Source of the DNA: a virus
Direction: 5' to 3' (one strand)
Length of the DNA: 43,296 nucleotides
IMG/VR virus record: IMGVR_UViG_3300045988_135711
Numbering within the stretch: position 1 is the first letter of the stretch; the number at the start of each line of letters is the position of its first letter. A program made the position numbers and the translations under genes. This document shows, one piece after another, positions 1 through 43,296 of the stretch. The notes beneath the pieces are model-generated. The model was not told the origin of the DNA, did no database searches, and worked only from the letters and a program-made list of their open reading frames with translations.

Positions 1-55
1 ACACAAATGCCAAATTGGTTTTTAGAACGGTGCAGTATCGGTAAATCGGGCGGGG
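1..55. repeat. 55-bp terminal direct repeat, identical to 43242-43296; overlap of a circular assembly
   Basis: acacaaatgccaaattggtttttagaacggtgcagtatcggtaaatcgggcgggg occurs at both ends of the window. Confidence 0.95.
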
Positions 56-213
56 AGTGGTGCGTGTATGATAGTTTTTTCGATGACGAAGTTACTGTTC
101 ATATTGGTAGCTTCATTGTGGATAATGTCTTCGAAACGGTTGAAATTGTGGATGCAGAAACATTCAACAAAAACTACACCCCCGTAACCGCAACGGGTGA
201 GGAACATGCCTAA
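1..213 (+). CDS. hypothetical protein, C-terminal part of the junction-spanning ORF that starts at 43188 (88 aa in total)
   Basis: Position 1 is in frame with the ATG at 43188. The ORF-track entry 7..213 is the truncated copy. Stop TAA is at 211-213. Confidence 0.6.
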   Translation, partial: TQMPNWFLERCSIGKSGGEWCVYDSFFDDEVTVHIGSFIVDNVFETVEIVDAETFNKNYTPVTATGEEHA

Positions 214-550
214 ACGACCGTGTGCTCATCCAGGATGTAATGTTTTAGTCGATATTAAAGAACGCTATTGCAAAGAACACCAGCAAACAAAAACGGACTT
301 TAGACCGTCTGCATATCAACGTGGATATGATCATAAATGGCAGAAAGCACGGAAACGGTACTTATCCGAACATCCGTTTTGCGCAGAATGTTTAAAACAA
401 GGTAAGTATACCCTTGCAACTGATGTAGACCATATCATCGCACATAAGGGCAGTAAGATTTTATTTTGGTCTGAAAATAACTGGCAAGCGTTATGCCATT
501 CATGCCACAGCAAGAAAACAGCTAAAGAAGATAACGGAGGATGGTATTAA
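197..550 (+). CDS. HNH endonuclease, packaging-associated
   Basis: CxxC...DHIIAHKG...WQALCHSCHSKKT is an HNH/zinc motif, and the position upstream of terS fits cos phages. Start is GTG 197 or ATG 206. Confidence 0.9.
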   Translation: MRNMPKRPCAHPGCNVLVDIKERYCKEHQQTKTDFRPSAYQRGYDHKWQKARKRYLSEHPFCAECLKQGKYTLATDVDHIIAHKGSKILFWSENNWQALCHSCHSKKTAKEDNGGWY

Positions 551-577
551 TTCATTCCCTTATATTCAAATTGAAAC

Positions 578-658
578 TTTGATACCCAGTATTCGATTTT
601 TGGTTTTTGATACCCGATTTCGAAAACTGGTTTTTTGATTATTAAATTCGAAATTTCG
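578..658. repeat. direct repeats TTTGATACCC (578-587 and 606-615; degenerate copy 633-643) interleaved with TTCGA(A/T) motifs
   Basis: Read directly from the sequence, immediately downstream of the HNH stop. Repeat spacing is 28 bp. Confidence 0.6.
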
Positions 659-868
659 TTTTTACACAAAAAAAGAACGAATAAATAAAACTTAACTAAT
701 GCCATAAAAAAACAAAATACAAAACACAACAAGTGAAAACGGAATAGAAAAATTAATCAAAATAACAATATCTATAACAAACAAACATGCGGTGGACGAT
801 GAACCAAATCGTTCGAAATGACGTATTTCAGTATGATTGACCGCTTGCTTACTGATCATATAATTGTT

Positions 869-1005
869 TACGGTACTATGTGGACATAGAATAGGAACGA
901 TTTTCGAGAGTGATAGACACTGAATAAAAGTATAGTTGATTGAATAAATGGTCTGAATCCTTTCGAGAATGATTGCTATTGCAGGTTCGATTCCTGCTGT
1001 CGTAT
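869..1005 (+). ncRNA. tRNA-like four-way junction RNA element; not a canonical tRNA
   Basis: T arm gcagg-TTCGATT-cctgc (981-997). Acceptor pairing tacggta (869-875) with tgtcgta (998-1004). Hairpin ctatg-UGGA-catag (876-889). Long irregular arm 890-910 paired with 960-980. Confidence 0.4.
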
Positions 1006-1833
1006 TAAACCTAGATAAGCCTTTCATAGAACACATAGAGGTTAACCTTTCACCCTCATCTTTCTTTCCCCTTCCTTCACTAACTTATCTAGGTTTTCTA
1101 TTTTTAAATAAATAAAAAAGATTGCTCTAAACTTTCGTTTAAAACAATCTAAACCTCTTATTTAATTCAATTCTATAAAATCCTAAACAAAACACATAAA
1201 TATATACTTATACATCCACTCTTTTAAAAAAATAGTGGTGGTAGTCATATATGCCCGCCGAGTTATATAAAAAACGTTAATAAGGCGAGAAAAAAAGTAA
1301 AAAAAGTCATTTCGGACAAATTATCGGAAAAAGGGACAAAGTCCGGGTGTTTACATTTTTCATGAAAACTGTTTTCATAAAGGATTTTCAAAGAACAACG
1401 GTTTTAATATCGTAAATATTTAAATATTCGCCCTTAACCTAACATTAAATTTTTAGTTTGTCAATAGGTCGAAAAATCGGAAAAATTCAAGCGGTGAGGG
1501 CGGTTTATAGATTCGCTATTTATGTATTTGTATTTAGCGCTGTATGCTTGTGGATTTGAAACAGAATATAAAAACAAGCCCTTTCTTTTAAAAACGCTGT
1601 AAGGGGCTTTAATTCGCAAAATACAAAAGGGTGCGAAAATGTAAATATTTTAAAATTTAATAATTAGGTCGCTTGATTTGTTTTTGTGTTTTTGAATCCA
1701 CGCAAACAAAAACAGCGTACATACATACGCTTATAATAGCAGATATCAAAATACACTAAAATTAATAGAATCGCTTAAATCGCAAATATGGACGAATTAG
1801 GAAGGGTATGTTTTTAGCAGCAGGATCTAAAAA

Positions 1834-1868
1834 AGAAAATAAAAAAAGAGTGGTGTTTAAACCACTCT
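1834..1868 (-). terminator. intrinsic terminator of the minus-strand cassette, possibly bidirectional
   Basis: 8-bp stem agagtggt/accactct (1847-1854 and 1861-1868), followed on the - strand by a T-run (A-run 1834-1847 on the + strand). Confidence 0.8.
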
Positions 1869-1880
1869 AATTAATTTAGT

Positions 1881-2414
1881 TTAATATTCTAATAACTTAA
1901 TGTTTCCGATTGATGGAAATTCATCTCGATCACATTCAAACCACGTTTGAACAGCGTATTCAATTTCATTCCAAGGATAATCAAAGAAATTTAAAATTAT
2001 TCGTCTTTGGTCGATTGCATCGTATTCATTTAAAAGTTGCTTTGTCTCGTCCTTAAAATGTGAAATTTCTTCTTCAATATCGAAAACAATAAAAGGAATT
2101 CCTGTTCTTTCACAAATTTCTTTATAATCTTCTTCAGTAAGTTGCTCAGATAACCATTCTGACAAGTCGTTATTTTCTTCATGTTTTTTGATTTCTTCTT
2201 CAGAGAATTTTTTCATTAGAACATATTCTGTATAGTAATCTTCATCACCGTAATAGTATTCATTTTTAAAGCAGCGCGTTGCAATTGCGTTGTATAATTT
2301 TTCGTATGAATCAAATACATAGTAGTCACCAATGTAATTATAATCGTATTGCATATCATAAGTAATATAATCGTGATTCTTAACGTGTTTAAATGATAAA
2401 TAATATTTTTCCAT
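1881..2414 (-). CDS. hypothetical highly acidic D/E/Y-rich protein (177 aa)
   Basis: Long ORF with RBS aaaggatg upstream; last gene of the - strand cassette. Confidence 0.75.
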   Translation of the reverse strand: MEKYYLSFKHVKNHDYITYDMQYDYNYIGDYYVFDSYEKLYNAIATRCFKNEYYYGDEDYYTEYVLMKKFSEEEIKKHEENNDLSEWLSEQLTEEDYKEICERTGIPFIVFDIEEEISHFKDETKQLLNEYDAIDQRRIILNFFDYPWNEIEYAVQTWFECDRDEFPSIGNIKLLEY

Positions 2415-2434
2415 TTTTAAAACATCCTTTCTTT

Positions 2435-2749
2435 CTAAACCTCTTTAAACCCTTGATAATAAGCGCTTCCTTGATTAGCTAAGATTATACTTTTAATTTG
2501 GTCATCCGTCAATGACGTTACGAGCCCAAAGAAATCAAATTGATAAATATCTTCATAATCTTCCTTATTATTCAACTCTTCTAATTCAGTAGAGTAGTTT
2601 AGTAACTCGTTGAATGTGTCGCCTTCTAGATCTGTGAAATCGTGGACTAAACCACGTTTCATTAATTTACATAATAATTCTAAATAGTTGTCGGCTTCCT
2701 CGTTCCATTTAGTGAATCTGCTTGTGTCTGTTCCATTCCATTTAATCAT
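2435..2749 (-). CDS. hypothetical acidic protein (104 aa)
   Basis: ORF with RBS aggaaggacgag upstream; tightly packed in the cassette. Confidence 0.75.
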   Translation of the reverse strand: MIKWNGTDTSRFTKWNEEADNYLELLCKLMKRGLVHDFTDLEGDTFNELLNYSTELEELNNKEDYEDIYQFDFFGLVTSLTDDQIKSIILANQGSAYYQGFKEV

Positions 2750-2764
2750 TTTAACTCGTCCTTC

Positions 2765-2989
2765 CTATAATTCAATTTTAAAATCAAGATAATCATCAAC
2801 TAAATCGAGTATATTAGTATATAGATTTTTTACTAAATCTTCTATAGCTAAGGGTAATTTGTGTAGTTTGAAATCTTGAATAAAATTATATAAATCATCT
2901 TTGTAGTAATCATCAATAAAGCAGAATATATCAAGTTGTGCATCTTTCATGTTATTTGCCTTCTTTCTTAAATTATAAATTTTCTTCAA
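2765..2989 (-). CDS. hypothetical acidic protein (74 aa)
   Basis: ORF that overlaps the upstream gene by 17 nt, suggesting translational coupling. Confidence 0.65.
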   Translation of the reverse strand: MKKIYNLRKKANNMKDAQLDIFCFIDDYYKDDLYNFIQDFKLHKLPLAIEDLVKNLYTNILDLVDDYLDFKIEL

Positions 2990-3464
2990 TCCATCTATTC
3001 ATAATTTCTTCCATGTAGTCGTTATAAGGTATTTCGCTTGTTGTCTCAATATTTCCATAAGCATTAATTTTAAAATAATCATCAGTGAAATGAACCTTAC
3101 CAAAGAAACAAGCTCGCAATGCTTCGTAAGGCGTTGAGAAGAATTCATTAATCATATCTTCATCAAAATCATAATACTCATCGTAAAAAATATCGCTTAT
3201 ATCGTTTAAATCAAGATAGAAATCTTCTGACGTGTCTAAGTCTTCTAATCTATTTAAAAGTTTATCCAATCTATATAAAGGAATTTCATTATTACTATTT
3301 ACTAAATATGTCCCGCAATTCGAAACACATTCATAATCTTCAAAAGTTGCATCGTATTCAGTAAGATTATCAACGTTATCATAAAAATCTTGATACGCTT
3401 GTTGGTCGCTCCATCCTTCAAACACTTGTTTACCATCTTTAGTTACTTTTACATATAATTTCAT
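2973..3464 (-). CDS. hypothetical highly acidic D/E/Y-rich protein (163 aa)
   Basis: ORF with RBS gaaaggaag 5-10 nt upstream of the ATG. Confidence 0.75.
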   Translation of the reverse strand: MKLYVKVTKDGKQVFEGWSDQQAYQDFYDNVDNLTEYDATFEDYECVSNCGTYLVNSNNEIPLYRLDKLLNRLEDLDTSEDFYLDLNDISDIFYDEYYDFDEDMINEFFSTPYEALRACFFGKVHFTDDYFKINAYGNIETTSEIPYNDYMEEIMNRWIEENL

Positions 3465-3550
3465 TTTTATTCTTCCTTTCTATTCTTGAAAGGCTCATAC
3501 ATATCTGCTAAGATATAACAGAAGGGTGTATACCTTTCGTTTTAGCTTGT

Positions 3551-3591
3551 CAACCGCTTTACTTTCTCAGGGTGCTGCGGTTGGCTTTTTT
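3551..3591 (+). terminator. plus-strand intrinsic terminator-like hairpin, antisense to the cassette leader
   Basis: 7-bp stem caaccgc/gcggttg (3551-3557 and 3577-3583) followed by gcTTTTTT. Confidence 0.45.
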
Positions 3592-3681
3592 ATTACCTTC
3601 TTATCAAGTTCCGTTTTTCTATTTATGATTCTAGAATTTCGTTTTTCTCCTTTCTTGTCGTCCTTCCTTGACTACATTCAA

Positions 3682-3710
3682 AACTTAACACATTTACAAT
3701 TTAATGTCAA
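3682..3710 (-). promoter_or_regulatory. sigma-A-type promoter P2 (TTGACA-17-TAAGTT) for the acidic-protein genes
   Basis: - strand reads agtgTTGACAttaaattgtaaatgtgtTAAGTT. It shares the box AGTGTTGACATT with P1. Confidence 0.5.
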
Positions 3711-3714
3711 CACT

Positions 3715-3888
3715 TTAATATAAATTTTGGAAAACTTTTTTAAAAACATATTTGTTTATTGATAAATTTTCTTGTTCGGCTTTCTTCTTTATTAGATTAT
3801 ATTCGTCGTCCGTAAGTCTGAAAGATACTAATTTATCACGCTTTAAACCTGTTGGTGGCCTTCCAATTCTTTTATGTTTTTCTTCCAC
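3715..3888 (-). CDS. ribbon-helix-helix (CopG/MobC-like) DNA-binding protein, 57 aa
   Basis: KRIGRPPTG..KRDKLVSFRLTDDEYNLIKKKAEQENLSINKYV fits the RHH pattern. GTG start at 3888 with GAGGTG RBS 6 nt upstream. The longer track ORF (to 3948) would swallow its own promoter. Confidence 0.75.
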   Translation of the reverse strand: MEEKHKRIGRPPTGLKRDKLVSFRLTDDEYNLIKKKAEQENLSINKYVFKKVFQNLY

Positions 3889-3916
3889 TTGTTTCACCTC
3901 TTTTCTAACTGTCTTT

Positions 3917-3945
3917 ATTATACATACTACATAATTAAATGTCAA
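3917..3945 (-). promoter_or_regulatory. consensus sigma-A promoter P1 (TTGACA-17 nt-TATAAT)
   Basis: - strand reads TTGACAtttaattatgtagtatgTATAAT. Confidence 0.75.
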
Positions 3946-4284
3946 CACTAAACTATAAAATTTATTTCAAAAAATTAAATTATTCTTTTCCGTTTTAAAT
4001 AGTAGTTTTTTTATTTCTAGATCTAATTTACATAATCATTCATTTCATACATATTCACGCAGCTTAAATACAAGCTGTATTTTTTATGCTTATTTTTTCC
4101 TATTTAATAGAAGGAAAGAGTAAGCACAATTGAACATAATCATTTCAATTCATTCTATTAAATCATCTATATGAATCTTTCTGATGAATCCTTCATCAAT
4201 AACCTATCTAATTACCTCGTTAATTCATTCATTTATGTCTACATTTATCGTTATGAAAATAAATGAAAACAATATCTTGTGTTG

Positions 4285-4371
4285 AACAGGTGTTCGTCAC
4301 AACGTGTAGGGGATACCCCATGTGAAAATTTCACAAAGAAAAAATAAATTTAGACCGCGCCCCCCTCTAGC
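4285..4371. other. candidate cos/terminase recognition region
   Basis: Three palindromes: GAACAGGTGTTC (4285-4296), GGGGATACCCC (4309-4319), TGTGAAAATTTCACA (4321-4335). These are followed by a GC-rich island gaccgcgcccccctctagc (4353-4371), about 90 bp upstream of terS. Confidence 0.3.
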
Positions 4372-4456
4372 TCACACAAACTCCCCTTAATTTTTATTTC
4401 CGAACAGGCACTTTTTACATACATATATAAGAATAAATCCGAAAGGCGGTGAGAAC

Positions 4457-4951
4457 ATGGCAAACCTTGCTAGACCAATATCTTTAAGCGTTATTGAAGG
4501 TAAAAAACAGAAGCGAAGTAATGAAGAAATTAGGCGCAGAAAAGAGAACGAAAAAGCACTAAAAGTTGCAAAAGATAAGCTAAAACCACCTAGTTGGTTA
4601 GGTAAAATTGCAAAAAAAGAGTTTAAGTACATTGTGGATGAAACGCAGTCTATCGAATTACTAACTAATTTAGATGTTCATACATTAGCAGTGTATTCAA
4701 ACGTTTATGAACAGTATGTAATCTGTAACCAACGTTTGTTGGAAGATGGAATCATTGTAGAAGCAAACAAAGCATCGGAAACAGTGACAGCTGCACATCC
4801 ACTATTCGTAAAGCAAGCCCAATTATTCGACCAATTACGAAAGATGCAAACTGATCTCGGTTTGTCTCCATCGTCTAGGGCAAAACTAGCATTGCATGCA
4901 GCTTTAACATCGGACAAATCAAAGGAAGAAGAGGAGTTCGATAACGTATGA
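4457..4951 (+). CDS. terS: terminase small subunit (P27 family-like)
   Basis: N-terminus MANLARPISLSVIEGKKQKRSNEEIRRRKENE; size and position directly upstream of and overlapping terL. Confidence 0.85.
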   Translation: MANLARPISLSVIEGKKQKRSNEEIRRRKENEKALKVAKDKLKPPSWLGKIAKKEFKYIVDETQSIELLTNLDVHTLAVYSNVYEQYVICNQRLLEDGIIVEANKASETVTAAHPLFVKQAQLFDQLRKMQTDLGLSPSSRAKLALHAALTSDKSKEEEEFDNV

Positions 4952-6645
4952 GTGGCTTAAAGGAATTACTGGTGCAGTATAGTATCGATGCAATCAATTC
5001 CGAACAAGGTTATTGTCAGAAAGAAAAATGGGCTTGTATGCGTTTCTTACGAGATATTGAACGAGAGAATACGGATGAGTTTCCTTATGTGTTTGATGAA
5101 GAAAAAGCATTACGATTCTTACGATGGATGACAAATTTCAAACATAGTAAAGGTGTGTTAGCAGGTAAGAATATCGACCCTGCACCTATTCAAATGTTTA
5201 TATTCGGTAATATTTACGGATGGGTGCATAGAGACACTAACTATAGACGGTTTAGGATTTCGTATTGGCAGGTAGCACGTAAAAATGGAAAGACACAATC
5301 TAATGCGTGTGTAGCTAGTTATGAATCGAGTGCATTCGGAGAGCCTTACGCCGAAGTATATATCGGTGCAACGAAAACAGAGCAAGCTAAGATTCTGTGG
5401 AATGAAACTGATATTCAAATTCGAAGCAGTGCGTTTAAGGATAAATTTAAAAAAGCATATGGAAAAATCACTCACGAAAAATCGGGCGGATTTATTCAAG
5501 CGCTATCGCAGGAAGCAGGAAAAACGGGTGACGGTTTAAACCCACAGTGTGGACTGATAGACGAATATCACGCACATAAGACATCAGAAATTTATGAAGT
5601 CCTTAAATCTGGACAGGTAGCACGTCCACAACCATTGATTAGTATTATCACTACAGCAGGTTTTGACTTATCGAATCCTTGTTATAAGGAAGAATACAAC
5701 TATGTCAGTAAATTATTAGATCCAAACGATGATACCGAAAATGATTCGTATTTCGCTATGATTAACGAATTGGATGATGGCGATGATATTAAAGACGAAC
5801 GTAACTGGATTAAAGCGAATCCTATTGTAGCTACAACAGAAGAAGGTATGAAGTTCTTACGTGACGAATTAAGAATCGCATTAGACGTTCCAGAAAAAAT
5901 GCGTAACTTCTTAACTAAGAATATGAACAAGTGGGTAGATATGCCAGAAGCGGGATATATGGATATGCAGAAATGGAATGAAGCGGAATTAGAAGAAGAT
6001 GATTTTGCAGAATTCGCAAAAGAAGGAAAAGTATATCTAGGATTCGACTTATCTATGACTACCGACTTAACATCTATCGGGCTTGTAGCACGTAAAGGAA
6101 ACGATTATCGAGTGAAACAATTATCATTCATGCCTAGCGATAAATACCAAGAACGTATTTCGAAGGATAAGGTACGTTTCGACATCTTTAGAGACCGAGG
6201 CGAATTAATACTCACGGAAGGCTCTACCGTTGATTATACGCTTGTTAAAGCCTATATATTGAAGTTCTGCAAAGAATATGACGTACAAGAAGTATGTTAC
6301 GACAAATGGAACGCCCTTCAATTAGTACATGAGTTAGAGCAAGAAGGGTTATTAATGGTTGAAATCGAACAATCAGTACGAATGTTGACGGATGCAACGA
6401 AGAAATTCCGAGAGTGCGTATACAATCTTACATTAAAACATTACCAGGACAAATTATTGAAATGGTCTGTAGGTAACGCACGATTATTTGTAGATGCTTC
6501 CGAGAATATCAAGATTACTAAGAAGAAAAGTATTGACCGTATCGACCCTGTTGCTGCATTGATTAACGCATTTAAACGTGCATCAGATGGAGAAGAAATT
6601 GTGAATTACAACGAAGTAATATTAAGCGAGGATTGGGGGTTTTAG
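4948..6645 (+). CDS. terL: terminase large subunit
   Basis: 565 aa. Walker-like ARKNGKT, DEYH, and a C-terminal nuclease region. ATGA overlap with terS. Confidence 0.9.
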   Translation: MSGLKELLVQYSIDAINSEQGYCQKEKWACMRFLRDIERENTDEFPYVFDEEKALRFLRWMTNFKHSKGVLAGKNIDPAPIQMFIFGNIYGWVHRDTNYRRFRISYWQVARKNGKTQSNACVASYESSAFGEPYAEVYIGATKTEQAKILWNETDIQIRSSAFKDKFKKAYGKITHEKSGGFIQALSQEAGKTGDGLNPQCGLIDEYHAHKTSEIYEVLKSGQVARPQPLISIITTAGFDLSNPCYKEEYNYVSKLLDPNDDTENDSYFAMINELDDGDDIKDERNWIKANPIVATTEEGMKFLRDELRIALDVPEKMRNFLTKNMNKWVDMPEAGYMDMQKWNEAELEEDDFAEFAKEGKVYLGFDLSMTTDLTSIGLVARKGNDYRVKQLSFMPSDKYQERISKDKVRFDIFRDRGELILTEGSTVDYTLVKAYILKFCKEYDVQEVCYDKWNALQLVHELEQEGLLMVEIEQSVRMLTDATKKFRECVYNLTLKHYQDKLLKWSVGNARLFVDASENIKITKKKSIDRIDPVAALINAFKRASDGEEIVNYNEVILSEDWGF

Positions 6646-6646
6646 A

Positions 6647-6799
6647 TTGAAATATTACGATATTATTTTCCTACTAGGAATACTCATTATTTTAAGCACA
6701 ACGTTTTATATAGACGTAATTTACGGACTGTATTTAACGGGTGCTTTTTTTGTTGGAATGGGATTGCTAGTAGCAAGTAAACATAAAGAAAGGGGGTGA
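6647..6799 (+). CDS. small membrane protein (50 aa, TTG start), below the ORF-track cutoff
   Basis: GGGGG RBS 8 nt upstream of TTG. Two hydrophobic segments. It fills the terL-portal gap exactly. Confidence 0.4.
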   Translation: MKYYDIIFLLGILIILSTTFYIDVIYGLYLTGAFFVGMGLLVASKHKERG

Positions 6800-6806
6800 T
6801 ATATGA

Positions 6807-8093
6807 ATGCTAGAAAATATAATCCCTAAAAAGGTAGTAGATGGTGTCGCTAGTGGTGAAGTTGGTTGGGAAACTGCATTTAAGTATCTAATCAACAATG
6901 AAGTAACTAGCGGAAAGATTGCTCCTACAGCAAACAACGCCACACGATTTTCTACTGTATATGCGTGTATCAACGTTTTAGGAGACGATATCGCAAAACT
7001 ACCGTGGAAATCATATAAACAATCGAAAAACAAAATTGAGAAGGATTCATCTAGCGATGTATCACACGTATTAAACGTGCGACCAAACCGCTTTATGAAT
7101 CCTTTTGTGTATAAAAAATTAATCGTTACGGATGTGTGTACATACGGTAATCACTATTCTTACATTTCTTTCAATAAAAAGGGAGAAATCGAAGAATTGA
7201 TTCCTTTAGATCCATCAACTGTTCAAGTCGTAATTGATAGAAAAACTCGTGAATACGGGTATCAAGCAACGTTTAAAGAACAGAATGTGGTGTTTTTACC
7301 GCATGAAATCTTCCACATTAAAGCTTTATCGAAGGATGGGATTGTTGGTATTTCGCCACTTCAATCGATTCGAGAACAAATGTCCACGATGGATATTGCG
7401 ACTGCATTCAATAAAGGAATGGTTGAGAAAGGCGGTTCACCACAAGGGATTTTAGAAGTAGACGGTTCATTTGGTAAAGATGTAAAAACGAAAATTCGTG
7501 AAGAATGGCAACGTGTTAATTCGAATGAAAACATCGCAGTTGTGGATTTAGGAATGAAATACAAACAAATCGGTATTTCTCAACAAGACATGCAATTCCT
7601 AGAAATGATGAAGTTCTCTCAACAACAAATTGCAGCGATTTTTAAAGTGCCATTACACAAAATTAACGATTTAACACACGCAACTTATACAAACATCGAA
7701 CATCAATCCCTAGATTACGTGAAAAACACTTTACAACCGTGGGTAACTCAACTGGAAGAAGAAGCGAATTACAAACTATATACGAAATCGCAAAGAAATT
7801 CTGGACTATATTGCAAATTCAATATGGATAGCGAGTTACGTGGCGATAGCGAAAGTCGTGCAAAAGTGCAACAAATCAATCTTTCTTACGGTATGAAATC
7901 ACTGAATGAAGTAAGGGCGCAAAACGAAGATAGTCCTTATGAATCTGATTTAGCAGACAAACCACTAATGACATTGAACCTTGTTCCGCTGGATATAGCT
8001 GTCGAAGCAGCAACCAATCGATATGGAGCAAGTCAACGAGTACCGAAAGGGGGTGAAGACGATGGAAAAAGAAATGCGAATATTGACGAATGA
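6807..8093 (+). CDS. portal protein (HK97 family-like)
   Basis: 428 aa; position after terL; typical portal core sequence. Confidence 0.88.
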   Translation: MLENIIPKKVVDGVASGEVGWETAFKYLINNEVTSGKIAPTANNATRFSTVYACINVLGDDIAKLPWKSYKQSKNKIEKDSSSDVSHVLNVRPNRFMNPFVYKKLIVTDVCTYGNHYSYISFNKKGEIEELIPLDPSTVQVVIDRKTREYGYQATFKEQNVVFLPHEIFHIKALSKDGIVGISPLQSIREQMSTMDIATAFNKGMVEKGGSPQGILEVDGSFGKDVKTKIREEWQRVNSNENIAVVDLGMKYKQIGISQQDMQFLEMMKFSQQQIAAIFKVPLHKINDLTHATYTNIEHQSLDYVKNTLQPWVTQLEEEANYKLYTKSQRNSGLYCKFNMDSELRGDSESRAKVQQINLSYGMKSLNEVRAQNEDSPYESDLADKPLMTLNLVPLDIAVEAATNRYGASQRVPKGGEDDGKRNANIDE

Positions 8094-8634
8094 GTTTGAA
8101 ATCCGTAGCGGTGAAGGTGAAAAACCTACAATCGTTGGATATGCACTCAAATTCAATCGTTGGAGTAAACCAATGTGGGGTTACTACAAAGAAAAGTTAG
8201 ATAGACATTGTTTAGACAATGCAGATATGACTGACACAGTAGCTCTTATCAATCATGATTACAACCTTGTTTTAGGTCGTGTTGGAGCGAATTTAAAACT
8301 CACTGTGGATGATATTGGATTGAGATTCGATATTACACCAACTGATACAAGTTATGCAAAAGACCTTATGGAAAACATGAAAGCAGGAGTAATCAATAAA
8401 TGCTCATTCGGATTCACGATTGACAAAGACGGTCAAGAGTGGAAAACGGGTGAAGAATATGACGAACGCACCATTACAAAAATCAAGAAATTGTATGACG
8501 TTTCGATTGTAACTGACCCAGCGTATGACGATACCGAAGCGGTAACGAATATGCGCAGTTATGAAGAATTCAAAAACAACAACCGTAACCGTGAAATCGA
8601 GTTACTAGATCTAGAAATGGAAATTTTTAAATAA
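8062..8634 (+). CDS. prohead maturation protease (HK97/S78 family-like)
   Basis: EFEIRSGEGEKPTIVGYALKFN...INHD...SFGF. The ATG at 8062 has a GGGGG RBS; the track ORF begins at 8023. Confidence 0.85.
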   Translation: MEKEMRILTNEFEIRSGEGEKPTIVGYALKFNRWSKPMWGYYKEKLDRHCLDNADMTDTVALINHDYNLVLGRVGANLKLTVDDIGLRFDITPTDTSYAKDLMENMKAGVINKCSFGFTIDKDGQEWKTGEEYDERTITKIKKLYDVSIVTDPAYDDTEAVTNMRSYEEFKNNNRNREIELLDLEMEIFK

Positions 8635-8651
8635 AAGGAGATTTATAAAAT

Positions 8652-9872
8652 ATGAACGAACGTGAATTAAGAACAGCATTAGATGCAAAAACAAAAGAAT
8701 ATGACCTTGCTAAAAAAGAAGGTAAATCAACAGAAGAATTACGTAAACTTGTTGACGAAGTAAAAGAATTACGTGCGCAATTAGACTTAGAGTTAGAAAT
8801 GCGTGCAAACTCAATTCCAGAGTTAAAAGAAGTAGTTGAACCAGAAGTGCGTAAAGAAGAAGTGGACATCGAAAAAGAATATCGTAATATCTTTATGAAG
8901 ATTGTTCGCAATCGTGCAACAAACAAAGATAAAGAAAAGTTACACGAATTAGAAGAACGTGCAAAAGACAACCCAACAGCAACACCATTCTTAAAATCTG
9001 ACACTGACGAAAACGGTGGTTACATCGTTCCTAAAGATGTTAAGACTGAAATCAACGAATACAAACGTACTCAATTATTCGACTTATCACAATTAGTTAC
9101 TGTGGTAACAACTAAATTCACAAAAGGTTCTCGTGTGTTTGAAAAATTAGAAGACCAAACAGCGTTTGCCAACATTGATGAATGGGATAAAATCGAAGAT
9201 ATTCCAGCACCTAGATTCGAAAAGAAAGAATATGCGATGAAATCATTCGCAGGTATTCTTCCAGTTCCACGTCAATTATTACAGGATACTGATGCATCTC
9301 TTATGTCATTCTTAGCACGTTTTATTGCTAAAAAATCATTGTTCACTCGTAACTCTCAAATTTTAGCAATCCTTAACGGATTAACAAAACGTACTAAAGA
9401 CATTGTGTATACAGATGATTTAAAAGCTATCTTGAATAAAGAATTAGACGGTGTGTTCACTGCTGGTGCTAAAATCGTTACTAACCAAGATGGATTCAAC
9501 TGGTTAGATACTTGCAAGGACGAAAAAGGTAACTACTTAATGCAACGTGATGTGACTTCTTCTACTGGATTCTCATTATTCGGACATGAAGTAGTAGTTG
9601 TTCCTAACTCTACATTAAAATCAACAGGTACAAAAGCGCCTGTATTCGTAGGTGACTTAAAAGAAGCTGTAATGTTATTCGATCGTGGTGAATATGAAGT
9701 GTTATCTACAGAAGTAGGTGGCGATGCATTCCGTCGCAACTCTCATGACATCCGTATTATCGACCGTTTCGATGTTCAACAATGGGATGTTGCAGCAGTT
9801 ATTGCTACACAAATTGATGTATCAAAAGACCCTGCATTCCCTTCTACTGGTAAGAAAACACCACAAGCATAA
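8652..9872 (+). CDS. major capsid protein (HK97 fold) with N-terminal coiled-coil delta domain
   Basis: 406 aa; position after the protease; charged coiled-coil N-terminus. Confidence 0.88.
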   Translation: MNERELRTALDAKTKEYDLAKKEGKSTEELRKLVDEVKELRAQLDLELEMRANSIPELKEVVEPEVRKEEVDIEKEYRNIFMKIVRNRATNKDKEKLHELEERAKDNPTATPFLKSDTDENGGYIVPKDVKTEINEYKRTQLFDLSQLVTVVTTKFTKGSRVFEKLEDQTAFANIDEWDKIEDIPAPRFEKKEYAMKSFAGILPVPRQLLQDTDASLMSFLARFIAKKSLFTRNSQILAILNGLTKRTKDIVYTDDLKAILNKELDGVFTAGAKIVTNQDGFNWLDTCKDEKGNYLMQRDVTSSTGFSLFGHEVVVVPNSTLKSTGTKAPVFVGDLKEAVMLFDRGEYEVLSTEVGGDAFRRNSHDIRIIDRFDVQQWDVAAVIATQIDVSKDPAFPSTGKKTPQA

Positions 9873-9895
9873 TGATATAAAGGGGGTATAGATGT

Positions 9896-10192
9896 ATGAT
9901 TGTAACCCCACAAGAAATAGCAACAATCCACAGATACGATGAAGAAGAACTACCGTTTATCACTGATTTAATCAAAGGGGCGGAGTTCTTCTTATTTACT
10001 GCTGGAGCATATAAACCAACCAACCCACTGACTAAGGCTGTAACGGAATTAATCGTGGGTTTTTGGTTGGATAATCGGGAATCGAATTATACAGATTACA
10101 TTAAAATCGGGCAATTCCCGTTGGGTATGCAGTCGCTTATTTTATCGATTAAATACTCACAGGAAGAAAATAAAATGCCTGTGCAAGAATAG
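9896..10192 (+). CDS. head-tail connector (gp6-like)
   Basis: About 100 aa; position and N-terminal pattern. Confidence 0.7.
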   Translation: MIVTPQEIATIHRYDEEELPFITDLIKGAEFFLFTAGAYKPTNPLTKAVTELIVGFWLDNRESNYTDYIKIGQFPLGMQSLILSIKYSQEENKMPVQE

Positions 10193-10204
10193 GTGGTGTG
10201 AATC

Positions 10205-10546
10205 ATGAAAAAAGCAAGAGGAAATGATTTAAGACATCACATCCAGTTCTATGAACAAAGAGATATTCCAAACAAACGAGGATATACACAAGAATGGACA
10301 CCAGTATTCAAACTATGGTGTAGAGAAAAGGTAATCTTCCGTGAACAGCTTGAATCTGTTATCTCTGGAGGGAATACCTTACGTGACCGTAAAGAGTTAG
10401 AAACACGGTATACAACGAAACTGACTACAGAACATCGATTCAAATTCAAAGATAAGATGTATGAAATCTCTATTGTAGGTGATTCTGTAGGAGATTGTAA
10501 GACGATACGTTTTCTAGGTGAAGCAGTTGTGGACGGTGGTGCATAA
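10205..10546 (+). CDS. head closure / head-tail adaptor protein
   Basis: 113 aa; synteny in the HK97-like module. Confidence 0.7.
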   Translation: MKKARGNDLRHHIQFYEQRDIPNKRGYTQEWTPVFKLWCREKVIFREQLESVISGGNTLRDRKELETRYTTKLTTEHRFKFKDKMYEISIVGDSVGDCKTIRFLGEAVVDGGA

Positions 10547-10971
10547 TGAGTGGAAATTTAAAGATAACTGGTATCAATGAAACGATAGCTAAACTACAAA
10601 ACATCAGTAAAACGGTTGATAGAAATGTGAATAGAATCATCCGTGAAAGTGCAGAGCCTTATATGGAAGCACTAGAAAAAATAACACCTTATGACACCAG
10701 CGAAAAACGAAGACATCCGCAACACGCAAAGGAACATATCGTTAAATCGAATGTAACGAGAAACAGCGATGGCGATAAAGTCGTTAAAGTTGGTTATGAC
10801 CACGATACGGGATGGTATATGTGGTTTTTAGAAAAAGGAACATACAGTAAGGGGAATCCTAAAGGGATTGCTCCTAGACATTTTGTTGAAAAAACAATGG
10901 AAAGCACAAAAGAAGAAGTCGCAAAAGTTCAAATGGAAGGCTTGCAAAGATTGATAGAGAGGTATACGTGA
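10546..10971 (+). CDS. HK97 gp10-like neck/tail component
   Basis: 141 aa; synteny; ATGA overlap. Confidence 0.65.
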   Translation: MSGNLKITGINETIAKLQNISKTVDRNVNRIIRESAEPYMEALEKITPYDTSEKRRHPQHAKEHIVKSNVTRNSDGDKVVKVGYDHDTGWYMWFLEKGTYSKGNPKGIAPRHFVEKTMESTKEEVAKVQMEGLQRLIERYT

Positions 10972-11390
10972 TGTTTGATTTAGAAATAGTAATTCAAAAA
11001 GCTTTAACAAGCAACAAAACAATCACAGATTATGTCGCAAAATCAAAGCAAGGTTATCCGAATATCGGGGCTAATAGAACCCCACACGGAATATTCCCTT
11101 TGATTGAATACCATCAAATCTTAGGAGAAGATGAGTTATTTAGTGACAACAAACTGTGGACACGTACTTATCGTTTTCAAGTAGGTATTTATACCGAAAA
11201 AATGGATTACGATAAAGTGCAGAACGCGTTGGATAAAACAATGCGAAATATAGGTTTTACATGTTATAGAGATTATACGTATGCGGTGGATGACACGAAA
11301 GTTATCCATCGCATTTTTAGTTACTCGATAAGCATTGATAAACCTAGATATTACAAATTATTAAAAAAATACAAATTGGAGAGTGAATAA
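10968..11390 (+). CDS. tail terminator / tail completion-like protein
   Basis: 140 aa; synteny directly before the major tail protein. Confidence 0.6.
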   Translation: MMFDLEIVIQKALTSNKTITDYVAKSKQGYPNIGANRTPHGIFPLIEYHQILGEDELFSDNKLWTRTYRFQVGIYTEKMDYDKVQNALDKTMRNIGFTCYRDYTYAVDDTKVIHRIFSYSISIDKPRYYKLLKKYKLESE

Positions 11391-11393
11391 TAT

Positions 11394-11939
11394 ATGGCAA
11401 GAATTGGAGTAAGAAATTTACACGTTTTTCTTTTAACAAAGGATGATGTAACTGGAGCAACTTATGGTACAGCGGTGAAATGCGCACCATTAATGAAAGT
11501 AAGTTTGACTGCAAAAACATCAGAAGGTTCAGTATACGGTGACGATAGACAAGTTGATGGTAACTTCGGTATTACTGGTTATGACATTGTAATCGATACA
11601 ACCGACTTAACACCTGACCAACAATCGTTATTACTAGGACACAAGAAAGACAGCAAAGGTGGTATCACAGTAAGTACTGAAGATGAAGCGCCTTATGTAG
11701 GGGTAGCGTTCGAATCTAAACGTTCTGACGGTAAGAATGAGTATTCCGTTCTTTACAAGGTTAAATTCTCACCTACCAATGAAGAATACGAAACTAAAGG
11801 CGAAAACATCACTTATAAGACGCCATCATTAGTAGGTAAGGCAATCGCTCGTGAAAATGACAGTAAATTAAAATATACCGTTGTTTCAGCAACTACACCA
11901 GAAAATTGGTATACAACACCACAAAAATCAGAAGAATAA
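11394..11939 (+). CDS. major tail protein (phi13 family-like)
   Basis: MARIGVRNLHVFLL...VYGDD pattern, and position. Confidence 0.8.
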   Translation: MARIGVRNLHVFLLTKDDVTGATYGTAVKCAPLMKVSLTAKTSEGSVYGDDRQVDGNFGITGYDIVIDTTDLTPDQQSLLLGHKKDSKGGITVSTEDEAPYVGVAFESKRSDGKNEYSVLYKVKFSPTNEEYETKGENITYKTPSLVGKAIARENDSKLKYTVVSATTPENWYTTPQKSEE

Positions 11940-11951
11940 TCGTGATTAATT

Positions 11952-11982
11952 GGGGGTTAGGAGACTAACCCTCTCTTTTTTT
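11952..11982 (+). terminator. intrinsic terminator/attenuator after the major tail gene
   Basis: gggttag-GAGA-ctaaccc followed by tctcTTTTTTT. Confidence 0.65.
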
Positions 11983-11993
11983 GGAGGTTAAAA

Positions 11994-12371
11994 ATGGAAA
12001 TTAAAATTGGTAAAAAAACATATAAAAGCGGAAGTCACAATATGAAACTATTGTTTGACTTAACAAAATTAAGAAGTGAAATCGACAAACGTTACAGAGT
12101 TTCTATTAGTGGAGATACGGACGAAATCCAAAAGCTATTATCAACTATAAATCCGTGTGAAGACATCGAAAAACACGTAAAACTAGTATGTCGTTTCTTT
12201 GGTAATCAGTTTACAGAAAAAGAATTCATGGAAGGTTATCATGCAGAATCAATGCAAGAATTCAATACTTTAATTGAGTTGATGACATTAGAAGCTATTT
12301 CGGGAGTTACTGACATCCTAGGTGAAGAAAAAAAGCCACAGACCCAGATTTCGAAGAAGGAATCGAAATAA
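11994..12371 (+). CDS. tail assembly chaperone (G-like, zero-frame product)
   Basis: Position between the major tail protein and the tape measure. Confidence 0.8.
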   Translation: MEIKIGKKTYKSGSHNMKLLFDLTKLRSEIDKRYRVSISGDTDEIQKLLSTINPCEDIEKHVKLVCRFFGNQFTEKEFMEGYHAESMQEFNTLIELMTLEAISGVTDILGEEKKPQTQISKKESK

Positions 12372-12547
12372 TTACATTCATTAAAGAACTCTATTCATTA
12401 TTGATGGAAAAATACAACTGGACACCAGAGCAGATTGATAATTTAGAAATCACCAAAATTATCGATTTAGAGTTTGGTAGTTGGAAGAAAGAAGTTAAGG
12501 AGAAAGAACCATTAGAATACATCGATGGAATAGAAGGATTTTCGTAG
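11994..12547 (+). CDS. tail assembly chaperone, -1 frameshift fusion (GT-like)
   Basis: Slippery A_AAA_AAG at 12329-12335. The -1 frame stays open to TAG 12545-12547 and fills the otherwise uncoded gap before the tape measure. Confidence 0.7.
12329..12335 (+). promoter_or_regulatory. programmed -1 ribosomal frameshift slippery heptamer AAAAAAG
   Basis: The zero frame reads gaA AAA AAG. Confidence 0.7.
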
Positions 12548-12561
12548 AAAGGAGGTAAATT

Positions 12562-15500
12562 ATGGCAGGAACACCATTTGGAAAATTAGTGGTGGAATTA
12601 GGACTGAATAATGTTGCTTTCACTAAAGGTGTTGAAGATGCACAAAGACAATTAAGAACTTTAAACCGTGCTATCAAGAATTCTGACCAGGATATCAAAT
12701 TGATGGGTGTAGGTTCGCAAGCAACTTCCACTAAATTAACTCTATTATCACAGGCTTTTCAAGTTACAGAAAAAGTAATTGCGAATACGAAAATACAATT
12801 AATGAAAGCGGAAGATGCGCTATCAACACTAAGAGCCGAAATCGATAAAACAACTACGAAGACGAAAGAACAATCAGACGAAGAAGCAAAGCTAGTTAAA
12901 CAGATTGAAAATCATAAACGTAAATTAGTAGATGCAACCGCAAGTTTATCTGGTTATAAAAGAGAGTATCAATCTGTAGCTAGAGCGCATGCAGAAGCAA
13001 ACAACAGCTTTATTCAATCGGGTAATAAGCTAGAAGAAGCTGGTAAACGATTGACTGAATCTGGGAACAGAATTTTAAACGTTGCTCGTGGATGGACATT
13101 CGCAGGGGCAATCTTAGGAACTGGTATCGGATTAGTTGCTAAAGAAGCGATTGAGTACGAAAAAGCTATCGCAGGGGTTCGTAAGACTACTGACCCTACA
13201 GCTGCACAATTACAAGAATTCTCTTTAGGATTCCGCAAAATGTCCACAGAGATTCCAGTTGCAGCTAAAGAACTAGCGAATATGGGTCAAATGGCAGGGC
13301 AATTAGGTATCCGAAACGATAGCTTGTTAACGTTCGTTGAAACGATGGCTAAACTGCAAACAGCTACGAATATTATCGGTGAAGAAGGTGCAGCTGACCT
13401 TGCTAAATTCATGAATATCATGGGTACATCGCAGGATAGAGTATCTAATTTAGGTTCTGCATTAGTAGACTTAGGTAACCACTTTGCCACAACCGAAAAA
13501 GACATCCTAGACATGGGTAAAAATCTTGCTGGGGCAGGTAGACAAATCGGACTATCCGAAGGTAGCGTGTTAGGGATTGCAACCGCATTGAGTTCTGTGG
13601 GGATTGAAGCAGAAAAAGGTGGTAGTGCATTCTCTAAAATCATGATTCAGATGGCATCCGCAGTAGATACTATGGACACTAGAGCGGGTAGTAAGTTGAG
13701 AGAGTTTGCAGGTGTATCTGGAATGACTGCAGAAGCATTTGCAAATTTATTCAAATCTAATCCTGCAGGAGCTATTGCAGCATTCGTCGAAGGTTTAGGT
13801 AGTGCAAACGAAAGAGGAACTACCGCTATCGGTATCTTGAAAGAAATGGGTATCAAAGAAGTTCGTTTAAGAGATACCTTACTACGTGCTGGTGGTGCGC
13901 ATAAGTTATTCAATGAAGCGGTAAACATGGGTAATAAAGCATTTAGAGAAAATACTGCATTACAAAAAGAATTTAATACATTTAACGATACCACAGCAAG
14001 TAAGTTAGAACGTGCTAAGAACAAACTTACTGATCTAGCTATCGAAGCGGGTGGAAAATTACTTCCAGTTATTGCTGATTTAATTGGTAAATCTGGTTAT
14101 GTAATTGATAGCGTTAAAGGAATGGTAGAAGGATTTTCTAATCTTCCAGAACCTGTTCAGAAAACAGCGTTCGCAATGACTGGTCTATTTTTAGCAGGTG
14201 GGCCAATTTTAGGAATGTTCGGACAAGCTAAGAACATGATTGGGTTGTTTGCTGGAGGAATCGGTGGACTTCTTAAAAATCTTGGTCAAGCACAGATTAA
14301 AGCGAAAGAAGCAAGAGGTGTATTCGATTTAGCAAAAGGTACTATTGAAGGTACTGGAAGTGTTTCCGAAATTGCAGGCGCAAGCGTAGCAAAATTAGGT
14401 GGTGAAGTTGCTAAAACTGGTGGATTTTTCACTAAATTAACCAGTATCGGATTGAATCCGTGGCTATTAGGTGCAGCTGCTGCAATCGGAGTAGGAATTG
14501 TAGCGTGGAAAGCATTCGGAGAGCAAGCGCACGAAGCGTTTAAGAGTTCTGAAAAGGTTAAACGTTGGGGTGCGGATGTATCAGACGAAATAGATTCAGC
14601 ATTAAGAAGAGCGGAAGAATTCGGGAATAACGCTCAAACTTTCCTCAATAGAGGATTTAAGATTGACGACAAAATCAAAGGTGAAGCACAGAAACAATTT
14701 AGTGGGATGTTTGATGCTCTAAAATCCACAGCTGATAAGCAGATTAAGGAAATTGAAGAATCTTACAATAAACTCCCAGAAAAAGTAAAAGGTGCATTGT
14801 CTAAAGAAGTTGAAGAGCGTAAATCACAAATTGGTGAATCTAAGAAAGTTATTGAAGAAAACGAAGCTAGAATCAACGAGATTTACGATAAAGCAAGTCA
14901 AGAAAGACGTAAGTTAACTAGAGAAGAAATCGCAGAAATTAATCAATTACGTAAAGAAGCGTATCAAGAAGAAGCAAACATTCTAAGTGCGAACGCAAAA
15001 GAACGTAAGAAGATTATGGAGAACTTAACAGAAAGTTTGACGAAGTTAGATGATAACGAATTACAACAACGTCAATCGTATCTAGCTAAATTAGGAAAAA
15101 CCGAACAACAAACCTTAAATGAGAACTTAAACTCATTAAAAGAGTTATGGCAAAAAGGAACTATTAGCGCTAGAAGCTATGCAGACCAAAAGTTAGAAAT
15201 TGAAAAAGACCACAACGTTAAAATGAAAGAGATTGCATTACAACGTTATCAAGCGTTTCAAGAAGAAATGAAACGTAATGAATCGTTGGGAGATGAAGAA
15301 GCAGGAAGACGAAATCAAATCATTAAGTCTGCTGCAGAAAAAATGCTAAAAGATTACGGTTTTACCGTTGAAGAAATGGAAAAACTTTCTAAACAACAAG
15401 CGGACAATGTTGCATTGAGTGCTAAATACATTTCTAACACAATGGAAGAATTAGGTTACAAACTTTCTGACAGTACTAAGAAAGCGAATATCGCATGGGA

Positions 15501-16677
15501 AACAATGATTACGGATGAAAAGACTGGAAACATTGTTAAGAACATCGATGAAGTCTTACGTAAAGCAGTTAGTACTGAAAAAGGTTGGAACGACCTTAAA
15601 TTTATCATCCATAATGCTAAGTTAACTTCAAATGCTAAAGAACAAATCGAAAAAGCATTAAAAGCAACAGATAAGTGGAATGATTTAGATCCAGAAACAA
15701 AATCATTCTTAACTGCCACAAACATCGGTGAAACGATGGCACACATCTTACAGGATAAAGGTAAGTGGGATGGATTGACTATCGATGAGAAGAAAGCAGT
15801 CTTAAATTATTCTGGATTGAATGAAGGAATAATCAAGATTATTGAAGCTAAGAATCTGTGGGATAACACAGAATTTGTTAAGAAATTAGCTGAAATTAAC
15901 ACGAATGCTCCAGACAGTCAGAATAAGATTGATAAGTTGTTAGAAACTTACGGTGTGTTAGAACGTAGAATCCAAAATCCTGCAAACGTTCGTACAATTA
16001 CGGATGCAGACGGAACTGCTAGACAGGTTGAAGGTTTAACAGAAAAAGTCGAACGGAATATGTATCTAAGTGCGCAAGGAAGTTATTTTAACACTAGCAC
16101 AAATGCTGGTGATGTAGCGTATTCAATCGCAAATTATAACGACTTAGTAAACAGTGCTTATAACAAAACCGTTTACTTCACTATTGCATATCAAGAAACA
16201 GGAACAAGCGCATTAACAACATGGCAAAACATGTTGAATAGTGGTAGACGATACGCAACTGGTACAGATGGACATAACGGTGGATTAGCTTATTTAGGTG
16301 ACGGTGGAAGACGTGAACCGTTCTTAACACCAGACGGATATTTCGGAGTATCACCTTCCACAGATACACTATACGACTTACCTAGAGGAACAAAGGTTTG
16401 GTCGAGTATCGATAATTTCAAACGTGATACATTGCATAAGCCTTATTTATCGGGGTATTTAAGTCAATTACCACGTTATGCGAAAGGAACTGTGAAGAGC
16501 TTCCTTGATAAATCAGATGTGAGAGTGCCGAATGTATTCAGCTCTGGAGGTCAAGTGGATAATTCAACGTATGCACCAGTACTGCATATCGAACACTTCC
16601 ACGCAGAAAATAATATGGATGTAGAAGAACTATTCAGACAGTTTAAATGGATGATTAAAAGGGAGAGTGATAGATAG
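12562..16677 (+). CDS. tape measure protein
   Basis: 1371 aa with coiled-coil and TM-like segments, at the canonical position. Confidence 0.92.
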   Translation: MAGTPFGKLVVELGLNNVAFTKGVEDAQRQLRTLNRAIKNSDQDIKLMGVGSQATSTKLTLLSQAFQVTEKVIANTKIQLMKAEDALSTLRAEIDKTTTKTKEQSDEEAKLVKQIENHKRKLVDATASLSGYKREYQSVARAHAEANNSFIQSGNKLEEAGKRLTESGNRILNVARGWTFAGAILGTGIGLVAKEAIEYEKAIAGVRKTTDPTAAQLQEFSLGFRKMSTEIPVAAKELANMGQMAGQLGIRNDSLLTFVETMAKLQTATNIIGEEGAADLAKFMNIMGTSQDRVSNLGSALVDLGNHFATTEKDILDMGKNLAGAGRQIGLSEGSVLGIATALSSVGIEAEKGGSAFSKIMIQMASAVDTMDTRAGSKLREFAGVSGMTAEAFANLFKSNPAGAIAAFVEGLGSANERGTTAIGILKEMGIKEVRLRDTLLRAGGAHKLFNEAVNMGNKAFRENTALQKEFNTFNDTTASKLERAKNKLTDLAIEAGGKLLPVIADLIGKSGYVIDSVKGMVEGFSNLPEPVQKTAFAMTGLFLAGGPILGMFGQAKNMIGLFAGGIGGLLKNLGQAQIKAKEARGVFDLAKGTIEGTGSVSEIAGASVAKLGGEVAKTGGFFTKLTSIGLNPWLLGAAAAIGVGIVAWKAFGEQAHEAFKSSEKVKRWGADVSDEIDSALRRAEEFGNNAQTFLNRGFKIDDKIKGEAQKQFSGMFDALKSTADKQIKEIEESYNKLPEKVKGALSKEVEERKSQIGESKKVIEENEARINEIYDKASQERRKLTREEIAEINQLRKEAYQEEANILSANAKERKKIMENLTESLTKLDDNELQQRQSYLAKLGKTEQQTLNENLNSLKELWQKGTISARSYADQKLEIEKDHNVKMKEIALQRYQAFQEEMKRNESLGDEEAGRRNQIIKSAAEKMLKDYGFTVEEMEKLSKQQADNVALSAKYISNTMEELGYKLSDSTKKANIAWETMITDEKTGNIVKNIDEVLRKAVSTEKGWNDLKFIIHNAKLTSNAKEQIEKALKATDKWNDLDPETKSFLTATNIGETMAHILQDKGKWDGLTIDEKKAVLNYSGLNEGIIKIIEAKNLWDNTEFVKKLAEINTNAPDSQNKIDKLLETYGVLERRIQNPANVRTITDADGTARQVEGLTEKVERNMYLSAQGSYFNTSTNAGDVAYSIANYNDLVNSAYNKTVYFTIAYQETGTSALTTWQNMLNSGRRYATGTDGHNGGLAYLGDGGRREPFLTPDGYFGVSPSTDTLYDLPRGTKVWSSIDNFKRDTLHKPYLSGYLSQLPRYAKGTVKSFLDKSDVRVPNVFSSGGQVDNSTYAPVLHIEHFHAENNMDVEELFRQFKWMIKRESDR

Positions 16678-17405
16678 TGAAACACTTTATTAAATTTAAC
16701 GGTAAATCTTCATTAGACCTACACTTGCTCTTATCTGGAGATATACAACACGTTGCAGCGCAAAATGATGTAGAAGAAGTGGAAGTTTTAGGTAGAGATG
16801 GAAGTATCATTGTGGATAAACATCGTTTAAAAACAGTTGTGCAACCATACGAATTCTATTTAAAACTTCCTGCTAAAGTAAAAATGCAAAATGCTATTGA
16901 TGCAGTATCCGATTGGTTGTCGCCAGTCGGGTACTGTGAATTAGAGAAATCGTGGGATAAAGATTACATCTATTTAGCTGCATTCAATGAAACATTTAGT
17001 GTATCAGAAACGTTATTCTATTTAGGGAAAATGGCTGTTAATTTTAAAATCCACCCTATTAAATACTTAAAGAGTGGTAGAGAATTCGTAGAAGTTCAGA
17101 ACAATTCTGAATTAGTAAACCCTACAAATAGAACAAGTCTTCCAGTATTGAAAATTGCAGGGAATGGTAATGTAAAGATTACTGTTTCGAACACTAGAGG
17201 AAGACAGGAAATGAAACTTGAAGATATCGAACGAAAGGTAATCGTTGATTGCGAAAACGAAGTTGCGTACTCGGAAGATGGAAATTCTATGTTAAGTGTT
17301 TACGGTGCAGATTTTATACATCTTGATATAGGTACTAGTCGTATTTCATGGGATAACCCTTCAATGAAAGTTTGGATACAAACGAATTGGGGTGTTAAAG
17401 TTTGA
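16677..17405 (+). CDS. distal tail protein (Dit)
   Basis: 242 aa, immediately after the tape measure; GTG start overlaps the stop. Confidence 0.75.
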   Translation: MKHFIKFNGKSSLDLHLLLSGDIQHVAAQNDVEEVEVLGRDGSIIVDKHRLKTVVQPYEFYLKLPAKVKMQNAIDAVSDWLSPVGYCELEKSWDKDYIYLAAFNETFSVSETLFYLGKMAVNFKIHPIKYLKSGREFVEVQNNSELVNPTNRTSLPVLKIAGNGNVKITVSNTRGRQEMKLEDIERKVIVDCENEVAYSEDGNSMLSVYGADFIHLDIGTSRISWDNPSMKVWIQTNWGVKV

Positions 17406-19540
17406 GTAAAATATTCGTAGAAATTAAAGGTTCAGACAAAGTAGGATATTTGAAAGATTGGTTAGTAGCCCCAAAAGTCAAAAGAAGAGGAACTCAATTA
17501 GAATTTGAAGGTGTGTATCGTGCTGATGGCGTGAATGCACACCTTCTTTATAAAGGGAATATCATTCACAGCGATGCTGATGCAAGAAATAAAGAACAGC
17601 AATTCGATATTATTCGTACAGTTTTCGTTGATGATACAAGGATTGAAGTTTATGGAGTACACGTAGCGCATCGGTTAAAGTATTTAAGTTTGCTTCCTAA
17701 TGTTACAGCAGAAGGGCCAGGATACCATTTACTTCGAACGTGGCTTGACAGCATTGTAGGTCGTAACAAATTCAATATGTGGAGCGATATTACAGAAACT
17801 GCAAAAATCGAATGGAGTTTAGATAAAATATCAAACGCTAGAGAAGCGCTTTACGGTCACGAATTGTCTCTAGCAACGGTACTTAAAGCTGATGTAGGAT
17901 TTGATAATTACGAAATTAAATTATCAAAAAATTTAGGCAAGCGTAGTAATGTCGTGTTGAGTTACGGAAAAAATATAACTGAATTCAGACAAGATGATAA
18001 TGATGAAGATGTTTTCACTAGTGTATATCCTTATATGATTCATGAAAAGAAAGTGTATACACTAGATGAAAACGAAAGAGTTGTTGATAGTCCTTATTCT
18101 AATAATTTTTTATTTGCTCGTGTTCTTCCTGTGGATTTTACAAGCGAGTTCAAAGAAGATGAATTCGATGGTGGAGATGCAGGGGAAAATGAAGCGGAAG
18201 GAATTGGAGAAGGGGAAGTTGAAGAAAAATACACTGCTAGTGGTGGTTCTTGGAAAAGAAACAGTACAGGCTGGTGGTATGAATACCCTAACAAGAAGTA
18301 TCTAAAAAATTGTTGGAAATATATTGATAACGAATGGTATCGATTTAAAAAGAGTGGATACATTTATCAAAACGCATGGTTTAGAGATAAACACGGAAAC
18401 CGATATTACTTTAAAGATTCTGGAGCGATGGTAACTGGATGGTACAAAGTTAAGAAGAAATGGAAGTATTTCTTATGGTGGGGCGGATTAGATAAAGATA
18501 GAAAGAAACCTTACGAATTAGATAAAGCAAAACTTAGACAGTTAGCAGAGAAATATATTCGTGATCATAACATCGGATTCCCAAAAGTAAACGTAACTGT
18601 TTCTTTTGTAGATTTAATGGCTGAAAACCCGAATTTCAATGGAGATATCGCGGTTTATGATGAAGTGAAAATCAAGTTCCCTAATCTAAATAACGCAGTA
18701 AGTAAAGCAAGAGTTATCGGAACAGTATGGTTACCGTTATCCGATACTTACGAAAGCATTACTGTAGGTAATGAAGAATCCACATTAACTCAATCGATAA
18801 CCAGTCGAGTTGAAAACAAACTAAGTAAAGTAGAAGCACAATTGGCTGAACAAGCTAGTGCGATTAAAGAAAATGAAAAGTTGTTATTCAGTGAAAGTGA
18901 TGGAGAAACAAACGTCACTTACACTACAGCCACACTTGATGAAGAAAGCCCGTTAGGATTCCAAAAAGATGATTTATTACTAAAAGATAATAAATTGCAG
19001 CGGTGGACTGGTACTGAATGGAAAGATGTAGAAACGAAATCGGATGTAGATGTTTCACACATTGCTATGGGAATGACTGATTTAAAAACACAAATGAAAG
19101 TGTTGAAGCAAGAACAAGATGCAAAAGCAAGTCTTTCTGTCGTATCCGAATTGAAACGTGCTTATGACGCGTATGTAGATAAGGAAACTAAGGATAAAGC
19201 GAAAGCAGAATCAGACCTCATCGAAATGTGGAAGCGTGTCGAACAAATCAAACATGATTTAGGGAACATGGCTGTAACTTATAAATTTATAGACCAAAAC
19301 GTTCGTTTAGCAAACGAAGGGATTTCAGTAGGGAATCCATCTGGAGATTGTTACTTATTAATTGCTAATAATCGTATGTCAATGTTCAGCGCAGGTCAAG
19401 AAGTTATGTATGTATCGCAAGGTATGCTTCATATTGATAACGGGGTATTTACTAAGACGTTACAAATTGGTAATTACATCGAAAGTCCATTAGAAAGCAA
19501 TCCGAATATTAATGTTGTTAGATTTGTAGGGAGAAGGTGA
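17402..19540 (+). CDS. tail-associated protein (Tal-like) with internal choline-binding-type (CW_binding_1-like) repeats
   Basis: 712 aa after Dit. Repeats GWWYEY...NEWYRFKKSGY...GNRYYFKDSGAMVTGWYKV lie at about 18240-18500. Confidence 0.8.
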   Translation: MSKIFVEIKGSDKVGYLKDWLVAPKVKRRGTQLEFEGVYRADGVNAHLLYKGNIIHSDADARNKEQQFDIIRTVFVDDTRIEVYGVHVAHRLKYLSLLPNVTAEGPGYHLLRTWLDSIVGRNKFNMWSDITETAKIEWSLDKISNAREALYGHELSLATVLKADVGFDNYEIKLSKNLGKRSNVVLSYGKNITEFRQDDNDEDVFTSVYPYMIHEKKVYTLDENERVVDSPYSNNFLFARVLPVDFTSEFKEDEFDGGDAGENEAEGIGEGEVEEKYTASGGSWKRNSTGWWYEYPNKKYLKNCWKYIDNEWYRFKKSGYIYQNAWFRDKHGNRYYFKDSGAMVTGWYKVKKKWKYFLWWGGLDKDRKKPYELDKAKLRQLAEKYIRDHNIGFPKVNVTVSFVDLMAENPNFNGDIAVYDEVKIKFPNLNNAVSKARVIGTVWLPLSDTYESITVGNEESTLTQSITSRVENKLSKVEAQLAEQASAIKENEKLLFSESDGETNVTYTTATLDEESPLGFQKDDLLLKDNKLQRWTGTEWKDVETKSDVDVSHIAMGMTDLKTQMKVLKQEQDAKASLSVVSELKRAYDAYVDKETKDKAKAESDLIEMWKRVEQIKHDLGNMAVTYKFIDQNVRLANEGISVGNPSGDCYLLIANNRMSMFSAGQEVMYVSQGMLHIDNGVFTKTLQIGNYIESPLESNPNINVVRFVGRR

Positions 19541-19544
19541 TTAG

Positions 19545-21524
19545 TTGCAAAGATTATATTTTAATGGGAATTGGAAAGGCTATGTAGAAATAACCACGGA
19601 ATTACTAGGTCAGAATAATGTCGATGCAACTAGTAATGTTAGGGTTACTGCCAGAATCGGACAAGACCCGCCTAACGCTATCGATTTTGGCGATGTAGGC
19701 GCTTATTTAGGGCTTTATTTAGGTGGTGTGAGTAAATACCTATATTTTGGCGAAATGCAGTTAAATGGCAATTCTAGACTTCTAGGAACGCTTGATTTCA
19801 CACTCACACACGATGAAGTAGGGAATGTGGATTCTGATTTAAAAATATGGAGTTGGAATACGGAAGGTTTATCGTGGAATGGATTAAATTGGGGTAGTTT
19901 AACTCATACAATTTCAATTTCAGTTCCACAGATTATTCGCTCTGGTATTATTGAATCAGTATCGAACATTACGTATATCGGTGAATCCGTAACAGTGAAA
20001 ATCAAAGATAATGAATCTGGATTGAAGCATCAAGTGTGGTATCGAGCTTTCGGAAGTTACTGGATAGATTTAGGTAAAAATATCGATAACGAAATCACGT
20101 TTACCACAGATAGAGAATTATATAAAAAGTCTGGAAATTCTGATGAAGGTTATTTAGATATTTCGGTAAGAACATTTAAAGACGGCAAACAATATGGAGG
20201 GGATGTTTATAAAGAGAACATCCCTATTAAAATACCCGAAGAAATCAGACCAAAAATAAGCGACATCGTATTTACTGATAATTACGCAAAAAGTAAGAAA
20301 TTGAACATACCGATTTTCTTGCAAAACTTATCAGATATTAATTACGAGGTTCAAACTGCCAGTGATTCTATAACAGAACCTAATACGTTTTATATCAGTA
20401 TTGAAGGAACAGATAGAGCATATTTCGGCAAAACTGGAAACATCGGTTCATTCCATGATACTGGGTCTGTAACATTCAGAGTTTATGCTAAAGATGTTCG
20501 TGGTCGTACTTCGAACACGATTAAAAAAACCGTACAGGTGTTGCAGTACAAATCACCTAAATTACTATTTGTCGTTCGAAGAAGTGGTGCTAGAAATGAA
20601 ACGTTAACAGTCACACGTACCGCAAAGATTGAACCGTTAATTCACAATGGAGTGCAATACAATACATTTTCGTTGAAGTTTTACACTAAACGAATTGAAG
20701 ATGAATATTTCATAGAAAATCAAGGCGGTTCATTAGAAACCAATTCCACATATCAATTATTAGAACATAGTGCGAATTTAAACGGTGCATTCCAAACTGC
20801 GAAATCATTCGTGGTTAAAGGTGTATTAAAAGATGCATTTTCAGAAGTTGAATATATCTTCACTGCTAGTACAGAAGATGTCGTTTATTCATATTCTCCA
20901 GACGGTATTGGTGTTAAAAAAATATGGGAACACGGTGCATTAGATGTCGGTGGAGATGTATGGGTAGGTGGTTACTTAGCGATTAAGAACAATCGTCACT
21001 CACTACCATTTACAGGGAATGTGGATACGTTAACGAGAGCTGGTAATTATTACGTTTTCAACTCAACTAACATTCCAGCTGCAGCAGGTTATTTAATCGT
21101 ATCCTCGCATCCAGATAACGACCAATACGCAGTTCAACATTTTACACCTTTTAATTCGTCTGTAACTCATGTTAGAAGACGTGAAAAGAATGTGTGGACA
21201 CAATGGACAAATGTGTGGACGGATGTAACGTTAGTAAACGGTTGGCGAAAATACTACGATTCGCACTATACGTTGCAATATAAAATCAATAATAACGGTT
21301 CGATAGAATTAAGAGGTTCTATAGCTGGAGGTAATAGCAAAAACGGACAAATGATTTTCAAAATTCCGACCGAAGTAAAAACAGTAAAACAATCCTATGC
21401 CCAAGCTGTTACAGGAAACTATCAACCGTGTGTAATAACGATTTATAACAATGGTACTGTCATTTGCGGTAACGGTGTTGAAAGTAGTTGGTTATGTTTT
21501 GATGGAATAACAATTTCAATTTAA
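19545..21524 (+). CDS. tail fibre / receptor-binding structural protein
   Basis: 659 aa; last large tail gene; TTG start. Confidence 0.7.
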   Translation: MQRLYFNGNWKGYVEITTELLGQNNVDATSNVRVTARIGQDPPNAIDFGDVGAYLGLYLGGVSKYLYFGEMQLNGNSRLLGTLDFTLTHDEVGNVDSDLKIWSWNTEGLSWNGLNWGSLTHTISISVPQIIRSGIIESVSNITYIGESVTVKIKDNESGLKHQVWYRAFGSYWIDLGKNIDNEITFTTDRELYKKSGNSDEGYLDISVRTFKDGKQYGGDVYKENIPIKIPEEIRPKISDIVFTDNYAKSKKLNIPIFLQNLSDINYEVQTASDSITEPNTFYISIEGTDRAYFGKTGNIGSFHDTGSVTFRVYAKDVRGRTSNTIKKTVQVLQYKSPKLLFVVRRSGARNETLTVTRTAKIEPLIHNGVQYNTFSLKFYTKRIEDEYFIENQGGSLETNSTYQLLEHSANLNGAFQTAKSFVVKGVLKDAFSEVEYIFTASTEDVVYSYSPDGIGVKKIWEHGALDVGGDVWVGGYLAIKNNRHSLPFTGNVDTLTRAGNYYVFNSTNIPAAAGYLIVSSHPDNDQYAVQHFTPFNSSVTHVRRREKNVWTQWTNVWTDVTLVNGWRKYYDSHYTLQYKINNNGSIELRGSIAGGNSKNGQMIFKIPTEVKTVKQSYAQAVTGNYQPCVITIYNNGTVICGNGVESSWLCFDGITISI

Positions 21525-21540
21525 AAACAGGAGTGATTTT

Positions 21541-21825
21541 ATGTTACTTGTAAACATGGAAAAAGTATCACAAGAAATCGAAATGGCTAACGCTCTAATG
21601 ATTAAAGAAAAAAGAGCTATCGAAGACTTAAATGGCAAGCGTGGAAGTTTAGAATCTCAATTAGAAAACGTGATGAGAGACATTAATAATCATATTACTA
21701 ATATTGCTAAATATGAAGCGGATATTCGAGATATAGAAAAAGCTAGAGAGATTGTGATGAAGATTGCAGAAAAAGATGCGGAACAAGATAAGTTAAGACG
21801 AATGGAAGGAGTTTCGCCACAATAA
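21541..21825 (+). CDS. hypothetical coiled-coil protein
   Basis: ORF with RBS aggagtg. Confidence 0.7.
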   Translation: MLLVNMEKVSQEIEMANALMIKEKRAIEDLNGKRGSLESQLENVMRDINNHITNIAKYEADIRDIEKAREIVMKIAEKDAEQDKLRRMEGVSPQ

Positions 21826-21839
21826 AATTTAGGGAGTGG

Positions 21840-22121
21840 TTGCTTATGCACCTAGACATTTACGATGTTGTTAAAATTGTTGGGTTCATTATCAGTTTAA
21901 TCGGATTCTGGAATATGATGTCTGGAAAGATTACAGCCCAAGAACAACGTCTAACCAAAGTAGAAATGGTTGGTAAGAAAAATGAAGAACAGTTAATGAG
22001 ACATCAAACAAGATTAGATAACCACGATGTAGATAATAAAATCATGTTGCGGTTAGTCGAAAAAGTAGATGCATTAAAAGAAGATATTCAAGAAATTAAA
22101 CAAAAATTAAACAAGGAGTGA
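21840..22121 (+). CDS. membrane-anchored coiled-coil protein, possible lysis accessory
   Basis: N-terminal TM segment VVKIVGFIISLIGFW followed by a coiled coil; adjacent to the holin. Confidence 0.65.
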   Translation: MLMHLDIYDVVKIVGFIISLIGFWNMMSGKITAQEQRLTKVEMVGKKNEEQLMRHQTRLDNHDVDNKIMLRLVEKVDALKEDIQEIKQKLNKE

Positions 22122-22127
22122 TTTTTT

Positions 22128-22388
22128 ATGATGATCAATTGGAAGGTACGTATTTTAAATAAAACATTTTGGGTGACTTTAGTTCCCGCTGTAGCATTAT
22201 TGTTACAAACATTCTTAGCAGTGTTTGGAATCAAGTTAGAGCTAGGTGAAACAATCGATAAATTGTTAGTATTTATCAATGCGCTATTCGCCGTATTAGT
22301 GATTGTGGGTGTGGTTAACGACCCAACAACAAGCGGTGTAAATGATAGCACACGAGCAATGACGTACGAACGTCCGAATAATCAATAG
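22128..22388 (+). CDS. holin (phi LC3 / holin_1 family-like)
   Basis: MINWKVRILNKTFWVTLVPA...NALFAVLVIVGVVNDPTTSGVNDS is a characteristic pattern. Confidence 0.85.
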   Translation: MMINWKVRILNKTFWVTLVPAVALLLQTFLAVFGIKLELGETIDKLLVFINALFAVLVIVGVVNDPTTSGVNDSTRAMTYERPNNQ

Positions 22389-22431
22389 AACAGGATTAGA
22401 TTAGAAAGGGTAAGTCCCACTAGTCAAACAT

Positions 22432-22468
22432 AGAGGTAGGTATGCATACGATGCGCCTATCTCTTTTT
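22432..22468 (+). terminator. terminator-like hairpin between holin and endolysin
   Basis: 9-bp stem agaggtagg/cctatctct with a 15-nt loop, followed by TTTTaTTT. Confidence 0.45.
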
Positions 22469-22485
22469 ATTTATAGGAGGTAAAT

Positions 22486-23367
22486 ATGTTTACATTAAGA
22501 CAAGCAATTAGTTATGTAAGAAATTTGTCAGATAACAACATCGGTGTTAACTTTGATGGCTGGTACGGTTGGCAATGTTGGGATTTAGTAGCAAAAGTAA
22601 TATATGAAGCTACTGGAAAAGTAGTTAATGGAAATGCTATTGATTTACTGGATTCTGCTAAAGCACTAGGGATTGAGGTCGTTTATGAAGCTCCCGGAGT
22701 AATTGCAAAAGCTGGAGATATATTCGTAATGTCTGTTCCGGGTTCTCCTTACGGTCATACGGGTGTAGTTATCGAGGATTCGGATGGGGTTACACTTAAA
22801 ACGATTGAACAAAACGTTGACGGAAACTGGGACTACTTAGAAGTAGGAGGACCCGCTCGTTATCGTACACGTTCGTATACTGGTATGGTTGGATATATTC
22901 GTCCAAACTATGCTACTGATTCAGAAAACGTCAAACGTCCTAGTGGTTGGATTGAAGATGAAAAGGGTTGGTGGTATAGAAACGATGACGGCTCTTATCC
23001 TAAGAATAAATGGGAAAAGATTAACGGAAGTTACTTCAGATTTAATAACAATGGATACGCTCTTGAGAATACTTGGTATAAAGATGAACAAGGGCTATGG
23101 TATTGGTTAAAGTCGGGAGGATACATGGCTGTCGGTTGGCAACAAATAAACGGAAAATGGTATTACTTTAACAATCTTGGAGAAATGCAAACAGGTTGGA
23201 TTCAATACTTCGACAAGTGGTACTATTGCACGGAATCAAACGGTGATATGGTGTCCAAGGAAGTTCGAAAAATTGGGGATAAGTTCTACTACTTCAATGA
23301 GAACGGCGAGATGTTGGAACGTGCTGCGGTCTATGTAGACGAAAACGGAGCGATTCATTTCAAATAA
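22486..23367 (+). CDS. endolysin: N-terminal CHAP amidase/peptidase plus C-terminal choline-binding-type repeats
   Basis: GWYGWQCWDLV (Cys) and GHTGVV (His). GW..WYYF-type repeats run from about 22940 to the end. Confidence 0.9.
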   Translation: MFTLRQAISYVRNLSDNNIGVNFDGWYGWQCWDLVAKVIYEATGKVVNGNAIDLLDSAKALGIEVVYEAPGVIAKAGDIFVMSVPGSPYGHTGVVIEDSDGVTLKTIEQNVDGNWDYLEVGGPARYRTRSYTGMVGYIRPNYATDSENVKRPSGWIEDEKGWWYRNDDGSYPKNKWEKINGSYFRFNNNGYALENTWYKDEQGLWYWLKSGGYMAVGWQQINGKWYYFNNLGEMQTGWIQYFDKWYYCTESNGDMVSKEVRKIGDKFYYFNENGEMLERAAVYVDENGAIHFK

Positions 23368-23381
23368 TAATAATCAAAACA

Positions 23382-23408
23382 AGCCTACCTTAATTGGTAG
23401 GCTTTTTT
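23382..23408 (+). terminator. intrinsic terminator after the endolysin
   Basis: agcctacc-ttaatt-ggtaggct followed by TTTTTT. Confidence 0.8.
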
Positions 23409-23449
23409 ATTTTGCCCTTTATGCTATAATCATTTTAAGGGGTGTTGAA

Positions 23450-23719
23450 ATGGATAATGTTTATTTATTATTAGAAATTATTGAAGACATTGAAGAATAC
23501 GGTGCAGATTATCCAGTCTATGCGATATATAAAAATGATTTAATATATGACTACTGGTATGTGGAAGAACCCGAAGTAGGGTTGGATATGGAAGGTACTA
23601 AAATTATTATGGAACACTACGAGGAATTAGATTGTATAGATAAAGATTCTGTACGTGAAATGTCATTATTAGAGTTATTGAATCGTTTGAGAGTGCAGGT
23701 GGAAGAAAAAAATAATTGA
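23450..23719 (+). CDS. hypothetical acidic protein (89 aa), moron-like
   Basis: Own extended -10 promoter TGcTATAAT (about 23421-23429), RBS aagggg, and flanking terminators. Confidence 0.7.
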   Translation: MDNVYLLLEIIEDIEEYGADYPVYAIYKNDLIYDYWYVEEPEVGLDMEGTKIIMEHYEELDCIDKDSVREMSLLELLNRLRVQVEEKNN

Positions 23720-23917
23720 GTACATTTTGAGTACGTAATAATGTAATTATGTTATTATATCAACGGTTTTCGAATCCCTCCTGAAACGTATTTTTATATC
23801 TAAACAAATCCCTATGTATCAAAAACATTGATATATAGGGATTTCTTTTGTTTACAAATCTATTCATTTTTGACCTTTTGAGTACATTTTGAGTAAAAAG
23901 AGTACAAATTGAGTACA
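23716..23917. other. candidate attP: arm-type repeats TTGAGTAC(A) flanking a core with a tRNA 3'-end-like segment
   Basis: Repeats at 23716, 23727, 23878, 23889, 23899 (degenerate) and 23909. Core candidate ttcgaatccctcctgaaacg lies at about 23769-23788. Confidence 0.5.
23806..23849. terminator. long hairpin, likely bidirectional terminator between the moron and int
   Basis: 10-bp stem aaatccctat/atagggattt followed by cTTTTgTTT. Confidence 0.6.
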
Positions 23918-23922
23918 AATCA

Positions 23923-24984
23923 TTAAAAAATATTCCGAATAACTTCGTTTTCTTCCGCTTCTTTTTCCTTTAAAATATGAGCATAAGTTTGTAGTGTAAT
24001 TGTGGGGTCAGCGTGACCTAATCGTTTACTAACTGTTAATAATTGGATACCTTTAGAAAGTAAAATACTTGCGTGAGTGTGTCTTAATGCGTGGAAGGTT
24101 ATTTTCTTATGAACACCCGCTCTAGTTAACGCTCTTGATAAAGCGTAATTCACAGAGTTATTACTCATAACTGGAAACAAACGTTCACCATTTCTGGGGA
24201 TTAGTTTTAAAATTTCTAACAACTTATCCGATACTGCAATTACACGTTTGGCATTTCTTGTTTTTCCGTCTGTAAATTCTTGCGTGAAACGATAATCAAA
24301 ACCACGATCTATTTTAATTGTTTTATTTTTGAAGTTTATACAATCCCACGTTAATCCTAAACATTCTCCAAAACGCATTCCAGTATACATAGAAAGCAGC
24401 ATAACATATCGTGTGGTATAGCTAGGTTGCAACCCTTCTAATAAAGCACGCTCTAAAGCATTAAATTCTTCATAGTTTAAATATTTAATATCTTCATTCT
24501 TTGTTAAGTGTTCTTGTCCTTTAACAACAGCTCCTTTTGTAGGGTCGTGCATGATGATTTTAGACTGGATTGCATATTCCATTGTGGCACGTACAGTTTC
24601 GTGGTATTTTTTTACTGTTCCTTTCGCTCTTGAATCAGCAAGAGTGTTTAAAAAGTTTTGGTATTTCTCTAATGTAATTTCTTTTAACGGTATATTAAAT
24701 TCATCTTTAACATATTTTATAATCGTCATATAACGAGCCTTAGTAACTTGCGTTATTGTTCCTTCTTTGAATAAGTCAAACCATTTTTTCATTAAATTTC
24801 CTAGTAATACTTTGTCTTTTTCAAACTTCTTACCAACTAGCAATTCGTTTTCTTTTAACACGGATGCATCCTTTGCTTCCGCTTTGGTTCTAAATCCGCT
24901 TTGAGATACGTATTTACGCTTTCCGTTATCGTAGTAATAAACACGGTAAGACCACGTTTTTCCTCTTTTCGTAATGCTTGCCAT
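23923..24984 (-). CDS. int: tyrosine integrase
   Basis: 353 aa. N-terminal arm-binding-like KTWSYRVYY; catalytic R...HALRHTH...Y region. Confidence 0.92.
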   Translation of the reverse strand: MASITKRGKTWSYRVYYYDNGKRKYVSQSGFRTKAEAKDASVLKENELLVGKKFEKDKVLLGNLMKKWFDLFKEGTITQVTKARYMTIIKYVKDEFNIPLKEITLEKYQNFLNTLADSRAKGTVKKYHETVRATMEYAIQSKIIMHDPTKGAVVKGQEHLTKNEDIKYLNYEEFNALERALLEGLQPSYTTRYVMLLSMYTGMRFGECLGLTWDCINFKNKTIKIDRGFDYRFTQEFTDGKTRNAKRVIAVSDKLLEILKLIPRNGERLFPVMSNNSVNYALSRALTRAGVHKKITFHALRHTHASILLSKGIQLLTVSKRLGHADPTITLQTYAHILKEKEAEENEVIRNIF

Positions 24985-24998
24985 GTTAGGATACCTCC

Positions 24999-25355
24999 TT
25001 AGTATAATTCCATAGCATCTTGTAAATAAATATCGATAAGAATAGATGCAAACATATCTGCTTCTGATTCTATCTTACTTGTATGACGATATTTCATACT
25101 CATCAAGTGTGTCGTTCGTGTATTACAATGTAACACAGCGTGACCTAATTCGTGCGCCATTGTATATAACTTGTCATTTTGCGATAAATTCTCATTAATA
25201 AAAATAAATTTAATTCTTCTAATCTTCGTGTAGTAGCCTTTAACCTCTCCCAAGTCGGCTTCTAGTAAGTTTATATCCAATTCTTTTGCAATCTTGTACG
25301 GATTGCTAGTTTCGAATTTGCGAACTAAAGATAATACTTTATTTTCAATACCCAA
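24999..25355 (-). CDS. ImmA/IrrE-family zinc metallopeptidase
   Basis: HELGHAVLH (HEXXH); paired with the XRE repressor. Confidence 0.85.
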   Translation of the reverse strand: MGIENKVLSLVRKFETSNPYKIAKELDINLLEADLGEVKGYYTKIRRIKFIFINENLSQNDKLYTMAHELGHAVLHCNTRTTHLMSMKYRHTSKIESEADMFASILIDIYLQDAMELY

Positions 25356-25370
25356 TATTTACAACTCCTA

Positions 25371-25760
25371 TCATTTCTTATATTTATTTGGTGTAAATTT
25401 ATCCTTAGCTGCCTTTCTTGCTAATTTAGCAGCAGTTTCTAATGAAAAGATAATCAATTCTCTTGTTTCTTCGGGATATTCTGCAGTTTCTTTGGAATAC
25501 ATTCCGTTATCCAATTCATTTATTAGCTTTTGTATATCTTTTTGTAGATTTTTATCTTCTTTAGAAGATACATTTTTATTAATAATATCTAGAGGGCTAA
25601 TTTGTAAAATTTGAGCATATTTCTGAATTTTATCACTGCCCATGTTGTTGATTAACCCATTTTCCCATTTTCTAACAGTGCTTTTTCCAACGCCTACAAA
25701 TTTTCCTACTTCTTCTAGTGTTAGATTCAACGATAATCTTTTTGCTTTCAAATCGAGCAT
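25371..25760 (-). CDS. XRE-family CI-like repressor
   Basis: HTH LTLEEVGKFVGVGKSTVRKWENG. The ATG at 25760 has RBS aaagggg; the track start at 25778 lacks one. Confidence 0.88.
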   Translation of the reverse strand: MLDLKAKRLSLNLTLEEVGKFVGVGKSTVRKWENGLINNMGSDKIQKYAQILQISPLDIINKNVSSKEDKNLQKDIQKLINELDNGMYSKETAEYPEETRELIIFSLETAAKLARKAAKDKFTPNKYKK

Positions 25761-25798
25761 TATAATCGCCCCTTTCATAATGAAAGAATACCATTAAA

Positions 25799-25913
25799 GT
25801 GTCGTAGAAACAACTAAATTTACTCAAATGATAAAAAAAGTTTCAAAAAAGACACATCTTCTTGTTGACATCATTTTTTATCTGTGTTAGTATGAATGTG
25901 TCCTAAATGACAC
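25799..25913. promoter_or_regulatory. genetic switch region: rightward promoter TTGACA (25865-25870)-17-TAGTAT (25888-25893) and operators GTGTC-N6-GACAC
   Basis: Perfect operator at 25898-25913. Degenerate copies at 25840-25855 and 25799-25814. A fourth perfect copy lies at 26158-26173. Confidence 0.65.
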
Positions 25914-25935
25914 AACGAGAAACGAGGTGAAGTAA

Positions 25936-26157
25936 ATGAACTATAACTTGCTGAAAGCTAAAATTGTTGAAAGGGGGCTAAAGGTAGAAGATTTTATTGA
26001 TGAGATGAACGAGAATATTAACGGAACGTTCACTAAAACGGTTTATCATAGTCGAATGGCTGGTAAAGTTTCTTTCCGTCGGGAGGAAATAGTTGCTTGT
26101 AAAAAAATCCTAGATTTATCAGACGATGAAATTATGGATATTTTTTTTGAAGATTAA
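25936..26157 (+). CDS. Cro-like early regulator (DUF739-like)
   Basis: Divergent from cI; the pattern L.AKIVERG....F...M.......K...K..F...EI......L. resembles the phage DUF739 family. Confidence 0.7.
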   Translation: MNYNLLKAKIVERGLKVEDFIDEMNENINGTFTKTVYHSRMAGKVSFRREEIVACKKILDLSDDEIMDIFFED

Positions 26158-26190
26158 GTGTCCAAAAAGACACAGAAAGAGGTAAAAATC

Positions 26191-26385
26191 ATGGGTAAAA
26201 ATAAAAAAGCACCTAACTCTTTCGAATTAGATGCTGAAGTGGATGATTTATTCAGAGAAAAAGTCAATAAAGTTTTGAAAGAAAATCATCCAGTGAAAAT
26301 AGATATTGATACTATGGTTTCAATTTTTGGGACAACCAATGATGGTATCGTTCAATCAATGAAAGTGAACAAGAGTAAGAAATAG
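26191..26385 (+). CDS. hypothetical protein (64 aa)
   Basis: The ATG at 26191 has RBS aaagagg 8 nt upstream; the track start GTG 26158 lies inside an operator. Confidence 0.6.
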   Translation: MGKNKKAPNSFELDAEVDDLFREKVNKVLKENHPVKIDIDTMVSIFGTTNDGIVQSMKVNKSKK

Positions 26386-26527
26386 CAGCAATAGAATTAC
26401 CTAAAATTAATTCTTTATCTGAAGTTTCTCGTTGAGTTCTTTTAAGGGCTTCAGATACTTCAGAAAAAATTGCTTGCTTTTCTTCTTCAGTTAATGTTTT
26501 TAAGAAATCTTCGAATGATGGAAACAT
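26312..26527 (-). CDS. hypothetical protein (71 aa), counter-oriented in the early region
   Basis: Strong RBS aaaggaggtg 5 nt upstream of the ATG at 26527. Candidate promoter TTGTTG-17-TATAAT lies just upstream on the - strand. Confidence 0.6.
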   Translation of the reverse strand: MFPSFEDFLKTLTEEEKQAIFSEVSEALKRTQRETSDKELILGNSIAAISYSCSLSLIERYHHWLSQKLKP

Positions 26528-26599
26528 ATAAACACCTCCTTTCCTCAACACAATTATAGGCTTGAAAGAAGGTTACAACAATATGAAAGGAGAATGAAA

Positions 26600-26893
26600 A
26601 TGGATTTTGACGAACTAGTTTTTGAATCGTTACAACGGAATCCACAGAAGTTAATCAATTTATTAATGAACAGTGGGTTTAAGGTAGTGGCAATGAAAAC
26701 GGACTTAACTACTAAAGAAATGTGCGAACAAGCAAACATTAATTATAAGAGTTGGTTACAAAGTGATGTGCGTAATGATCCACGAATTGTAGCGATGAGA
26801 GACACAACTAGTGGGAGAAATCATCAGTACAAATCTAAGGATGTAGACCGAATAAAAGAAATTTGGAGAGAAAGTAAAAGGAGAAAACCATGA
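26600..26893 (+). CDS. hypothetical protein, possible HTH/excisionase-like
   Basis: RBS aaaggag 7 nt upstream of the ATG at 26600. The function call is weak. Confidence 0.6.
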   Translation: MDFDELVFESLQRNPQKLINLLMNSGFKVVAMKTDLTTKEMCEQANINYKSWLQSDVRNDPRIVAMRDTTSGRNHQYKSKDVDRIKEIWRESKRRKP

Positions 26894-27126
26894 GAACAGA
26901 ACGAAGATTAAAGAACACAGTACCATTTATGAAATTCCTCTCGTGGTATTTGAAAGGTCTAGGAATCGTAGGTGTTAGTATCGTTGCAATCTTAGCAACA
27001 GCATTAATGATTCTGTTATATGTAGGTGAAGTAAACCATCAACACACAAACAAAGTAGACCTAATGAGAAATGGTAAGTATGTAGAAGTTGATTTTCAAG
27101 ATACGTGGAAAGTGAAGGGAGAGTAA
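26890..27126 (+). CDS. small membrane protein
   Basis: TM segment GIVGVSIVAILATALMILLYV; RBS aaaggag. Confidence 0.7.
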   Translation: MRTERRLKNTVPFMKFLSWYLKGLGIVGVSIVAILATALMILLYVGEVNHQHTNKVDLMRNGKYVEVDFQDTWKVKGE

Positions 27127-27129
27127 ATA

Positions 27130-27354
27130 ATGTTTGGAGAAATTAAAGATATGGTGAAAGTTCTTATCCCTGTTTTGGACGTCTTATATAACAGTGATGC
27201 AAGTTTGGAAGACTGCTTAGGAGCGCTAGAAGCAATTACTGGAGCGATTAGGGATAATCAAAAAGATGTTAATACTAAAGAAATTTTCAAAACTTTGAAA
27301 GTACTTTTTGAAAACGAACTAGATAACTACGAAAATAACATATCAGAAATGTAG
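27130..27354 (+). CDS. hypothetical protein
   Basis: ORF with RBS gggagag. Confidence 0.65.
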   Translation: MFGEIKDMVKVLIPVLDVLYNSDASLEDCLGALEAITGAIRDNQKDVNTKEIFKTLKVLFENELDNYENNISEM

Positions 27355-27362
27355 GTAAGTAA

Positions 27363-27587
27363 ATGGAAGATATTTATTTAAACGATGACTTACTCAATTC
27401 GAAATTACAACACATTCTATACGGAAATAAAATTATCGGGGAAATCCGAACGAAGAATAATTCATACGAATTACACCTATATGAACCAAAACGCAAAATG
27501 ACAAGATATAAAACTTTTAAGGAGGTAGAAAAACAAATTAAATGCGTATCGAAATTATTAAAAGAACAGAATCAAGAGTTATTTTAG
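27363..27587 (+). CDS. hypothetical protein
   Basis: ORF with a weak RBS. Confidence 0.6.
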   Translation: MEDIYLNDDLLNSKLQHILYGNKIIGEIRTKNNSYELHLYEPKRKMTRYKTFKEVEKQIKCVSKLLKEQNQELF

Positions 27588-27757
27588 ATATCAAATCTGA
27601 TCATGTAAATCCACTCGTATTCGAAAAGTATATGAAATATGGAAAATCTGTAGAAGACGTTGCAGTAGAGATAGTACAGAATATTCCTAATGTAAGTTCA
27701 TTTCACATTCAACCTAAAGAGAAAGAAAAGGTCATGAGATATGTTTTGCTTGATTGA
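27542..27757 (+). CDS. hypothetical protein
   Basis: ORF overlapping the previous gene by 46 nt; aaggagg lies 13 nt upstream. Confidence 0.5.
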   Translation: MRIEIIKRTESRVILDIKSDHVNPLVFEKYMKYGKSVEDVAVEIVQNIPNVSSFHIQPKEKEKVMRYVLLD

Positions 27758-27941
27758 AAATATATTCAAAAACAATGAGTTTGATTTAATTTTACGTTCT
27801 AAAAATGTGGGTGTAATTAAATTTGATGGAAATAAATATTATTTAAACGTGGAATTTTCAAGTACACATTTGAACGGAAAGAGTGTTCACAAAACTTTAA
27901 AAGATGCTTTTGAAACAGCTTTAGAACTTTTATTTCCATGA
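27741..27941 (+). CDS. hypothetical protein
   Basis: ORF with a weak RBS. Confidence 0.55.
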   Translation: MFCLIENIFKNNEFDLILRSKNVGVIKFDGNKYYLNVEFSSTHLNGKSVHKTLKDAFETALELLFP

Positions 27942-27970
27942 ACATCTAAATAAGAAAGGGGGATAAATAG

Positions 27971-28789
27971 TTGAATTTGTTAAAACAAATTTTAACTTTC
28001 AATCAACTACAAATGACTAACCCGCTTTCTGCAGGTCAATTCGTCTTGTGGCATGCATTGTTAAACGTTTGTAATGATTGTGGCAAAAAAGAATGGTTTA
28101 CGGTTGCTAATTTAAGATTAGAGCTGTTTACTGGTTTGTCACGTCAAGGAGTAGACAAAGCGAGGAACACGTTAAAAGAATTGGGGTTTATTGAATATAA
28201 GCCTAACGGAACAAAAGCTACTTCGTACAAAATAAATATCTTGTACAAAGATGAATTCCAAGCTAGTAGTCAAGCTAGTAGTCAAGCTAGTAGTCAAGCT
28301 AGTAGTCAAGTTGGTAGTCAAGTTGGTAGTCAAGAAGTTGACAAATCGGTGGCGGAACAGTGGTCAAGTAGTTTACAAAACAGTGGAACATTATATAAAG
28401 AAAAGAAAAGTAAAGAAAAGAAAAGTAATAATAATATATTGTCCAAAGAATTAGAAAATCAATTTGAAGAACTTTGGAAAACTTACCCAAGGAAAGAAAA
28501 GAAAAATATAGCACTAAAAGCTTATAAAAAAGCTTTAGAGAAAGGTGTAACGCATTCAACAATAGAAAAAGGTCTATTGTCATATATTGATTATATTAAG
28601 AAAAATGGAACAGAACACAAATTTATTAAACAAGGAGGAACTTGGTTTACTCAAGAAGGTTGGAACGATGAGTACGAATTAAATTATAAAACCAGTAGTT
28701 CATACTCTAATTACAAAAATAGTTATACAGAACCGATACCTGAATGGTTATTCGAGAAAAAGGATACAGAAAGAAAAGTAGGTGTTTGA
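27971..28789 (+). CDS. replisome organizer / DnaD-like replication initiation protein
   Basis: N-terminal winged-helix-like region; a low-complexity QASS/QVGS linker; C-terminal W..YP.K..K..A...Y motif. TTG start with GGGGG RBS. Confidence 0.7.
   Translation: MNLLKQILTFNQLQMTNPLSAGQFVLWHALLNVCNDCGKKEWFTVANLRLELFTGLSRQGVDKARNTLKELGFIEYKPNGTKATSYKINILYKDEFQASSQASSQASSQASSQVGSQVGSQEVDKSVAEQWSSSLQNSGTLYKEKKSKEKKSNNNILSKELENQFEELWKTYPRKEKKNIALKAYKKALEKGVTHSTIEKGLLSYIDYIKKNGTEHKFIKQGGTWFTQEGWNDEYELNYKTSSSYSNYKNSYTEPIPEWLFEKKDTERKVGV
28259..28330. repeat. 6 x 12-bp tandem repeat (4 x caagctagtagt, 2 x caagttggtagt) inside the replication gene; candidate origin iterons
   Basis: Read directly from the sequence; a 2 x 15-bp repeat follows at about 28397-28426. 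Confidence 0.85.
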
Positions 28790-28968
28790 TGAATAGAGAA
28801 TTAATCGCATACCAAAGCAATCCTGAAAAATATATAGGGATCATCAAAAGTATTTCAGAGTTAAAAACAACAAGAGATAAAGAAAATTTTTTGAATCAAA
28901 AAAGGAAACTTTTAATGGATGGTATTAAGAATAATTCTAAGAAAGGAGAAGTAAATGAATTTTGTTGA
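28789..28968 (+). CDS. hypothetical protein (59 aa)
   Basis: ATGA overlap with the replication gene stop. Confidence 0.55.
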   Translation: MNRELIAYQSNPEKYIGIIKSISELKTTRDKENFLNQKRKLLMDGIKNNSKKGEVNEFC

Positions 28969-29497
28969 ACCAATCAGAGATAAAGACGATATACAATCCA
29001 TGAAAGATTACCTAAGAGCATGGAACGAAAGAAATTACATGATGTTTCTTTTAGGTATCAACTCTGGATTGCGAATTAGCGATATCATCAATTTACGAGT
29101 GAAAGATGTACAAGGTGGCTACATTAAAACTAGGGAATTGAAGACAGGTAAACAATTAAAAAGAAAAATGCCACCTATTTTAAAAAAAGAGTTGCAGGCG
29201 TATATAAAAGACAAACCGCTTCATCACTATTTATTCCAAAGTAGAAATGGAAAAAACAAACATATAAGTCGATGTACAGCTTATTTAATTTTAAAAATTG
29301 CTGCAGAGGAATGTGGAATCGATAATGTAGGTACTCACACGATGCGTAAAACATTCGGGTATCACCAATACAAGAAAAATAAAGATGTTGCTACTTTAAT
29401 GGAATTATTTAACCATTCAAGCCCAGCAATTACTTTAAAATACATCGGAATACGTCAAGACCAACAAGATAAAGCTATGTCGAATTTTGGTTTATAA
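28955..29497 (+). CDS. small tyrosine recombinase, catalytic domain only (180 aa)
   Basis: GLRISD (Arg), THTMRKTF (His-x-x-Arg), HSSPAITLKYIG (His...Tyr); RBS aaaggag. Confidence 0.8.
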   Translation: MNFVEPIRDKDDIQSMKDYLRAWNERNYMMFLLGINSGLRISDIINLRVKDVQGGYIKTRELKTGKQLKRKMPPILKKELQAYIKDKPLHHYLFQSRNGKNKHISRCTAYLILKIAAEECGIDNVGTHTMRKTFGYHQYKKNKDVATLMELFNHSSPAITLKYIGIRQDQQDKAMSNFGL

Positions 29498-29728
29498 ATA
29501 ACAATTTAACATATTGAAAAAAATGTTAGTTTATTTTTTGAGTTATTTACAAAAGTTGAAATAATGGCAAAAAAAAAGAATTAGCGAGTTTAACAGTTTA
29601 TAAGATATGTTTAGTTCACAAAGGGCAAATACAGAAGAAGTATTTAAGAAATCAATAAATAAAAAAGCTAAAACGAAGAGGCAACAAAATAATTATTAAA
29701 GGACAAAAAGAAAGGGGATAAATAAACG

Positions 29729-30253
29729 ATGATTAACAACGTAGTATTAGTAGGACGATTAACACGGGCAGTAGATTTGCGATACACATCAAATGGAGTT
29801 GCTTTCGCAGGATTTACAGTAGCAATTGATCGCACGTTTAAAAAAGAAAATGGTGAAAAGGAAACGGACTTTATCAACTGCGTAATGTGGCGTAAGGCTG
29901 CAGAAAACTTTGCTAAGTTTACACGCAAGGGTTCATTAGTGGGAATCGAAGGTAAAATACAAACACGAAATTATGAAGATCAACAAGGGCAAAAAGTATA
30001 CGTTACGGAAGTACTGGCAGAGAACTTCTCATTATTAGAATCACGTAATACGACAGAACAACGTCCGACAAACGAAAGTGGATTTACTACTGGTTTTGGA
30101 CAAATAAATAACACAGCACCAACATTTGATAACGCAGGAGATTACAGAAGCTTCAACACAAATTCTAATGGTATGTTTGGTGATTTTGAAAGCAATACAG
30201 GGTTTCAAAGCAATCAAACGGTAAATATTTCGGAAGACGACTTACCATTTTAG
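29729..30253 (+). CDS. ssb: single-stranded DNA-binding protein
   Basis: MINNVVLVGRLTR...FINCVMWRKAAENF OB fold; acidic tail DDLPF. Confidence 0.95.
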   Translation: MINNVVLVGRLTRAVDLRYTSNGVAFAGFTVAIDRTFKKENGEKETDFINCVMWRKAAENFAKFTRKGSLVGIEGKIQTRNYEDQQGQKVYVTEVLAENFSLLESRNTTEQRPTNESGFTTGFGQINNTAPTFDNAGDYRSFNTNSNGMFGDFESNTGFQSNQTVNISEDDLPF

Positions 30254-30388
30254 TCAAAATAATTAAACGTTCATAAACAATCCTAGAATCAATTTTAGCT
30301 ACCAGACATATAAATAGCTATCTACAAACTAAAAATTGCGTACAGGGCAAATATGAGCGAATGAGAACAATATAGGAGAGGTATAAAA

Positions 30389-30619
30389 GTGGGAGTAAAG
30401 ATTAAAGAAAATAACGGTTTGAAATTAGCATGGGTAGAAAAGAAATGGTGCGCAGTGTTCAAAGAAAGTCCACTTAACTATTTCGTGATTTATAACGGTG
30501 AAAGACGATTACTGAATAAGAAAATGGGAGAATTAGTCAGCAATCAACCAGAGAACGCACATAACAAACGCTGGATTTGTACACCAAAATGTAAGACCAC
30601 ACATAAGGGAGGGTGTTAA
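30389..30619 (+). CDS. hypothetical protein
   Basis: GTG start with RBS aggagagg. Confidence 0.6.
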   Translation: MGVKIKENNGLKLAWVEKKWCAVFKESPLNYFVIYNGERRLLNKKMGELVSNQPENAHNKRWICTPKCKTTHKGGC

Positions 30620-30687
30620 TGCTAAAAATAATCGCAATAGCATTACTAATTGTGTTCTATTTTTTAAGTGAAATGGGGAGGGATTGA
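30619..30687 (+). CDS. possible 22-aa hydrophobic peptide
   Basis: ATG overlaps the upstream stop, and the ORF ends 1 nt before the next ATG. MLKIIAIALLIVFYFLSEMGRD. Confidence 0.3.
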   Translation: MLKIIAIALLIVFYFLSEMGRD

Positions 30688-31068
30688 ATGTTTTTAGACC
30701 CGATGGAAGTACAAAAACGCTATCGGCATATTGGAATGTTGGTGGCGGAAAGTCACGAAAAAAGAACAGGCAGAAGTTTGTTAGAAGATAAGGAATTAGA
30801 AACTTTTTGTAACTACTTTGCGGAAGATATATGCGACAGAAATGTTGGGTTAAAGAGAACTGTTGCTGGAGTGTGTGAAGATTTCAGAATGAATCTTGAA
30901 ATTTCTTCAAAGGATAAGTTGATTGATGAAATCGACCCTAAGTTTATTAAAGAATTTGCTGACCAGTTAGCGATGAATCTTTTATACGGATATCCAGTAA
31001 GGTTTAACTTTTCAAAATGGATGGAGGGATTGAATGACATTCGTAAAATTAACAAGCACGAACGGTAA
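30688..31068 (+). CDS. hypothetical protein
   Basis: ORF with RBS ggggaggg. Confidence 0.7.
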   Translation: MFLDPMEVQKRYRHIGMLVAESHEKRTGRSLLEDKELETFCNYFAEDICDRNVGLKRTVAGVCEDFRMNLEISSKDKLIDEIDPKFIKEFADQLAMNLLYGYPVRFNFSKWMEGLNDIRKINKHER

Positions 31069-31273
31069 ACCATTGCTTTTGAAATATGAATTGATTGAAT
31101 CGGTGAGAACGTACGTAGTTGGACGACTTTATTCGTTGAACAATGTGGTCGAAGAAGAAGAATACGGAACAGGAATCTTACTAACTAACGGTCATGAATA
31201 CACAGTAGAAGAAACGGTAGAAGAAGTTGAAAAAATATTAGGAGGGAAAGTGAATGAAAAAAATAACGATTGA
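31034..31273 (+). CDS. hypothetical protein
   Basis: ORF with RBS ggaggg. Confidence 0.65.
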   Translation: MTFVKLTSTNGKPLLLKYELIESVRTYVVGRLYSLNNVVEEEEYGTGILLTNGHEYTVEETVEEVEKILGGKVNEKNND

Positions 31274-31484
31274 ATATAATTCAAAAACTTGGGAAATTAA
31301 AGATTTAGATAAAGTGGATTCGTATTCTGAAATCCAGCAGTTAACTTTTGCGTTAAGAGATTTGGAAGAAACTTTAATCAGAAGGAATTTTCCGTTTTTT
31401 ATACCAATGGATAAAGACCTCATGATAAGAATTAACAGAGAAGATTTATTAAACAGTATTAAATCGTTAGGAGAAAACAAATGA
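31254..31484 (+). CDS. hypothetical protein
   Basis: ORF with RBS aggaggg. Confidence 0.65.
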   Translation: MKKITIEYNSKTWEIKDLDKVDSYSEIQQLTFALRDLEETLIRRNFPFFIPMDKDLMIRINREDLLNSIKSLGENK

Positions 31485-31783
31485 CTTTTAAAGAACTAAA
31501 ACCACTAATCGAACAATGGTTTATTGATCGTGACTTACACACAAAGGAAAGTGGTAGACAACTAATCAAACTAGAAGAAGAAATGCTGGAGTTAAAGCAA
31601 GCATACAAACATAAGAATCGTGCAGAAGTTATCGATGCAATCGGGGACATCACTGTGGTATTGATTGGGTTCTGCTTGCAGCAAGGATTAGATTATGAAG
31701 CGTGTATCGAATCAGCGTATCACGAAATTAAAAATAGAAAAGGTAAAGTCGTGAACGGTATTTTTGTGAAGGAGGAAAAGTAG
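31481..31783 (+). CDS. MazG-like nucleotide pyrophosphohydrolase
   Basis: LEEEMLELKQA...EVIDAIGDITVVLIGF (EExxE...D motifs); about 100 aa. Confidence 0.75.
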   Translation: MTFKELKPLIEQWFIDRDLHTKESGRQLIKLEEEMLELKQAYKHKNRAEVIDAIGDITVVLIGFCLQQGLDYEACIESAYHEIKNRKGKVVNGIFVKEEK

Positions 31784-31975
31784 ATGAAAATTATTGAATT
31801 AACAGAATTATTTAACAGAAAAATTTACATGAATATTGATAACATTTCAGTTATTGAAAAATACGAAAATGCAGGAGGTCATTCGTTAATCAGAATGGAT
31901 AGAACAGAATTTCATGTCAAAGAAACACCCGAAGAAATCGTAGCGATGATTCATGAAGCGGAGGGGAATAAATGA
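31784..31975 (+). CDS. hypothetical protein
   Basis: ORF with RBS aaggagg. Confidence 0.65.
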   Translation: MKIIELTELFNRKIYMNIDNISVIEKYENAGGHSLIRMDRTEFHVKETPEEIVAMIHEAEGNK

Positions 31976-32388
31976 TTTTTTTAAGAGAGATTAAAACAGA
32001 ACCACTATTTATGAGTAGTGAAAATATCGAAAATTACGAAATGCACGAATCTGGTTTCGGTACTGTGGTAATTGATAAAAACGGATTCGTACATCACGTA
32101 ATGGAAAATTTAGAAGAAGTAGAAGAAATACTTGCTAAAGGTAGCAACGTGACAGTTGATTATGAAATTGGAATTGGCAACCGAGTATCACCAGAAATTT
32201 TATCCATTGCAAAACCTAACAACGTACCTTCAAAGGTAAGACCAATCGTGATTTTTCCTACTGTGGAAGCTGAAGCAGTAACGGTTAAAGTAATAGAATA
32301 TGATAGTTACGGGTGCGAAAAGCAGGTTTATACAACAGTTGACTCTAACCAATCCCACGTCATCAATCTAAATACGGGAGTGGAGTAG
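31972..32388 (+). CDS. hypothetical protein
   Basis: ORF with RBS ggagggg. Confidence 0.65.
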   Translation: MIFLREIKTEPLFMSSENIENYEMHESGFGTVVIDKNGFVHHVMENLEEVEEILAKGSNVTVDYEIGIGNRVSPEILSIAKPNNVPSKVRPIVIFPTVEAEAVTVKVIEYDSYGCEKQVYTTVDSNQSHVINLNTGVE

Positions 32389-32694
32389 ATGGATAAATTC
32401 GTATATGAATCCACATGCTATTTCAAAATCATTCCTTTTGACGATGCACTGTGGAAGTTAGCGTTTAAAGAATTAAGATATGAGTTACAAATTAAACAGA
32501 TTAATTTTGTACCAACCGCTACTCGCCTTGCGAATTTCGATACCTATTACGATGTGTATGTAGATTGGGCTTTGATTGATGAGCACGGAATAGAAAAAGT
32601 AACGGAAATGGTAAAAGAAAAACTTGATGAAAAAATGCGAAAAGAATTTGAATCTATGTTTAAATACTCAATCTGTGAAATGGAGCGACTATGA
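32389..32694 (+). CDS. hypothetical protein
   Basis: ORF with RBS gggagtggag. Confidence 0.65.
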   Translation: MDKFVYESTCYFKIIPFDDALWKLAFKELRYELQIKQINFVPTATRLANFDTYYDVYVDWALIDEHGIEKVTEMVKEKLDEKMRKEFESMFKYSICEMERL

Positions 32695-33473
32695 ACTACA
32701 CCCATTGTGAAAGATTTAAAGATTACGTGAAATATCAATCTGACGATTCCACGATGTATGAATTTGATAATGGTTACGGTGCTATCGTGGAATATAACAA
32801 ATCAGTAGACAATCTGTGGATAACGATAATCAAAGATATTGATGGTCACGGTTTTAATTACGCTTATCCCGATTTTGCACACGGATTTTGTAGGATTACA
32901 GGAGTGAAAGTGTATCATTTAATTTTATGGTTACAACAAATTAACGAAATAAAAGGAGGACACAAAATGACAAATCTAGACACACTAAAACAACAAACAG
33001 CAGATTTAGAAGCAAAGCTAAAAGAGATGAAAGCAGAAATCGACCGATTGGAAAACGGGTGGGAAATGAAATGCCCGTATGATGTTGATGACGAAGTATA
33101 CGTTTTAGATTTAGAAGGGTTTGCATGCGATGATAGTTGGCGATGTAAGGGGTGGGAATTAAATGCTTTTAACCAAGGTAACATCTTTATAAGCAGAAAA
33201 GCAGCAGAACTTGAAGCAAAACGCAGAAACCTACTCACACGATTCAGAGCGTTCAGAGATGAGTGTAATGGTGAGTGGAAGCCTAATTGGAGAACAAATG
33301 ACGCAAAGTATTATTTTTATATTTCAAGTACAGACAATGAAATAGGAATTAACGATATTTATTTTTATGAAACATTCCCGCTTTTCGGCTATTTCAAAAA
33401 CGAAGAAGACGCCCAACGTGCTATCGAATTATTCGGTGACGAAATCAAAGAATTGTTTGTGGATGGTGAGTAG
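32691..33473 (+). CDS. hypothetical protein; its C-terminal half is a paralog of 37911..38354
   Basis: Shared FRDECNGEWKPNW...FGYFKNEEDAQRAIELFGDEIKELFV. Confidence 0.75.
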   Translation: MNYTHCERFKDYVKYQSDDSTMYEFDNGYGAIVEYNKSVDNLWITIIKDIDGHGFNYAYPDFAHGFCRITGVKVYHLILWLQQINEIKGGHKMTNLDTLKQQTADLEAKLKEMKAEIDRLENGWEMKCPYDVDDEVYVLDLEGFACDDSWRCKGWELNAFNQGNIFISRKAAELEAKRRNLLTRFRAFRDECNGEWKPNWRTNDAKYYFYISSTDNEIGINDIYFYETFPLFGYFKNEEDAQRAIELFGDEIKELFVDGE

Positions 33474-33974
33474 ATGGAAAAAATCAAAAGAGAAGAATTT
33501 AAAGATGTGATTCGTAAAGCTACGGAACGTGCATTAAACAATCTGTGGCATTCAGAATATGTCAATATCGCAGAAGGTTACAAAGAATATCTTGATAATT
33601 TAAAGATTGAAGTAACATTTATTGATTACGAAAAAATCGAAGAAGAAGCGATTAAGATTTTCCAAAGCCACATGTACGACAATTACAACACAGGTCAACT
33701 GCATAATGGTAGTAAAAAAGAACAATTAGACTGCTTACGAAAAGCGGTACTGTATTTTAGGGATGAATGCAACAAAGAAAGAAGACGTGGATTGCATGGT
33801 AAGGTTTACTATTTTTCCAAAGAAGATAACGAGTTAGTTATCCATTCGGAACAATCACCGACACAATTCACACGATACGGGTATTTTAAAAACTATGATG
33901 ATTGTGTGGAATGCTTACGAGTTTTCGGAAAGTATATTTTGGGATTAGAACAAATGTATTGGGAGAAAGATTAA
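33474..33974 (+). CDS. hypothetical protein; C-terminus is distantly related to the same paralog family
   Basis: YFRDECNKE...YGYFKNYDDCVECLRVFG. Confidence 0.7.
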   Translation: MEKIKREEFKDVIRKATERALNNLWHSEYVNIAEGYKEYLDNLKIEVTFIDYEKIEEEAIKIFQSHMYDNYNTGQLHNGSKKEQLDCLRKAVLYFRDECNKERRRGLHGKVYYFSKEDNELVIHSEQSPTQFTRYGYFKNYDDCVECLRVFGKYILGLEQMYWEKD

Positions 33975-34157
33975 ATGAGTTTAACACAAAGTAAAAAAAT
34001 CAAAGACCACACACTATTTCGTAGAGAGGGCGGTTTTTTAAAAATTTCAGAAAAAGGAGTCGAAATTTTAAACGAAAAAGGAGATACGTATGCGTATATC
34101 GTTAGTGAAAACAAAATCGAAGCACTAAAAAAAGAAATGGAGAAAACACATGCCTAA
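33975..34157 (+). CDS. hypothetical protein
   Basis: ORF with RBS gggagaaag. Confidence 0.6.
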   Translation: MSLTQSKKIKDHTLFRREGGFLKISEKGVEILNEKGDTYAYIVSENKIEALKKEMEKTHA

Positions 34158-34437
34158 CACAGACTTACACGACCCACTAACCAAAGCACGATTAGAACAT
34201 GAAGCGGTTAAGCACCCACAGCATTATCAAGGTGTTTGTGGACTTGAAGCAATCGATGTTATGCGAAACTTTCTACCGAAATATCAAAATTCGCATGTAA
34301 GTTACTTAATCGGTAACGTGATTAAATACGTGTTACGTGCGCCCAGCAAAGGTAAGGAAATGGAAGACCTCATGAAAGCACAAACGTATCTAGGACTTGC
34401 GATTAAAGAGTTGAAGTGGGAGGAAGAAGGAAAGTGA
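34150..34437 (+). CDS. DUF3310-like phage protein
   Basis: HPQHYQ...EAIDVM...GNVIKYVLRAPSKGKEMEDLMKAQTYL. Confidence 0.7.
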   Translation: MPNTDLHDPLTKARLEHEAVKHPQHYQGVCGLEAIDVMRNFLPKYQNSHVSYLIGNVIKYVLRAPSKGKEMEDLMKAQTYLGLAIKELKWEEEGK

Positions 34438-34598
34438 TACTGAAAATTTTAACGTTGGTTGTCTTTTCCTTTATATTTTTGTTTATCTTTGACTGGATTA
34501 TATCTGATAGCTTTAGAAATTTCATCTTTACGTTGTTAGGAGTAATTGTGATTATAGTTCTTTGCATTTTAGAACTATTCGGAGTGATAGCTTTTTAA
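34434..34598 (+). CDS. small two-TM membrane protein
   Basis: GTG at 34434 with ggaggaagaagg upstream, overlapping the previous stop. Confidence 0.55.
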   Translation: MILKILTLVVFSFIFLFIFDWIISDSFRNFIFTLLGVIVIIVLCILELFGVIAF

Positions 34599-34610
34599 AG
34601 GAGGGAGAAA

Positions 34611-34943
34611 ATGGAACTATTATCAGCAACATATTGCCCGTATTGCGAAAGCAGGCTAGACATAGAAAGCATGCTCACATTGGAAAAATTAAAAGAAATG
34701 GAATTCTATCTTACCTGTCCAAAGTGTAATAAAGCGTTCTCGAATTTTGCGAAAACAGAAATAAGAATACGCGTAAGCAGTATTGAAGATAGAATTGAGA
34801 AAGAAAAAGATTCTTTATTATTTTGGGAGAAATCTAAGATAAAAGGCGATGAATTTAAAAGTGCTGTAATTAAATCACGAAAACAAACTATTCAAGAATT
34901 AGAATTGATTAAGAGAAGAAACGATAAGGTGGTTAGGAAATGA
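34611..34943 (+). CDS. zinc-ribbon protein
   Basis: CPYC...CPKC; RBS aaggaggg. Confidence 0.7.
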   Translation: MELLSATYCPYCESRLDIESMLTLEKLKEMEFYLTCPKCNKAFSNFAKTEIRIRVSSIEDRIEKEKDSLLFWEKSKIKGDEFKSAVIKSRKQTIQELELIKRRNDKVVRK

Positions 34944-35302
34944 AAACAATCAATGAAATAACAGATGATGAATTGTTGTTTAATGAACAAACCGATTCCC
35001 AAATATATGCATGCGATTTAAAACATGAATGGAATTCGTTAAATGAGGATGAGAGAAGCGGATGGCGAACACTTAAAGAAAGAACAATCAAATTATATGC
35101 TAAATCTGTATTAGATTGGATATATGATGGGATGGATTCAGAAGGCTACGAAGATATGTTTGACAATTTATGGGACGACACGGACGAAGAATTTAAACAA
35201 CGAATGCAAGAGCTACTTGATGAAATTTCTGGCTTTCCAAGTGCTAAAGTTTATGACATTGATGAGTCTATCAATCCATTCGTGGATTTGGAGGATGAGT
35301 GA
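34940..35302 (+). CDS. hypothetical acidic protein, paralog of 35543..35911
   Basis: Shared EEFKQRMQELLDEI...INPFVDLEDE tail. Confidence 0.7.
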   Translation: MKTINEITDDELLFNEQTDSQIYACDLKHEWNSLNEDERSGWRTLKERTIKLYAKSVLDWIYDGMDSEGYEDMFDNLWDDTDEEFKQRMQELLDEISGFPSAKVYDIDESINPFVDLEDE

Positions 35303-35304
35303 GG

Positions 35305-35517
35305 ATGGAAGAAAAAGCAGAACTACTAATATATATATTTGGATTAGCGTTAAGTTTAACTGTGTTATTAGTAATTATTAAATTAGCTGGAGTTCTAATC
35401 AATTGGTTTGTAGCCACACTGCCATTACTGATATACGCAGCAATTATGTCAATTCTAATATTAATTGGTTCAATCGCAGGGATTGTGATGTCAATCCAGG
35501 AGAACATGAGAGGATAA
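35305..35517 (+). CDS. small two-TM membrane protein
   Basis: The ATG at 35305 lies 9 nt after ggagga; the sequence is hydrophobic. Confidence 0.6.
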   Translation: MEEKAELLIYIFGLALSLTVLLVIIKLAGVLINWFVATLPLLIYAAIMSILILIGSIAGIVMSIQENMRG

Positions 35518-35542
35518 CAACAAAACATAAGGGGAACAAAAA

Positions 35543-35911
35543 ATGGAAACAGTGACAATCAACGATACGGATTACAACGGATATTACTACGAATCCGAAT
35601 CGGATTCCTACTTACCTATGAGCGATTTATGGCAGGAATGGAATTACTATCATCCGACAGACAGAGCTACCTTCTACACAACAAAAATGAAGATTGCAAA
35701 AATCAGTGTGGATGAAGCACTGCGAGCGATTTATGACAAAATTGAAGGAAATCGTTGTGAGCATATGGCGTGGTATCTATTCGAAGATACACCAAAAGAA
35801 TTCAAACAATTAATGCAGCAATTACTGGATGAGATTCCGAAATTCGGAAGAGTAGAATATTATGTGCCAGATAAACACATAAATCCCGATGTTGATTTGG
35901 AGGATGATTAA
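35543..35911 (+). CDS. hypothetical acidic protein, paralog of 34940..35302
   Basis: KEFKQLMQQLLDEI...INPDVDLEDD. Confidence 0.7.
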   Translation: METVTINDTDYNGYYYESESDSYLPMSDLWQEWNYYHPTDRATFYTTKMKIAKISVDEALRAIYDKIEGNRCEHMAWYLFEDTPKEFKQLMQQLLDEIPKFGRVEYYVPDKHINPDVDLEDD

Positions 35912-36499
35912 ATGAAATCACCAACTACAAATCATATAGAATATCTAATTTTTAAACATACTAACAAATTAGGAACTTATGGATGTAGAGAAGTAAAGAT
36001 AGGTGGTGTAAAAACCAAACGATTTATTACGGATAATCAAGAATTTGTGGATTACATGACAATTACATCAGACGGAGAAATAACTTGTTATGAAATCAAA
36101 TCAAGTTTGGAAGATATAAAATCAAATGCTAGGTTATCATTTTATGGACATAAAAACTATTTTGTGATGCCGACAGAATTGTATAACGATATATGTAATG
36201 AATCGTGGTTTTTAAGAAAATTAGAAAATCATACCGTAGGTGTTATATCAGTAAACAAATTTGATGAATTAAAAGTAGTTAAGAAATGTAAGAATAAGAA
36301 ATTGTCGATTGGAACTCAAACTATATTACTAGAATCCTTTGCTAAATCAACTGCTAGAGATGTAGCAAAGTTATATCAGTTAGAAAAATCAAGCGAAAGA
36401 CGTTTAAGTTCAAAACAAATCGATGATTTACTAAAAGAAATTGTGACAGAAGATTTTGTTGTTAATGCAATTAATGAATTTAAAGCATTGGAGGACTAG
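35912..36499 (+). CDS. possible PD-(D/E)XK nuclease-fold protein (MmcB-like)
   Basis: VDYM...CYEIKSS resembles the D...E.K motif. The function call is tentative. Confidence 0.7.
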   Translation: MKSPTTNHIEYLIFKHTNKLGTYGCREVKIGGVKTKRFITDNQEFVDYMTITSDGEITCYEIKSSLEDIKSNARLSFYGHKNYFVMPTELYNDICNESWFLRKLENHTVGVISVNKFDELKVVKKCKNKKLSIGTQTILLESFAKSTARDVAKLYQLEKSSERRLSSKQIDDLLKEIVTEDFVVNAINEFKALED

Positions 36500-36501
36500 T
36501 A

Positions 36502-36855
36502 ATGCAAAACGAAATAATAAACAAAATAGCCGAATGGTTACAAATCAGCGTGGAAAAAGCAGTAGAACTTTATCCACAGTTAAGAATGGAAACGGTGTGG
36601 TATTCGGTGATGAATAATGTTTCGACAATTCTATTGTGCTCAGGAGTTGTAATAATAATCTTTATGTTTGTGGATTATATGAACTATACAATGTGTTCAT
36701 ATAAGGATGAAGTAGAAATTAAAAAATCTGCAAGTGAAAGATTAAAACAGTTTGCTAAATTTTTAATGGTTTTAGTTGCTTTACTATTAGTTTTAAGCAT
36801 AGTTTCACCTTTCTTATATCCAAACATCGTGTTCTTTAAACAGTTTGTGAAGTAG
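36502..36855 (+). CDS. membrane protein
   Basis: Two long hydrophobic segments; RBS ggagga. Confidence 0.65.
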   Translation: MQNEIINKIAEWLQISVEKAVELYPQLRMETVWYSVMNNVSTILLCSGVVIIIFMFVDYMNYTMCSYKDEVEIKKSASERLKQFAKFLMVLVALLLVLSIVSPFLYPNIVFFKQFVK

Positions 36856-36863
36856 GTGGGTAA

Positions 36864-37061
36864 ATGACACTATTTGTAATTTTTAGAAATCAAGAAAAAT
36901 ATACTTTCTATGGTTTAAAGGAATACAGTATTGAATATGGAAAATATCTGAAATTTACTTATACAGGGGAAAAGGACAATTATTGGTCTCAACGTAAAGA
37001 AAAAACACACGAAGGATGCTTTATGTTAGATGCAATCGCTGGTTATTATGTTCATAAATAG
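36864..37061 (+). CDS. hypothetical protein
   Basis: ORF with RBS aggtggg. Confidence 0.6.
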   Translation: MTLFVIFRNQEKYTFYGLKEYSIEYGKYLKFTYTGEKDNYWSQRKEKTHEGCFMLDAIAGYYVHK

Positions 37062-37074
37062 GGAGGTTGAGTAA

Positions 37075-37416
37075 ATGAGTATACTAGATTTTATAATCAA
37101 ACACTCTCTACGTTTTGATTTAATATTATTGAGCATTTTTGTAATTGCCTTGCTTTGGTGCGCTTTAGATTTATACAAATTAAAGCGTGAAGGTACACCT
37201 CTTGAGCGAGCGTTGAAGCAATTAGAACAAGAAAGGCAAGAAAATATCAAATGGCAGATAAATCGGAATTTAGAAGCTAGAAAAAGAAAAACAGCAATAT
37301 CCGATTTAATCGCAATGTTTGGTAACAGGGATATTAAAATTGATTACGAAAGTGATAGATTTTACGTAATCATAAAAATAAATAAAGATGAATTAATTGA
37401 AAGGGAGGTTAAGTAA
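37075..37416 (+). CDS. N-terminally membrane-anchored protein
   Basis: ORF with RBS gggagg. Confidence 0.65.
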   Translation: MSILDFIIKHSLRFDLILLSIFVIALLWCALDLYKLKREGTPLERALKQLEQERQENIKWQINRNLEARKRKTAISDLIAMFGNRDIKIDYESDRFYVIIKINKDELIEREVK

Positions 37417-37907
37417 TGCCTAATTGGTGTGAAGGGTATTTAAAGATTAGGGGTAAGAGAGAAGACTTAATCAATTTCATTGAAAATGAGATTCTATTAA
37501 TGAATTATATCGATTCTGACAATATCGAAGAAGAAAATATCAAATTGGAATTTTATGATTTTGAATATTTCTTTGGGTACGACAAAAGTGAAAGACAATA
37601 TTTATATCTCAAAAATAGCCACCGTTTTTTCATTGAAGATGAATCTATTCGTTTCCAATACGATGAAAGGGAAAGTGCACCACACTACTTACTGCTGCAT
37701 ATTAGACGGTCATGGAGCATTAAGAATGAAAAAATGCTTGTTGAAGATAGCAAGAAATATCATTTAGATTTCAATGTATATGCAACTGAAAGAAATCTGG
37801 AATTTGAAGAATACATCACTATCATCGATGGTGAAATCACAAAAAATGAAACAAAAGAATATGACGATTTCCGTTTCGAAGCAATCAATCCCGAATTAGG
37901 AGGTTAA
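37416..37907 (+). CDS. hypothetical protein with an MPNWCEG N-terminus (DUF1281-like start)
   Basis: ORF with RBS gggagg; family assignment is tentative. Confidence 0.65.
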   Translation: MPNWCEGYLKIRGKREDLINFIENEILLMNYIDSDNIEEENIKLEFYDFEYFFGYDKSERQYLYLKNSHRFFIEDESIRFQYDERESAPHYLLLHIRRSWSIKNEKMLVEDSKKYHLDFNVYATERNLEFEEYITIIDGEITKNETKEYDDFRFEAINPELGG

Positions 37908-37910
37908 GTA

Positions 37911-38354
37911 ATGGACACACTAGAAAGAGAAAAAGAAATTGACTTATTAGAACGTGAATGTTGCCCGTTTAAAGAAGGTGACGAATATTGGGGTTTGAAT
38001 AGTGACGGGAGCGTTTCAAAATTAACCTGGGATAATCACTATATCGACCAAAGCGTGTTAATGCTAGGTAATGCATTTAAAACATCAAAAGAAGCAATCC
38101 TAGAAGCAGACCGTAGAGTGTTGCTGCACAACTTCAAAATGTTCAGAGATAAATGTAATGGGGATTGGAAACCTAATTTCACTTATCACGACAATAAATA
38201 CTTTATAGAAAAAAGGAGTGGGAAAATAGACGTTAATTATATTTGTACGGTTAACGCATTCATACTTTTCGGTTACTTTAAAAACGAATCCGATGCACAA
38301 AAAGCCATCGAACTCTTTGGCGATGAAATTAAGCGGTTATATGTGGAGGTGTAA
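37911..38354 (+). CDS. hypothetical protein, paralog of the C-terminal half of 32691..33473
   Basis: FRDKCNGDWKPNF...FGYFKNESDAQKAIELFGDEIKRLYV. Confidence 0.75.
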   Translation: MDTLEREKEIDLLERECCPFKEGDEYWGLNSDGSVSKLTWDNHYIDQSVLMLGNAFKTSKEAILEADRRVLLHNFKMFRDKCNGDWKPNFTYHDNKYFIEKRSGKIDVNYICTVNAFILFGYFKNESDAQKAIELFGDEIKRLYVEV

Positions 38355-38356
38355 TA

Positions 38357-38563
38357 ATGAGATTTATTTTATGGACAATCGCAATCTGTGTTTCGGGATT
38401 GCTGGCAATCTTAAAACTATTCGGATTGCAGTATAGTTGGGTGATTGCTTTCTCACCAGTGTTAGGATTACTAGCGTTCGAGTTATTCGTTTCGCTAGTA
38501 GCAATTTTATACATTATCGTAAAAGCAGCGTTTGTGGTATTAAAACGTAGAAAGAAGGGTTAG
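38357..38563 (+). CDS. small two-TM membrane protein
   Basis: ORF with RBS ggaggtg. Confidence 0.65.
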   Translation: MRFILWTIAICVSGLLAILKLFGLQYSWVIAFSPVLGLLAFELFVSLVAILYIIVKAAFVVLKRRKKG

Positions 38564-39583
38564 ATGCAGTTTTTAGATCTATTCGCAGGTATCGGTGGCT
38601 TCCGTCTAGGGATGGAAGCTGCAGGACACCAGTGCATTGGATTTTGTGAAATTGATAAATTCGCAAGAGCAAGTTATAAAGCAATTCACGACACAAAAAG
38701 GGAAATAGAATTACATGACATTACAACCGTATCAGACGAGTTTATTCAATCCATCGGACATGTCGATGTTATCTGTGGAGGATTTCCGTGCCAAGCTTTC
38801 TCGATTGCAGGGAATAGAAGAGGATTCGAAGATACGAGAGGAACTCTATTCTTTGAAATCGCAAGGTTCGCATCTATTCTCAAACCTAGAATTTTGTTTC
38901 TTGAAAATGTCAAAGGGTTACTCAACCACGACAAAGGAAGAACATTTGAAACCATCTTGCAAGCGCTGGATGAACTGGGGTACAACGTGGAATGGCAAGT
39001 GCTTAACAGCAAAGATTTCGGAGTGCCACAAAACAGAGAACGAGTGTTCATTATCGGACATCTTAGAGGAGAAGGTGGACGAAAAGTATTTCCTATCGAT
39101 GGACAAATTAAAAACGTTAATTGTGTACGACAAATAGGCAATCTGATACAAACATCGAGTTACGGTGGTAATCCACATAGAGGTAGAGTTTATTCGTCGA
39201 AAGGAATCTCACCTAGTCTGAATTGTATGGGTGGTGGAGGTAGAGAACCTAAAATCCGTATCAAAGAAGCAACCAAAAAAGGTTATGCAGAAGCAACAAT
39301 CGGAGATAGTGTAAATCTTTCACATCCTAACTCAAAAACGAGAAGGGGTAGAGTAGGTAAAGGGATTGCGAATACGCTACTCACTGGAGAAGAACAAGGT
39401 GTGGTTTTGAATGATTTCAGAATCCGTAAACTAACCCCGAAAGAATGTTGGAGATTACAAGGATTTCCAGATTGGGCTTTTGAAAGAGCAGCAAAGGTAA
39501 ATAGTAATAGTCAACTATACAAACAAGCAGGTAATAGTGTGACGGTAAACGTGATTGAAGCTATCGCAAGGAGGTTAGTATGA
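38564..39583 (+). CDS. dcm: DNA (cytosine-5)-methyltransferase, orphan
   Basis: FAGIGG (motif I), GFPCQAFS (IV), ENVKGL (VI), QNRERVFIIG (VIII), GNSVTVNV (X). Confidence 0.95.
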   Translation: MQFLDLFAGIGGFRLGMEAAGHQCIGFCEIDKFARASYKAIHDTKREIELHDITTVSDEFIQSIGHVDVICGGFPCQAFSIAGNRRGFEDTRGTLFFEIARFASILKPRILFLENVKGLLNHDKGRTFETILQALDELGYNVEWQVLNSKDFGVPQNRERVFIIGHLRGEGGRKVFPIDGQIKNVNCVRQIGNLIQTSSYGGNPHRGRVYSSKGISPSLNCMGGGGREPKIRIKEATKKGYAEATIGDSVNLSHPNSKTRRGRVGKGIANTLLTGEEQGVVLNDFRIRKLTPKECWRLQGFPDWAFERAAKVNSNSQLYKQAGNSVTVNVIEAIARRLV

Positions 39584-39777
39584 AAATTAGAACTCTTATC
39601 GTATATGAAGGTTCACCAAAGCATTTTTTAAAGCATTGTACGTGTGACTTAGAAACGCATAAATTAACTTTAGAAGGAAACGAAATTGAAAATGTATTTA
39701 TTATCGGTAAGGAATTGGATGCAAAAGGTTGGGTGCGTGATTATATTGAAAATTATCGTAAAATCCACAATCAATAA
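39580..39777 (+). CDS. hypothetical protein
   Basis: ORF with RBS aaggagg. Confidence 0.65.
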   Translation: MKIRTLIVYEGSPKHFLKHCTCDLETHKLTLEGNEIENVFIIGKELDAKGWVRDYIENYRKIHNQ

Positions 39778-39910
39778 TTATATATACGAATACGATTCTA
39801 CTGAAATCGTAATCTATCCTAGGGAATGTGTAATCATCAAAGAAGAAGGTAAACCACTAATCATTTTAAAAGATGAATATATTGAAAGAATGGAAATAAA
39901 GGAGGGTTAA
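39686..39910 (+). CDS. hypothetical protein; start uncertain (TTG 39686 or ATG 39719), or joined to the previous ORF by a frame change
   Basis: 39778-39910 is open only in this frame and abuts the RBS of the next gene. Confidence 0.45.
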   Translation: MKMYLLSVRNWMQKVGCVIILKIIVKSTINNYIYEYDSTEIVIYPRECVIIKEEGKPLIILKDEYIERMEIKEG

Positions 39911-39911
39911 A

Positions 39912-41111
39912 TTGCAAGAAGAACAGAATCGAATTTTAGACTTAAAAGAAGAAGGGTATTCATGGACACAGATTGCGAATCGGTTAGGATATCCTCATTG
40001 GGATAAGGTACGAAGTAAAGTTCGCAGAACTCCACGTTACAAAGAAATGATGGCGAAAAAGAAAGAACAAACCGTTTTAAAAAGTACAACAGAAGAAGAA
40101 TTTAAAAAGAAAGATTATTTCGATGACGGTTCAATCGGTTCGCAGATTCGAGTAAGACAGAAAATTAAGAAAGTGTTTACGAATGAAGAATTGATTAAGT
40201 TACACGGATTCGACCCTAAAGAAGTCACGTTAAAATCAGCTACATCGAATGAATGGACGACACCTGTTGCTGGTGAAACGTATTACAACTATCAATCTAA
40301 AATCGTAGTAGTACCTAAGAAGAAAGAATTGCTTGCTATCGATGAAATCAGAAAATGTTTTGACGACATCGAACCACGAAGAATTGAGTTATCGTGTGAT
40401 GATTTACCAAAAGATTACTTACTGATTCCGCTATCGGATATGCATTTCGGATTAAATAGTGATGAAGATTATAAAGACTTACAAAAAGAAATTGCAGATA
40501 AGATTTTAAACACGTATGAAGAAATCTTATTCACAATCCACGGAGATTACTTCCATGTAGACAATTTCTTGAATACAACTGAAAAAGGTACACGTATTGA
40601 CGATGTGGACTTTCGGGAGGGTATTCAGGCAGGGTATCGGTTTATTGTACCGTTACTTGAACTAGCGCTTGAAAACAGTCCAAATGTTAAACTCGTGTAC
40701 TTAAAGGGTAATCATGCACCATCGGTTGATTTTATGTTTGTGGATGCATTAGAGAAACGATACTCACAGATTGAGTTCGATACCACCCTTGATGAATTTA
40801 AACATGCATGGTTAGGAACACATTCCATCTTTATGCACCACGGAGATAAAGTAAAAAATCCAACTAAATTACATGGAATCATGACAGCACACTTTGCTAA
40901 AGAGTGGGGAGAAAGTCAGTCACGGTATTTAATCACTGGACACTTTCATCATGAGAAATCTTTATCTTTCGCTGGTGTAACGTGGTATCAGTTGCAAAGT
41001 CCTAGCAAACATTCATCGTATGATAAAACAAACGGATTCGATACAAGCGAAACTGGACAAATGTTATTCGAATTTTCAGAAACAAAAAGGAGTGCGGTTT
41101 ATTATGTATAA
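39912..41111 (+). CDS. calcineurin-like metallophosphoesterase with an N-terminal HTH-like segment
   Basis: SDMHFG, HGDYFHVDN, KGNHA, GHFHHE motifs. TTG start with RBS aaggaggg. Confidence 0.75.
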   Translation: MQEEQNRILDLKEEGYSWTQIANRLGYPHWDKVRSKVRRTPRYKEMMAKKKEQTVLKSTTEEEFKKKDYFDDGSIGSQIRVRQKIKKVFTNEELIKLHGFDPKEVTLKSATSNEWTTPVAGETYYNYQSKIVVVPKKKELLAIDEIRKCFDDIEPRRIELSCDDLPKDYLLIPLSDMHFGLNSDEDYKDLQKEIADKILNTYEEILFTIHGDYFHVDNFLNTTEKGTRIDDVDFREGIQAGYRFIVPLLELALENSPNVKLVYLKGNHAPSVDFMFVDALEKRYSQIEFDTTLDEFKHAWLGTHSIFMHHGDKVKNPTKLHGIMTAHFAKEWGESQSRYLITGHFHHEKSLSFAGVTWYQLQSPSKHSSYDKTNGFDTSETGQMLFEFSETKRSAVYYV

Positions 41112-41415
41112 AGTTGTTTCACATAAAGACGATGCATACGTACTCAAAATCTTTGCATTCAATAATGAAGACTTGAATAATGGTAAGTTGATAGGGCTGG
41201 AACGTTTCGGTAATGATGATTGCATTGAAGATGATTTAGTTTATATGAATTTCAAATGTATCGATAAATTTAAAAGAGTTCATTACGATATTTACTTTCA
41301 TAGAAACGTACTTAGAAATGAGCCTAAAAATAAAATTATACTGACTGGGCAACTTATTGCGCTTGTAGACACAATTAAAAGAAATTCAAAAAGGAGTGCT
41401 ATTGATTATGTATAA
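41104..41415 (+). CDS. hypothetical protein
   Basis: The ATG at 41104 is preceded by aaaaaggagtgc. Confidence 0.65.
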   Translation: MYKVVSHKDDAYVLKIFAFNNEDLNNGKLIGLERFGNDDCIEDDLVYMNFKCIDKFKRVHYDIYFHRNVLRNEPKNKIILTGQLIALVDTIKRNSKRSAIDYV

Positions 41416-41599
41416 AGAACTAACAGTATTTTTAAAGAATGGAAACACATTAAAGTTTGAGAATGTCACAGATTTCAGTTTTAACTTATATTGTGACAAT
41501 GTGAATTTTTACTATGTGAGTATGTCAACAGGTAAGAAGAAATATGCAACTTTATTTTTAGATAAAATTGTGATGTATTCTTACGAAAAGGAGCAATAA
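41408..41599 (+). CDS. hypothetical protein
   Basis: The ATG at 41408 is preceded by the same aaaaaggagtgc box. Confidence 0.65.
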   Translation: MYKELTVFLKNGNTLKFENVTDFSFNLYCDNVNFYYVSMSTGKKKYATLFLDKIVMYSYEKEQ

Positions 41600-41602
41600 A
41601 CC

Positions 41603-41833
41603 ATGCTCACTTTATACTCAAAACCAAATTGCATGCAGTGCAAGTTTACAAAAGAATATTTACTAGATCATAACATCGAATATAAAGAAATTAATGTCAT
41701 GGAAGATGTAGAAAAATTAGAATACATCAAAAACGAACTAGGGTATCAAACGTTACCCGTGATTGAAACTGATACAGGGAATTCGTGGTTCGGATTCCGA
41801 CCCGATTTACTGGAGGGGTTGAATGGAGAATAA
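41603..41833 (+). CDS. nrdH: NrdH-like glutaredoxin
   Basis: LYSKPNCMQCKFTKEYL has the CxxC thioredoxin-fold pattern; 76 aa. Confidence 0.85.
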   Translation: MLTLYSKPNCMQCKFTKEYLLDHNIEYKEINVMEDVEKLEYIKNELGYQTLPVIETDTGNSWFGFRPDLLEGLNGE

Positions 41834-42227
41834 TTATCATTTAAAGCAGATTCGGTTAATTGATAAAGAGATTAATCAAATGCTAAATGAATTAGAACGC
41901 ATTCAATGTTCATTGATGCGCAGTCCACAATTAAAGCAAGTAAGTGTGCAGGAATCAAAAGTTGGATTGAAGGACGATGTGTATATCAAGATGATTGAAT
42001 ACAATGATAAGATTAATCAGAAAGTGGATGAATTAATCGATACGAAAAAGAAAGTATTCGATACAATCGAACAAATCAAAGACCATGAACAACGATTGAT
42101 TTTAAAAATGCGCTATGTGGATTGTGAAAAATGGGAAGACATCGAAGAGGAATTGCATGTATCGAAAAATACGATGCATAGAATCCACAGAAAAGCATTA
42201 AAAGAATTTAATTCATTATGGTACTAA
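41823..42227 (+). CDS. ArpU/RinA-like late-gene transcriptional activator (sigma region-4-like)
   Basis: C-terminal ILKMRYVDCEKWEDIEEELHVSKNTMHRIHRKALKEF; last early gene before the packaging region. Confidence 0.8.
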   Translation: MENNYHLKQIRLIDKEINQMLNELERIQCSLMRSPQLKQVSVQESKVGLKDDVYIKMIEYNDKINQKVDELIDTKKKVFDTIEQIKDHEQRLILKMRYVDCEKWEDIEEELHVSKNTMHRIHRKALKEFNSLWY

Positions 42228-43040
42228 TTGCGCTAGAATGTGACTATATATGTGTGGTAATGTTATTGTGCAATAAATGGCTATGGGGCAACTCATAGCC
42301 TATACATACTAATCGGCTTAGCGATATAATCCTTGGTGACAAGGGAAAGTTACTCTTTTATATGTCAAGAGTAGCGGTGGTAAAATACCAATCTAAGCAA
42401 CGTGGGTATTAATGGAATAAGAAATTGTTCCAGCTTCGAAAACTATCATTTTTAGGCAGAGTCAATCGATGAGCCAATGCAGTCATGCGTTAATGAATGG
42501 TTGAAGAAGTGATATGACACAAGGTAATAGCGTGAGGGTAGCTCTAAGCGCAACTACCATGAATAGATTTCTTGAGGTGGACAACCTTGTAAATCTATTT
42601 GAGTGAAGAACGATGCTAACGTTCATGCATAACAAGCAGGCGCTGGGGATTTTGTTATTCAAAAGATAACGAACTCTAAGGCAATGCGTGTCTGTGACAA
42701 TATAAATATGGGATAATGACGATTTAAAACTTATTAGCAAAATAAGCAGATTGGATTAAAGCAAAAGTCATTGCCCGTTATAAACGATAGTGCCTTTTTG
42801 TAGGATTGACCTACACACGAAACCTTCGCAAGAGGAATCGTGAAGTCGAAAAGTAAAGCAGTTTAGACCGTAGCTAGGTTTTTATTAATTGAAAGACGGC
42901 TTAGTAGTTTATAACGATACGAGTAGTTAGCGATACTAACTAGGCATGAGTGTTACGTGTAGGGATATGCGTGGAAACGAAACTAAAACATAAGGTTTCA
43001 AAAGACACTCAAACGTTACCTGTATTCTCAAGGTGTTAAA

Positions 43041-43093
43041 TGCTGTACCCGTGGAAGGGCGTTTATGTTAAGGTTCGATTCCTTATGCAGCAG
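43041..43093 (+). ncRNA. truncated tRNA-like module: acceptor stem, short UGGA-loop hairpin and canonical T arm; no anticodon arm
   Basis: tgctgta (43041-47) pairs with tgcagca (43086-92). ccc-GUGGAA-ggg (43048-59). taagg-TTCGATT-cctta (43069-85). Confidence 0.5.
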
Positions 43094-43130
43094 TTTTGAT
43101 TGCGGTATATATCTAAGGAGTATACCTTTA

Positions 43131-43162
43131 CCTCTCATGTTTATTGCATGAGGGGTATTTTT
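43131..43162 (+). terminator. intrinsic terminator closing the ncRNA unit
   Basis: 9-bp stem cctctcatg/catgagggg with a 7-nt loop, then taTTTTTa. Confidence 0.8.
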
Positions 43163-43187
43163 ATACATAAAAACGAAAGGAGCAGTT

Positions 43188-43296
43188 ATGGAATATAAAA
43201 CAACGATTGTACGTAGGGCGGTACAGTTCACTGGTGATTTAACACAAATGCCAAATTGGTTTTTAGAACGGTGCAGTATCGGTAAATCGGGCGGGG
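43188..43296 (+). CDS. hypothetical protein, N-terminal part of the junction-spanning ORF (continues at position 56 of the window)
   Basis: ATG at 43188 with RBS aaaggag 6 nt upstream, in frame with 7..213. Confidence 0.6.
   Translation, partial: MEYKTTIVRRAVQFTGDLTQMPNWFLERCSIGKSGG
43242..43296. repeat. 55-bp terminal direct repeat, a copy of 1-55
   Basis: Exact identity with the start of the window. Confidence 0.95.

What the first reader, a model, noticed from the sequence alone, without database searches (positions are those of the whole stretch)
869..1005. Second tRNA-like element: a four-way junction whose anticodon arm is replaced by a long arm of about 90 nt
A second canonical T arm, gcagg-TTCGATT-cctgc (981-997), is followed by tgtcgta (998-1004). 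That segment pairs over 7 positions, two of them G-U, with tacggta (869-875). As in the 43041 element, the 5' acceptor strand is followed at once by a hairpin with UGGA in its loop (ctatg-UGGA-catag, 876-889). The remaining 890-980 can close on itself: aatag/ctatt at 890-894 with 976-980, and ttcgagag/ctttcgag at 903-910 with 960-967. The second pairing arises because the two TTTCGAGA direct repeats contain the TCGA palindrome. The result is an acceptor / D-like hairpin / long arm / T arm junction with no unpaired linkers. At 137 nt it is too long for a tRNA and too short to hold a group I intron. Two non-decoding tRNA mimics of the same design bracket the small-ORF/HNH pair, which argues against chance.
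Basis: partly seen in the sequence, partly recalled or inferred. Interest (0 to 1): 0.65.

Follow-up and report, generated by a model that had tools for sequence, protein, structure and literature searches.

The report
Phage tRNA-like RNA lacking an anticodon
A temperate phage of lactic-acid-type bacteria carries a conserved small RNA gene that keeps a tRNA's acceptor stem, T arm and elbow but has a long conserved hairpin in place of the anticodon arm, so it cannot decode and probably uses the host's tRNA-processing enzymes for some other, still unknown, job.

Summary

- **Relatives.** The element is conserved in about 13 distinct related phage contigs of three lineages. Across them 97.6% of pair cells are kept. 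Six arm pairs changed on both sides, and the two acceptor G·U pairs became A-U and U-A.
- **What it is not.** No canonical tRNA, tmRNA, intron or other Rfam family is detected here. The overlapping minus-strand ORF is not conserved, and the integrase lies 23 kb away.
- **What it is.** It is a paralogue of the tRNA-like element that follows a GOLLD RNA (42635-43034) by 6 nt. Relatives without GOLLD carry that first element with its own long arm. The two elements co-occur in every relative that covers both sites, whereas GOLLD is optional.
- **Gene layout.** Promoter-like site, no encoded CCA, U73-U74-A75, then a terminator-like hairpin. This copies the monocistronic CCA-less tRNA genes of Bacilli.
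- **Best reading.** A tRNA-derived, non-decoding RNA matured by RNase P, RNase Z and the CCA-adding enzyme, with the tRNA half acting as a scaffold for the arm.

Its function is unknown. I rate it a new variant of a known kind.

The parts
837..864 (+). Promoter-like site TTGACC-16-TATAAT, ending 4 nt before the acceptor stem
   Evidence: 11 of 12 consensus matches. The lineage C relative L124 has TTGCTT-16-TATAAT 11 nt upstream of its element. The -10 hexamer is degraded in L003/L004/L122 and weak in lineage B, so the promoter is likely but not proven.
869..875 (+). 5' acceptor strand UACGGUA
   Evidence: Pairs with 998-1004. G873.U1000 and U874.G999 become A-U and U-A in lineage B.
876..889 (+). 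D-like hairpin CUAUG-UGGA-CAUAG with a GG in its loop
   Evidence: The stem CUAU/AUAG is invariant. The loop is UGGA in lineage A, UUGG in B and AUAGG in C, and always holds GG. The paralogue E1 has CC(C)-GUGGAA-GG(G).
890..980 (+). Long arm in the place of the anticodon arm: 26 pairs and a variable A/U-rich apical loop of about 30 nt (920-949)
   Evidence: All six pairs with changes on both sides lie in this arm, and 96% of its cells are paired.
910..960 (+). Near-invariant distal module of the arm, GUGAUAGACA (910-919) opposite GGUCUGAAUCC (950-960; C953 is U in lineages B and C). It has a 1-nt U bulge and a 2-nt GA bulge and flanks the apical loop.
   Evidence: GUGAUAGACA is identical in lineages A, B and C, and the opposite strand differs only at C953 (U in B and C), while neighbouring stems covary. 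This is a candidate binding site, by inference.
981..997 (+). Canonical T arm GCAGG-UUCGAUU-CCUGC
   Evidence: It is invariant within E2. In E1 the first two stem pairs are changed on both sides (UAAGG/CCUUA).
998..1005 (+). 3' acceptor strand UGUCGUA and discriminator U1005. No CCA is encoded; U1006 and A1007 follow.
   Evidence: This U73-U74-A75-plus-hairpin layout matches that described for B. subtilis CCA-less tRNA genes cut by RNase Z (PMC1874595).
1007..1105 (+). 13-bp hairpin (1007-1019 with 1084-1096) enclosing a largely unstructured, pyrimidine-rich 64-nt loop, followed by a U-rich run. It may be a terminator and/or a 3' trailer RNA.
   Evidence: Perfect inverted repeat (I7). In lineage B the stem is rewritten compensatorily, CCTAGATAAG/CTTATCTAGG becoming CCTAAACAGAC/GTCTGTTTAGG.
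43041..43093 (+). Paralogous tRNA-like element E1: acceptor UGCUGUA/UGCAGCA, GG hairpin, 9-nt linker, T arm UAAGG-UUCGAUU-CCUUA and discriminator G. It lies 6 nt after GOLLD.
   Evidence: The model built from E2 hits it at 21 bits, E about 0.002-0.012 depending on how much sequence was searched. Pair 6:67 is U.G, C-G (L134) or U-A (L114). Long-arm versions occur in L122 and L134.
42635..43034 (+). GOLLD RNA conserved 3' domain (context, not part of the element)
   Evidence: Rfam RF02032, 230 bits against a gathering score of 150.

Best explanation
Window 869-1005 is a real + strand RNA gene, called E2 here. It is a tRNA-derived RNA that cannot decode.

It keeps the parts of a tRNA that the maturation machinery reads: a 7-bp acceptor stem stacked on a 5-bp T stem (12 bp in all), a UUCGAUU T loop, and a GG hairpin that could dock on the T loop to form the elbow. 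The anticodon arm is replaced by a conserved hairpin of 87-91 nt, joined with no linker nucleotides.

The gene is laid out like a monocistronic CCA-less tRNA gene of Bacilli, with a promoter a few nucleotides upstream, U73-U74-A75, and a terminator-like hairpin.

Inferred mechanism:
1. Host RNA polymerase makes a transcript of about 230 nt.
2. RNase P trims any short leader.
3. RNase Z cuts after U1005.
4. The CCA-adding enzyme caps the 3' end.
5. The product is a stable RNA of about 137-140 nt. Its tRNA half provides defined ends and nuclease resistance. The arm, with its near-invariant bulged module GUGAUAGACA/GGUYUGAAUCC, is the working part and probably binds a protein or another RNA.
6. 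A pyrimidine-rich 3' trailer hairpin is released at the same time.

Shown: the structure, the strand, the conservation, the paralogy with E1, and the gene layout. Inferred: every processing step and the role of the arm. My confidence that this is a genuine tRNA-like structured RNA is about 0.9. My confidence in the processing-and-scaffold mechanism is about 0.4.
For: - The MFE fold equals the proposed junction, with z = -2.7, and is stronger on the + strand. The model scores 166 bits on + and 38 on -.
- BLAST conservation with lineage B begins exactly at 869.
- Covariation: 97.6% of cells paired, 6 pairs changed on both sides, and acceptor G.U pairs replaced by A-U and U-A. Slid controls give 32-55%.
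- Compared with the paralogue E1, acceptor pairs 2:71 and 4:69 and T-stem pairs 49:65 and 50:64 are changed on both sides, and the GG hairpin stem is wholly rewritten.
- E1 and E2 co-occur in all 11 phage variants that cover both sites, while GOLLD is optional.
- The arm of E1 is swapped or deleted between relatives, which fits a scaffold carrying a changeable insert.
- Promoter-like site, 11 of 12, and a TATAAT in L124.
- The downstream hairpin covaries.
- The CCA-less, U74-A75, hairpin layout matches B. subtilis RNase Z substrates (PMC1874595).
- In Streptococcus phages GOLLD is followed 6 nt later by a true tRNA-Ser and then by a degenerate tRNA-like element. This slot is therefore a tRNA island where such derivatives arise.
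Against: - There are no expression or cleavage data.
- Only three lineages are available, one of them truncated. The covariation events are few and not independent.
- Helices 2 and 4 never vary within E2.
- The -10 hexamer is not conserved in the closest relatives. E2 may instead be read through from the HNH gene.
- The junction lacks nucleotides 8, 9, 26 and a variable loop, so an L-shape is plausible but unproven.
- No partner for the arm was found. The duplex scan of the loops against the genome gave nothing specific, and no phage protein with an RNA-related Pfam domain was found among the 29 larger ORFs scanned.
Confidence: 0.55

Rival explanations
1. E2 is a cis-acting processing signal, comparable to plant mitochondrial t-elements or MALAT1 mascRNA. 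It is co-transcribed with the small ORF and HNH genes. RNase P cleavage at 868/869 creates the 3' end of that mRNA, E1 similarly defines the 3' end of GOLLD, and the excised tRNA-like piece is a by-product.
For: No + strand terminator was found between the HNH stop (550) and 869. The E2 promoter is not conserved in L003/L004/L122. E1 lies 6 nt after GOLLD, and a true tRNA-Ser occupies that same position in a Streptococcus phage. E1 tolerates complete loss of its arm.
Against: The E2 arm is conserved with compensatory changes and a near-invariant module. A mere cleavage signal would not need this. TATAAT boxes lie just upstream in two lineages. A terminator follows E1 (43129-43160), so the two elements need not share a transcript.
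Confidence: 0.2
2. E2 is a decoy or sponge for a host factor that recognises the acceptor/T-arm half of tRNAs. Examples are a toxin or defence enzyme acting on tRNA 3' ends, or a processing or modifying enzyme. On this reading it is a phage counter-defence or host-takeover RNA.
For: The tRNA top half is intact but the anticodon is gone. The phage carries two such RNAs and no true tRNA. E2 lies among moron-like units between cos and the terminase genes.
Against: This is purely inferential. The neighbouring genes match nothing in PADLOC, and in Pfam and PHROGs they match nothing related to tRNA (only a small RHH-type regulator and one family of unknown function). It does not explain the conserved arm.
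Confidence: 0.12
3. E2 is aminoacylated and acts on the ribosome or as an aminoacyl donor, like tmRNA or the tRNA-like 3' ends of plant viruses.
For: A 12-bp acceptor/T stack and a likely CCA addition would allow it. Synthetases such as SerRS and AlaRS can charge a tRNA without reading the anticodon (established knowledge). The long arm abuts the T arm as a class II variable arm does. A degenerate Ser-like element occurs in the same slot in a Streptococcus phage.
Against: There is no G3.U70: pair 3:70 is C-G. E2 has A2-U71 and U73, which fits no acceptor-only identity set that I know of. ARAGORN finds no tmRNA and Rfam has no match. There is no tag reading frame, because the apical loop has stop codons in all three frames.
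Confidence: 0.04
4. E2 is a decaying pseudo-tRNA left over from a phage tRNA island and has no present function.
For: It sits where related phages carry tRNAs and degenerate tRNAs. The arm of E1 comes and goes.
Against: Across lineages that are about 75% identical in E2, and not alignable immediately upstream of it, every helix is maintained. The conserved block starts exactly at the acceptor stem.
Confidence: 0.06
5. E2 is not an RNA element at all. It could be a chance fold, the coding sequence of the minus-strand ORF 692-1036, or a tRNA 3' fragment from an attachment site.
For: A 114-aa ATG ORF on the - strand covers the whole element. Phage attP sites often contain tRNA 3' ends.
Against: The ORF has no Pfam hit and is absent in lineage B, whose indels shift the frame. 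The integrase is at 23923-24984. A scan of 185,579 reference genomes for the exact arm-T-arm junction pattern (bases 973-997, which do not include the acceptor strand) found nothing. Both acceptor strands are present and they covary.
Confidence: 0.02

Closest known systems
Phage T4 species 1 RNA (rnaC, 139 nt, in the T4 tRNA cluster)
   Same: A phage-encoded stable RNA of about 140 nt, found next to tRNA genes and a homing endonuclease. It has a canonical T arm (CCGGG-UUCGAAU-CCCGG), 5' and 3' ends that pair like an acceptor stem, long hairpins where the anticodon arm would be, and no known function.
   Different: There is no detectable sequence homology: the E2 model gives only 13.7 bits. T4 rnaC has two internal hairpins and no GG hairpin. 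It comes from a Gram-negative lytic myovirus and is co-transcribed with true tRNAs.
tRNAs and tRNA-like elements associated with GOLLD RNA
   Same: GOLLD is reported 'often near tRNA islands', with tRNAs sometimes inside its linker (PMC12286853). Here E1 follows GOLLD by 6 nt. In S. agalactiae phage phiGBSVK-D a true tRNA-Ser follows GOLLD by 6 nt and is itself followed by an unannotated degenerate tRNA-like element.
   Different: This phage group has no decoding tRNA at all. E2 lies 1.1 kb away, beyond two genes. E1 and E2 persist in relatives that lack GOLLD (L005, L122, L134). No paper in the searched library links GOLLD with the term 'tRNA-like'.
tmRNA tRNA-like domain with the P2 helix
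   Same: An acceptor stem, a T arm and a reduced D region, with a long helix where the anticodon stem would be.
   Different: E2 has no G3.U70, no tag ORF and no pseudoknots. It is 137 nt, against about 350 nt for tmRNA. Neither ARAGORN nor Rfam detects it.
tRNA-like processing modules: MALAT1 mascRNA, plant mitochondrial t-elements, gammaherpesvirus tRNA-miRNA units, and the engineered tRNA scaffold for recombinant RNA
   Same: A non-decoding tRNA mimic is used to recruit RNase P or RNase Z, which defines the ends of, or stabilises, an attached RNA. The hairpin directly 3' of the mimic resembles the herpesvirus tRNA-miRNA arrangement. An insert in the anticodon position resembles the engineered scaffold (established knowledge; PMC8457004 and PMC1920247 were listed but not read).
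   Different: Those are eukaryotic, organellar or artificial systems. No cleavage has been shown for E2.
Bacterial Y-RNA-like YrlA
   Same: A non-coding RNA with a tRNA-like module plus a long stem; some are phage-encoded (own knowledge).
   Different: In YrlA the RNA termini lie in the long stem and the acceptor-like helix is closed. E2 has the opposite, permuted topology. There is no Rfam match, and no Ro/Rsr-type domain appeared among the 29 larger ORFs scanned.

Membership tests
Canonical decoding tRNA | Cloverleaf with a 5-bp anticodon stem and a 7-nt anticodon loop; detected by tRNA finders | tested here: not met
   ARAGORN finds 0 genes in the window. Rfam gives no tRNA match even at E<=10. 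A 91-nt hairpin occupies the anticodon-arm position.
Canonical decoding tRNA | 7-bp acceptor stem, 5-bp T stem, UUCRANY T loop with G53-C61, and GG in the D loop | tested here: met
   869-875 with 998-1004; GCAGG-UUCGAUU-CCUGC; loop UGGA, UUGG or AUAGG always holding GG.
Canonical decoding tRNA | Linker nucleotides 8, 9 and 26, a variable loop, and a D stem with an 8-11 nt loop | tested here: not met
   All four helices abut with no linker nucleotides, and the D-like loop is 4-5 nt.
tmRNA | G3.U70 alanine identity, a tag reading frame, pseudoknots, and detection by ARAGORN or Rfam | tested here: not met
   Pair 3:70 is C871-G1002. There is no ARAGORN tmRNA and no Rfam hit. The arm is a simple hairpin.
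GOLLD RNA (RF02032) | Match to the GOLLD covariance model, or contiguity with it | tested here: not met
   GOLLD lies at 42635-43034. E2 lies 1.1 kb downstream on the circular map, beyond two ORFs, and is present in GOLLD-less relatives.
tRNA gene interrupted by a group I intron | Intron of at least about 200 nt with the P3-P8 core, inserted in an anticodon loop | tested here: not met
   The insert is 91 nt and forms a single hairpin. There is no intron family match. No anticodon stem remains.
attP / tRNA 3'-end fragment | Lies next to the integrase, is identical to a host tRNA 3' half, and lacks a 5' acceptor strand | tested here: not met
   The integrase is at 23923-24984. The scan of representative genomes for the exact arm-T-arm junction pattern (973-997) found no match. 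The 5' strand is present and covaries.
RNase P / RNase Z-processed tRNA-like module (mascRNA or t-element type; CCA-less tRNA gene layout) | 12-bp acceptor/T stack, T loop, no encoded CCA, U after the discriminator, and a downstream hairpin | tested here: met
   7 + 5 bp; U1005 followed by U1006 and A1007; hairpin 1007-1096. Compared with the B. subtilis trnSL-Ala1 layout in PMC1874595.
RNase P / RNase Z-processed tRNA-like module (mascRNA or t-element type; CCA-less tRNA gene layout) | Actual cleavage by RNase P and RNase Z, and accumulation of the product | not testable with these tools
   This needs RNA-seq, RACE or in vitro cleavage assays.
T4 species 1 RNA (rnaC) | Sequence or structure homology to rnaC | tested here: inconclusive
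   The E2 model hits rnaC at 13.7 bits, driven by the T arm. The overall design is similar but the helices cannot be aligned. I treat it as an analogue, not a member.
Protein-coding gene (minus-strand ORF 692-1036) | Reading frame conserved in relatives, or a family match | tested here: not met
   No Pfam hit. Lineage B has no minus-strand ORF of 30 aa or more across the element. Its indels of 2, 4, 1 and 1 nt shift the frame.

The most novel reading that the evidence does not exclude
E1 and E2 could be natural 'tRNA scaffolds'. On this reading the phage uses the tRNA top half as a portable handle for processing and stability, and plugs interchangeable RNA arms into it. The evidence is that the arm of E1 is swapped, or deleted, between close relatives (L122, L134, the window), and that a 15-nt motif, UGAAUAAAAGUAUAG, is shared between the arm of one E1 and the arm of E2. 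These scaffolded arms might be effectors in their own right. They might also be partners or cargo of the GOLLD nanocage, to which E1 is covalently joined. If so, they would be the first functional handle on GOLLD biology.
Probability: 0.15. Interest if true: 0.8.

Novelty: new variant of a known kind. Interest (0 to 1): 0.55.

Why it matters
Non-decoding tRNA mimics are known in eukaryotic viruses, organelles and long non-coding RNAs. In phages they are almost unstudied: T4 RNA C has had no assigned function for about 50 years.

This element is a clean, covarying example with a simple architecture and is absent from Rfam. It has a paralogue that is physically joined to GOLLD, an RNA whose 14-subunit cage structure is solved but whose function is unknown.

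Because relatives exist with and without GOLLD, and with long or short arms, the system offers natural genetic contrasts. These could be used to test what tRNA-like modules do for phages, and whether 'tRNAs near GOLLD' need to be decoding tRNAs at all.

The family appears confined to a narrow clade of Lactobacillales phages, and nothing here yet shows a function. That limits its present importance.

Tried and rejected
- **tmRNA.** ARAGORN and Rfam are negative and there is no G3.U70.
- **Intron-containing tRNA.** The insert is too short and no intron model matches.
- **Minus-strand ORF 692-1036.** It is not conserved and has no family match.
- **Plus-strand ORF 969-1115.** Its ATG is lost in L003, L117 and L122 (AAG).
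- **attP remnant.** The integrase is 23 kb away, and no representative genome carries the arm-T-arm junction pattern.
- **Antisense targets.** A duplex scan of the arm loop and the CU-rich loop against both strands of the genome found only generic purine-rich ribosome-binding sites. The best was 27105-27135, at z = -4.5 among about 8,600 windows.
- **Neighbouring genes as clues.** PADLOC gave nothing. Pfam and PHROGs gave only a small RHH-type regulator (3715-3948) and one PHROG family of unknown function, nothing related to tRNA.
- **Widening the family.**
  - The INPHARED phage collection had no DNA match to 551-1880.
  - A loose pattern scan of IMG/VR returned 89 stretches; apart from contigs of the four phages already known, all were chance matches.
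  - More distant HNH loci (67-71% identity and below) lack E2.
  - The full-length lineage C element could not be recovered.
- **Promoter conservation.** It is convincing only in the window and in L124.

Full report
**Context**

The window is a closed circular phage contig. Bases 1-55 repeat 43242-43296, so its two ends are neighbours.

Gene content marks a temperate siphovirus of Bacilli:
- a tyrosine integrase at 23923-24984, an ImmA-like protease and an HTH repressor
- SSB and a C5 cytosine methylase
- small and large terminase subunits at 4457-6645, with the large subunit at most 59% identical to those of Geobacillus and Bacillus phages
- a DUF1492 late activator with a sigma-70 region 4-like domain at 41823-42227
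- an HNH endonuclease at 209-550

The only hit in 185,579 reference genomes is a MAG labelled 'uncultured Carnobacterium sp.'. Rfam finds a GOLLD RNA at 42635-43034, at 230 bits.

On the circular map the order is: late activator, GOLLD, tRNA-like element E1 (43041-43093), terminator, small ORF, HNH, iterons (592-663, probably the cos/terminase site), the finding E2 (869-1005), about 800 nt of conserved non-coding DNA, minus-strand small genes, and the terminase genes.

**The observation**

The unconstrained MFE fold of 869-1005 is the proposed four-way junction:
- a 7-bp acceptor stem
- CUAUG-UGGA-CAUAG
- a long arm
- GCAGG-UUCGAUU-CCUGC

No linker nucleotides separate the helices. The fold is -35.2 kcal/mol with z = -2.7, and 1 of 200 shuffles does as well. 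The reverse strand folds worse, at -23.3 kcal/mol. The T-loop core GGTTCGANTCC occurs twice in 43 kb, at E1 and E2, where 0.05 is expected.

**Homologues and covariation**

Exact-pattern scans, HNH-anchored synteny and a covariance model built from five sequences (R1) recovered E2 in about 20 contigs. These give 13 distinct sequences in three lineages:
- Lineage A: like the window.
- Lineage B: about 75% identical.
- Lineage C: the Carnobacterium MAG, cut at model position 113 by the contig end.

Alignable sequence between A and B begins exactly at base 869. The 85 nt upstream are unrelated.

On the 13-sequence alignment:
- 97.6% of pair cells are standard pairs, against 32-55% when the 3' partners are slid by 1-3 columns.
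- Six pairs, all in the long arm, changed on both sides.
- Eight more pairs changed on one side, G.U to A-U or G-C.
- No shuffle reached the observed paired fraction or covariation score.

The two acceptor G.U pairs (873.1000 and 874.999) are A-U and U-A in lineage B. These G.U pairs, the 166-bit versus 38-bit strand asymmetry and the fold energies all assign the RNA to the + strand.

The GG hairpin and T stem never vary within E2, so E2 alone says nothing about them. The events are few and phylogenetically linked. The evidence is good for the arm and moderate for the acceptor stem.

**Paralogy with E1**

R1 also hits E1 at 21 bits (E about 0.002-0.012 depending on how much sequence was searched), as a full-length match with the arm deleted.

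Compared with E2, E1 shows these differences:
- Acceptor pairs 2:71 (G-C versus A-U) and 4:69 (U-A versus G-C) changed on both sides.
- T-stem pairs 49:65 and 50:64 changed on both sides (UAAGG/CCUUA versus GCAGG/CCUGC).
- The GG hairpin rewritten as CC(C)-GUGGAA-GG(G).

Within E1, pair 6:67 is U.G, C-G (L134) or U-A (L114).

In this window E1 has only a 9-nt linker. Two close relatives lack GOLLD and carry E1 with a long arm:
- L122 (lineage A phage): 154 nt.
- L134 (lineage B phage): 131 nt, fold z = -4.4.

The L122 arm contains UGAAUAAAAGUAUAG, the same 15-mer as the apical loop of E2 (922-936). L005 lacks GOLLD and has the short E1.

The pattern is therefore:
- E1 and E2 are paralogues of one design.
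- They co-occur in every variant that covers both sites.
- GOLLD is optional.
- The arm of E1 is dispensable and exchangeable.
- The arm of E2 is conserved.
- More distant phages with HNH at 71% identity or less lack E2.

**Relation to the known GOLLD and tRNA association**

GOLLD is described as lying 'often near tRNA islands', sometimes with tRNAs in its linker (PMC12286853). Three comparisons bear on this:
- In S. agalactiae phage phiGBSVK-D, GOLLD is followed 6 nt later by a true tRNA-Ser(gct). Next comes an unannotated element of about 100 nt with an acceptor-like stem, a GG hairpin, a stub with a 3-nt loop, a long hairpin resembling a variable arm, and a T arm.
- Pneumococcal phage IPP60 has a T-arm element after GOLLD that ARAGORN does not call.
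- A more distant HNH phage (L125) has a tRNA-Met plus a short T-arm element in the same slot.

E1 and E2 are therefore best seen as tRNA-island genes that lost decoding ability but kept the top half of the tRNA. The long arm may descend from a class II variable arm or from an expanded anticodon arm. I cannot tell which.

**Alternatives excluded**

- Not a tRNA or tmRNA.
- Not an intron-bearing tRNA. The insert is a single 91-nt hairpin.
- Not coding. The 114-aa minus-strand ORF 692-1036 has no family match and disappears in lineage B, and the + strand ORF 969-1115 loses its ATG in L003 and L122.
- Not an att remnant. The integrase is 23 kb away, both acceptor strands are present, and no representative genome carries the arm-T-arm junction pattern at 973-997.

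**Gene layout and likely mechanism**

Upstream, the window has TTGACC-16-TATAAT ending 4 nt before the acceptor stem, an 11 of 12 match. Lineage C has TTGCTT-16-TATAAT 11 nt upstream. The -10 hexamer is degraded in L003-type relatives and weak in lineage B. An own promoter is therefore likely but not secure.

Downstream there is no CCA. The discriminator U1005 is followed by U-A. A 13-bp hairpin follows (1007-1019 with 1084-1096), and its stem is rewritten compensatorily in lineage B. The hairpin encloses a 50-64 nt pyrimidine-rich, mostly unpaired loop and precedes a U-rich run.

This is the organisation of monocistronic CCA-less tRNA genes in B. subtilis: a short leader, U74-A75 and a terminator hairpin. 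Those genes are cut by RNase Z after the discriminator and then receive CCA, and RNase P can act without CCA (PMC1874595).

I therefore infer the following:
1. E2 is matured by host RNase P, RNase Z and the CCA-adding enzyme into a stable RNA of about 137-140 nt.
2. The tRNA half serves as a handle for processing and stability.
3. The conserved arm is the functional moiety, through its near-invariant bulged module GUGAUAGACA/GGUYUGAAUCC (910-919 and 950-960).
4. The CU-rich trailer may be a second product.

None of these steps is demonstrated.

Aminoacylation is unlikely. Pair 3:70 is C-G, and A2-U71 with U73 fits no acceptor-only identity set that I know of.

**What remains unknown**

No target or partner was found. 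Loop-versus-genome duplex scans gave only generic ribosome-binding sites. The neighbouring genes have no informative family. No RNA-related protein domain was found among the 29 larger ORFs scanned.

The main rivals are a pure cis processing signal, a decoy for a tRNA-binding host factor, and a decaying pseudo-tRNA. The conserved, covarying arm argues against the first and the third.

**Closest known and novelty**

The nearest phage analogue is T4 species 1 RNA (rnaC, 139 nt). It has a T arm, acceptor-like closure and long hairpins, lies in the tRNA cluster beside a homing endonuclease, and still has no known function. There is no real homology; R1 gives 13.7 bits.

Mechanistic analogues, none shown in a phage, are:
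- mascRNA
- plant t-elements
- herpesvirus tRNA-miRNA units
- the engineered tRNA scaffold

Rfam has no family for E2, and the searched literature does not link GOLLD with 'tRNA-like' elements.

**Verdict**

This is a real, conserved element and a new variant of a known kind, the non-decoding tRNA mimics. It is confined to a narrow phage clade. It is of moderate interest, raised by its link to GOLLD and by the natural arm and GOLLD variants that make it testable.

Noticed in passing
window 1-55 and 43242-43296: The two ends of the window are identical over 55 nt. The contig is therefore a closed circle, or terminally redundant, of about 43,241 bp, and the 43041 element lies only about 1.1 kb upstream of the finding.
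   Followed up: yes
window 42635-43034 (5' domain probably from about 42270): A GOLLD RNA (RF02032, 230 bits) lies directly downstream of the DUF1492 late-activator gene. It is absent from three otherwise close relatives (L005, L122, L134), so it behaves as an optional insert upstream of E1.
   Followed up: partly
L122 1602-1755 (-) and L134 1423-1553 (+): In GOLLD-less relatives the first tRNA-like element carries a long arm of about 75-105 nt. The arm sequence differs completely between the two phages. The L122 arm shares the 15-mer TGAATAAAAGTATAG with the arm loop of E2.
   Followed up: partly
window 551-700: Iterons TTCGAnnnnTnGTTTTT at 592, 619 and 647 (27-28 bp apart), with TTTGATACCC repeats. 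This is the non-coding block after HNH that is most widely conserved, even in distant HNH phages (L007-L010, L125, L133). It is probably the cos or terminase-binding site.
   Followed up: partly
window 1228-1868: About 640 nt of non-coding DNA conserved at 68-71% with lineage B, with no conserved ORF. It contains invariant blocks (for example AAATCGCTGTAAGGGGCTT and GTAAATATTTTAAAATTTAATAATT), repeated CGCAAAATA...AAGGGGT motifs and several minus-strand terminator-like hairpins (1150-1119, 1731-1714, 1868-1847). It could hold DNA-level packaging or replication signals, or minus-strand small RNAs.
   Followed up: partly
window 1007-1105: A hairpin with a covarying 13-bp stem presents a pyrimidine-rich loop of about 64 nt (CACCCUCAUCUUUCUUUCCCCUUCCUUC). 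The loop resembles an anti-Shine-Dalgarno sequence and could pair with purine-rich ribosome-binding sites. The best genomic match is the RBS at 27105-27135, which is not specific.
   Followed up: partly
L137 (PP758852.1) 2985-3087: Streptococcus agalactiae phage phiGBSVK-D has an unannotated degenerate tRNA-like element immediately after its annotated tRNA-Ser, which itself follows GOLLD by 6 nt. The element has a 3-nt loop where the anticodon loop should be and a long arm resembling a variable arm. The R1 model also gives weak hits inside or upstream of the GOLLD 5' region in L137 and L138.
   Followed up: partly
window 783-868: This block is conserved only within lineage A and contains a small hairpin, GGACGAU-loop-AUCGUUC (801-821). 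Its role is unknown. It overlaps the -35 region of the putative E2 promoter.
   Followed up: no
window 28955-29497: A second, short (180 aa) ORF with a Phage_integrase catalytic domain lies in the early region, in addition to the 353-aa integrase at 23923-24984.
   Followed up: no
window 43129-43160: An intrinsic-terminator-like hairpin, CCUCUCAUG-UUUAUUG-CAUGAGGGG followed by a U run, lies about 35 nt after E1. GOLLD and E1 may therefore form their own transcription unit, separate from the small ORF and HNH.
   Followed up: no

What the first reader, a model, noticed from the sequence alone, without database searches (positions are those of the whole stretch)
1834..3948. Self-contained minus-strand cassette between HNH and terS: RHH regulator plus four very acidic D/E/Y-rich proteins; anti-defence or DNA-mimic candidates
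In cos phages that carry an HNH gene, the HNH normally sits next to cos and terS. Here a 2.1-kb counter-oriented module separates them. It has its own consensus promoter (TTGACA-17-TATAAT, 3917-3945). It encodes a 57-aa CopG/MobC-like RHH protein and four tightly packed ORFs of 163, 74, 104 and 177 aa. Those four are extremely rich in Asp, Glu, Tyr and Phe and have no family I can recognise. A strong terminator (1834-1868) closes the unit. A housekeeping-type promoter implies expression independent of the late programme, possibly from the prophage or immediately on entry. Small, highly acidic proteins in such accessory cassettes are typical of DNA mimics and anti-restriction or anti-defence factors (Ocr, ArdA, some Acr proteins). 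They are also typical of immunity-protein arrays. The proteins did not read as ArdA to me.
Basis: partly seen in the sequence, partly recalled or inferred. Interest (0 to 1): 0.65.

Follow-up and report, generated by a model that had tools for sequence, protein, structure and literature searches.

The report
Self-regulated hypervariable phage accessory-gene cassette
Between a temperate phage's HNH and terminase genes lies a counter-oriented cassette of swappable, mostly very acidic proteins of unknown families; a small repressor and a predicted antisense RNA control it, which suits a brief burst on cell entry and counter-defence genes, though no function is shown.

Summary
A minus-strand unit at 1834-3948 lies between HNH (197-550) and terS (4457-4951). 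It has the window's only perfect TTGACA-17-TATAAT, a 57-aa NikA/CopG-type RHH, four tightly packed acidic ORFs and a strong terminator. Three corrections apply. The "74-aa" ORF is 61 aa. A second promoter (P2, 3682-3710) duplicates P1. The 212-nt cargo leader is almost invariant and encodes a predicted ~70-nt antisense sRNA on the + strand (3521-3591). Modelled pairing of that sRNA flips a Shine-Dalgarno-sequestering switch in 10 of 10 variants.

About 25 related metagenomic phage contigs carry the same locus with more than 15 different gene sets. Two cultured Streptococcus prophages (Javan214, Javan64) have the same design with unrelated cargo.

The cargo families are mutually unrelated and have no Pfam or PDB match. 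p163 is not ArdA (hhalign 0.8%). Its C-terminal domain family is nevertheless fused to the ArdA N-domain on Lactobacillales plasmids. It also lies in early terminal-repeat regions of Bacillus and Staphylococcus myoviruses.

Best reading: a pulse-expressed accessory cassette, most likely for counter-defence or host takeover. Function is untested.

The parts
3917..3945 (-). P1, perfect TTGACA-17-TATAAT promoter of the RHH gene
   Evidence: one match in the window, 0.04 expected by chance. Its -35 and upstream part lie in the 31-nt direct repeat 3933-3963.
3715..3888 (-). 57-aa ribbon-helix-helix protein (GTG start), the presumed autorepressor of P1 and P2
   Evidence: Pfam NikA-like 6.6e-10 (above cut-off) and RHH_7 3.2e-5. 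PHROG repressor and Arc-like families. NCBIfam MbpA/MobA/RelB RHH. Orthologues start with ATG at the same codon. Two RHH types co-vary with two promoter/operator types.
3682..3710 (-). P2, cargo promoter TTGACA-17-TAAGTT, a near-duplicate of P1
   Evidence: 31-nt direct repeat 3698-3728 / 3933-3963, 84% identical. Relatives of the other RHH type carry ATGATATCAT over the -10 of both promoters. Javan214 has two perfect consensus promoters with ATCCTAGGAT.
3465..3676 (-). Cargo 5' leader (about 212 nt) with anti-SD CCUUUC (3488-3493) and SD GAAAGG (3475-3480)
   Evidence: Nearly invariant in 10 distinct relatives whose coding sequences are 63-93% identical. It precedes different first genes. With the antisense target masked, P(SD paired) is 0.99-1.00 in 10/10 variants. 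In the free leader it is 0.08-0.48 in 7/10.
3486..3514 (+). Pas, antisense promoter TTGAAA-17-TGcTAAGAT (extended -10)
   Evidence: The -10 variants in relatives (TAAGAT, TAAACT, TAAAAT, TAATAT, TAGAAT) all keep TA...T and the upstream TG.
3521..3591 (+). Predicted ~70-nt cis-antisense sRNA: hairpin 3521-3538, then terminator stem 3549-3585 plus T6
   Evidence: Fold -26.5 kcal/mol, z -4.6. The antisense strand folds at -23 to -27 against -14 to -18 for the sense strand in 10 variants. The G-U pairs and one-sided changes pair only on the + strand.
2973..3464 (-). p163: lead cargo protein, pI 4.05, net charge -27; its C-terminal domain (about residues 65-163) belongs to a wider uncharacterised family
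   Evidence: Orthologues are 61 aa starting MKDAQL. Found only in this phage clade.
2435..2749 (-). p104: acidic all-alpha protein, pI 4.2
   Evidence: 22 clusters at 64-94% identity. 31% identity to hypothetical proteins in the lysin-to-end region of Streptococcus prophages. AF2 pLDDT 82, eight helices. No fold match in PDB or BFVD.
1881..2414 (-). p177: acidic, Tyr-rich protein, pI 4.3, net charge -24
   Evidence: Orthologues at 74-97% identity to the window protein in at least 8 related cassettes. No phage tblastn, Pfam, PHROG or PDB hit. Unrelated to p163, p104 and ArdA by hhalign.
1834..1868 (-). Intrinsic terminator closing the cassette
   Evidence: Invariant stem in all relatives.

Best explanation
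This is a hypervariable accessory-gene cassette of a clade of temperate siphoviruses. The hosts are probably choline-containing oral streptococci. The cassette sits between HNH and the cos/terS region.

Its head is a fixed control module:
- Two near-duplicate strong sigma-A promoters, P1 and P2, each carrying the presumed operator.
- A NikA/CopG-type RHH repressor expressed from P1.
- A long conserved cargo leader.
- A constitutive ~70-nt antisense sRNA made from inside that leader.

Proposed sequence of events (inferred):
1. In a newly entered genome there is neither repressor nor antisense RNA, so host RNA polymerase fires P1 and P2 at once and the cargo is translated.
2. As RHH accumulates it shuts both promoters.
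3. As the antisense RNA accumulates it pairs with the leader. That frees the anti-SD CCUUUC to sequester the GAAAGG Shine-Dalgarno sequence of the first cargo gene.
4. The result is a short pulse followed by low-level expression, including in the lysogen.

The cargo slot holds interchangeable small cytoplasmic proteins, here four acidic ones from four unrelated families. Their most likely job is early counter-defence or host takeover by binding host proteins, and DNA mimicry is possible for p163 and p177.

Shown by computation: the genes, promoters, terminators, repeats, RNA folds, conservation and cargo turnover. Inferred: repression by RHH, existence and action of the sRNA, timing of expression, and protein function.
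For: Architecture and significance.

RHH and operator co-variation:
- Two RHH types (57 aa and 55 aa, 61% identical) each go with their own sequence repeated at P1 and P2.
- The same twin-promoter design with a palindrome occurs in Javan214 and Javan64.

Antisense RNA:
- Promoter with extended -10, hairpin and terminator on the + strand.
- Strand-specific stability and G-U pairs.
- The substitution pattern keeps the critical -10 positions.
- An analogous two-hairpin-plus-U7 antisense element occurs in Javan214 and Javan64, with z -6.0 and -4.9.

Leader switch: works in 10 of 10 variants.

Cargo turnover: more than 15 architectures across about 25 contigs. These include single-gene indels between 96%-identical phages, gene fusions, and different first genes behind the same leader.

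Foreign composition.

Company kept by the p163 C-terminal domain:
- Fused to the ArdA N-domain, including L. reuteri plasmid proteins annotated ArdA.
- Found in the Grass terminal repeat and the SBSphiJ7 early region.
- Found beside a TreK-like gene. Phage K terminal-repeat genes are the first transcribed, at 2 min (PMC9241854).

Precedents for RHH-controlled pulse expression:
- Aca14 for anti-defence genes (PMC13551039).
- The Reg repressor of p576/pLS20 clade II plasmids for establishment genes (PMC8708921).
Against: - No cargo protein matches any known anti-defence, DNA-mimic or other characterised family.
- p163 fails the ArdA profile test.
- The p163 model is unreliable (pLDDT 52). The good p104 model has no structural neighbour.
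- Acidity is not unique to the cassette. Relatives carry basic proteins, and Javan214 carries a signal-peptide-like protein in the same slot, so the cargo is functionally mixed.
- RNA evidence rests on highly conserved sequences. No stem of the sRNA has a two-sided compensatory change.
- No expression data exist. The cos site is not mapped, so the idea that the cassette lies on the first-injected end is conjecture.
- An own promoter plus terminator in a temperate phage fits a lysogen-expressed moron equally well.
Confidence: 0.5

Rival explanations
1. Lysogenic-conversion or superinfection-exclusion morons. On this view the cassette is expressed at a repressor-set level from the prophage. Its proteins would benefit the lysogen, for example by blocking other phages or altering host physiology, rather than the infecting phage.
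For: - Own sigma-70-type promoter and terminator, orientation opposite to the late genes, and low GC are classic moron features.
- p104 relatives lie in the lysin-to-prophage-end region of Streptococcus prophages, a typical moron site.
- Javan214's cassette includes a signal-peptide- or lipoprotein-like 93-aa protein, a common form of exclusion protein.
- Autorepression gives a stable low steady state.
Against: - Small, very acidic, domain-less cytoplasmic proteins are not typical defence effectors. There are no PADLOC hits.
- The p163 domain family associates with lytic-phage terminal repeats and with ArdA-N on plasmids, which are offensive contexts.
- A consensus promoter combined with a repressor and an antisense RNA suits a pulse more than steady supply.
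Confidence: 0.25
2. A phage-internal function. On this view the proteins assist packaging or cos recognition, or modulate the early-to-late switch, and their position beside HNH and terS reflects that role.
For: The location between HNH and terS is conserved in every relative. The RHH is of the NikA/MobC relaxosome-accessory type.
Against: - Core functions do not tolerate this turnover. p163, p104 and p177 are each missing in some near relatives, and the first gene can be replaced.
- The TerL relative PT9.1 lacks the cassette.
- The unit is counter-oriented with its own regulation.
Confidence: 0.08
3. An array of orphan immunity proteins against polymorphic (LXG/Esx-type) toxins, carried by the prophage to protect its host.
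For: The proteins are small, acidic, aromatic-rich and variable, and are arranged in tandem. The likely host group is rich in such toxins (general knowledge).
Against: No Imm, SUKH or SMI1 Pfam hit and no toxin gene nearby. The p163 domain family occurs in lytic myoviruses, where immunity to bacterial toxins has no obvious use.
Confidence: 0.05
4. A plasmid-derived copy-control or toxin-antitoxin module, in which the RHH acts as CopG or as an antitoxin and the downstream genes are a Rep protein or a toxin.
For: RHH followed by a countertranscript in the intergenic leader is the pMV158 CopG/RNAII layout (general knowledge). There is a weak RelB-antitoxin NCBIfam hit at 0.0014.
Against: - No Rep, toxin or nuclease domain is present.
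- The downstream gene is 250 nt away with its own promoter, is replaceable, and is strongly acidic.
- The phage has an integrase and a conventional lysogeny module.
Confidence: 0.03

Closest known systems
acr-aca anti-defence operons, especially those regulated by the RHH protein Aca14 (PMC13551039)
   Same: - A strong promoter drives small variable proteins.
- A tiny co-encoded DNA-binding autorepressor is present.
- The repeat or palindrome overlaps the promoter and recurs at a neighbouring promoter.
- The locus carries many unannotated small genes.
   Different: - The regulator is first in the unit, not last.
- No known Acr or anti-defence gene is present.
- Homology of this RHH to Aca14 was not tested.
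- An extra antisense-RNA and leader layer is predicted here. My two literature searches did not find one reported for acr operons. The published RNA layer is Aca binding to the 5' UTR.
Establishment regulons of Bacillus conjugative plasmids p576 / pLS20 clade II, repressed by the RHH protein Reg (PMC8708921)
   Same: An RHH repressor with operators at strong promoters gives rapid but transient expression of highly variable anti-restriction or establishment genes on entry into a new cell. The RHH here is of the plasmid NikA/MobC/MbpA type.
   Different: That system belongs to a plasmid entering as ssDNA, whereas this is a phage. The plasmid cargo includes recognisable ArdC-type genes, which are absent here.
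Dual copy control of rolling-circle and theta plasmids: pMV158 CopG + RNAII, pIP501 CopR + RNAIII (general knowledge)
   Same: An RHH or small repressor is encoded first. A short countertranscript with an intrinsic terminator is made from the leader of the next gene. The target gene is controlled after transcription, by RBS occlusion or by attenuation. Javan214 and Javan64 have an attenuator-like hairpin plus U-run.
   Different: The regulated genes are not replication initiators. The predicted sRNA does not overlap the RBS and would act through an anti-SD rearrangement.
ArdA (Tn916 Orf18, PDB 2w82) and Ocr DNA mimics
   Same: Size (about 160 aa) and charge (net -24 to -27) are similar. Both are encoded on mobile DNA, and early expression is expected. 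The p163 C-terminal domain replaces the ArdA C-terminal part in hybrid proteins that keep the ArdA N-domain.
   Different: There is no profile similarity (Pfam; hhalign 0.8%) and no usable structural comparison.
Terminal-repeat early (host-takeover, 'Tre') genes of Herelleviridae such as phage K and Bacillus phage Grass
   Same: Both are arrays of small, unannotated, promoter-rich genes. p163-C family members are among them. Phage K terminal-repeat genes are transcribed first (PMC9241854).
   Different: Those are lytic myoviruses with long terminal repeats. This is a temperate cos-type siphovirus with a single repressor-controlled unit.

Membership tests
ArdA antirestriction protein (PF07275) | Significant sequence or profile match to ArdA | tested here: not met
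   No Pfam ArdA hit at E<=1 for any cargo protein. hhalign of the p163 family against canonical ArdA gives probability 0.8%. For p177 against ArdA it is 0.2%.
ArdA antirestriction protein (PF07275) | Elongated three-domain fold whose dimer mimics about 42 bp of B-DNA | tested here: inconclusive
   The p163 AF2 model has pLDDT 52. Foldseek against PDB gives no match with E<2.
ArdA antirestriction protein (PF07275) | Inhibition of type I restriction-modification enzymes | not testable with these tools
   Needs a plating or in vitro assay.
acr-aca type anti-defence operon | Small co-encoded DNA-binding regulator, with its repeat or palindrome at the operon promoter and at a neighbouring promoter | tested here: met
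   RHH. 31-nt repeat at P1 and P2. Operator and RHH types co-vary. Palindromes lie in the twin promoters of Javan214/64. Binding itself was not tested.
acr-aca type anti-defence operon | At least one gene with demonstrated or homology-inferred anti-defence activity | tested here: not met
   No Pfam, PHROG, NCBIfam, PADLOC or PDB match to a known anti-defence protein. dbAPIS and AntiDefenseFinder models were not available.
acr-aca type anti-defence operon | Regulator homologous to a named Aca family (for example Aca14) | not tested
   The Aca14 sequence (WP_005725436.1) was not at hand.
NikA-like / CopG RHH proteins (PF21983, PF16777) | Profile match above the curated cut-off | tested here: met
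   NikA-like 39.4 bits against a cut-off of 27. RHH_7 scores 24.7 bits, just below its cut-off of 27.
CopG + countertranscript plasmid copy control | Repressor gene followed by a leader that encodes a short antisense RNA ending in an intrinsic terminator | tested here: met
   Predicted from sequence only.
CopG + countertranscript plasmid copy control | The regulated gene is a replication initiator | tested here: not met
   No Rep domain in p163 or any alternative first gene.
Type II toxin-antitoxin with RHH antitoxin | Adjacent or overlapping toxin gene of a known toxin fold | tested here: not met
   The next gene is 250 nt away, has its own promoter, is acidic and has no toxin domain.
Polymorphic-toxin immunity proteins | Match to Imm/SUKH/SMI1 families, or linkage to a toxin gene | tested here: not met
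   No such Pfam hits and no toxin in the window or in related loci.

The most novel reading that the evidence does not exclude
The locus may be a previously undescribed kind of counter-defence "launch pad" shared by Streptococcus-type temperate phages. Its fixed module would consist of twin consensus promoters, an RHH repressor, a cis-antisense sRNA and an SD-sequestering leader. That module would time a pulse of expression for freely exchangeable cargo. The cargo (p163, p61, p104, p177 and about 15 others) would include several new families of defence inhibitors or DNA mimics. The p163 C-terminal domain would be a new anti-restriction module interchangeable with the ArdA C-terminal part. The neighbouring conserved tRNA-like RNA (869-1004) might belong to the same island, for example as a decoy for tRNA-targeting defences.
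Probability: 0.3. Interest if true: 0.8.

Novelty: new variant of a known kind. Interest (0 to 1): 0.62.

Why it matters
If the reading is right, three things follow.
1. The conserved head (RHH, twin promoters, leader and antisense RNA) is a sequence signature. It could be used to harvest unknown early or counter-defence genes from streptococcal phages and metagenomes by position alone. More than 15 cargo families are already in hand, none of them annotated.
2. It would add an antisense-RNA layer to the repressor-only (or repressor plus RNA-binding) control known for anti-defence operons.
3. It points to a domain (p163-C) that replaces part of ArdA on plasmids and recurs in the first-expressed regions of large Bacillus and Staphylococcus phages. 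That makes it a concrete, testable candidate for a new anti-restriction or host-takeover module in Gram-positive bacteria.

If the cargo instead serves the lysogen, the same signature marks a hotspot of prophage-encoded fitness factors in oral streptococci.

Tried and rejected
- Nucleotide searches of 1-6700 and of the cassette against 50,697 phage records found no match.
- Rfam searches of 400-4600 and 820-1130 found nothing near a gathering score.
- PADLOC found no hits.
- PDB sequence searches with p163, p177 and the p163-family profile gave only noise.
- A search for p163 in 185,579 species genomes, first with the single sequence and then with a profile, found nothing.
- ArdA homology of p163 looked plausible by eye (N-terminal MKLYVK..EGW; YFKINAYGN against YIDYQAYGRD). 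hhalign rejected it.
- Paralogy among the four cargo proteins was rejected.
- The p163 AF2 model was too poor to use. Foldseek returned nothing for p163 or for the good p104 model.
- The + strand ORF 3526-3723 (65 aa, hydrophobic) was considered as a type I toxin. It was rejected because its frame is not conserved in L007.
- The ORF 692-1036 (-) was rejected as coding. It overlaps the conserved tRNA-like element and its sequence is not protein-like.
- Cargo proteins of relatives and of Javan214/64 have no Pfam or PHROG families.
- A literature search for DUF7659 found nothing.


Full report
**What is there.**
- The window is a circularly assembled (55-bp terminal overlap) ~43.2-kb genome of a temperate siphovirus. 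It has an integrase, an HTH repressor with an M78 peptidase, a DUF1492 late regulator, a C5-methyltransferase and a CHAP endolysin with choline-binding repeats.
- No isolated phage matches it at the nucleotide level. TerL is at most 59% identical to Geobacillus and Bacillus phage TerL.
- The endolysin's best matches are S. mitis and S. infantis phages at 44-48% identity. From this I infer a choline-containing oral streptococcus or a close relative as host.
- HNH (197-550) and terS (4457-4951) are separated by 3.9 kb of low-GC DNA, 29.5% against 35.1%.
ORFs, promoter, terminator and acidity are all confirmed.
- The listed 74-aa ORF is really 61 aa.

**The control module is richer than a single promoter.**
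- P1 (3917-3945) drives the 57-aa RHH.
- A second promoter, P2 (3682-3710), lies just after the RHH stop codon. It sits inside a 31-nt direct repeat shared with P1.
- Relatives fall into two RHH types, 57 aa and 55 aa, 61% identical. Each type has its own sequence repeated at both promoters: AGTGTTGACATTnAA in one, and the palindrome ATGATATCAT over the -10 in the other. This co-variation is what an autorepressor-operator pair predicts. Binding itself is inferred.
- Between P2 and p163 lies a 212-nt leader whose distal 125 nt are almost invariant in ten distinct relatives. Their coding sequences, by contrast, are only 63-93% identical.

**The antisense unit.** On the opposite (+) strand the leader contains three elements:
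- An extended -10 promoter, TTGAAA-17-TGcTAAGAT (3486-3514).
- A hairpin at 3521-3538.
- A textbook intrinsic terminator, with its stem at 3549-3585 followed by T6.

Three observations assign the structure to the + strand transcript:
- It folds at -23 to -27 kcal/mol, against -14 to -18 for the sense strand, in all ten variants.
- Its stems contain G-U pairs that would be C-A mismatches on the sense strand, and the one-sided substitutions keep pairing only on the + strand.
- The five -10 variants all keep TA...T plus the upstream TG.

No stem shows a two-sided compensatory change, because the sequences are too similar. The sRNA therefore remains a prediction.

**A leader switch.**
- The leader carries two GAAAGG and two CC(C/U)UUC elements.
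- In the free leader the upstream GAAAGG pairs with the downstream CCUUUC, and the Shine-Dalgarno GAAAGG is mostly open. P(paired) is 0.08-0.48 in 7 of 10 variants.
- When the antisense target is made unavailable, as pairing with the sRNA would do, CCUUUC pairs with the Shine-Dalgarno sequence in 10 of 10 variants (P 0.99-1.00).
- The same leader precedes different first genes: three p163 subtypes, an unrelated 168-aa protein, or p104 directly. It is therefore a portable regulatory head, not part of any one gene.

**The cargo is in flux.**
- Contigs found through p163, p104 and the leader motif all keep the locus between terS and HNH. Together they show more than 15 gene sets.
- A phage 96% identical to the window lacks only p104.
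- One contig fuses the N-terminal half of p163 to the C-terminus of p61. Another fuses p104 to a different C-terminal piece.
- p177 recurs in at least eight cassettes.
- Some slot-mates are basic, with pI 9.3-9.8.
- None of about 25 cargo proteins has a Pfam or PHROG family, apart from p163 matching phrog_4534 (unknown function).
- The families are mutually unrelated.
- The TerL relative PT9.1 has HNH, one small ORF and terS with no cassette.

**The same design occurs in cultured genomes.**
- RHH homologues at 37-46% identity occur in Streptococcus prophages Javan214 (S. equinus) and Javan64 (S. anginosus).
- There too the RHH is divergent from terS. It is flanked by two perfect TTGACA-17-TATAAT promoters that share a palindrome (ATCCTAGGAT).
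- It is followed by a ~190-nt leader whose antisense strand forms two hairpins plus U7 (-29.8 kcal/mol, z -6.0; and -29.4, z -4.9).
- A sense-strand hairpin plus U-run and a Shine-Dalgarno-sequestering helix come next, and then unrelated small genes. These include an 85-aa protein (pI 4.05), a 180-aa protein (pI 4.2) and a signal-peptide-like 93-aa protein.
- The sequences are unrelated to the window's leader, so it is the design that is conserved.

**What the proteins might be.**
- p163 has only five close clusters among 5.8 billion proteins.
- A profile search finds 230 representative clusters sharing its C-terminal domain, with the motif W.FDE.FF...P.EAARA..FG.V.W.D.Y.RFNGYGNLET.
- A few members carry an ArdA N-domain in front of this domain. 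P0060 matches Pfam ArdA at 1.4e-15 and PDB 2w82 at 6.9e-10. L. reuteri plasmid proteins of this hybrid type are annotated ArdA. Other members carry DUF7659.
- Further members lie in the 4.2-kb terminal repeat of Bacillus phage Grass, in the early region of SBSphiJ7, and beside a TreK-like gene in Kayvirus-like contigs. In phage K the terminal-repeat genes are the first transcribed (PMC9241854).
- Even so, p163 is not an ArdA homologue (hhalign 0.8%), and its structure model is unusable.
- p104 gives a confident all-alpha model (pLDDT 82) with no neighbour in PDB or BFVD. Its only distant relatives are hypothetical proteins in the lysin-to-end region of Streptococcus prophages.
- p177 and p61 are confined to this clade.

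**Interpretation.**
- Strong promoters, an autorepressor and an antisense RNA together form a circuit that fires when the DNA enters a cell lacking both regulators, and then shuts down.
- The same logic is documented for acr-aca operons, including the RHH regulator Aca14, whose inverted repeat overlaps the -10 and recurs at neighbouring operons (PMC13551039).
- It is also documented for the establishment genes of Bacillus plasmids repressed by an RHH protein (PMC8708921).
- The repressor-plus-countertranscript layout mirrors pMV158 and pIP501 copy control (general knowledge).
- Taking this together with the cargo turnover, the foreign composition, the acidity and the associations of the p163 domain, I rate early counter-defence or host takeover as the most likely function (about 0.5).
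- A lysogen-serving moron cassette is the main rival (about 0.25). The cargo may well be mixed.

**What remains open.**
- Whether the cassette lies on the first-injected DNA end depends on where cos is.
- A conserved G+C-rich motif at 4353-4386, just upstream of terS, is a candidate. HNH and terminase genes normally flank cos in HK97-like phages (PMC9410871, PMC12967558). The ends are not mapped.

**Verdict.** I class the locus as a new variant of a known kind: a repressor-controlled accessory or anti-defence-type operon with an added antisense-RNA switch and entirely novel cargo.

Noticed in passing
window 869-1004 (+), promoter-like 837-864: A conserved tRNA-like non-coding RNA candidate. 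It has a 7-bp acceptor stem (TACGGTA/TGTCGTA), a D-like hairpin, a ~26-bp arm in place of the anticodon arm, a canonical T-arm (GCAGGTTCGATTCCTGC) and no encoded CCA. It is present in 10 related loci. 97.7% of cells pair, there are 2 compensatory pairs, and wobble pairs in the acceptor stem become Watson-Crick pairs in the second type. ARAGORN and Rfam do not call it; Rfam matches only the T-arm (E=5).
   Followed up: partly
window 551-1880: A ~1.3-kb stretch without credible ORFs between HNH and the cassette. It is conserved block-wise in all relatives (69-86% identity). It contains further minus-strand terminator-like hairpins (1119-1150, 1714-1731 and about 1565-1600) and a palindrome (ATGAAAACAGTTTTCAT, about 1366-1382). 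These may be additional small RNA units.
   Followed up: partly
window 558-680: Direct repeats of GATACCC..(T)TTCGA..TTTTGGTTTTT immediately downstream of HNH, conserved in all relatives. They could be terminase-binding or iteron-like sites. A GGGGTATCC motif also occurs upstream of terS (about 4300-4320).
   Followed up: no
window 4353-4386: A G+C-rich motif (GACCGCGCCCCCCTCTAGCTCACACAAACTCCCC) about 70-100 bp upstream of terS. It is conserved in all relatives within otherwise AT-rich DNA and is a candidate cos cleavage region.
   Followed up: partly
window 4059-4085 (+): A conserved + strand intrinsic terminator (GCAGCTTAAATACAAGCTGT + T-run) between the RHH promoter and terS. It would stop transcription running antisense through the RHH gene, which implies that the late terS transcript starts downstream of it.
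   Followed up: no
window 1-55 and 43242-43296: The ends of the window overlap by exactly 55 bp, so the window is a circularly closed assembly of a complete phage genome.
   Followed up: yes
L008 227-499; L007 2169-2621: Natural gene fusions in relatives. In L008 the N-terminal 85 aa of p163 are joined to the C-terminus of p61 at the EDFYLD/DDYLDF microhomology. In L007 p104 is fused to the C-terminal part of a 189-aa cargo protein.
   Followed up: partly
L046 (Javan214) 4180-7290; L047 (Javan64) 4180-5460: Cultured Streptococcus prophages carry an analogous, unannotated unit upstream of terS: RHH, twin consensus promoters, a leader with an antisense element, and a variable cassette. In them a 38-41-aa ORF precedes the RHH.
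   Followed up: partly
window 22486-23367 (+): The endolysin has a CHAP domain plus choline-binding repeats. Its best matches are S. mitis and S. infantis phages at 44-48% identity, which points to a choline-containing streptococcal host.
   Followed up: partly
window 38564-39583 (+): A C5 cytosine DNA methyltransferase (Pfam 2.2e-88) in the early region. It is a separate, conventional anti-restriction device of the same phage.
   Followed up: no
window 23450-23719 (+), 34940-35302 (+), 7-213 (+): Other small proteins as acidic as the cassette proteins (pI 4.05-4.11) lie elsewhere in the genome. The first lies between the lysin and the integrase, a classic moron site.
   Followed up: no
L024 (L. 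reuteri plasmid pLr03) 1571-6498: The hybrid protein (ArdA N-domain plus p163-C domain) sits in a run of ten small same-strand hypothetical genes, resembling a plasmid leading or establishment region.
   Followed up: no

What the first reader, a model, noticed from the sequence alone, without database searches (positions are those of the whole stretch)
42228..43187. About 0.9 kb ORF-free, hairpin-dense transcription unit between the late activator and the packaging genes: candidate large structured ncRNA
About 950 bp separate the stop of the ArpU/RinA-like gene (42227) from the RBS of the next gene (43176). There is no credible ORF here; the only ORF-track hits are two antisense ORFs of 85 and 67 aa without an RBS. 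Elsewhere in this genome genes abut or overlap. One 60-nt line I counted here is about 40% G+C; I did not count a reference region, so any G+C excess is only an impression. The + strand is packed with perfect short helices, several capped by GNRA tetraloops: 42279-42300 (7 bp); 42331-42344 (ccttg-GUGA-caagg); 42351-42373 (7 bp); 42562-42599 (9-bp outer helix plus inner aggt/acct); 42608-42624; 42730-42746, nested inside a long-range helix 42710-42720 with 42767-42776; 42800-42814; 42818-42840 (cga/tcg enclosing cuuc-GCAA-gagg); 42970-42979 (cgu-GGAA-acg); and 43104-43126. The block ends with a tRNA-like module and a canonical intrinsic terminator (43131-43162). It therefore looks like a discrete RNA gene rather than a leader. 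Large ornate RNAs (GOLLD, ROOL) are known from Firmicutes prophages and often sit next to tRNAs. I cannot verify from memory whether this sequence matches either consensus. If it matches neither, it would be a new class. Its position at the head of the late operon also allows an antitermination or processing role.
Basis: partly seen in the sequence, partly recalled or inferred. Interest (0 to 1): 0.85.

Follow-up and report, generated by a model that had tools for sequence, protein, structure and literature searches.

The report
GOLLD RNA gene in Carnobacterium phage

Summary
Window 42228-43187 has no credible ORF and folds far better than shuffled sequence on the + strand.

It is not a new RNA class. 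Positions 42635-43034 match Rfam GOLLD (RF02032) end to end at 230 bits (gathering score 150). The 320 nt upstream (42315-42634) form a GOLLD 5' domain of the Streptococcus agalactiae type. 40 of its 58 predicted pairs show compensatory changes across Carnobacterium- and Streptococcus-phage copies. The full RNA is about 720 nt.

The window is a complete, circularly permuted phage genome, probably from Carnobacterium.

- **Upstream:** GOLLD lies directly after a late-activator gene (DUF1492/LtrB family). Related phages have ArpU- or RinA-family activators at that spot.
- **Downstream:** a 52-nt tRNA-like minihelix follows, in the place where Streptococcus phages carry real tRNAs. It is not a tRNA by ARAGORN or Rfam. 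Then come a hairpin, a conserved intrinsic terminator and the packaging genes.
- **Presence/absence:** one close relative lacks GOLLD but keeps the tRNA-like stub and terminator, so GOLLD behaves as a dispensable cassette.

The function of GOLLD remains unknown. Novelty: new member of a known kind. Interest is modest.

The parts
41823..42227 (+). Upstream gene: late transcriptional activator of the DUF1492/LtrB family with a sigma-70 region-4-like C-terminus (context, not part of the RNA)
   Evidence: Pfam DUF1492 at 61.8 bits (cut-off 21.5). Sigma70_r4_2 scores 25.4, just under its cut-off. The family assignment follows Quiles-Puchalt 2013 (PMC3753634).
42236..42272 (+). Short direct repeats just after the activator gene (ATGTG at 42238 and 42250, ATGTT at 42260): candidate activator-binding sites of the late promoter (inferred)
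   Evidence: Read directly from the sequence. The segment is kept in relatives with the same activator, including the GOLLD-less L004. In L016, which has a RinA-family activator, it is replaced by TGATAT x3. The analogy is to Ltr-binding repeats 'immediately distal' to ltr genes.
42279..42300 (.). 9-bp hairpin with a GCAA loop, upstream of the conserved RNA and variable between relatives
   Evidence: dG -15 kcal/mol, z -5.0. L001 and L003 carry a different, longer hairpin here. The scan also calls it terminator-like on the - strand.
42301..42314 (+). TATACAT-containing segment conserved in all five Carnobacterium-type copies, 8 nt before GGCUUAGC: candidate -10 element or 5' leader (unresolved)
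   Evidence: Alignment A3. The scan's TATACA-N18-TATAAT promoter places its -10 inside the conserved RNA sequence GGCUUAGCGAUAUAAUCC, so I do not accept it as called.
42315..42634 (+). GOLLD 5' domain. It starts with invariant GGCUUAGC, whose GCUUAG (42316-42321) pairs with invariant CUAAGC (42394-42399). It includes the hairpins at 42331-44 (GNRA loop), 42351-73 and 42562-99, and probably the one at 42608-24.
   Evidence: GGCTTAGC lies 310-324 nt before the Rfam core in all 13 Lactobacillales-phage copies examined. The RNAalifold consensus of 9 sequences has 58 pairs, 40 of them with compensatory changes. 92.3% of cells are paired against 35-40% in slid controls, and the covariation score is 0.67 against about 0.1.
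42635..43034 (+). GOLLD conserved 3' domain (the part modelled by Rfam). It includes the variable linker at 42697-42757, the 10-bp pseudoknot 42776-42785 with 42907-42916, and a hairpin loop with palindromic UAGCUA at 42871-42876.
   Evidence: RF02032 at 230.4 bits (gathering score 150), E 3e-64, model 1-416/416. About 70% identical to Streptococcus phage GOLLDs, several of which are annotated 'GOLLD'. Model positions 232-244 (one hairpin) are absent, as in the S. agalactiae copy.
43041..43092 (+). tRNA-like minihelix: 7-bp acceptor stem (43041-47 with 43086-92), small hairpin CCC-GUGGAA-GGG (43048-59), T arm UAAGG-UUCGAUU-CCUUA (43069-85). It has no anticodon arm and is not a tRNA.
   Evidence: Read directly from the sequence. 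The 7-bp acceptor stem is recovered by the fold of this segment alone; that fold pairs the interior differently and its z-score is weak, -1.5. ARAGORN finds no tRNA and Rfam tRNA gives no hit at E<=10. Real tRNAs start 6-10 nt after GOLLD in Streptococcus phages. The stems are invariant and the linker varies in relatives. It is retained at 99% identity in the GOLLD-less L004.
43104..43126 (+). Conserved hairpin between the tRNA-like element and the terminator. L001 and L004 carry 86-nt and 37-nt insertions just after it.
43129..43165 (+). Intrinsic terminator: 12-bp stem, 5-nt loop, U-run
   Evidence: Terminator scan: 5 sites found against 0.8 expected in the region. The stem is kept through changes on both arms in L001, L003 and L065.
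43176..43296 (+). RBS and start (ATG at 43188) of the next gene, an 88-aa protein of unknown function. It continues across the circular junction to window position 213. HNH endonuclease (197-550), terS (4457-4951) and terL (4948-6645) follow.
   Evidence: 55-nt terminal direct repeat; translation; Pfam HNH, Terminase_4 and TerL domains

Best explanation
Window 42315-43034 (+) is a GOLLD RNA gene of the compact Streptococcus agalactiae type. It has a 320-nt 5' domain and a 400-nt 3' domain joined through a variable linker. It is carried by a temperate siphophage whose host is probably Carnobacterium.

Shown here:
- Family membership by covariance model.
- A covariation-supported 5' domain.
- No coding potential.
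- + strand orientation, the same as all neighbouring genes.
- Position directly downstream of the phage's late-activator gene and upstream of the HNH/terminase genes.
- A tRNA-like minihelix, a hairpin and an intrinsic terminator at the 3' side.

Inferred:
1. The RNA is made during lytic growth. The likeliest source is the activator-dependent late promoter that the ltr-terS intergenic region normally holds. Transcription would start near GGCUUAGC (about 42315).
2. Its 3' end is set by RNase P cleavage at the tRNA-like element (about 43040) or by the terminator at 43157. Some read-through would feed the late genes.
3. Like its solved homologues, it self-assembles into a hollow homo-oligomeric RNA cage. 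The S. agalactiae full-length RNA forms a 12-mer and env-38 forms a 14-mer.
4. The cage gives a non-essential benefit to phage production, perhaps by holding or sequestering tRNA or translation components.

Nobody knows the cargo or the benefit.
For: - **Identity:** (GOLLD at 230 bits, full model). One search shows about 70% identity to Streptococcus phage GOLLDs, some annotated as GOLLD. Searches show 5' domain homology and covariation. One search shows the relatives score 229-276 bits.
- **Architecture:** one model hairpin is missing, as in the S. agalactiae copy, whose full-length 700-nt RNA is a dodecamer (PMC12990946). Cage formation and unknown function come from PMC12286853.
- **Non-coding:**
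- **Structure excess:**
- **Late-gene context:** searches show DUF1492, ArpU and RinA activators immediately upstream in different phages. Ltr-binding repeats and the late promoter lie just distal to ltr genes (PMC3753634). GOLLD expression rises with phage production or lysis (citing Weinberg 2009).
- **3' processing idea:** real tRNAs abut GOLLD 6-10 nt downstream in four Streptococcus phages. A tRNA or an acceptor/T-arm minihelix ends 4-6 nt before GGCUUAGC in three of them.
- **Terminator:**
- **Dispensability:** L004 has the same activator and late genes but no GOLLD.
- **Host:** L065, a Carnobacterium MAG, carries the same RNA.
Against: - No transcript data exist. The promoter and both RNA ends are inferred.
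- The only consensus sigma-70 promoter hit (42301-42330) has its -10 inside conserved RNA sequence, so the true start is unresolved.
- A strong terminator only 30 nt before the first late gene is hard to square with a late promoter upstream of GOLLD, unless read-through or antitermination occurs.
- The tRNA-like element persists where GOLLD is absent, so it is not merely a GOLLD processing handle.
- S. pneumoniae-type copies lack a convincing acceptor stem in their 3' tRNA-like element.
- Oligomeric state and function are extrapolated from homologues with about 70% identity in the core and a far more diverged 5' domain.
- The host rests on one metagenome-assembled genome.
- The 5' structure was derived from the same 9-sequence alignment on which covariation was counted.
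Confidence: 0.93

Rival explanations
1. It is a previously undescribed class of large structured RNA.
For: The 5' 320 nt and the tail find nothing by blastn in phage records and are not covered by the Rfam model.
Against: There is a full-length GOLLD match well above the gathering score. The 5' part aligns motif by motif and helix by helix with the 5' domains of Streptococcus GOLLDs.
Confidence: 0.01
2. The region is mainly a cis-acting leader of the late operon. It would act as an antitermination, attenuation or processing element that the downstream packaging genes need, not as a free-standing RNA.
For: It lies between the late activator with its candidate binding repeats and the first late gene. 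It ends in a strong terminator only 30 nt before that gene's RBS.
Against: L004 has the same activator gene, tail, terminator and downstream genes without GOLLD. In S. suis phage Javan584, GOLLD sits between terL and portal. Homologues fold into closed cages on their own. A secondary effect on late-gene dosage through the terminator is not excluded.
Confidence: 0.05
3. The stretch hides small protein-coding genes on either strand.
For: ORFs of 85 and 67 aa exist on the - strand.
Against: Both are disrupted by indels or stops in L001, L003, L016 and L065, while the RNA helices are kept. The + strand maximum is 32 aa.
Confidence: 0.01
4. The tail (43041-43092) is a decayed tRNA gene with no present function, a relic of a tRNA that once followed GOLLD.
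For: Real tRNAs occupy this spot in Streptococcus phages. The element lacks an anticodon arm and fails both tRNA detectors.
Against: The acceptor and T arm are perfectly paired and invariant in six loci, while the internal linker varies. The element is kept at 99% identity where GOLLD was lost. This pattern fits selection on the minihelix. However, the relatives are close, so drift has had little time to act.
Confidence: 0.3

Closest known systems
GOLLD RNA of Streptococcus agalactiae prophages (e.g. phages LYGO9, JX01, phiGBSVK-D). The full-length 700-nt RNA has been solved as a dodecameric cage (PDB 9L0R, as listed in PMC12990946).
   Same: The 3' domain is collinear at about 71% identity. 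The same model hairpin is absent. The 5' domain has the same length class (310-324 nt) and the same motifs: GGCUUAGC, GAUAAUC, a GNRA hairpin, GGAAAG and CAAUCUAAGCAA. The synteny is also the same: late activator, then GOLLD, then a tRNA-type element, then HNH/terS.
   Different: The 5' domain sequence is too diverged for blastn. The linker is longer. A truncated tRNA-like minihelix replaces a real tRNA-Ser downstream. A plain hairpin replaces an acceptor/T-arm minihelix upstream. The activator is DUF1492 instead of ArpU. The host genus is different.
GOLLD env-38 (marine metagenome), an 833-nt RNA forming a D7 14-mer nanocage (Kretsch et al. 2025, PMC12286853)
   Same: Same Rfam family. Same two-domain plan with an internal variable linker. 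Both sit next to a tRNA.
   Different: env-38 has extra helices that the S. agalactiae type lacks (P9, P11a-c, P21b, per PMC12990946). It is about 110 nt longer. Its oligomer number probably differs.
ROOL RNA (RF03087)
   Same: A large ornate phage or prophage RNA found near tRNAs that also forms cages.
   Different: It has an unrelated sequence and fold. There is no match in the region even at E<=10.
MALAT1/mascRNA-type 3'-end formation (eukaryotic lncRNA cut by RNase P at a tRNA-like structure)
   Same: A long structured ncRNA is followed within a few nucleotides by a tRNA-like acceptor/T-arm element that could recruit RNase P. This is an analogy from general knowledge, not something tested here.
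   Different: The system here is bacterial and no cleavage has been shown. The element also exists without the lncRNA in L004.

Membership tests
GOLLD RNA (Rfam RF02032) | Covariance-model score at or above the curated gathering score, over the full model | tested here: met
   230.4 bits against 150, model 1-416/416, E 3e-64
GOLLD RNA (Rfam RF02032) | Conserved 3' domain helices and the long-range pseudoknot | tested here: met
   Only 4 non-canonical pairs are flagged in the cmscan alignment. All 10 pseudoknot pairs form (42776-85 with 42907-16), read and the sequence.
GOLLD RNA (Rfam RF02032) | Less conserved but structured 5' domain preceding the 3' domain, giving a total length of about 700-830 nt | tested here: met
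   42315-42634. 58 consensus pairs, 40 with compensatory changes, 92% paired against 35-40% in slid controls. Total length is 720 nt.
GOLLD RNA (Rfam RF02032) | Phage or prophage context with adjacent tRNA genes (typical, not obligatory) | tested here: met
   Complete temperate-phage genome with terminase and HNH genes. The adjacent element is only tRNA-like. True tRNAs are present in Streptococcus relatives.
GOLLD RNA (Rfam RF02032) | RNA-only homo-oligomeric nanocage | not testable with these tools
   Known for env-38 (14-mer) and S. agalactiae (12-mer). In the window, the loop 42870-42876 carries a palindromic UAGCUA that could form a symmetric kissing loop (inference).
GOLLD RNA (Rfam RF02032) | Expression linked to lytic growth | not testable with these tools
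   Only positional evidence: it lies directly after a late-activator gene.
ROOL RNA | Covariance-model match | tested here: not met
   No hit at the gathering score in the window or at E<=10 in 42150-43296
tRNA (for 43041-43092) | Cloverleaf with anticodon arm, detected by ARAGORN or Rfam RF00005 | tested here: not met
   No ARAGORN call at default settings. No RF00005 hit at E<=10, nor at E<=0.1 in L004 and L065. The ARAGORN 'tRNA-Ile(aat)' of 99 nt in L004 has a mismatched acceptor and D arm.
tRNA-like minihelix (minimal RNase P/RNase Z/CCA-enzyme substrate) | 7-bp acceptor stem stacked on a 5-bp T stem with a canonical UUCGAUU loop | tested here: met
   Read from the sequence. Acceptor stem recovered in the fold. 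The exact 11-mer GGTTCGATTCC is present. Enzymatic recognition was not tested.
Ltr superfamily late activators (for the upstream gene) | Membership of one of the RinA/ArpU, Sigma70_r4, DUF1492 or LtrC families, encoded just upstream of the packaging genes | tested here: met
   DUF1492 at 61.8 bits (cut-off 21.5). ArpU TIGR01637 scores only 21 bits (cut-off 43.1), so it is not ArpU itself. Families are as defined in PMC3753634.

The most novel reading that the evidence does not exclude
In Lactobacillales phages, GOLLD may be the first product of the activator-dependent late transcription unit. It sits immediately after late-activator genes of three unrelated families (DUF1492, ArpU, RinA). It would be released from that transcript by tRNA-processing enzymes acting on flanking tRNAs or minimal acceptor/T-arm minihelices, much as MALAT1 is released at mascRNA.

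On this reading, the 52-nt anticodon-less stub here is a dedicated RNase P 'punctuation' or insulator element at the head of the late operon, not a dead tRNA. The stub survives in a natural GOLLD deletion. This would tie GOLLD dosage and timing to packaging and lysis. It would also supply a natural with/without pair of phages for asking what the cage does.
Probability: 0.3. Interest if true: 0.5.

Novelty: new member of a known kind. Interest (0 to 1): 0.3.

Why it matters
GOLLD is one of the largest bacterial and phage ncRNAs. Since 2025 it has been known to build RNA-only nanocages, yet its function is still unknown. Another copy adds little by itself. Three things in this locus are useful to people working on that question:

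1. A set of near-identical phages exists in which GOLLD is present (window, L001, L003, L016, L065) or cleanly absent (L004). The late-activator module is also swapped among them (DUF1492 against RinA).
2. GOLLD is consistently placed right after late-activator genes. This predicts late, activator-dependent expression and can be tested with simple reporter fusions.
3. tRNAs or anticodon-less tRNA-like minihelices consistently abut the RNA's ends. This predicts maturation by RNase P or RNase Z.

The locus also extends the compact S. agalactiae-type architecture to a Carnobacterium phage.

Tried and rejected
1. **Core-motif scans.** I scanned for AAAGCAAAAGTCNNNNNCCGTT to collect more GOLLDs.
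   - In viral contigs, only the window's relatives and three Streptococcus-like copies were real. The other 16 loci scanned with Rfam have no GOLLD.
   - In genome contigs, about 69 of the 75 hits are expected by chance. Only L065 (a Carnobacterium MAG) matched the window.
2. **Sigma-70 promoter TATACA-N18-TATAAT (42301-42330).** I rejected it as called, because its -10 lies in GGCUUAGCGAUAUAAUCC. That sequence is invariant or conserved RNA and pairs with CUAAGC.
3. **ARAGORN 'tRNA-Ile(aat)' spanning the L004 junction.** I rejected it because of a mismatched acceptor, a 3-bp D arm, a giant 'variable arm' and no Rfam tRNA hit. GOLLD is therefore not inserted in a tRNA gene.
4. **Low-threshold ARAGORN calls in the window tail.** I discarded them for the same reasons.
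5. **Second exact GGTTCGATTCC at 984-994.** It has no acceptor stem and a fold z-score near 0. The T-arm-like elements 3' of the S. pneumoniae-type GOLLDs also lack a good acceptor, so the 'minihelix at both ends' pattern is not universal.
6. **Near-identity search of 30000-43296 against phage records.** It found only a shared methylase gene, so no close sequenced phage exists.
7. **Weak Rfam hits in the tail** (preQ1-II, PyrR, L10 leader, SpF11; E 1-3.5, far below their gathering scores). These ride on the terminator and RBS.
8. **Papers not held.** Weinberg 2009, Morgado 2020 and Wang 2025 could not be read. Statements about them are second-hand.
Full report
**1. The observation**

The upstream gene ends at 42227. 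The next RBS (AAAGGAG, 43176-43182) and ATG (43188) follow about 950 nt later. No + strand ORF exceeds 32 aa. The two antisense ORFs (85 and 67 aa) are destroyed by frameshifts or stops in all four close relatives.

The + strand folds at -273.8 kcal/mol, z = -6.1 against dinucleotide shuffles. The - strand gives z = -4.05. G+C is 38.0% against 34.6% for the window, at the 89th percentile of 960-nt windows. That is a mild excess.

The long-range 42710-20/42767-76 helix pairs only as two blocks (3 bp and 6 bp) around an internal loop. The terminator (43129-43157 plus a T-run) is found by the scan, where 5 sites were found against 0.8 expected.

The window is a complete, circularly permuted phage genome. 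Its last 55 nt repeat its first 55 nt. The gene starting at 43188 continues to position 213. An HNH endonuclease, terS and terL follow it.

**2. What it is**

cmscan against all of Rfam gives one hit in the window: GOLLD (RF02032) at 42635-43034 on the + strand. The score is 230.4 bits (gathering score 150), E 3e-64, covering model positions 1-416 of 416. A permissive scan of 42150-43296 adds only chance-level hits on the terminator/RBS tail. It finds no ROOL, tRNA, tmRNA, RNase P or intron.

blastn against phage records finds only Streptococcus phages, at about 70% identity. The matches cover exactly the Rfam-modelled half, and several of those records annotate it as 'GOLLD'.

The Rfam model covers only the conserved 3' domain, so I asked whether the 400 nt upstream belong to the RNA.

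- In 13 Lactobacillales-phage copies, an invariant GGCTTAGC lies 310-324 nt before the core. These are five Carnobacterium-type copies (window, L001, L003, L016, L065) and eight Streptococcus-type copies (L101-L106, L010, L021).
- The window's copy of that motif is at 42315-42322.
- Shared motifs follow it: GAUAAUC, a GNRA-capped hairpin, GGAAAG and CAAUCUAAGCAA.
- An RNAalifold consensus of nine such 5' domains has 58 pairs, 40 with compensatory changes.
- 92.3% of cells are paired, against 35-40% when partners are slid by 1-3 columns. The covariation score is 0.67 against about 0.1, and 0 of 500 shuffles reach the observed values.
- Caveat: the structure came from the same alignment.

GCUUAG (42316-21) pairs with the invariant CUAAGC (42394-99) and encloses three hairpins. 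The RNA is therefore 42315-43034, about 720 nt.

It lacks the hairpin at model positions 232-244 and is collinear there with the S. agalactiae copy. Published cryo-EM shows that the S. agalactiae full-length 700-nt GOLLD is a dodecameric cage and that it lacks several helices of the 833-nt env-38 14-mer (PMC12990946; PMC12286853). I therefore call the window's RNA a compact S. agalactiae-type GOLLD.

**3. Relatives and host**

Four IMG/VR contigs and one Carnobacterium MAG (L065) carry the same RNA at 94-98% identity. No sequenced phage is close. The host is probably Carnobacterium (Lactobacillales), which fits the family's name.

Variation among these copies concentrates in the linker (42697-42757), in line with the disordered variable linker described for GOLLD cages. 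The substitutions in the terminator stem and in one core helix (42963-42982) preserve base pairing.

**4. Flanks**

*(a) Upstream gene.* It is DUF1492 with a sigma-70 region-4-like end. That is the LtrB family of the late-activator superfamily defined by Quiles-Puchalt et al. 2013. It scores below the cut-off for ArpU.

- In the three Streptococcus loci tested (L101, L102, L105), the gene just before GOLLD is a strong ArpU-family member.
- In L016, whose GOLLD is 97-98% identical to the window's, it is a RinA-family gene.
- Homology between L016 and the window starts at about 42258, just after different sets of short direct repeats. These are ATGTG/ATGTG/ATGTT in the window and TGATAT x3 in L016.
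- The 2013 paper describes the same layout: activator-specific repeats immediately distal to the ltr gene, then a shared late-promoter region.
- I infer that GOLLD lies at the head of the activator-dependent late unit. A conserved TATACAT, 8 nt before GGCUUAGC, is a candidate -10.
- This is not shown. I rejected the scan's own promoter call (42301-42330) because its -10 lies within conserved RNA.

*(b) Hairpin 42279-42300.* It is stable (z = -5.0), but L001 and L003 have a different hairpin there. It is a flank, not part of the conserved RNA.

*(c) tRNA-like element.* Six nucleotides after the core comes a 52-nt element (43041-43092). It has a perfect 7-bp acceptor stem, a small hairpin and a canonical T arm (UUCGAUU loop), but no anticodon arm.

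- ARAGORN and the Rfam tRNA model reject it.
- In Streptococcus phages, real tRNAs begin 6-10 nt after the core (tRNA-Ser, a further unassigned tRNA model hit, and tRNA-Trp as second in a tandem pair).
- In S. agalactiae and S. uberis phages, an acceptor/T-arm minihelix or a tRNA ends 4-6 nt before GGCUUAGC.
- This tight abutment suggests co-transcription and end formation by RNase P or RNase Z. That is an inference. Earlier authors only noted proximity to tRNAs and possible co-transcription.

*(d) Tail.* A conserved hairpin and the terminator follow. Only 30 nt separate the terminator from the next start codon, so late-gene transcription must read through it or start within it.

**5. A natural deletion**

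L004 has the same activator gene (97% aa identity) and the first 45 nt after it. It then goes almost directly to the tRNA-like element (99% identity), the terminator and the same downstream genes, with no GOLLD.

Its junction keeps a short hairpin resembling GOLLD's last helix, which hints at deletion rather than insertion. The evidence is weak because the alignment is short.

GOLLD therefore behaves as a dispensable cassette. The tRNA-like stub has a reason to exist without it.

**6. Mechanism**

Firm: this is a GOLLD RNA gene.

Likely, but inferred:
- It is expressed late in the lytic cycle.
- It is matured at the tRNA-like element and/or the terminator.
- It self-assembles into a cage of about 12 copies.
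- It is accessory rather than essential.

Its cargo and benefit are unknown, as for every GOLLD. Published ideas include holding tRNAs and binding ribosomes.

**7. Verdict**

The RNA is a new member of a known family, found by a routine Rfam scan, so novelty and interest are modest. The side observations are worth a note to people studying GOLLD function: the late-activator synteny across three families, the minihelix punctuation, and the natural presence/absence pair.

Noticed in passing
window 1-55 and 43242-43296: The window's ends are a 55-nt exact direct repeat. The gene starting at 43188 continues at position 56. The window is therefore a circularly permuted, complete phage genome of about 43.24 kb (an assembly overlap), not a chromosomal prophage fragment.
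   Followed up: yes
window 551-1880: A second ORF-poor, AT-rich stretch lies between the HNH gene and a block of - strand genes. Its only long ORF is a 114-aa antisense one (692-1036) that I did not assess. There are no Rfam hits above chance. It may hold the cos/pac site and the regulatory signals of the - strand genes.
   Followed up: partly
window 592-663: Three direct repeats of about 17 nt (TTCGAwwwnTGGTTTTT) are spaced 27-28 nt apart, just downstream of the HNH endonuclease gene. A fourth copy lies at 812-828. They are candidate terminase or packaging recognition repeats.
   Followed up: no
window 981-997: A second exact tRNA T-arm-like motif (GCAGG-UUCGAUU-CCUGC) lies on the + strand. 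It has no acceptor stem, and the fold is no better than shuffles (z -0.7). It is about 75% conserved in L001 and L004. It could be a tRNA remnant.
   Followed up: partly
L016 11007-11399 (- strand) versus window 41823-42257: Two phages have GOLLD and late regions that are 97-98% identical. They carry non-homologous late activators (RinA-family against DUF1492), each with its own short direct repeats. This looks like a clean modular swap of activator plus binding site.
   Followed up: partly
L102 2160-2192; L106 equivalent: In S. agalactiae phages, a bare 35-nt acceptor/T-arm minihelix (UGGGGCG-U-GCAGG-UUCGAAU-CCUGC-CGUCUCA; dG -18.4, z -3.9) ends 5 nt before the GOLLD 5' motif. ARAGORN does not call it as a tRNA (tested on L102 only), and Rfam does not call it in either locus.
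   Followed up: partly
L001 about 5343-5428 and L004 about 4572-4608: Insertions of 86 nt and 37 nt sit at the same point between the conserved hairpin and the terminator (window 43127/43128). Their content was not analysed.
   Followed up: no
window 41603-41833: A glutaredoxin-like (NrdH-type) gene lies immediately upstream of the late-activator gene and overlaps it by 11 nt.
   Followed up: no
window 38564-39583: This is the only segment with megablast similarity to many Streptococcus, Lactococcus and Enterococcus phages (about 80% identity). It is annotated there as a DNA (cytosine) methyltransferase.
   Followed up: no

What the first reader, a model, noticed from the sequence alone, without database searches (positions are those of the whole stretch)
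43041..43093. Truncated tRNA-like module (acceptor plus T arm, no anticodon arm) at the 3' end of the candidate ncRNA
The sequence taagg-TTCGATT-cctta (43069-43085) is a textbook T arm with a GGTTCGATTCC core. It is followed directly by tgcagca (43086-43092). That segment pairs over 7 bp, including one G-U, with tgctgta (43041-43047), as a tRNA acceptor stem would. The 5' acceptor strand runs straight into a small hairpin, ccc-GUGGAA-ggg. Its loop carries the GG expected of a D-loop that docks on the T loop. Only a 9-nt linker replaces the anticodon arm, so the element is 52-53 nt and cannot decode. tRNA-like ends are known to recruit RNase P, RNase Z or the CCA-adding enzyme. Examples are the tmRNA tRNA-like domain, bacterial Y-RNA tRNA-like domains, and the mascRNA at the 3' end of MALAT1. 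A processing or end-protection signal for the upstream large RNA is therefore a plausible role. A decoy for tRNA-targeting host factors is another possibility.
Basis: partly seen in the sequence, partly recalled or inferred. Interest (0 to 1): 0.7.

Follow-up and report, generated by a model that had tools for sequence, protein, structure and literature searches.

The report
Anticodon-less tRNA-like cassette after GOLLD RNA
A 53-base piece of a phage genome keeps only the two tRNA parts that tRNA-trimming enzymes recognise, and it sits exactly where related phages carry a full tRNA, right after the giant GOLLD RNA; it is most likely a cutting signal that frees that RNA's end, though this has not been tested.

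Summary
43041-43093 has a canonical T arm (TAAGG-TTCGATT-CCTTA) abutted by a 7-bp closing helix and has no anticodon arm. ARAGORN and Rfam's tRNA model do not call it.

The "candidate ncRNA" upstream is GOLLD (RF02032, 42635-43034, 230 bits). Its whole 767-nt unit is 42273-43039.

In about 150 Lactobacillales-phage GOLLD loci, a tRNA or a non-cloverleaf "acceptor + T arm" element starts 2-12 nt after GOLLD. Only about 15% are callable tRNAs. At least five other non-cloverleaf classes keep a perfect 7-bp acceptor.

Strict T arms cluster at both GOLLD boundaries. An upstream-flank family shows real covariation of the 12-bp acceptor/T minihelix while its body varies from 30 to 57 nt.

Sister phages bound the window element as a discrete cassette (edges 43040/41 and 43092/93). 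One keeps it without GOLLD.

Best reading (about 0.5): a tRNA-derived minihelix kept as an RNase P/RNase Z punctuation signal. Cleavage is inferred, not shown.

Caveats:
- The window-type family is shallow, with no double-sided covariation.
- Thermodynamic folding prefers another structure.
- The abundant mitis class has a degraded acceptor.
- Some GOLLDs have no such element.

A second tRNA-like RNA (869-1005) lies 1.2 kb downstream.

The parts
42273..43034 (+). GOLLD RNA: variable 5' domain about 42273-42634 and conserved 3' domain 42635-43034
   Evidence: Rfam RF02032 hit at 42635-43034, 230.4 bits, E = 3e-64, full model. The 5' limit comes from the L010 indel, which removes exactly 42273-43039.
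43035..43040 (+). 6-nt spacer GTTAAA between the last GOLLD helix and the tRNA-like element. A43040 is position -1, which is G in several sister phages.
   Evidence: In other classes the spacer is 2-12 nt.
43041..43047 (+). TLS1 5' acceptor strand TGCTGTA
   Evidence: Pairs 7/7 with 43086-43092. Invariant in 12 copies. Homology with the GOLLD-less phage L010 resumes at 43040.
43048..43059 (+). Small hairpin CCC-GTGGAA-GGG (D-loop-like GG). The stem is not conserved.
   Evidence: CCC becomes CC in L010 and L150, and GTGG becomes GCGG in L150. TLS2 has the analogous CTAT-GTGGAC-ATAG directly after its acceptor.
43060..43068 (+). 9-nt linker CGTTTATGT in place of the anticodon arm and variable loop. 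This is the most variable part of the element.
   Evidence: Variants are CATTTATGT and CATATTGTGT (10 nt).
43069..43085 (+). T arm: stem TAAGG/CCTTA, loop TTCGATT (canonical T54-T55-C56-R57-A58, with a G53-C61 closing pair)
   Evidence: Invariant in 12 copies.
43086..43093 (+). TLS1 3' acceptor strand TGCAGCA plus discriminator G43093. CCA is not encoded and the trailer starts TTTT.
   Evidence: L166 has G43087 to A, turning U.G into U-A. L171 and L172 share homology only from 43093 onward.
43094..43127 (+). Conserved trailer block TTTTGATTGC + hairpin GGTATA(43104-43109)-TATCTAAGGAG-TATACC(43121-43126). It is a separate element, also found without TLS1 or GOLLD.
   Evidence: 97-100% identical in all sister phages. 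Present in L171 and L172 after an unrelated terminator.
43129..43157 (+). Intrinsic terminator hairpin followed by a T run. Probable end of the GOLLD-TLS1 primary transcript.
   Evidence: Terminator scan found 12 pairs and the tail TTTTTATACA. The stem covaries among sister phages.
869..1005 (+). TLS2, a second non-decoding tRNA-like RNA. Parts: acceptor TACGGTA (869-875) / TGTCGTA (998-1004); abutting hairpin CTAT-GTGGAC-ATAG (876-889); an arm of about 91 nt in place of the anticodon arm (890-980); T arm GCAGG-TTCGATT-CCTGC (981-997); discriminator T1005.
   Evidence: RNAalifold de novo gives the four-way tRNA-like junction with two double-sided compensatory pairs. 99.3% of cells are paired against at most 55% in slid controls. 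Not called by ARAGORN or Rfam.

Best explanation
43041-43093 is a tRNA-derived 'minihelix' cassette. A 7-bp acceptor stem stacks on a canonical T arm, a GG-containing loop may dock on the T loop, and a 9-nt linker replaces the anticodon arm.

It is co-transcribed with GOLLD: the spacer is 6 nt, no promoter lies between them, and a terminator follows at 43129-43157. It occupies the slot that full tRNAs occupy after GOLLD in sister phages.

Proposed mechanism (inferred):
1. Host RNase P recognises the acceptor/T-arm stack and cuts between 43040 and 43041, creating the mature GOLLD 3' end.
2. RNase Z cuts after G43093 (the trailer is CCA-less and starts with U), separating the element from the downstream trailer and terminator.
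3. A small RNA of about 53 nt is released that can receive CCA.

This is tRNA punctuation of a phage ncRNA transcript, in which decoding is dispensable and only the parts needed by the processing enzymes are kept.

Shown: the anatomy, positional equivalence with tRNAs, discreteness of the cassette, the clustering of T arms at both GOLLD boundaries in related phages, and structural selection on the minihelix in a sister family.

Inferred: transcription through the element, and every cleavage step.
For: 1. Positional homology. In streptococcal phages a tRNA (Ser-GCU, Phe, Trp, or a UUA-anticodon tRNA) starts 7-10 nt after the Rfam GOLLD end.

2. Census of 153 GOLLD 3' ends (102 unique downstream sequences). 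Essentially all have a T arm within 32-77 nt. Only 14 of the unique sequences (about 15% of loci) are callable tRNAs at that slot.

3. Fifteen of 33 distinct minihelices have a 7/7 acceptor (null probability 0.02 each). These include five non-cloverleaf classes: window type (52-53 nt), L069/L132 (58-59 nt, a tRNA-Phe lacking only the anticodon arm), L161 (65 nt), L034 (87 nt) and L005 type (112 nt).

4. Repeated independent loss of the anticodon region, including two different 22-nt deletions within the mitis class.

5. Strict T arms cluster at both GOLLD boundaries: 0 to +100 in 153 loci, and -1100 to -700 in 94 of 156 loci. Upstream, 77 of 101 loci have a 7/7 acceptor and only 23 are callable tRNAs.

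6. The upstream GGCGRYG family is 99.4% paired, has 3 pairs changed on both sides, and no shuffle out of 500 reaches its covariation, while its body varies from 30 to 57 nt.

7. Cassette edges coincide with the predicted tRNA-like ends: 43040/41 (L010) and 43092/93 (L171 and L172).

8. TLS1 stays 93-100% identical where flanking genes are 72-85% identical. Its single stem substitution preserves pairing.

9. Trailers are almost always discriminator + TT with no encoded CCA, as for the neighbouring true tRNAs.

10. A 7-bp acceptor is described as a major RNase P determinant, and a bacterial tRNA-like module that has one is cleaved by RNase P and receives CCA in vivo (PMC4201824).

11. From own knowledge: acceptor + T-arm minihelices suffice for RNase P (McClain, Guerrier-Takada and Altman 1987), for tRNase Z and for the CCA-adding enzyme.
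Against: - No transcript-end or cleavage data exist for any of these loci.
- Within the window-type family (12 copies, 6 module haplotypes) there are no double-sided compensatory changes. An alternative hairpin (43086-43094 with 43099-43107) is equally compatible with the substitutions.
- RNAalifold and MFE folding prefer a non-tRNA fold: -25.2 against -19.2 kcal/mol.
- The most abundant class (mitis/pneumococcal phages) keeps the T arm, but its acceptor has only 4-6/7 gapless pairs, which is chance level. A few loci have a broken 3' strand (L033 type).
- Environmental GOLLDs L168 and L169 run straight into a terminator, and L170 into an ORF. The element is therefore not a general requirement of GOLLD.
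- L010 keeps TLS1 at about 99% without GOLLD, so its value cannot be only to make a GOLLD end.
- U1-A72 and A/G at position -1 are not the preferred RNase P context (own knowledge).
- The window's GOLLD has no upstream tRNA-like flank.
Confidence: 0.5

Rival explanations
1. The released anticodon-less mini-tRNA is itself the functional product. It would be a tRNA mimic that titrates or recruits something that reads the acceptor/T-arm 'elbow': a host anti-phage nuclease or modification enzyme, the CCA-adding enzyme, EF-Tu, the ribosome, or a phage factor. On this reading it sits next to GOLLD only because that locus is the phage's tRNA-type expression site. RNase P/Z processing would still occur, but as maturation of the mimic rather than for GOLLD's sake.
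For: - L010 retains the cassette at about 99% identity after losing all of GOLLD, while flanking genes are 79-95% identical.
- The same phage lineage carries a second, structurally well-supported non-decoding tRNA-like RNA (TLS2) that is not next to GOLLD.
- In the mitis class the T arm is the most conserved part while the acceptor is imperfect. This hints that the elbow matters more than the cleavage site.
Against: - No candidate partner is encoded nearby. The neighbours are a DUF1492/sigma-like regulator, an HNH endonuclease and terminase.
- Without an anticodon arm it cannot decoy anticodon nucleases.
- There is no G3.U70 or other minihelix aminoacylation identity (own knowledge).
- The tight clustering of such elements at both GOLLD boundaries is not explained by a stand-alone role.
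Confidence: 0.2
2. A neutral relic. A phage tRNA gene that followed GOLLD lost its anticodon arm by deletion and has not yet decayed further. Its conservation reflects recent common ancestry or hitch-hiking with the strongly selected GOLLD and the downstream regulatory block.
For: - The window-type family is shallow, and the whole 42273-43127 stretch is 93-100% identical.
- There are no compensatory double changes.
- Obvious relics do exist in related loci: the L001 upstream flank keeps only the T arm and 3' strand, and L033-type loci have a broken 3' strand.
- The mitis acceptor pairs at chance level.
Against: - In the same copies the linker and hairpin region (22 nt) has about 5 variable columns including indels. 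The acceptor and T arm (31 nt) have one variable column, and that change preserves pairing.
- The body is not a simple deletion product of a cloverleaf: nucleotides 8-9 are missing and the D stem is 3 bp.
- At least five independent non-cloverleaf classes keep a perfect 7-bp acceptor and T arm.
- A sister family shows true covariation of the minihelix with freely varying bodies.
- The cassette survives GOLLD loss.
Confidence: 0.2
3. The tRNA-like fold does not form. The segment would be part of a different RNA structure: a 5' hairpin of spacer and 5' strand with GGG and linker, and a hairpin of the 3' strand with the trailer. That structure would belong to the regulatory region (conserved block and terminator) ahead of the late/packaging genes, for example an attenuator or antitermination element.
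For: - The MFE of the 93-141-nt context and the RNAalifold consensus choose this fold.
- All one-sided substitutions are compatible with it.
- In L005-type elements the near-identical inner T arm is followed by a covarying hairpin rather than an acceptor.
Against: - The T arm matches the tRNA consensus at every conserved position, and the 7-bp helix abuts it exactly as in tRNA.
- The trailer block exists without TLS1 in L171 and L172, and TLS1's upstream context is replaced in L010. The partners of the alternative helices are therefore not inherited together.
- RNAalifold's covariation term is only -0.54.
- Thermodynamic prediction often misses tRNA folds (own knowledge).
- TLS2, with the same layout, is recovered de novo as tRNA-like.
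Confidence: 0.07
4. A DNA-level site. The tRNA 3' half (T arm and acceptor strand) would serve as an attachment or recombination core (attP-like), or as a hotspot for module exchange, with no RNA role.
For: - Cassette edges coincide with mosaic junctions.
- tRNA 3' halves are classic integration cores (own knowledge).
Against: - The tyrosine integrase is at 23923-24984, about 19 kb away, with no T-arm motif near it.
- A complementary 5' strand is present and conserved, which a DNA core does not need.
- The element lies inside a transcription unit between GOLLD and a terminator.
Confidence: 0.03

Closest known systems
tRNA genes and pseudo-tRNAs associated with GOLLD RNA (Rfam RF02032; Kretsch et al. 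2025, PMC12286853; Behra et al. 2019, PMC6582537; review PMC12990946)
   Same: GOLLD is known to lie near tRNA islands. Some GOLLDs carry a tRNA or a predicted pseudo-tRNA in their variable linker. The window element sits in the slot where sister phages have tRNA-Ser, Phe or Trp directly after GOLLD.
   Different: - The papers I could reach describe proximity and embedded tRNAs. They do not describe a fixed slot 2-12 nt from the GOLLD 3' end, flanking of both ends, or anticodon-less acceptor + T-arm elements.
- Here the element cannot decode and is not detected by tRNA finders.
- The original GOLLD description (Weinberg et al. 2009) and Morgado et al. 2020 were not readable here, so prior mention cannot be excluded.
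MALAT1-mascRNA / MEN-beta tRNA-like 3'-end processing module (vertebrates)
   Same: A tRNA-like structure sits immediately 3' of a long ncRNA. In the known system RNase P cleavage creates the ncRNA 3' end, and RNase Z and the CCA-adding enzyme mature the small RNA (own knowledge). The position and the predicted enzymology are the same.
   Different: - That system is eukaryotic.
- mascRNA keeps a cloverleaf with a reduced anticodon stem.
- The MALAT1 end is then protected by a triple helix.
- Here the anticodon arm is absent altogether, and cleavage is untested.
Mitochondrial 'tRNA punctuation' of polycistronic transcripts
   Same: tRNAs and degenerate tRNA-like structures flank other RNAs and act as RNase P/Z cut sites (own knowledge). 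In 94 of 156 of the related GOLLD loci surveyed (not the window itself) T arms lie at both GOLLD boundaries.
   Different: This is a bacteriophage context. Many of the punctuating elements have lost decoding capacity entirely. The window's own GOLLD has only the 3' element.
RNase P minihelix model substrates, and the tRNA-like module of M. smegmatis YrlA (PMC4201824)
   Same: A 7-bp acceptor stacked on a T stem-loop is the recognised unit. YrlA's module with a 7-bp acceptor is cleaved by RNase P and gains CCA in vivo.
   Different: YrlA's tRNA-like domain is internal to a Y RNA that binds Ro60/Rsr. No rsr gene or YrlA Rfam hit is present here. Minihelices are laboratory constructs rather than natural genes.
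tmRNA tRNA-like domain
   Same: An acceptor stem, a T arm and a D-loop analogue without a D stem, with no anticodon.
   Different: There is no mRNA-like domain, tag reading frame or pseudoknots. ARAGORN finds no tmRNA. There is no G3.U70 alanine identity: the 3-70 pair is C-G.

Membership tests
Canonical tRNA (Rfam RF00005 / ARAGORN) | Cloverleaf with a 5-bp anticodon stem and 7-nt anticodon loop | tested here: not met
   Only 9 nt lie between the small hairpin and the T arm. ARAGORN finds 0 genes. There is no RF00005 hit at E <= 10.
Canonical tRNA (Rfam RF00005 / ARAGORN) | T arm with a 5-bp stem, a G53-C61 pair and the T-loop TTCRANY | tested here: met
   TAAGG-TTCGATT-CCTTA at 43069-43085.
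Canonical tRNA (Rfam RF00005 / ARAGORN) | 7-bp acceptor stem whose 3' strand abuts the T stem, followed by a discriminator | tested here: met
   43041-47 pairs with 43086-92, 7/7 including one G.U, followed by G43093.
Canonical tRNA (Rfam RF00005 / ARAGORN) | D arm (nucleotides 8-9, a 3-4-bp stem, a loop with G18 G19) | tested here: inconclusive
   The GG is invariant, but there are no nucleotides 8-9 and the CCC/GGG stem drops to 2 bp in L010 and L150.
GOLLD RNA (RF02032) | The segment is covered by the family model, or is inseparable from it | tested here: not met
   The model ends at 43034. L010 lacks GOLLD but keeps the element. L168-L170 have GOLLD without any such element.
RNase P/RNase Z processing tRNA-like element (mascRNA type, tRNA punctuation) | A tRNA-like structure directly adjoining the end of another functional RNA within one transcript | tested here: met
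   There are 6 nt after GOLLD. The only promoter-like hit on the + strand between the GOLLD 5' limit and the element lies at 42301-42386, inside the GOLLD 5' domain, and the terminator is at 43129-43157. Co-transcription is inferred.
RNase P/RNase Z processing tRNA-like element (mascRNA type, tRNA punctuation) | Endonucleolytic cleavage at the 5' end (RNase P) and after the discriminator (RNase Z), followed by CCA addition | not testable with these tools
   No transcriptome or enzymology data are available. The only indirect support is the CCA-less 'N-TT' trailer shared with the neighbouring true tRNAs.
RNase P/RNase Z processing tRNA-like element (mascRNA type, tRNA punctuation) | Evolutionary conservation of the acceptor/T-arm pairing | tested here: inconclusive
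   Window-type family: 100% paired, but only one one-sided change. Sister upstream-flank family: clear covariation. Mitis 3' class: the acceptor pairs at chance level.
tmRNA tRNA-like domain | An attached mRNA-like domain with a tag ORF, and the G3.U70 identity pair | tested here: not met
   ARAGORN finds no tmRNA. The 3-70 pair is C-G.
Bacterial Y RNA (YrlA) tRNA-like domain | A Ro60-binding stem and linkage to an rsr gene | tested here: not met
   There is no YrlA or Y RNA Rfam hit in the window. The neighbouring genes are a regulator, an HNH endonuclease and terminase. The window was not searched specifically for rsr.
attP core derived from a tRNA 3' half | Lies next to the integrase, and only the 3' part of the tRNA is present | tested here: not met
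   The integrase is at 23923-24984. No T arm lies near it. A 5' acceptor strand is present.

The most novel reading that the evidence does not exclude
The element is not merely cut off. In Lactobacillales phages the GOLLD monomer would be made with a covalently attached, or tightly co-assembled, anticodon-less tRNA mimic. The 10-14-mer GOLLD nanocage would then display a ring of acceptor/T-arm 'elbows'. These would dock it onto tRNA-binding machinery such as the ribosome, RNase P, the CCA-adding enzyme or EF-Tu, or bait host tRNA-directed defences. The streamlined minihelices would be the functional interface of GOLLD rather than punctuation marks.
Probability: 0.12. Interest if true: 0.85.

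Novelty: new variant of a known kind. Interest (0 to 1): 0.62.

Why it matters
GOLLD is one of the largest bacterial and phage ncRNAs. It forms megadalton RNA-only cages, and its function is still unknown.

In a large phage subgroup GOLLD is bracketed by tRNAs or by stripped-down acceptor + T-arm minihelices, and those minihelices persist and covary after losing every decoding feature. That gives a concrete, testable model for how GOLLD is excised from its transcript: host RNase P and RNase Z.

It also shows that the long-noted 'GOLLD near tRNAs' association is, in these phages, a precise structural linkage and not loose proximity.

The finding adds natural, gene-encoded examples of anticodon-less tRNA-like RNAs of 50-140 nt that standard tRNA finders miss. 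Phage 'tRNA' content and tRNA-mimicry may therefore be under-counted.

If the elements stay attached or act as mimics, they would be a direct clue to what the cages interact with.

Tried and rejected
- **attP/integration core.** Rejected: the integrase is 19 kb away, no T arm lies near it, and a 5' strand is present.
- **tmRNA or Y-RNA domain.** Rejected: no ARAGORN tmRNA and no Rfam hits.
- **preQ1-II, PyrR, L10-leader and SpF11 hits at 43063-43190.** These score 19-21 bits against gathering scores of 44-54, at E = 1-5. I treated them as chance matches driven by the terminator hairpin.
- **Minus-strand ORF 43028..43231 (67 aa) and ORF 692..1036 (114 aa, no Pfam hit) overlapping the two elements.** Treated as spurious.
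- **Linker pairing with the spacer (window MFE).** It depends on bases that differ in L008-type copies, but wobble keeps it possible. It is kept only as a minor rival.
- **Searching for a full-length ancestor tRNA.**
  - The exact T arm + 3' strand occurs in viral contigs only in the four module copies.
  - Baiting with the trailer block found it without any tRNA.
  - The L005-type inner T arm is 23/25 identical to 43067-43091, but it is followed by a hairpin, not closed by an acceptor. The origin remains unresolved.
- **Broad GOLLD pattern scan.** The scan (AAAGCAAAAGTCT...) returned only 3 loci, so the census outside Lactobacillales phages is very thin.
- **Papers not held.** The original GOLLD paper and Morgado et al. 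2020 could not be read.
- **Wrong coordinates in two alignments.** Two alignments (A1, A3) had wrong reverse-strand coordinates for some loci. They were replaced by A2 and A4 (searches replaced).
- **No covariance model built.** The variable bodies make a joint model low in information, and the direct counts answered the question.
Full report
**1. The observation**

The sequence is exactly as described.

| Part | Sequence | Coordinates |
|---|---|---|
| 5' acceptor strand | TGCTGTA | 43041-43047 |
| small hairpin | CCC-GTGGAA-GGG | 43048-43059 |
| linker | 9 nt | 43060-43068 |
| T arm | TAAGG-TTCGATT-CCTTA | 43069-43085 |
| 3' acceptor strand | TGCAGCA | 43086-43092 |
| discriminator | G | 43093 |

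- The 5' and 3' strands pair over 7 bp, with one U.G.
- The T arm is canonical at every conserved tRNA position.
- The 3' strand abuts the T stem with no gap.
- On its own the 53-mer folds with the acceptor helix closed (-15.5 kcal/mol, z = -1.9).
- ARAGORN reports no tRNA or tmRNA in the whole window.
- Rfam's tRNA model gives nothing even at E <= 10.
- A strict T-arm motif is expected about 0.02 times in the window (own estimate). It occurs twice, here and at 981-997.

**2. What lies around it**

- The "candidate ncRNA" is GOLLD: Rfam RF02032 matches 42635-43034 end to end (230 bits). The tRNA-like element (TLS1) starts 6 nt later.
- The window is a circular contig (55-nt terminal overlap) of a temperate siphovirus-like phage.
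- Gene order around the element:
  1. DUF1492/sigma-70-r4 regulator (41823-42227)
  2. GOLLD
  3. TLS1
  4. a conserved 34-nt block containing a hairpin (43094-43127)
  5. an intrinsic terminator (43129-43157)
  6. a small ORF
  7. HNH endonuclease (197-550)
  8. a 1.3-kb ORF-poor stretch
  9. small terminase (4457-4951)
- The integrase (23923-24984) is 19 kb away.

**3. Positional homology with tRNAs**

GenBank streptococcal phages share the GOLLD 3' domain at about 70% identity.

| Locus | What follows GOLLD |
|---|---|
| S. agalactiae phages | tRNA-Ser(GCU) starting 9-10 nt after GOLLD |
| S. uberis phage | tRNA with a UUA anticodon |
| S. suis phage | odd 113-nt tRNA-model hit, then tRNA-Trp |
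| Pneumococcal/oralis phages | T arm, but no callable tRNA |

**4. Census of GOLLD 3' flanks**

- 153 GOLLD 3' ends were located, giving 102 unique downstream sequences.
- Essentially all carry a T arm 32-77 nt from the GOLLD end.
- Only 14 of the unique sequences (about 15% of loci) have an ARAGORN tRNA in that slot.

The rest fall into these classes:

| Class | Size / abundance | Notes |
|---|---|---|
| mitis/pneumococcal long form | about 75 loci | |
| mitis/pneumococcal short form | 37 loci | produced by two different 22-nt deletions of the anticodon-like region |
| window type | 52-53 nt | |
| L069/L132 | 58-59 nt | a tRNA-Phe lacking only its anticodon arm; Rfam tRNA 48 bits, ARAGORN none |
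| L161 | 65 nt | |
| L034 | 87 nt | |
| L005 type | 112 nt | two T arms |

With an objective rule, 15 of 33 distinct acceptor/T-arm units have a 7/7 acceptor (null 0.02 each). This covers all non-mitis classes. The mitis class reaches only 4-6/7 gapless pairs, which is chance level. Trailers are almost always discriminator + TT, with no encoded CCA.

**5. T arms mark both GOLLD boundaries**

Strict T arms in the 1.4 Mb collected cluster at 0 to +100 nt from the GOLLD 3' end (153 loci) and at -1100 to -700 nt (94 of 156 loci). The second cluster is the GOLLD 5' boundary. Few lie elsewhere.

Upstream, 77 of 101 loci have a 7/7 acceptor (null 0.076), and only 23 of those are callable tRNAs.

The main non-cloverleaf upstream family is GGCGRYG - body of 30-57 nt - T arm - CRYCGCC-G-TT. 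It was tested with a 5' anchor that does not depend on the pairing:
- 99.4% of cells are paired, against at most 55% in slid controls.
- Three pairs change on both sides.
- No shuffle out of 500 reaches the observed covariation.

A 12-bp acceptor/T-stem minihelix with a freely varying body is therefore a structurally selected unit next to GOLLD.

Not every GOLLD has one. Environmental L168 and L169 run straight into a terminator, and L170 into an ORF. Some flanking T arms are plain relics: the L001 upstream flank and the L033 type.

**6. The window-type family itself**

Twelve copies were found: the window, four viral contigs, a Carnobacterium MAG and six metagenome contigs. They give six haplotypes of the module.

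- The acceptor and T arm (31 nt) have one variable site. In L166, G43087 becomes A, turning U.G into U-A.
- The 22-nt middle has about five variable columns, including indels.
- Formal counting gives 100% pairing, but only that one one-sided change and no double-sided change.
- An alternative hairpin (43086-43094 with 43099-43107) is equally compatible with the data.
- RNAalifold and MFE folding prefer a non-tRNA fold: -25.2 against -19.2 kcal/mol, with a covariation term of -0.54.

The family is too shallow to settle the fold on its own.

**7. Cassette boundaries**

- L010 is a sister phage lacking exactly 42273-43039, the whole GOLLD. Homology resumes at 43040 at 99%, while the flanks are 79-92% identical.
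- L171 and L172 carry the trailer block and terminator without TLS1 or GOLLD, and homology starts at 43093.

TLS1 is therefore a discrete cassette whose edges coincide with the predicted tRNA-like 5' and 3' ends. The partners of the alternative helices are not co-inherited. GOLLD, TLS1 and the trailer block stay 93-100% identical where neighbouring genes are 72-85% identical.

**8. A second tRNA-like RNA**

TLS2 (869-1005) has these parts:
- acceptor TACGGTA/TGTCGTA, which becomes TACGATA/TATCGTA in L007, L010, L165 and L166 (both G.U pairs become A-U)
- an abutting hairpin CTAT-GTGGAC-ATAG, comparable to CCC-GTGGAA-GGG in TLS1
- an arm of about 91 nt in place of the anticodon arm
- a perfect T arm

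RNAalifold recovers this four-way junction de novo, with two double-sided compensatory pairs. 99.3% of cells are paired, and 1 of 500 shuffles reaches the observed covariation. The shared layout supports the tRNA-like reading of TLS1 by analogy.

**9. Mechanism**

- Best-supported (about 0.5): TLS1 is a tRNA-derived minihelix kept as a punctuation signal.
  - RNase P would cut at 43040/41 to make the GOLLD 3' end.
  - RNase Z would cut after 43093.
  - The 53-nt product could receive CCA.
- Basis:
  - the comparative pattern above
  - the statement that a 7-bp acceptor is a major RNase P determinant
  - the demonstrated cleavage and CCA addition of a bacterial tRNA-like module (PMC4201824)
  - established knowledge that RNase P, RNase Z and the CCA-adding enzyme accept acceptor/T-arm minihelices (own knowledge)
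- All cleavage steps are inferred.
- Rivals:
  - a stand-alone tRNA mimic (0.2), favoured by L010 and TLS2
  - a neutral relic (0.2)
  - an alternative regulatory fold (0.07)
  - a DNA-level site (0.03)

**10. Relation to what is known**

GOLLD's proximity to tRNA islands, and tRNAs or pseudo-tRNAs embedded in its linker, are published. In the searchable library I found no description of any of the following:
- a fixed 3' slot
- two-sided flanking
- anticodon-less minihelices
- RNase P processing of GOLLD

The 2009 description and Morgado et al. 2020 could not be read.

Functionally the closest analogues are MALAT1-mascRNA and mitochondrial tRNA punctuation. Structurally the closest are RNase P minihelix substrates and the tmRNA tRNA-like domain. 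TLS1 is not a member of the tRNA, tmRNA, Y RNA or GOLLD families by their defining features.

**11. Verdict**

The processing role is plausible and now has comparative support, but it is unproven. I rate it a new variant of a known kind, with an interest score of about 0.6.

Noticed in passing
window 869-1005 (+): A second non-decoding tRNA-like RNA (TLS2). It has a 7-bp acceptor, an abutting small hairpin with a GTGGAC loop, an arm of about 91 nt in place of the anticodon arm, and a canonical T arm. It is supported by covariation, is missed by ARAGORN and Rfam, and was found only in the window-type phages.
   Followed up: yes
window 43094-43127 (+): The most conserved block of the region (97-100%): TTTTGATTGC + hairpin GGTATA-TATCTAAGGAG-TATACC, with a Shine-Dalgarno-like AAGGAG in the loop. 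It also occurs in L171 and L172 without TLS1 or GOLLD, always just before a terminator and the first late ORF. It may be a late promoter, regulator site or antitermination element, or a 3'-trailer small RNA.
   Followed up: partly
loci L002-L160, 700-1100 nt upstream of the GOLLD 3' end (e.g. L003 864-925): A family of non-cloverleaf tRNA-like elements of 61-88 nt (GGCGRYG...T arm...CRYCGCC-G-TT) at the 5' boundary of GOLLD in mitis-group phages. The minihelix covaries and the bodies are highly variable.
   Followed up: yes
L010 8935-8968 against window 42273-43039: A sister phage has lost the entire 767-nt GOLLD, replaced by 34 unrelated nt, while keeping the promoter region and TLS1. This gives the GOLLD unit's exact limits.
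   Followed up: yes
L004 1900-1977 (Streptococcus phage Javan636): The tRNA directly after GOLLD has anticodon TTA, which would read the UAA stop codon; ARAGORN labels it 'tRNA-Stop'. A tRNA-Ser also lies within or upstream of the GOLLD 5' part, at 1087-1176.
   Followed up: no
L005 1783-1895 (Streptococcus phage Javan584) and L019, L101: A 112-113-nt element with a perfect outer acceptor and two T arms. The inner arm and its 3' flank are 23/25 identical to window 43067-43091, and it is followed by a covarying 5-bp hairpin (AAGCA/TGCTT, or ACGCA/TGCGT in L101). It may be related to the origin of TLS1.
   Followed up: partly
mitis-class loci, e.g. L038 and L016 against L046 and L072: Two different 22-nt deletions (GGAT|GACGTC and GGATTAAGTC|ACAGG) independently removed the anticodon-like hairpin. 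Both give the same 32-nt distance from the GOLLD end to the T arm.
   Followed up: partly
window 551-663 (+): Direct repeats of a TTTGATACCC...ATTTCGA-like unit lie just after the HNH endonuclease gene, in a 1.3-kb ORF-poor, AT-rich stretch. They may be a packaging (cos/pac) or origin-type site. The repeats are also seen as overlapping BLAST hits in L165 and L166.
   Followed up: no
window 1-55 and 43242-43296: An identical 55-nt terminal overlap. The window is a circularly closed assembly of about 43,241 bp, so features near the two ends are contiguous.
   Followed up: yes
L168 1892-1950, L169, L170: High-scoring environmental GOLLDs (295 bits) are followed directly by an intrinsic terminator or an ORF, with no tRNA-like element. 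The tRNA(-like) bracket is lineage-specific.
   Followed up: partly
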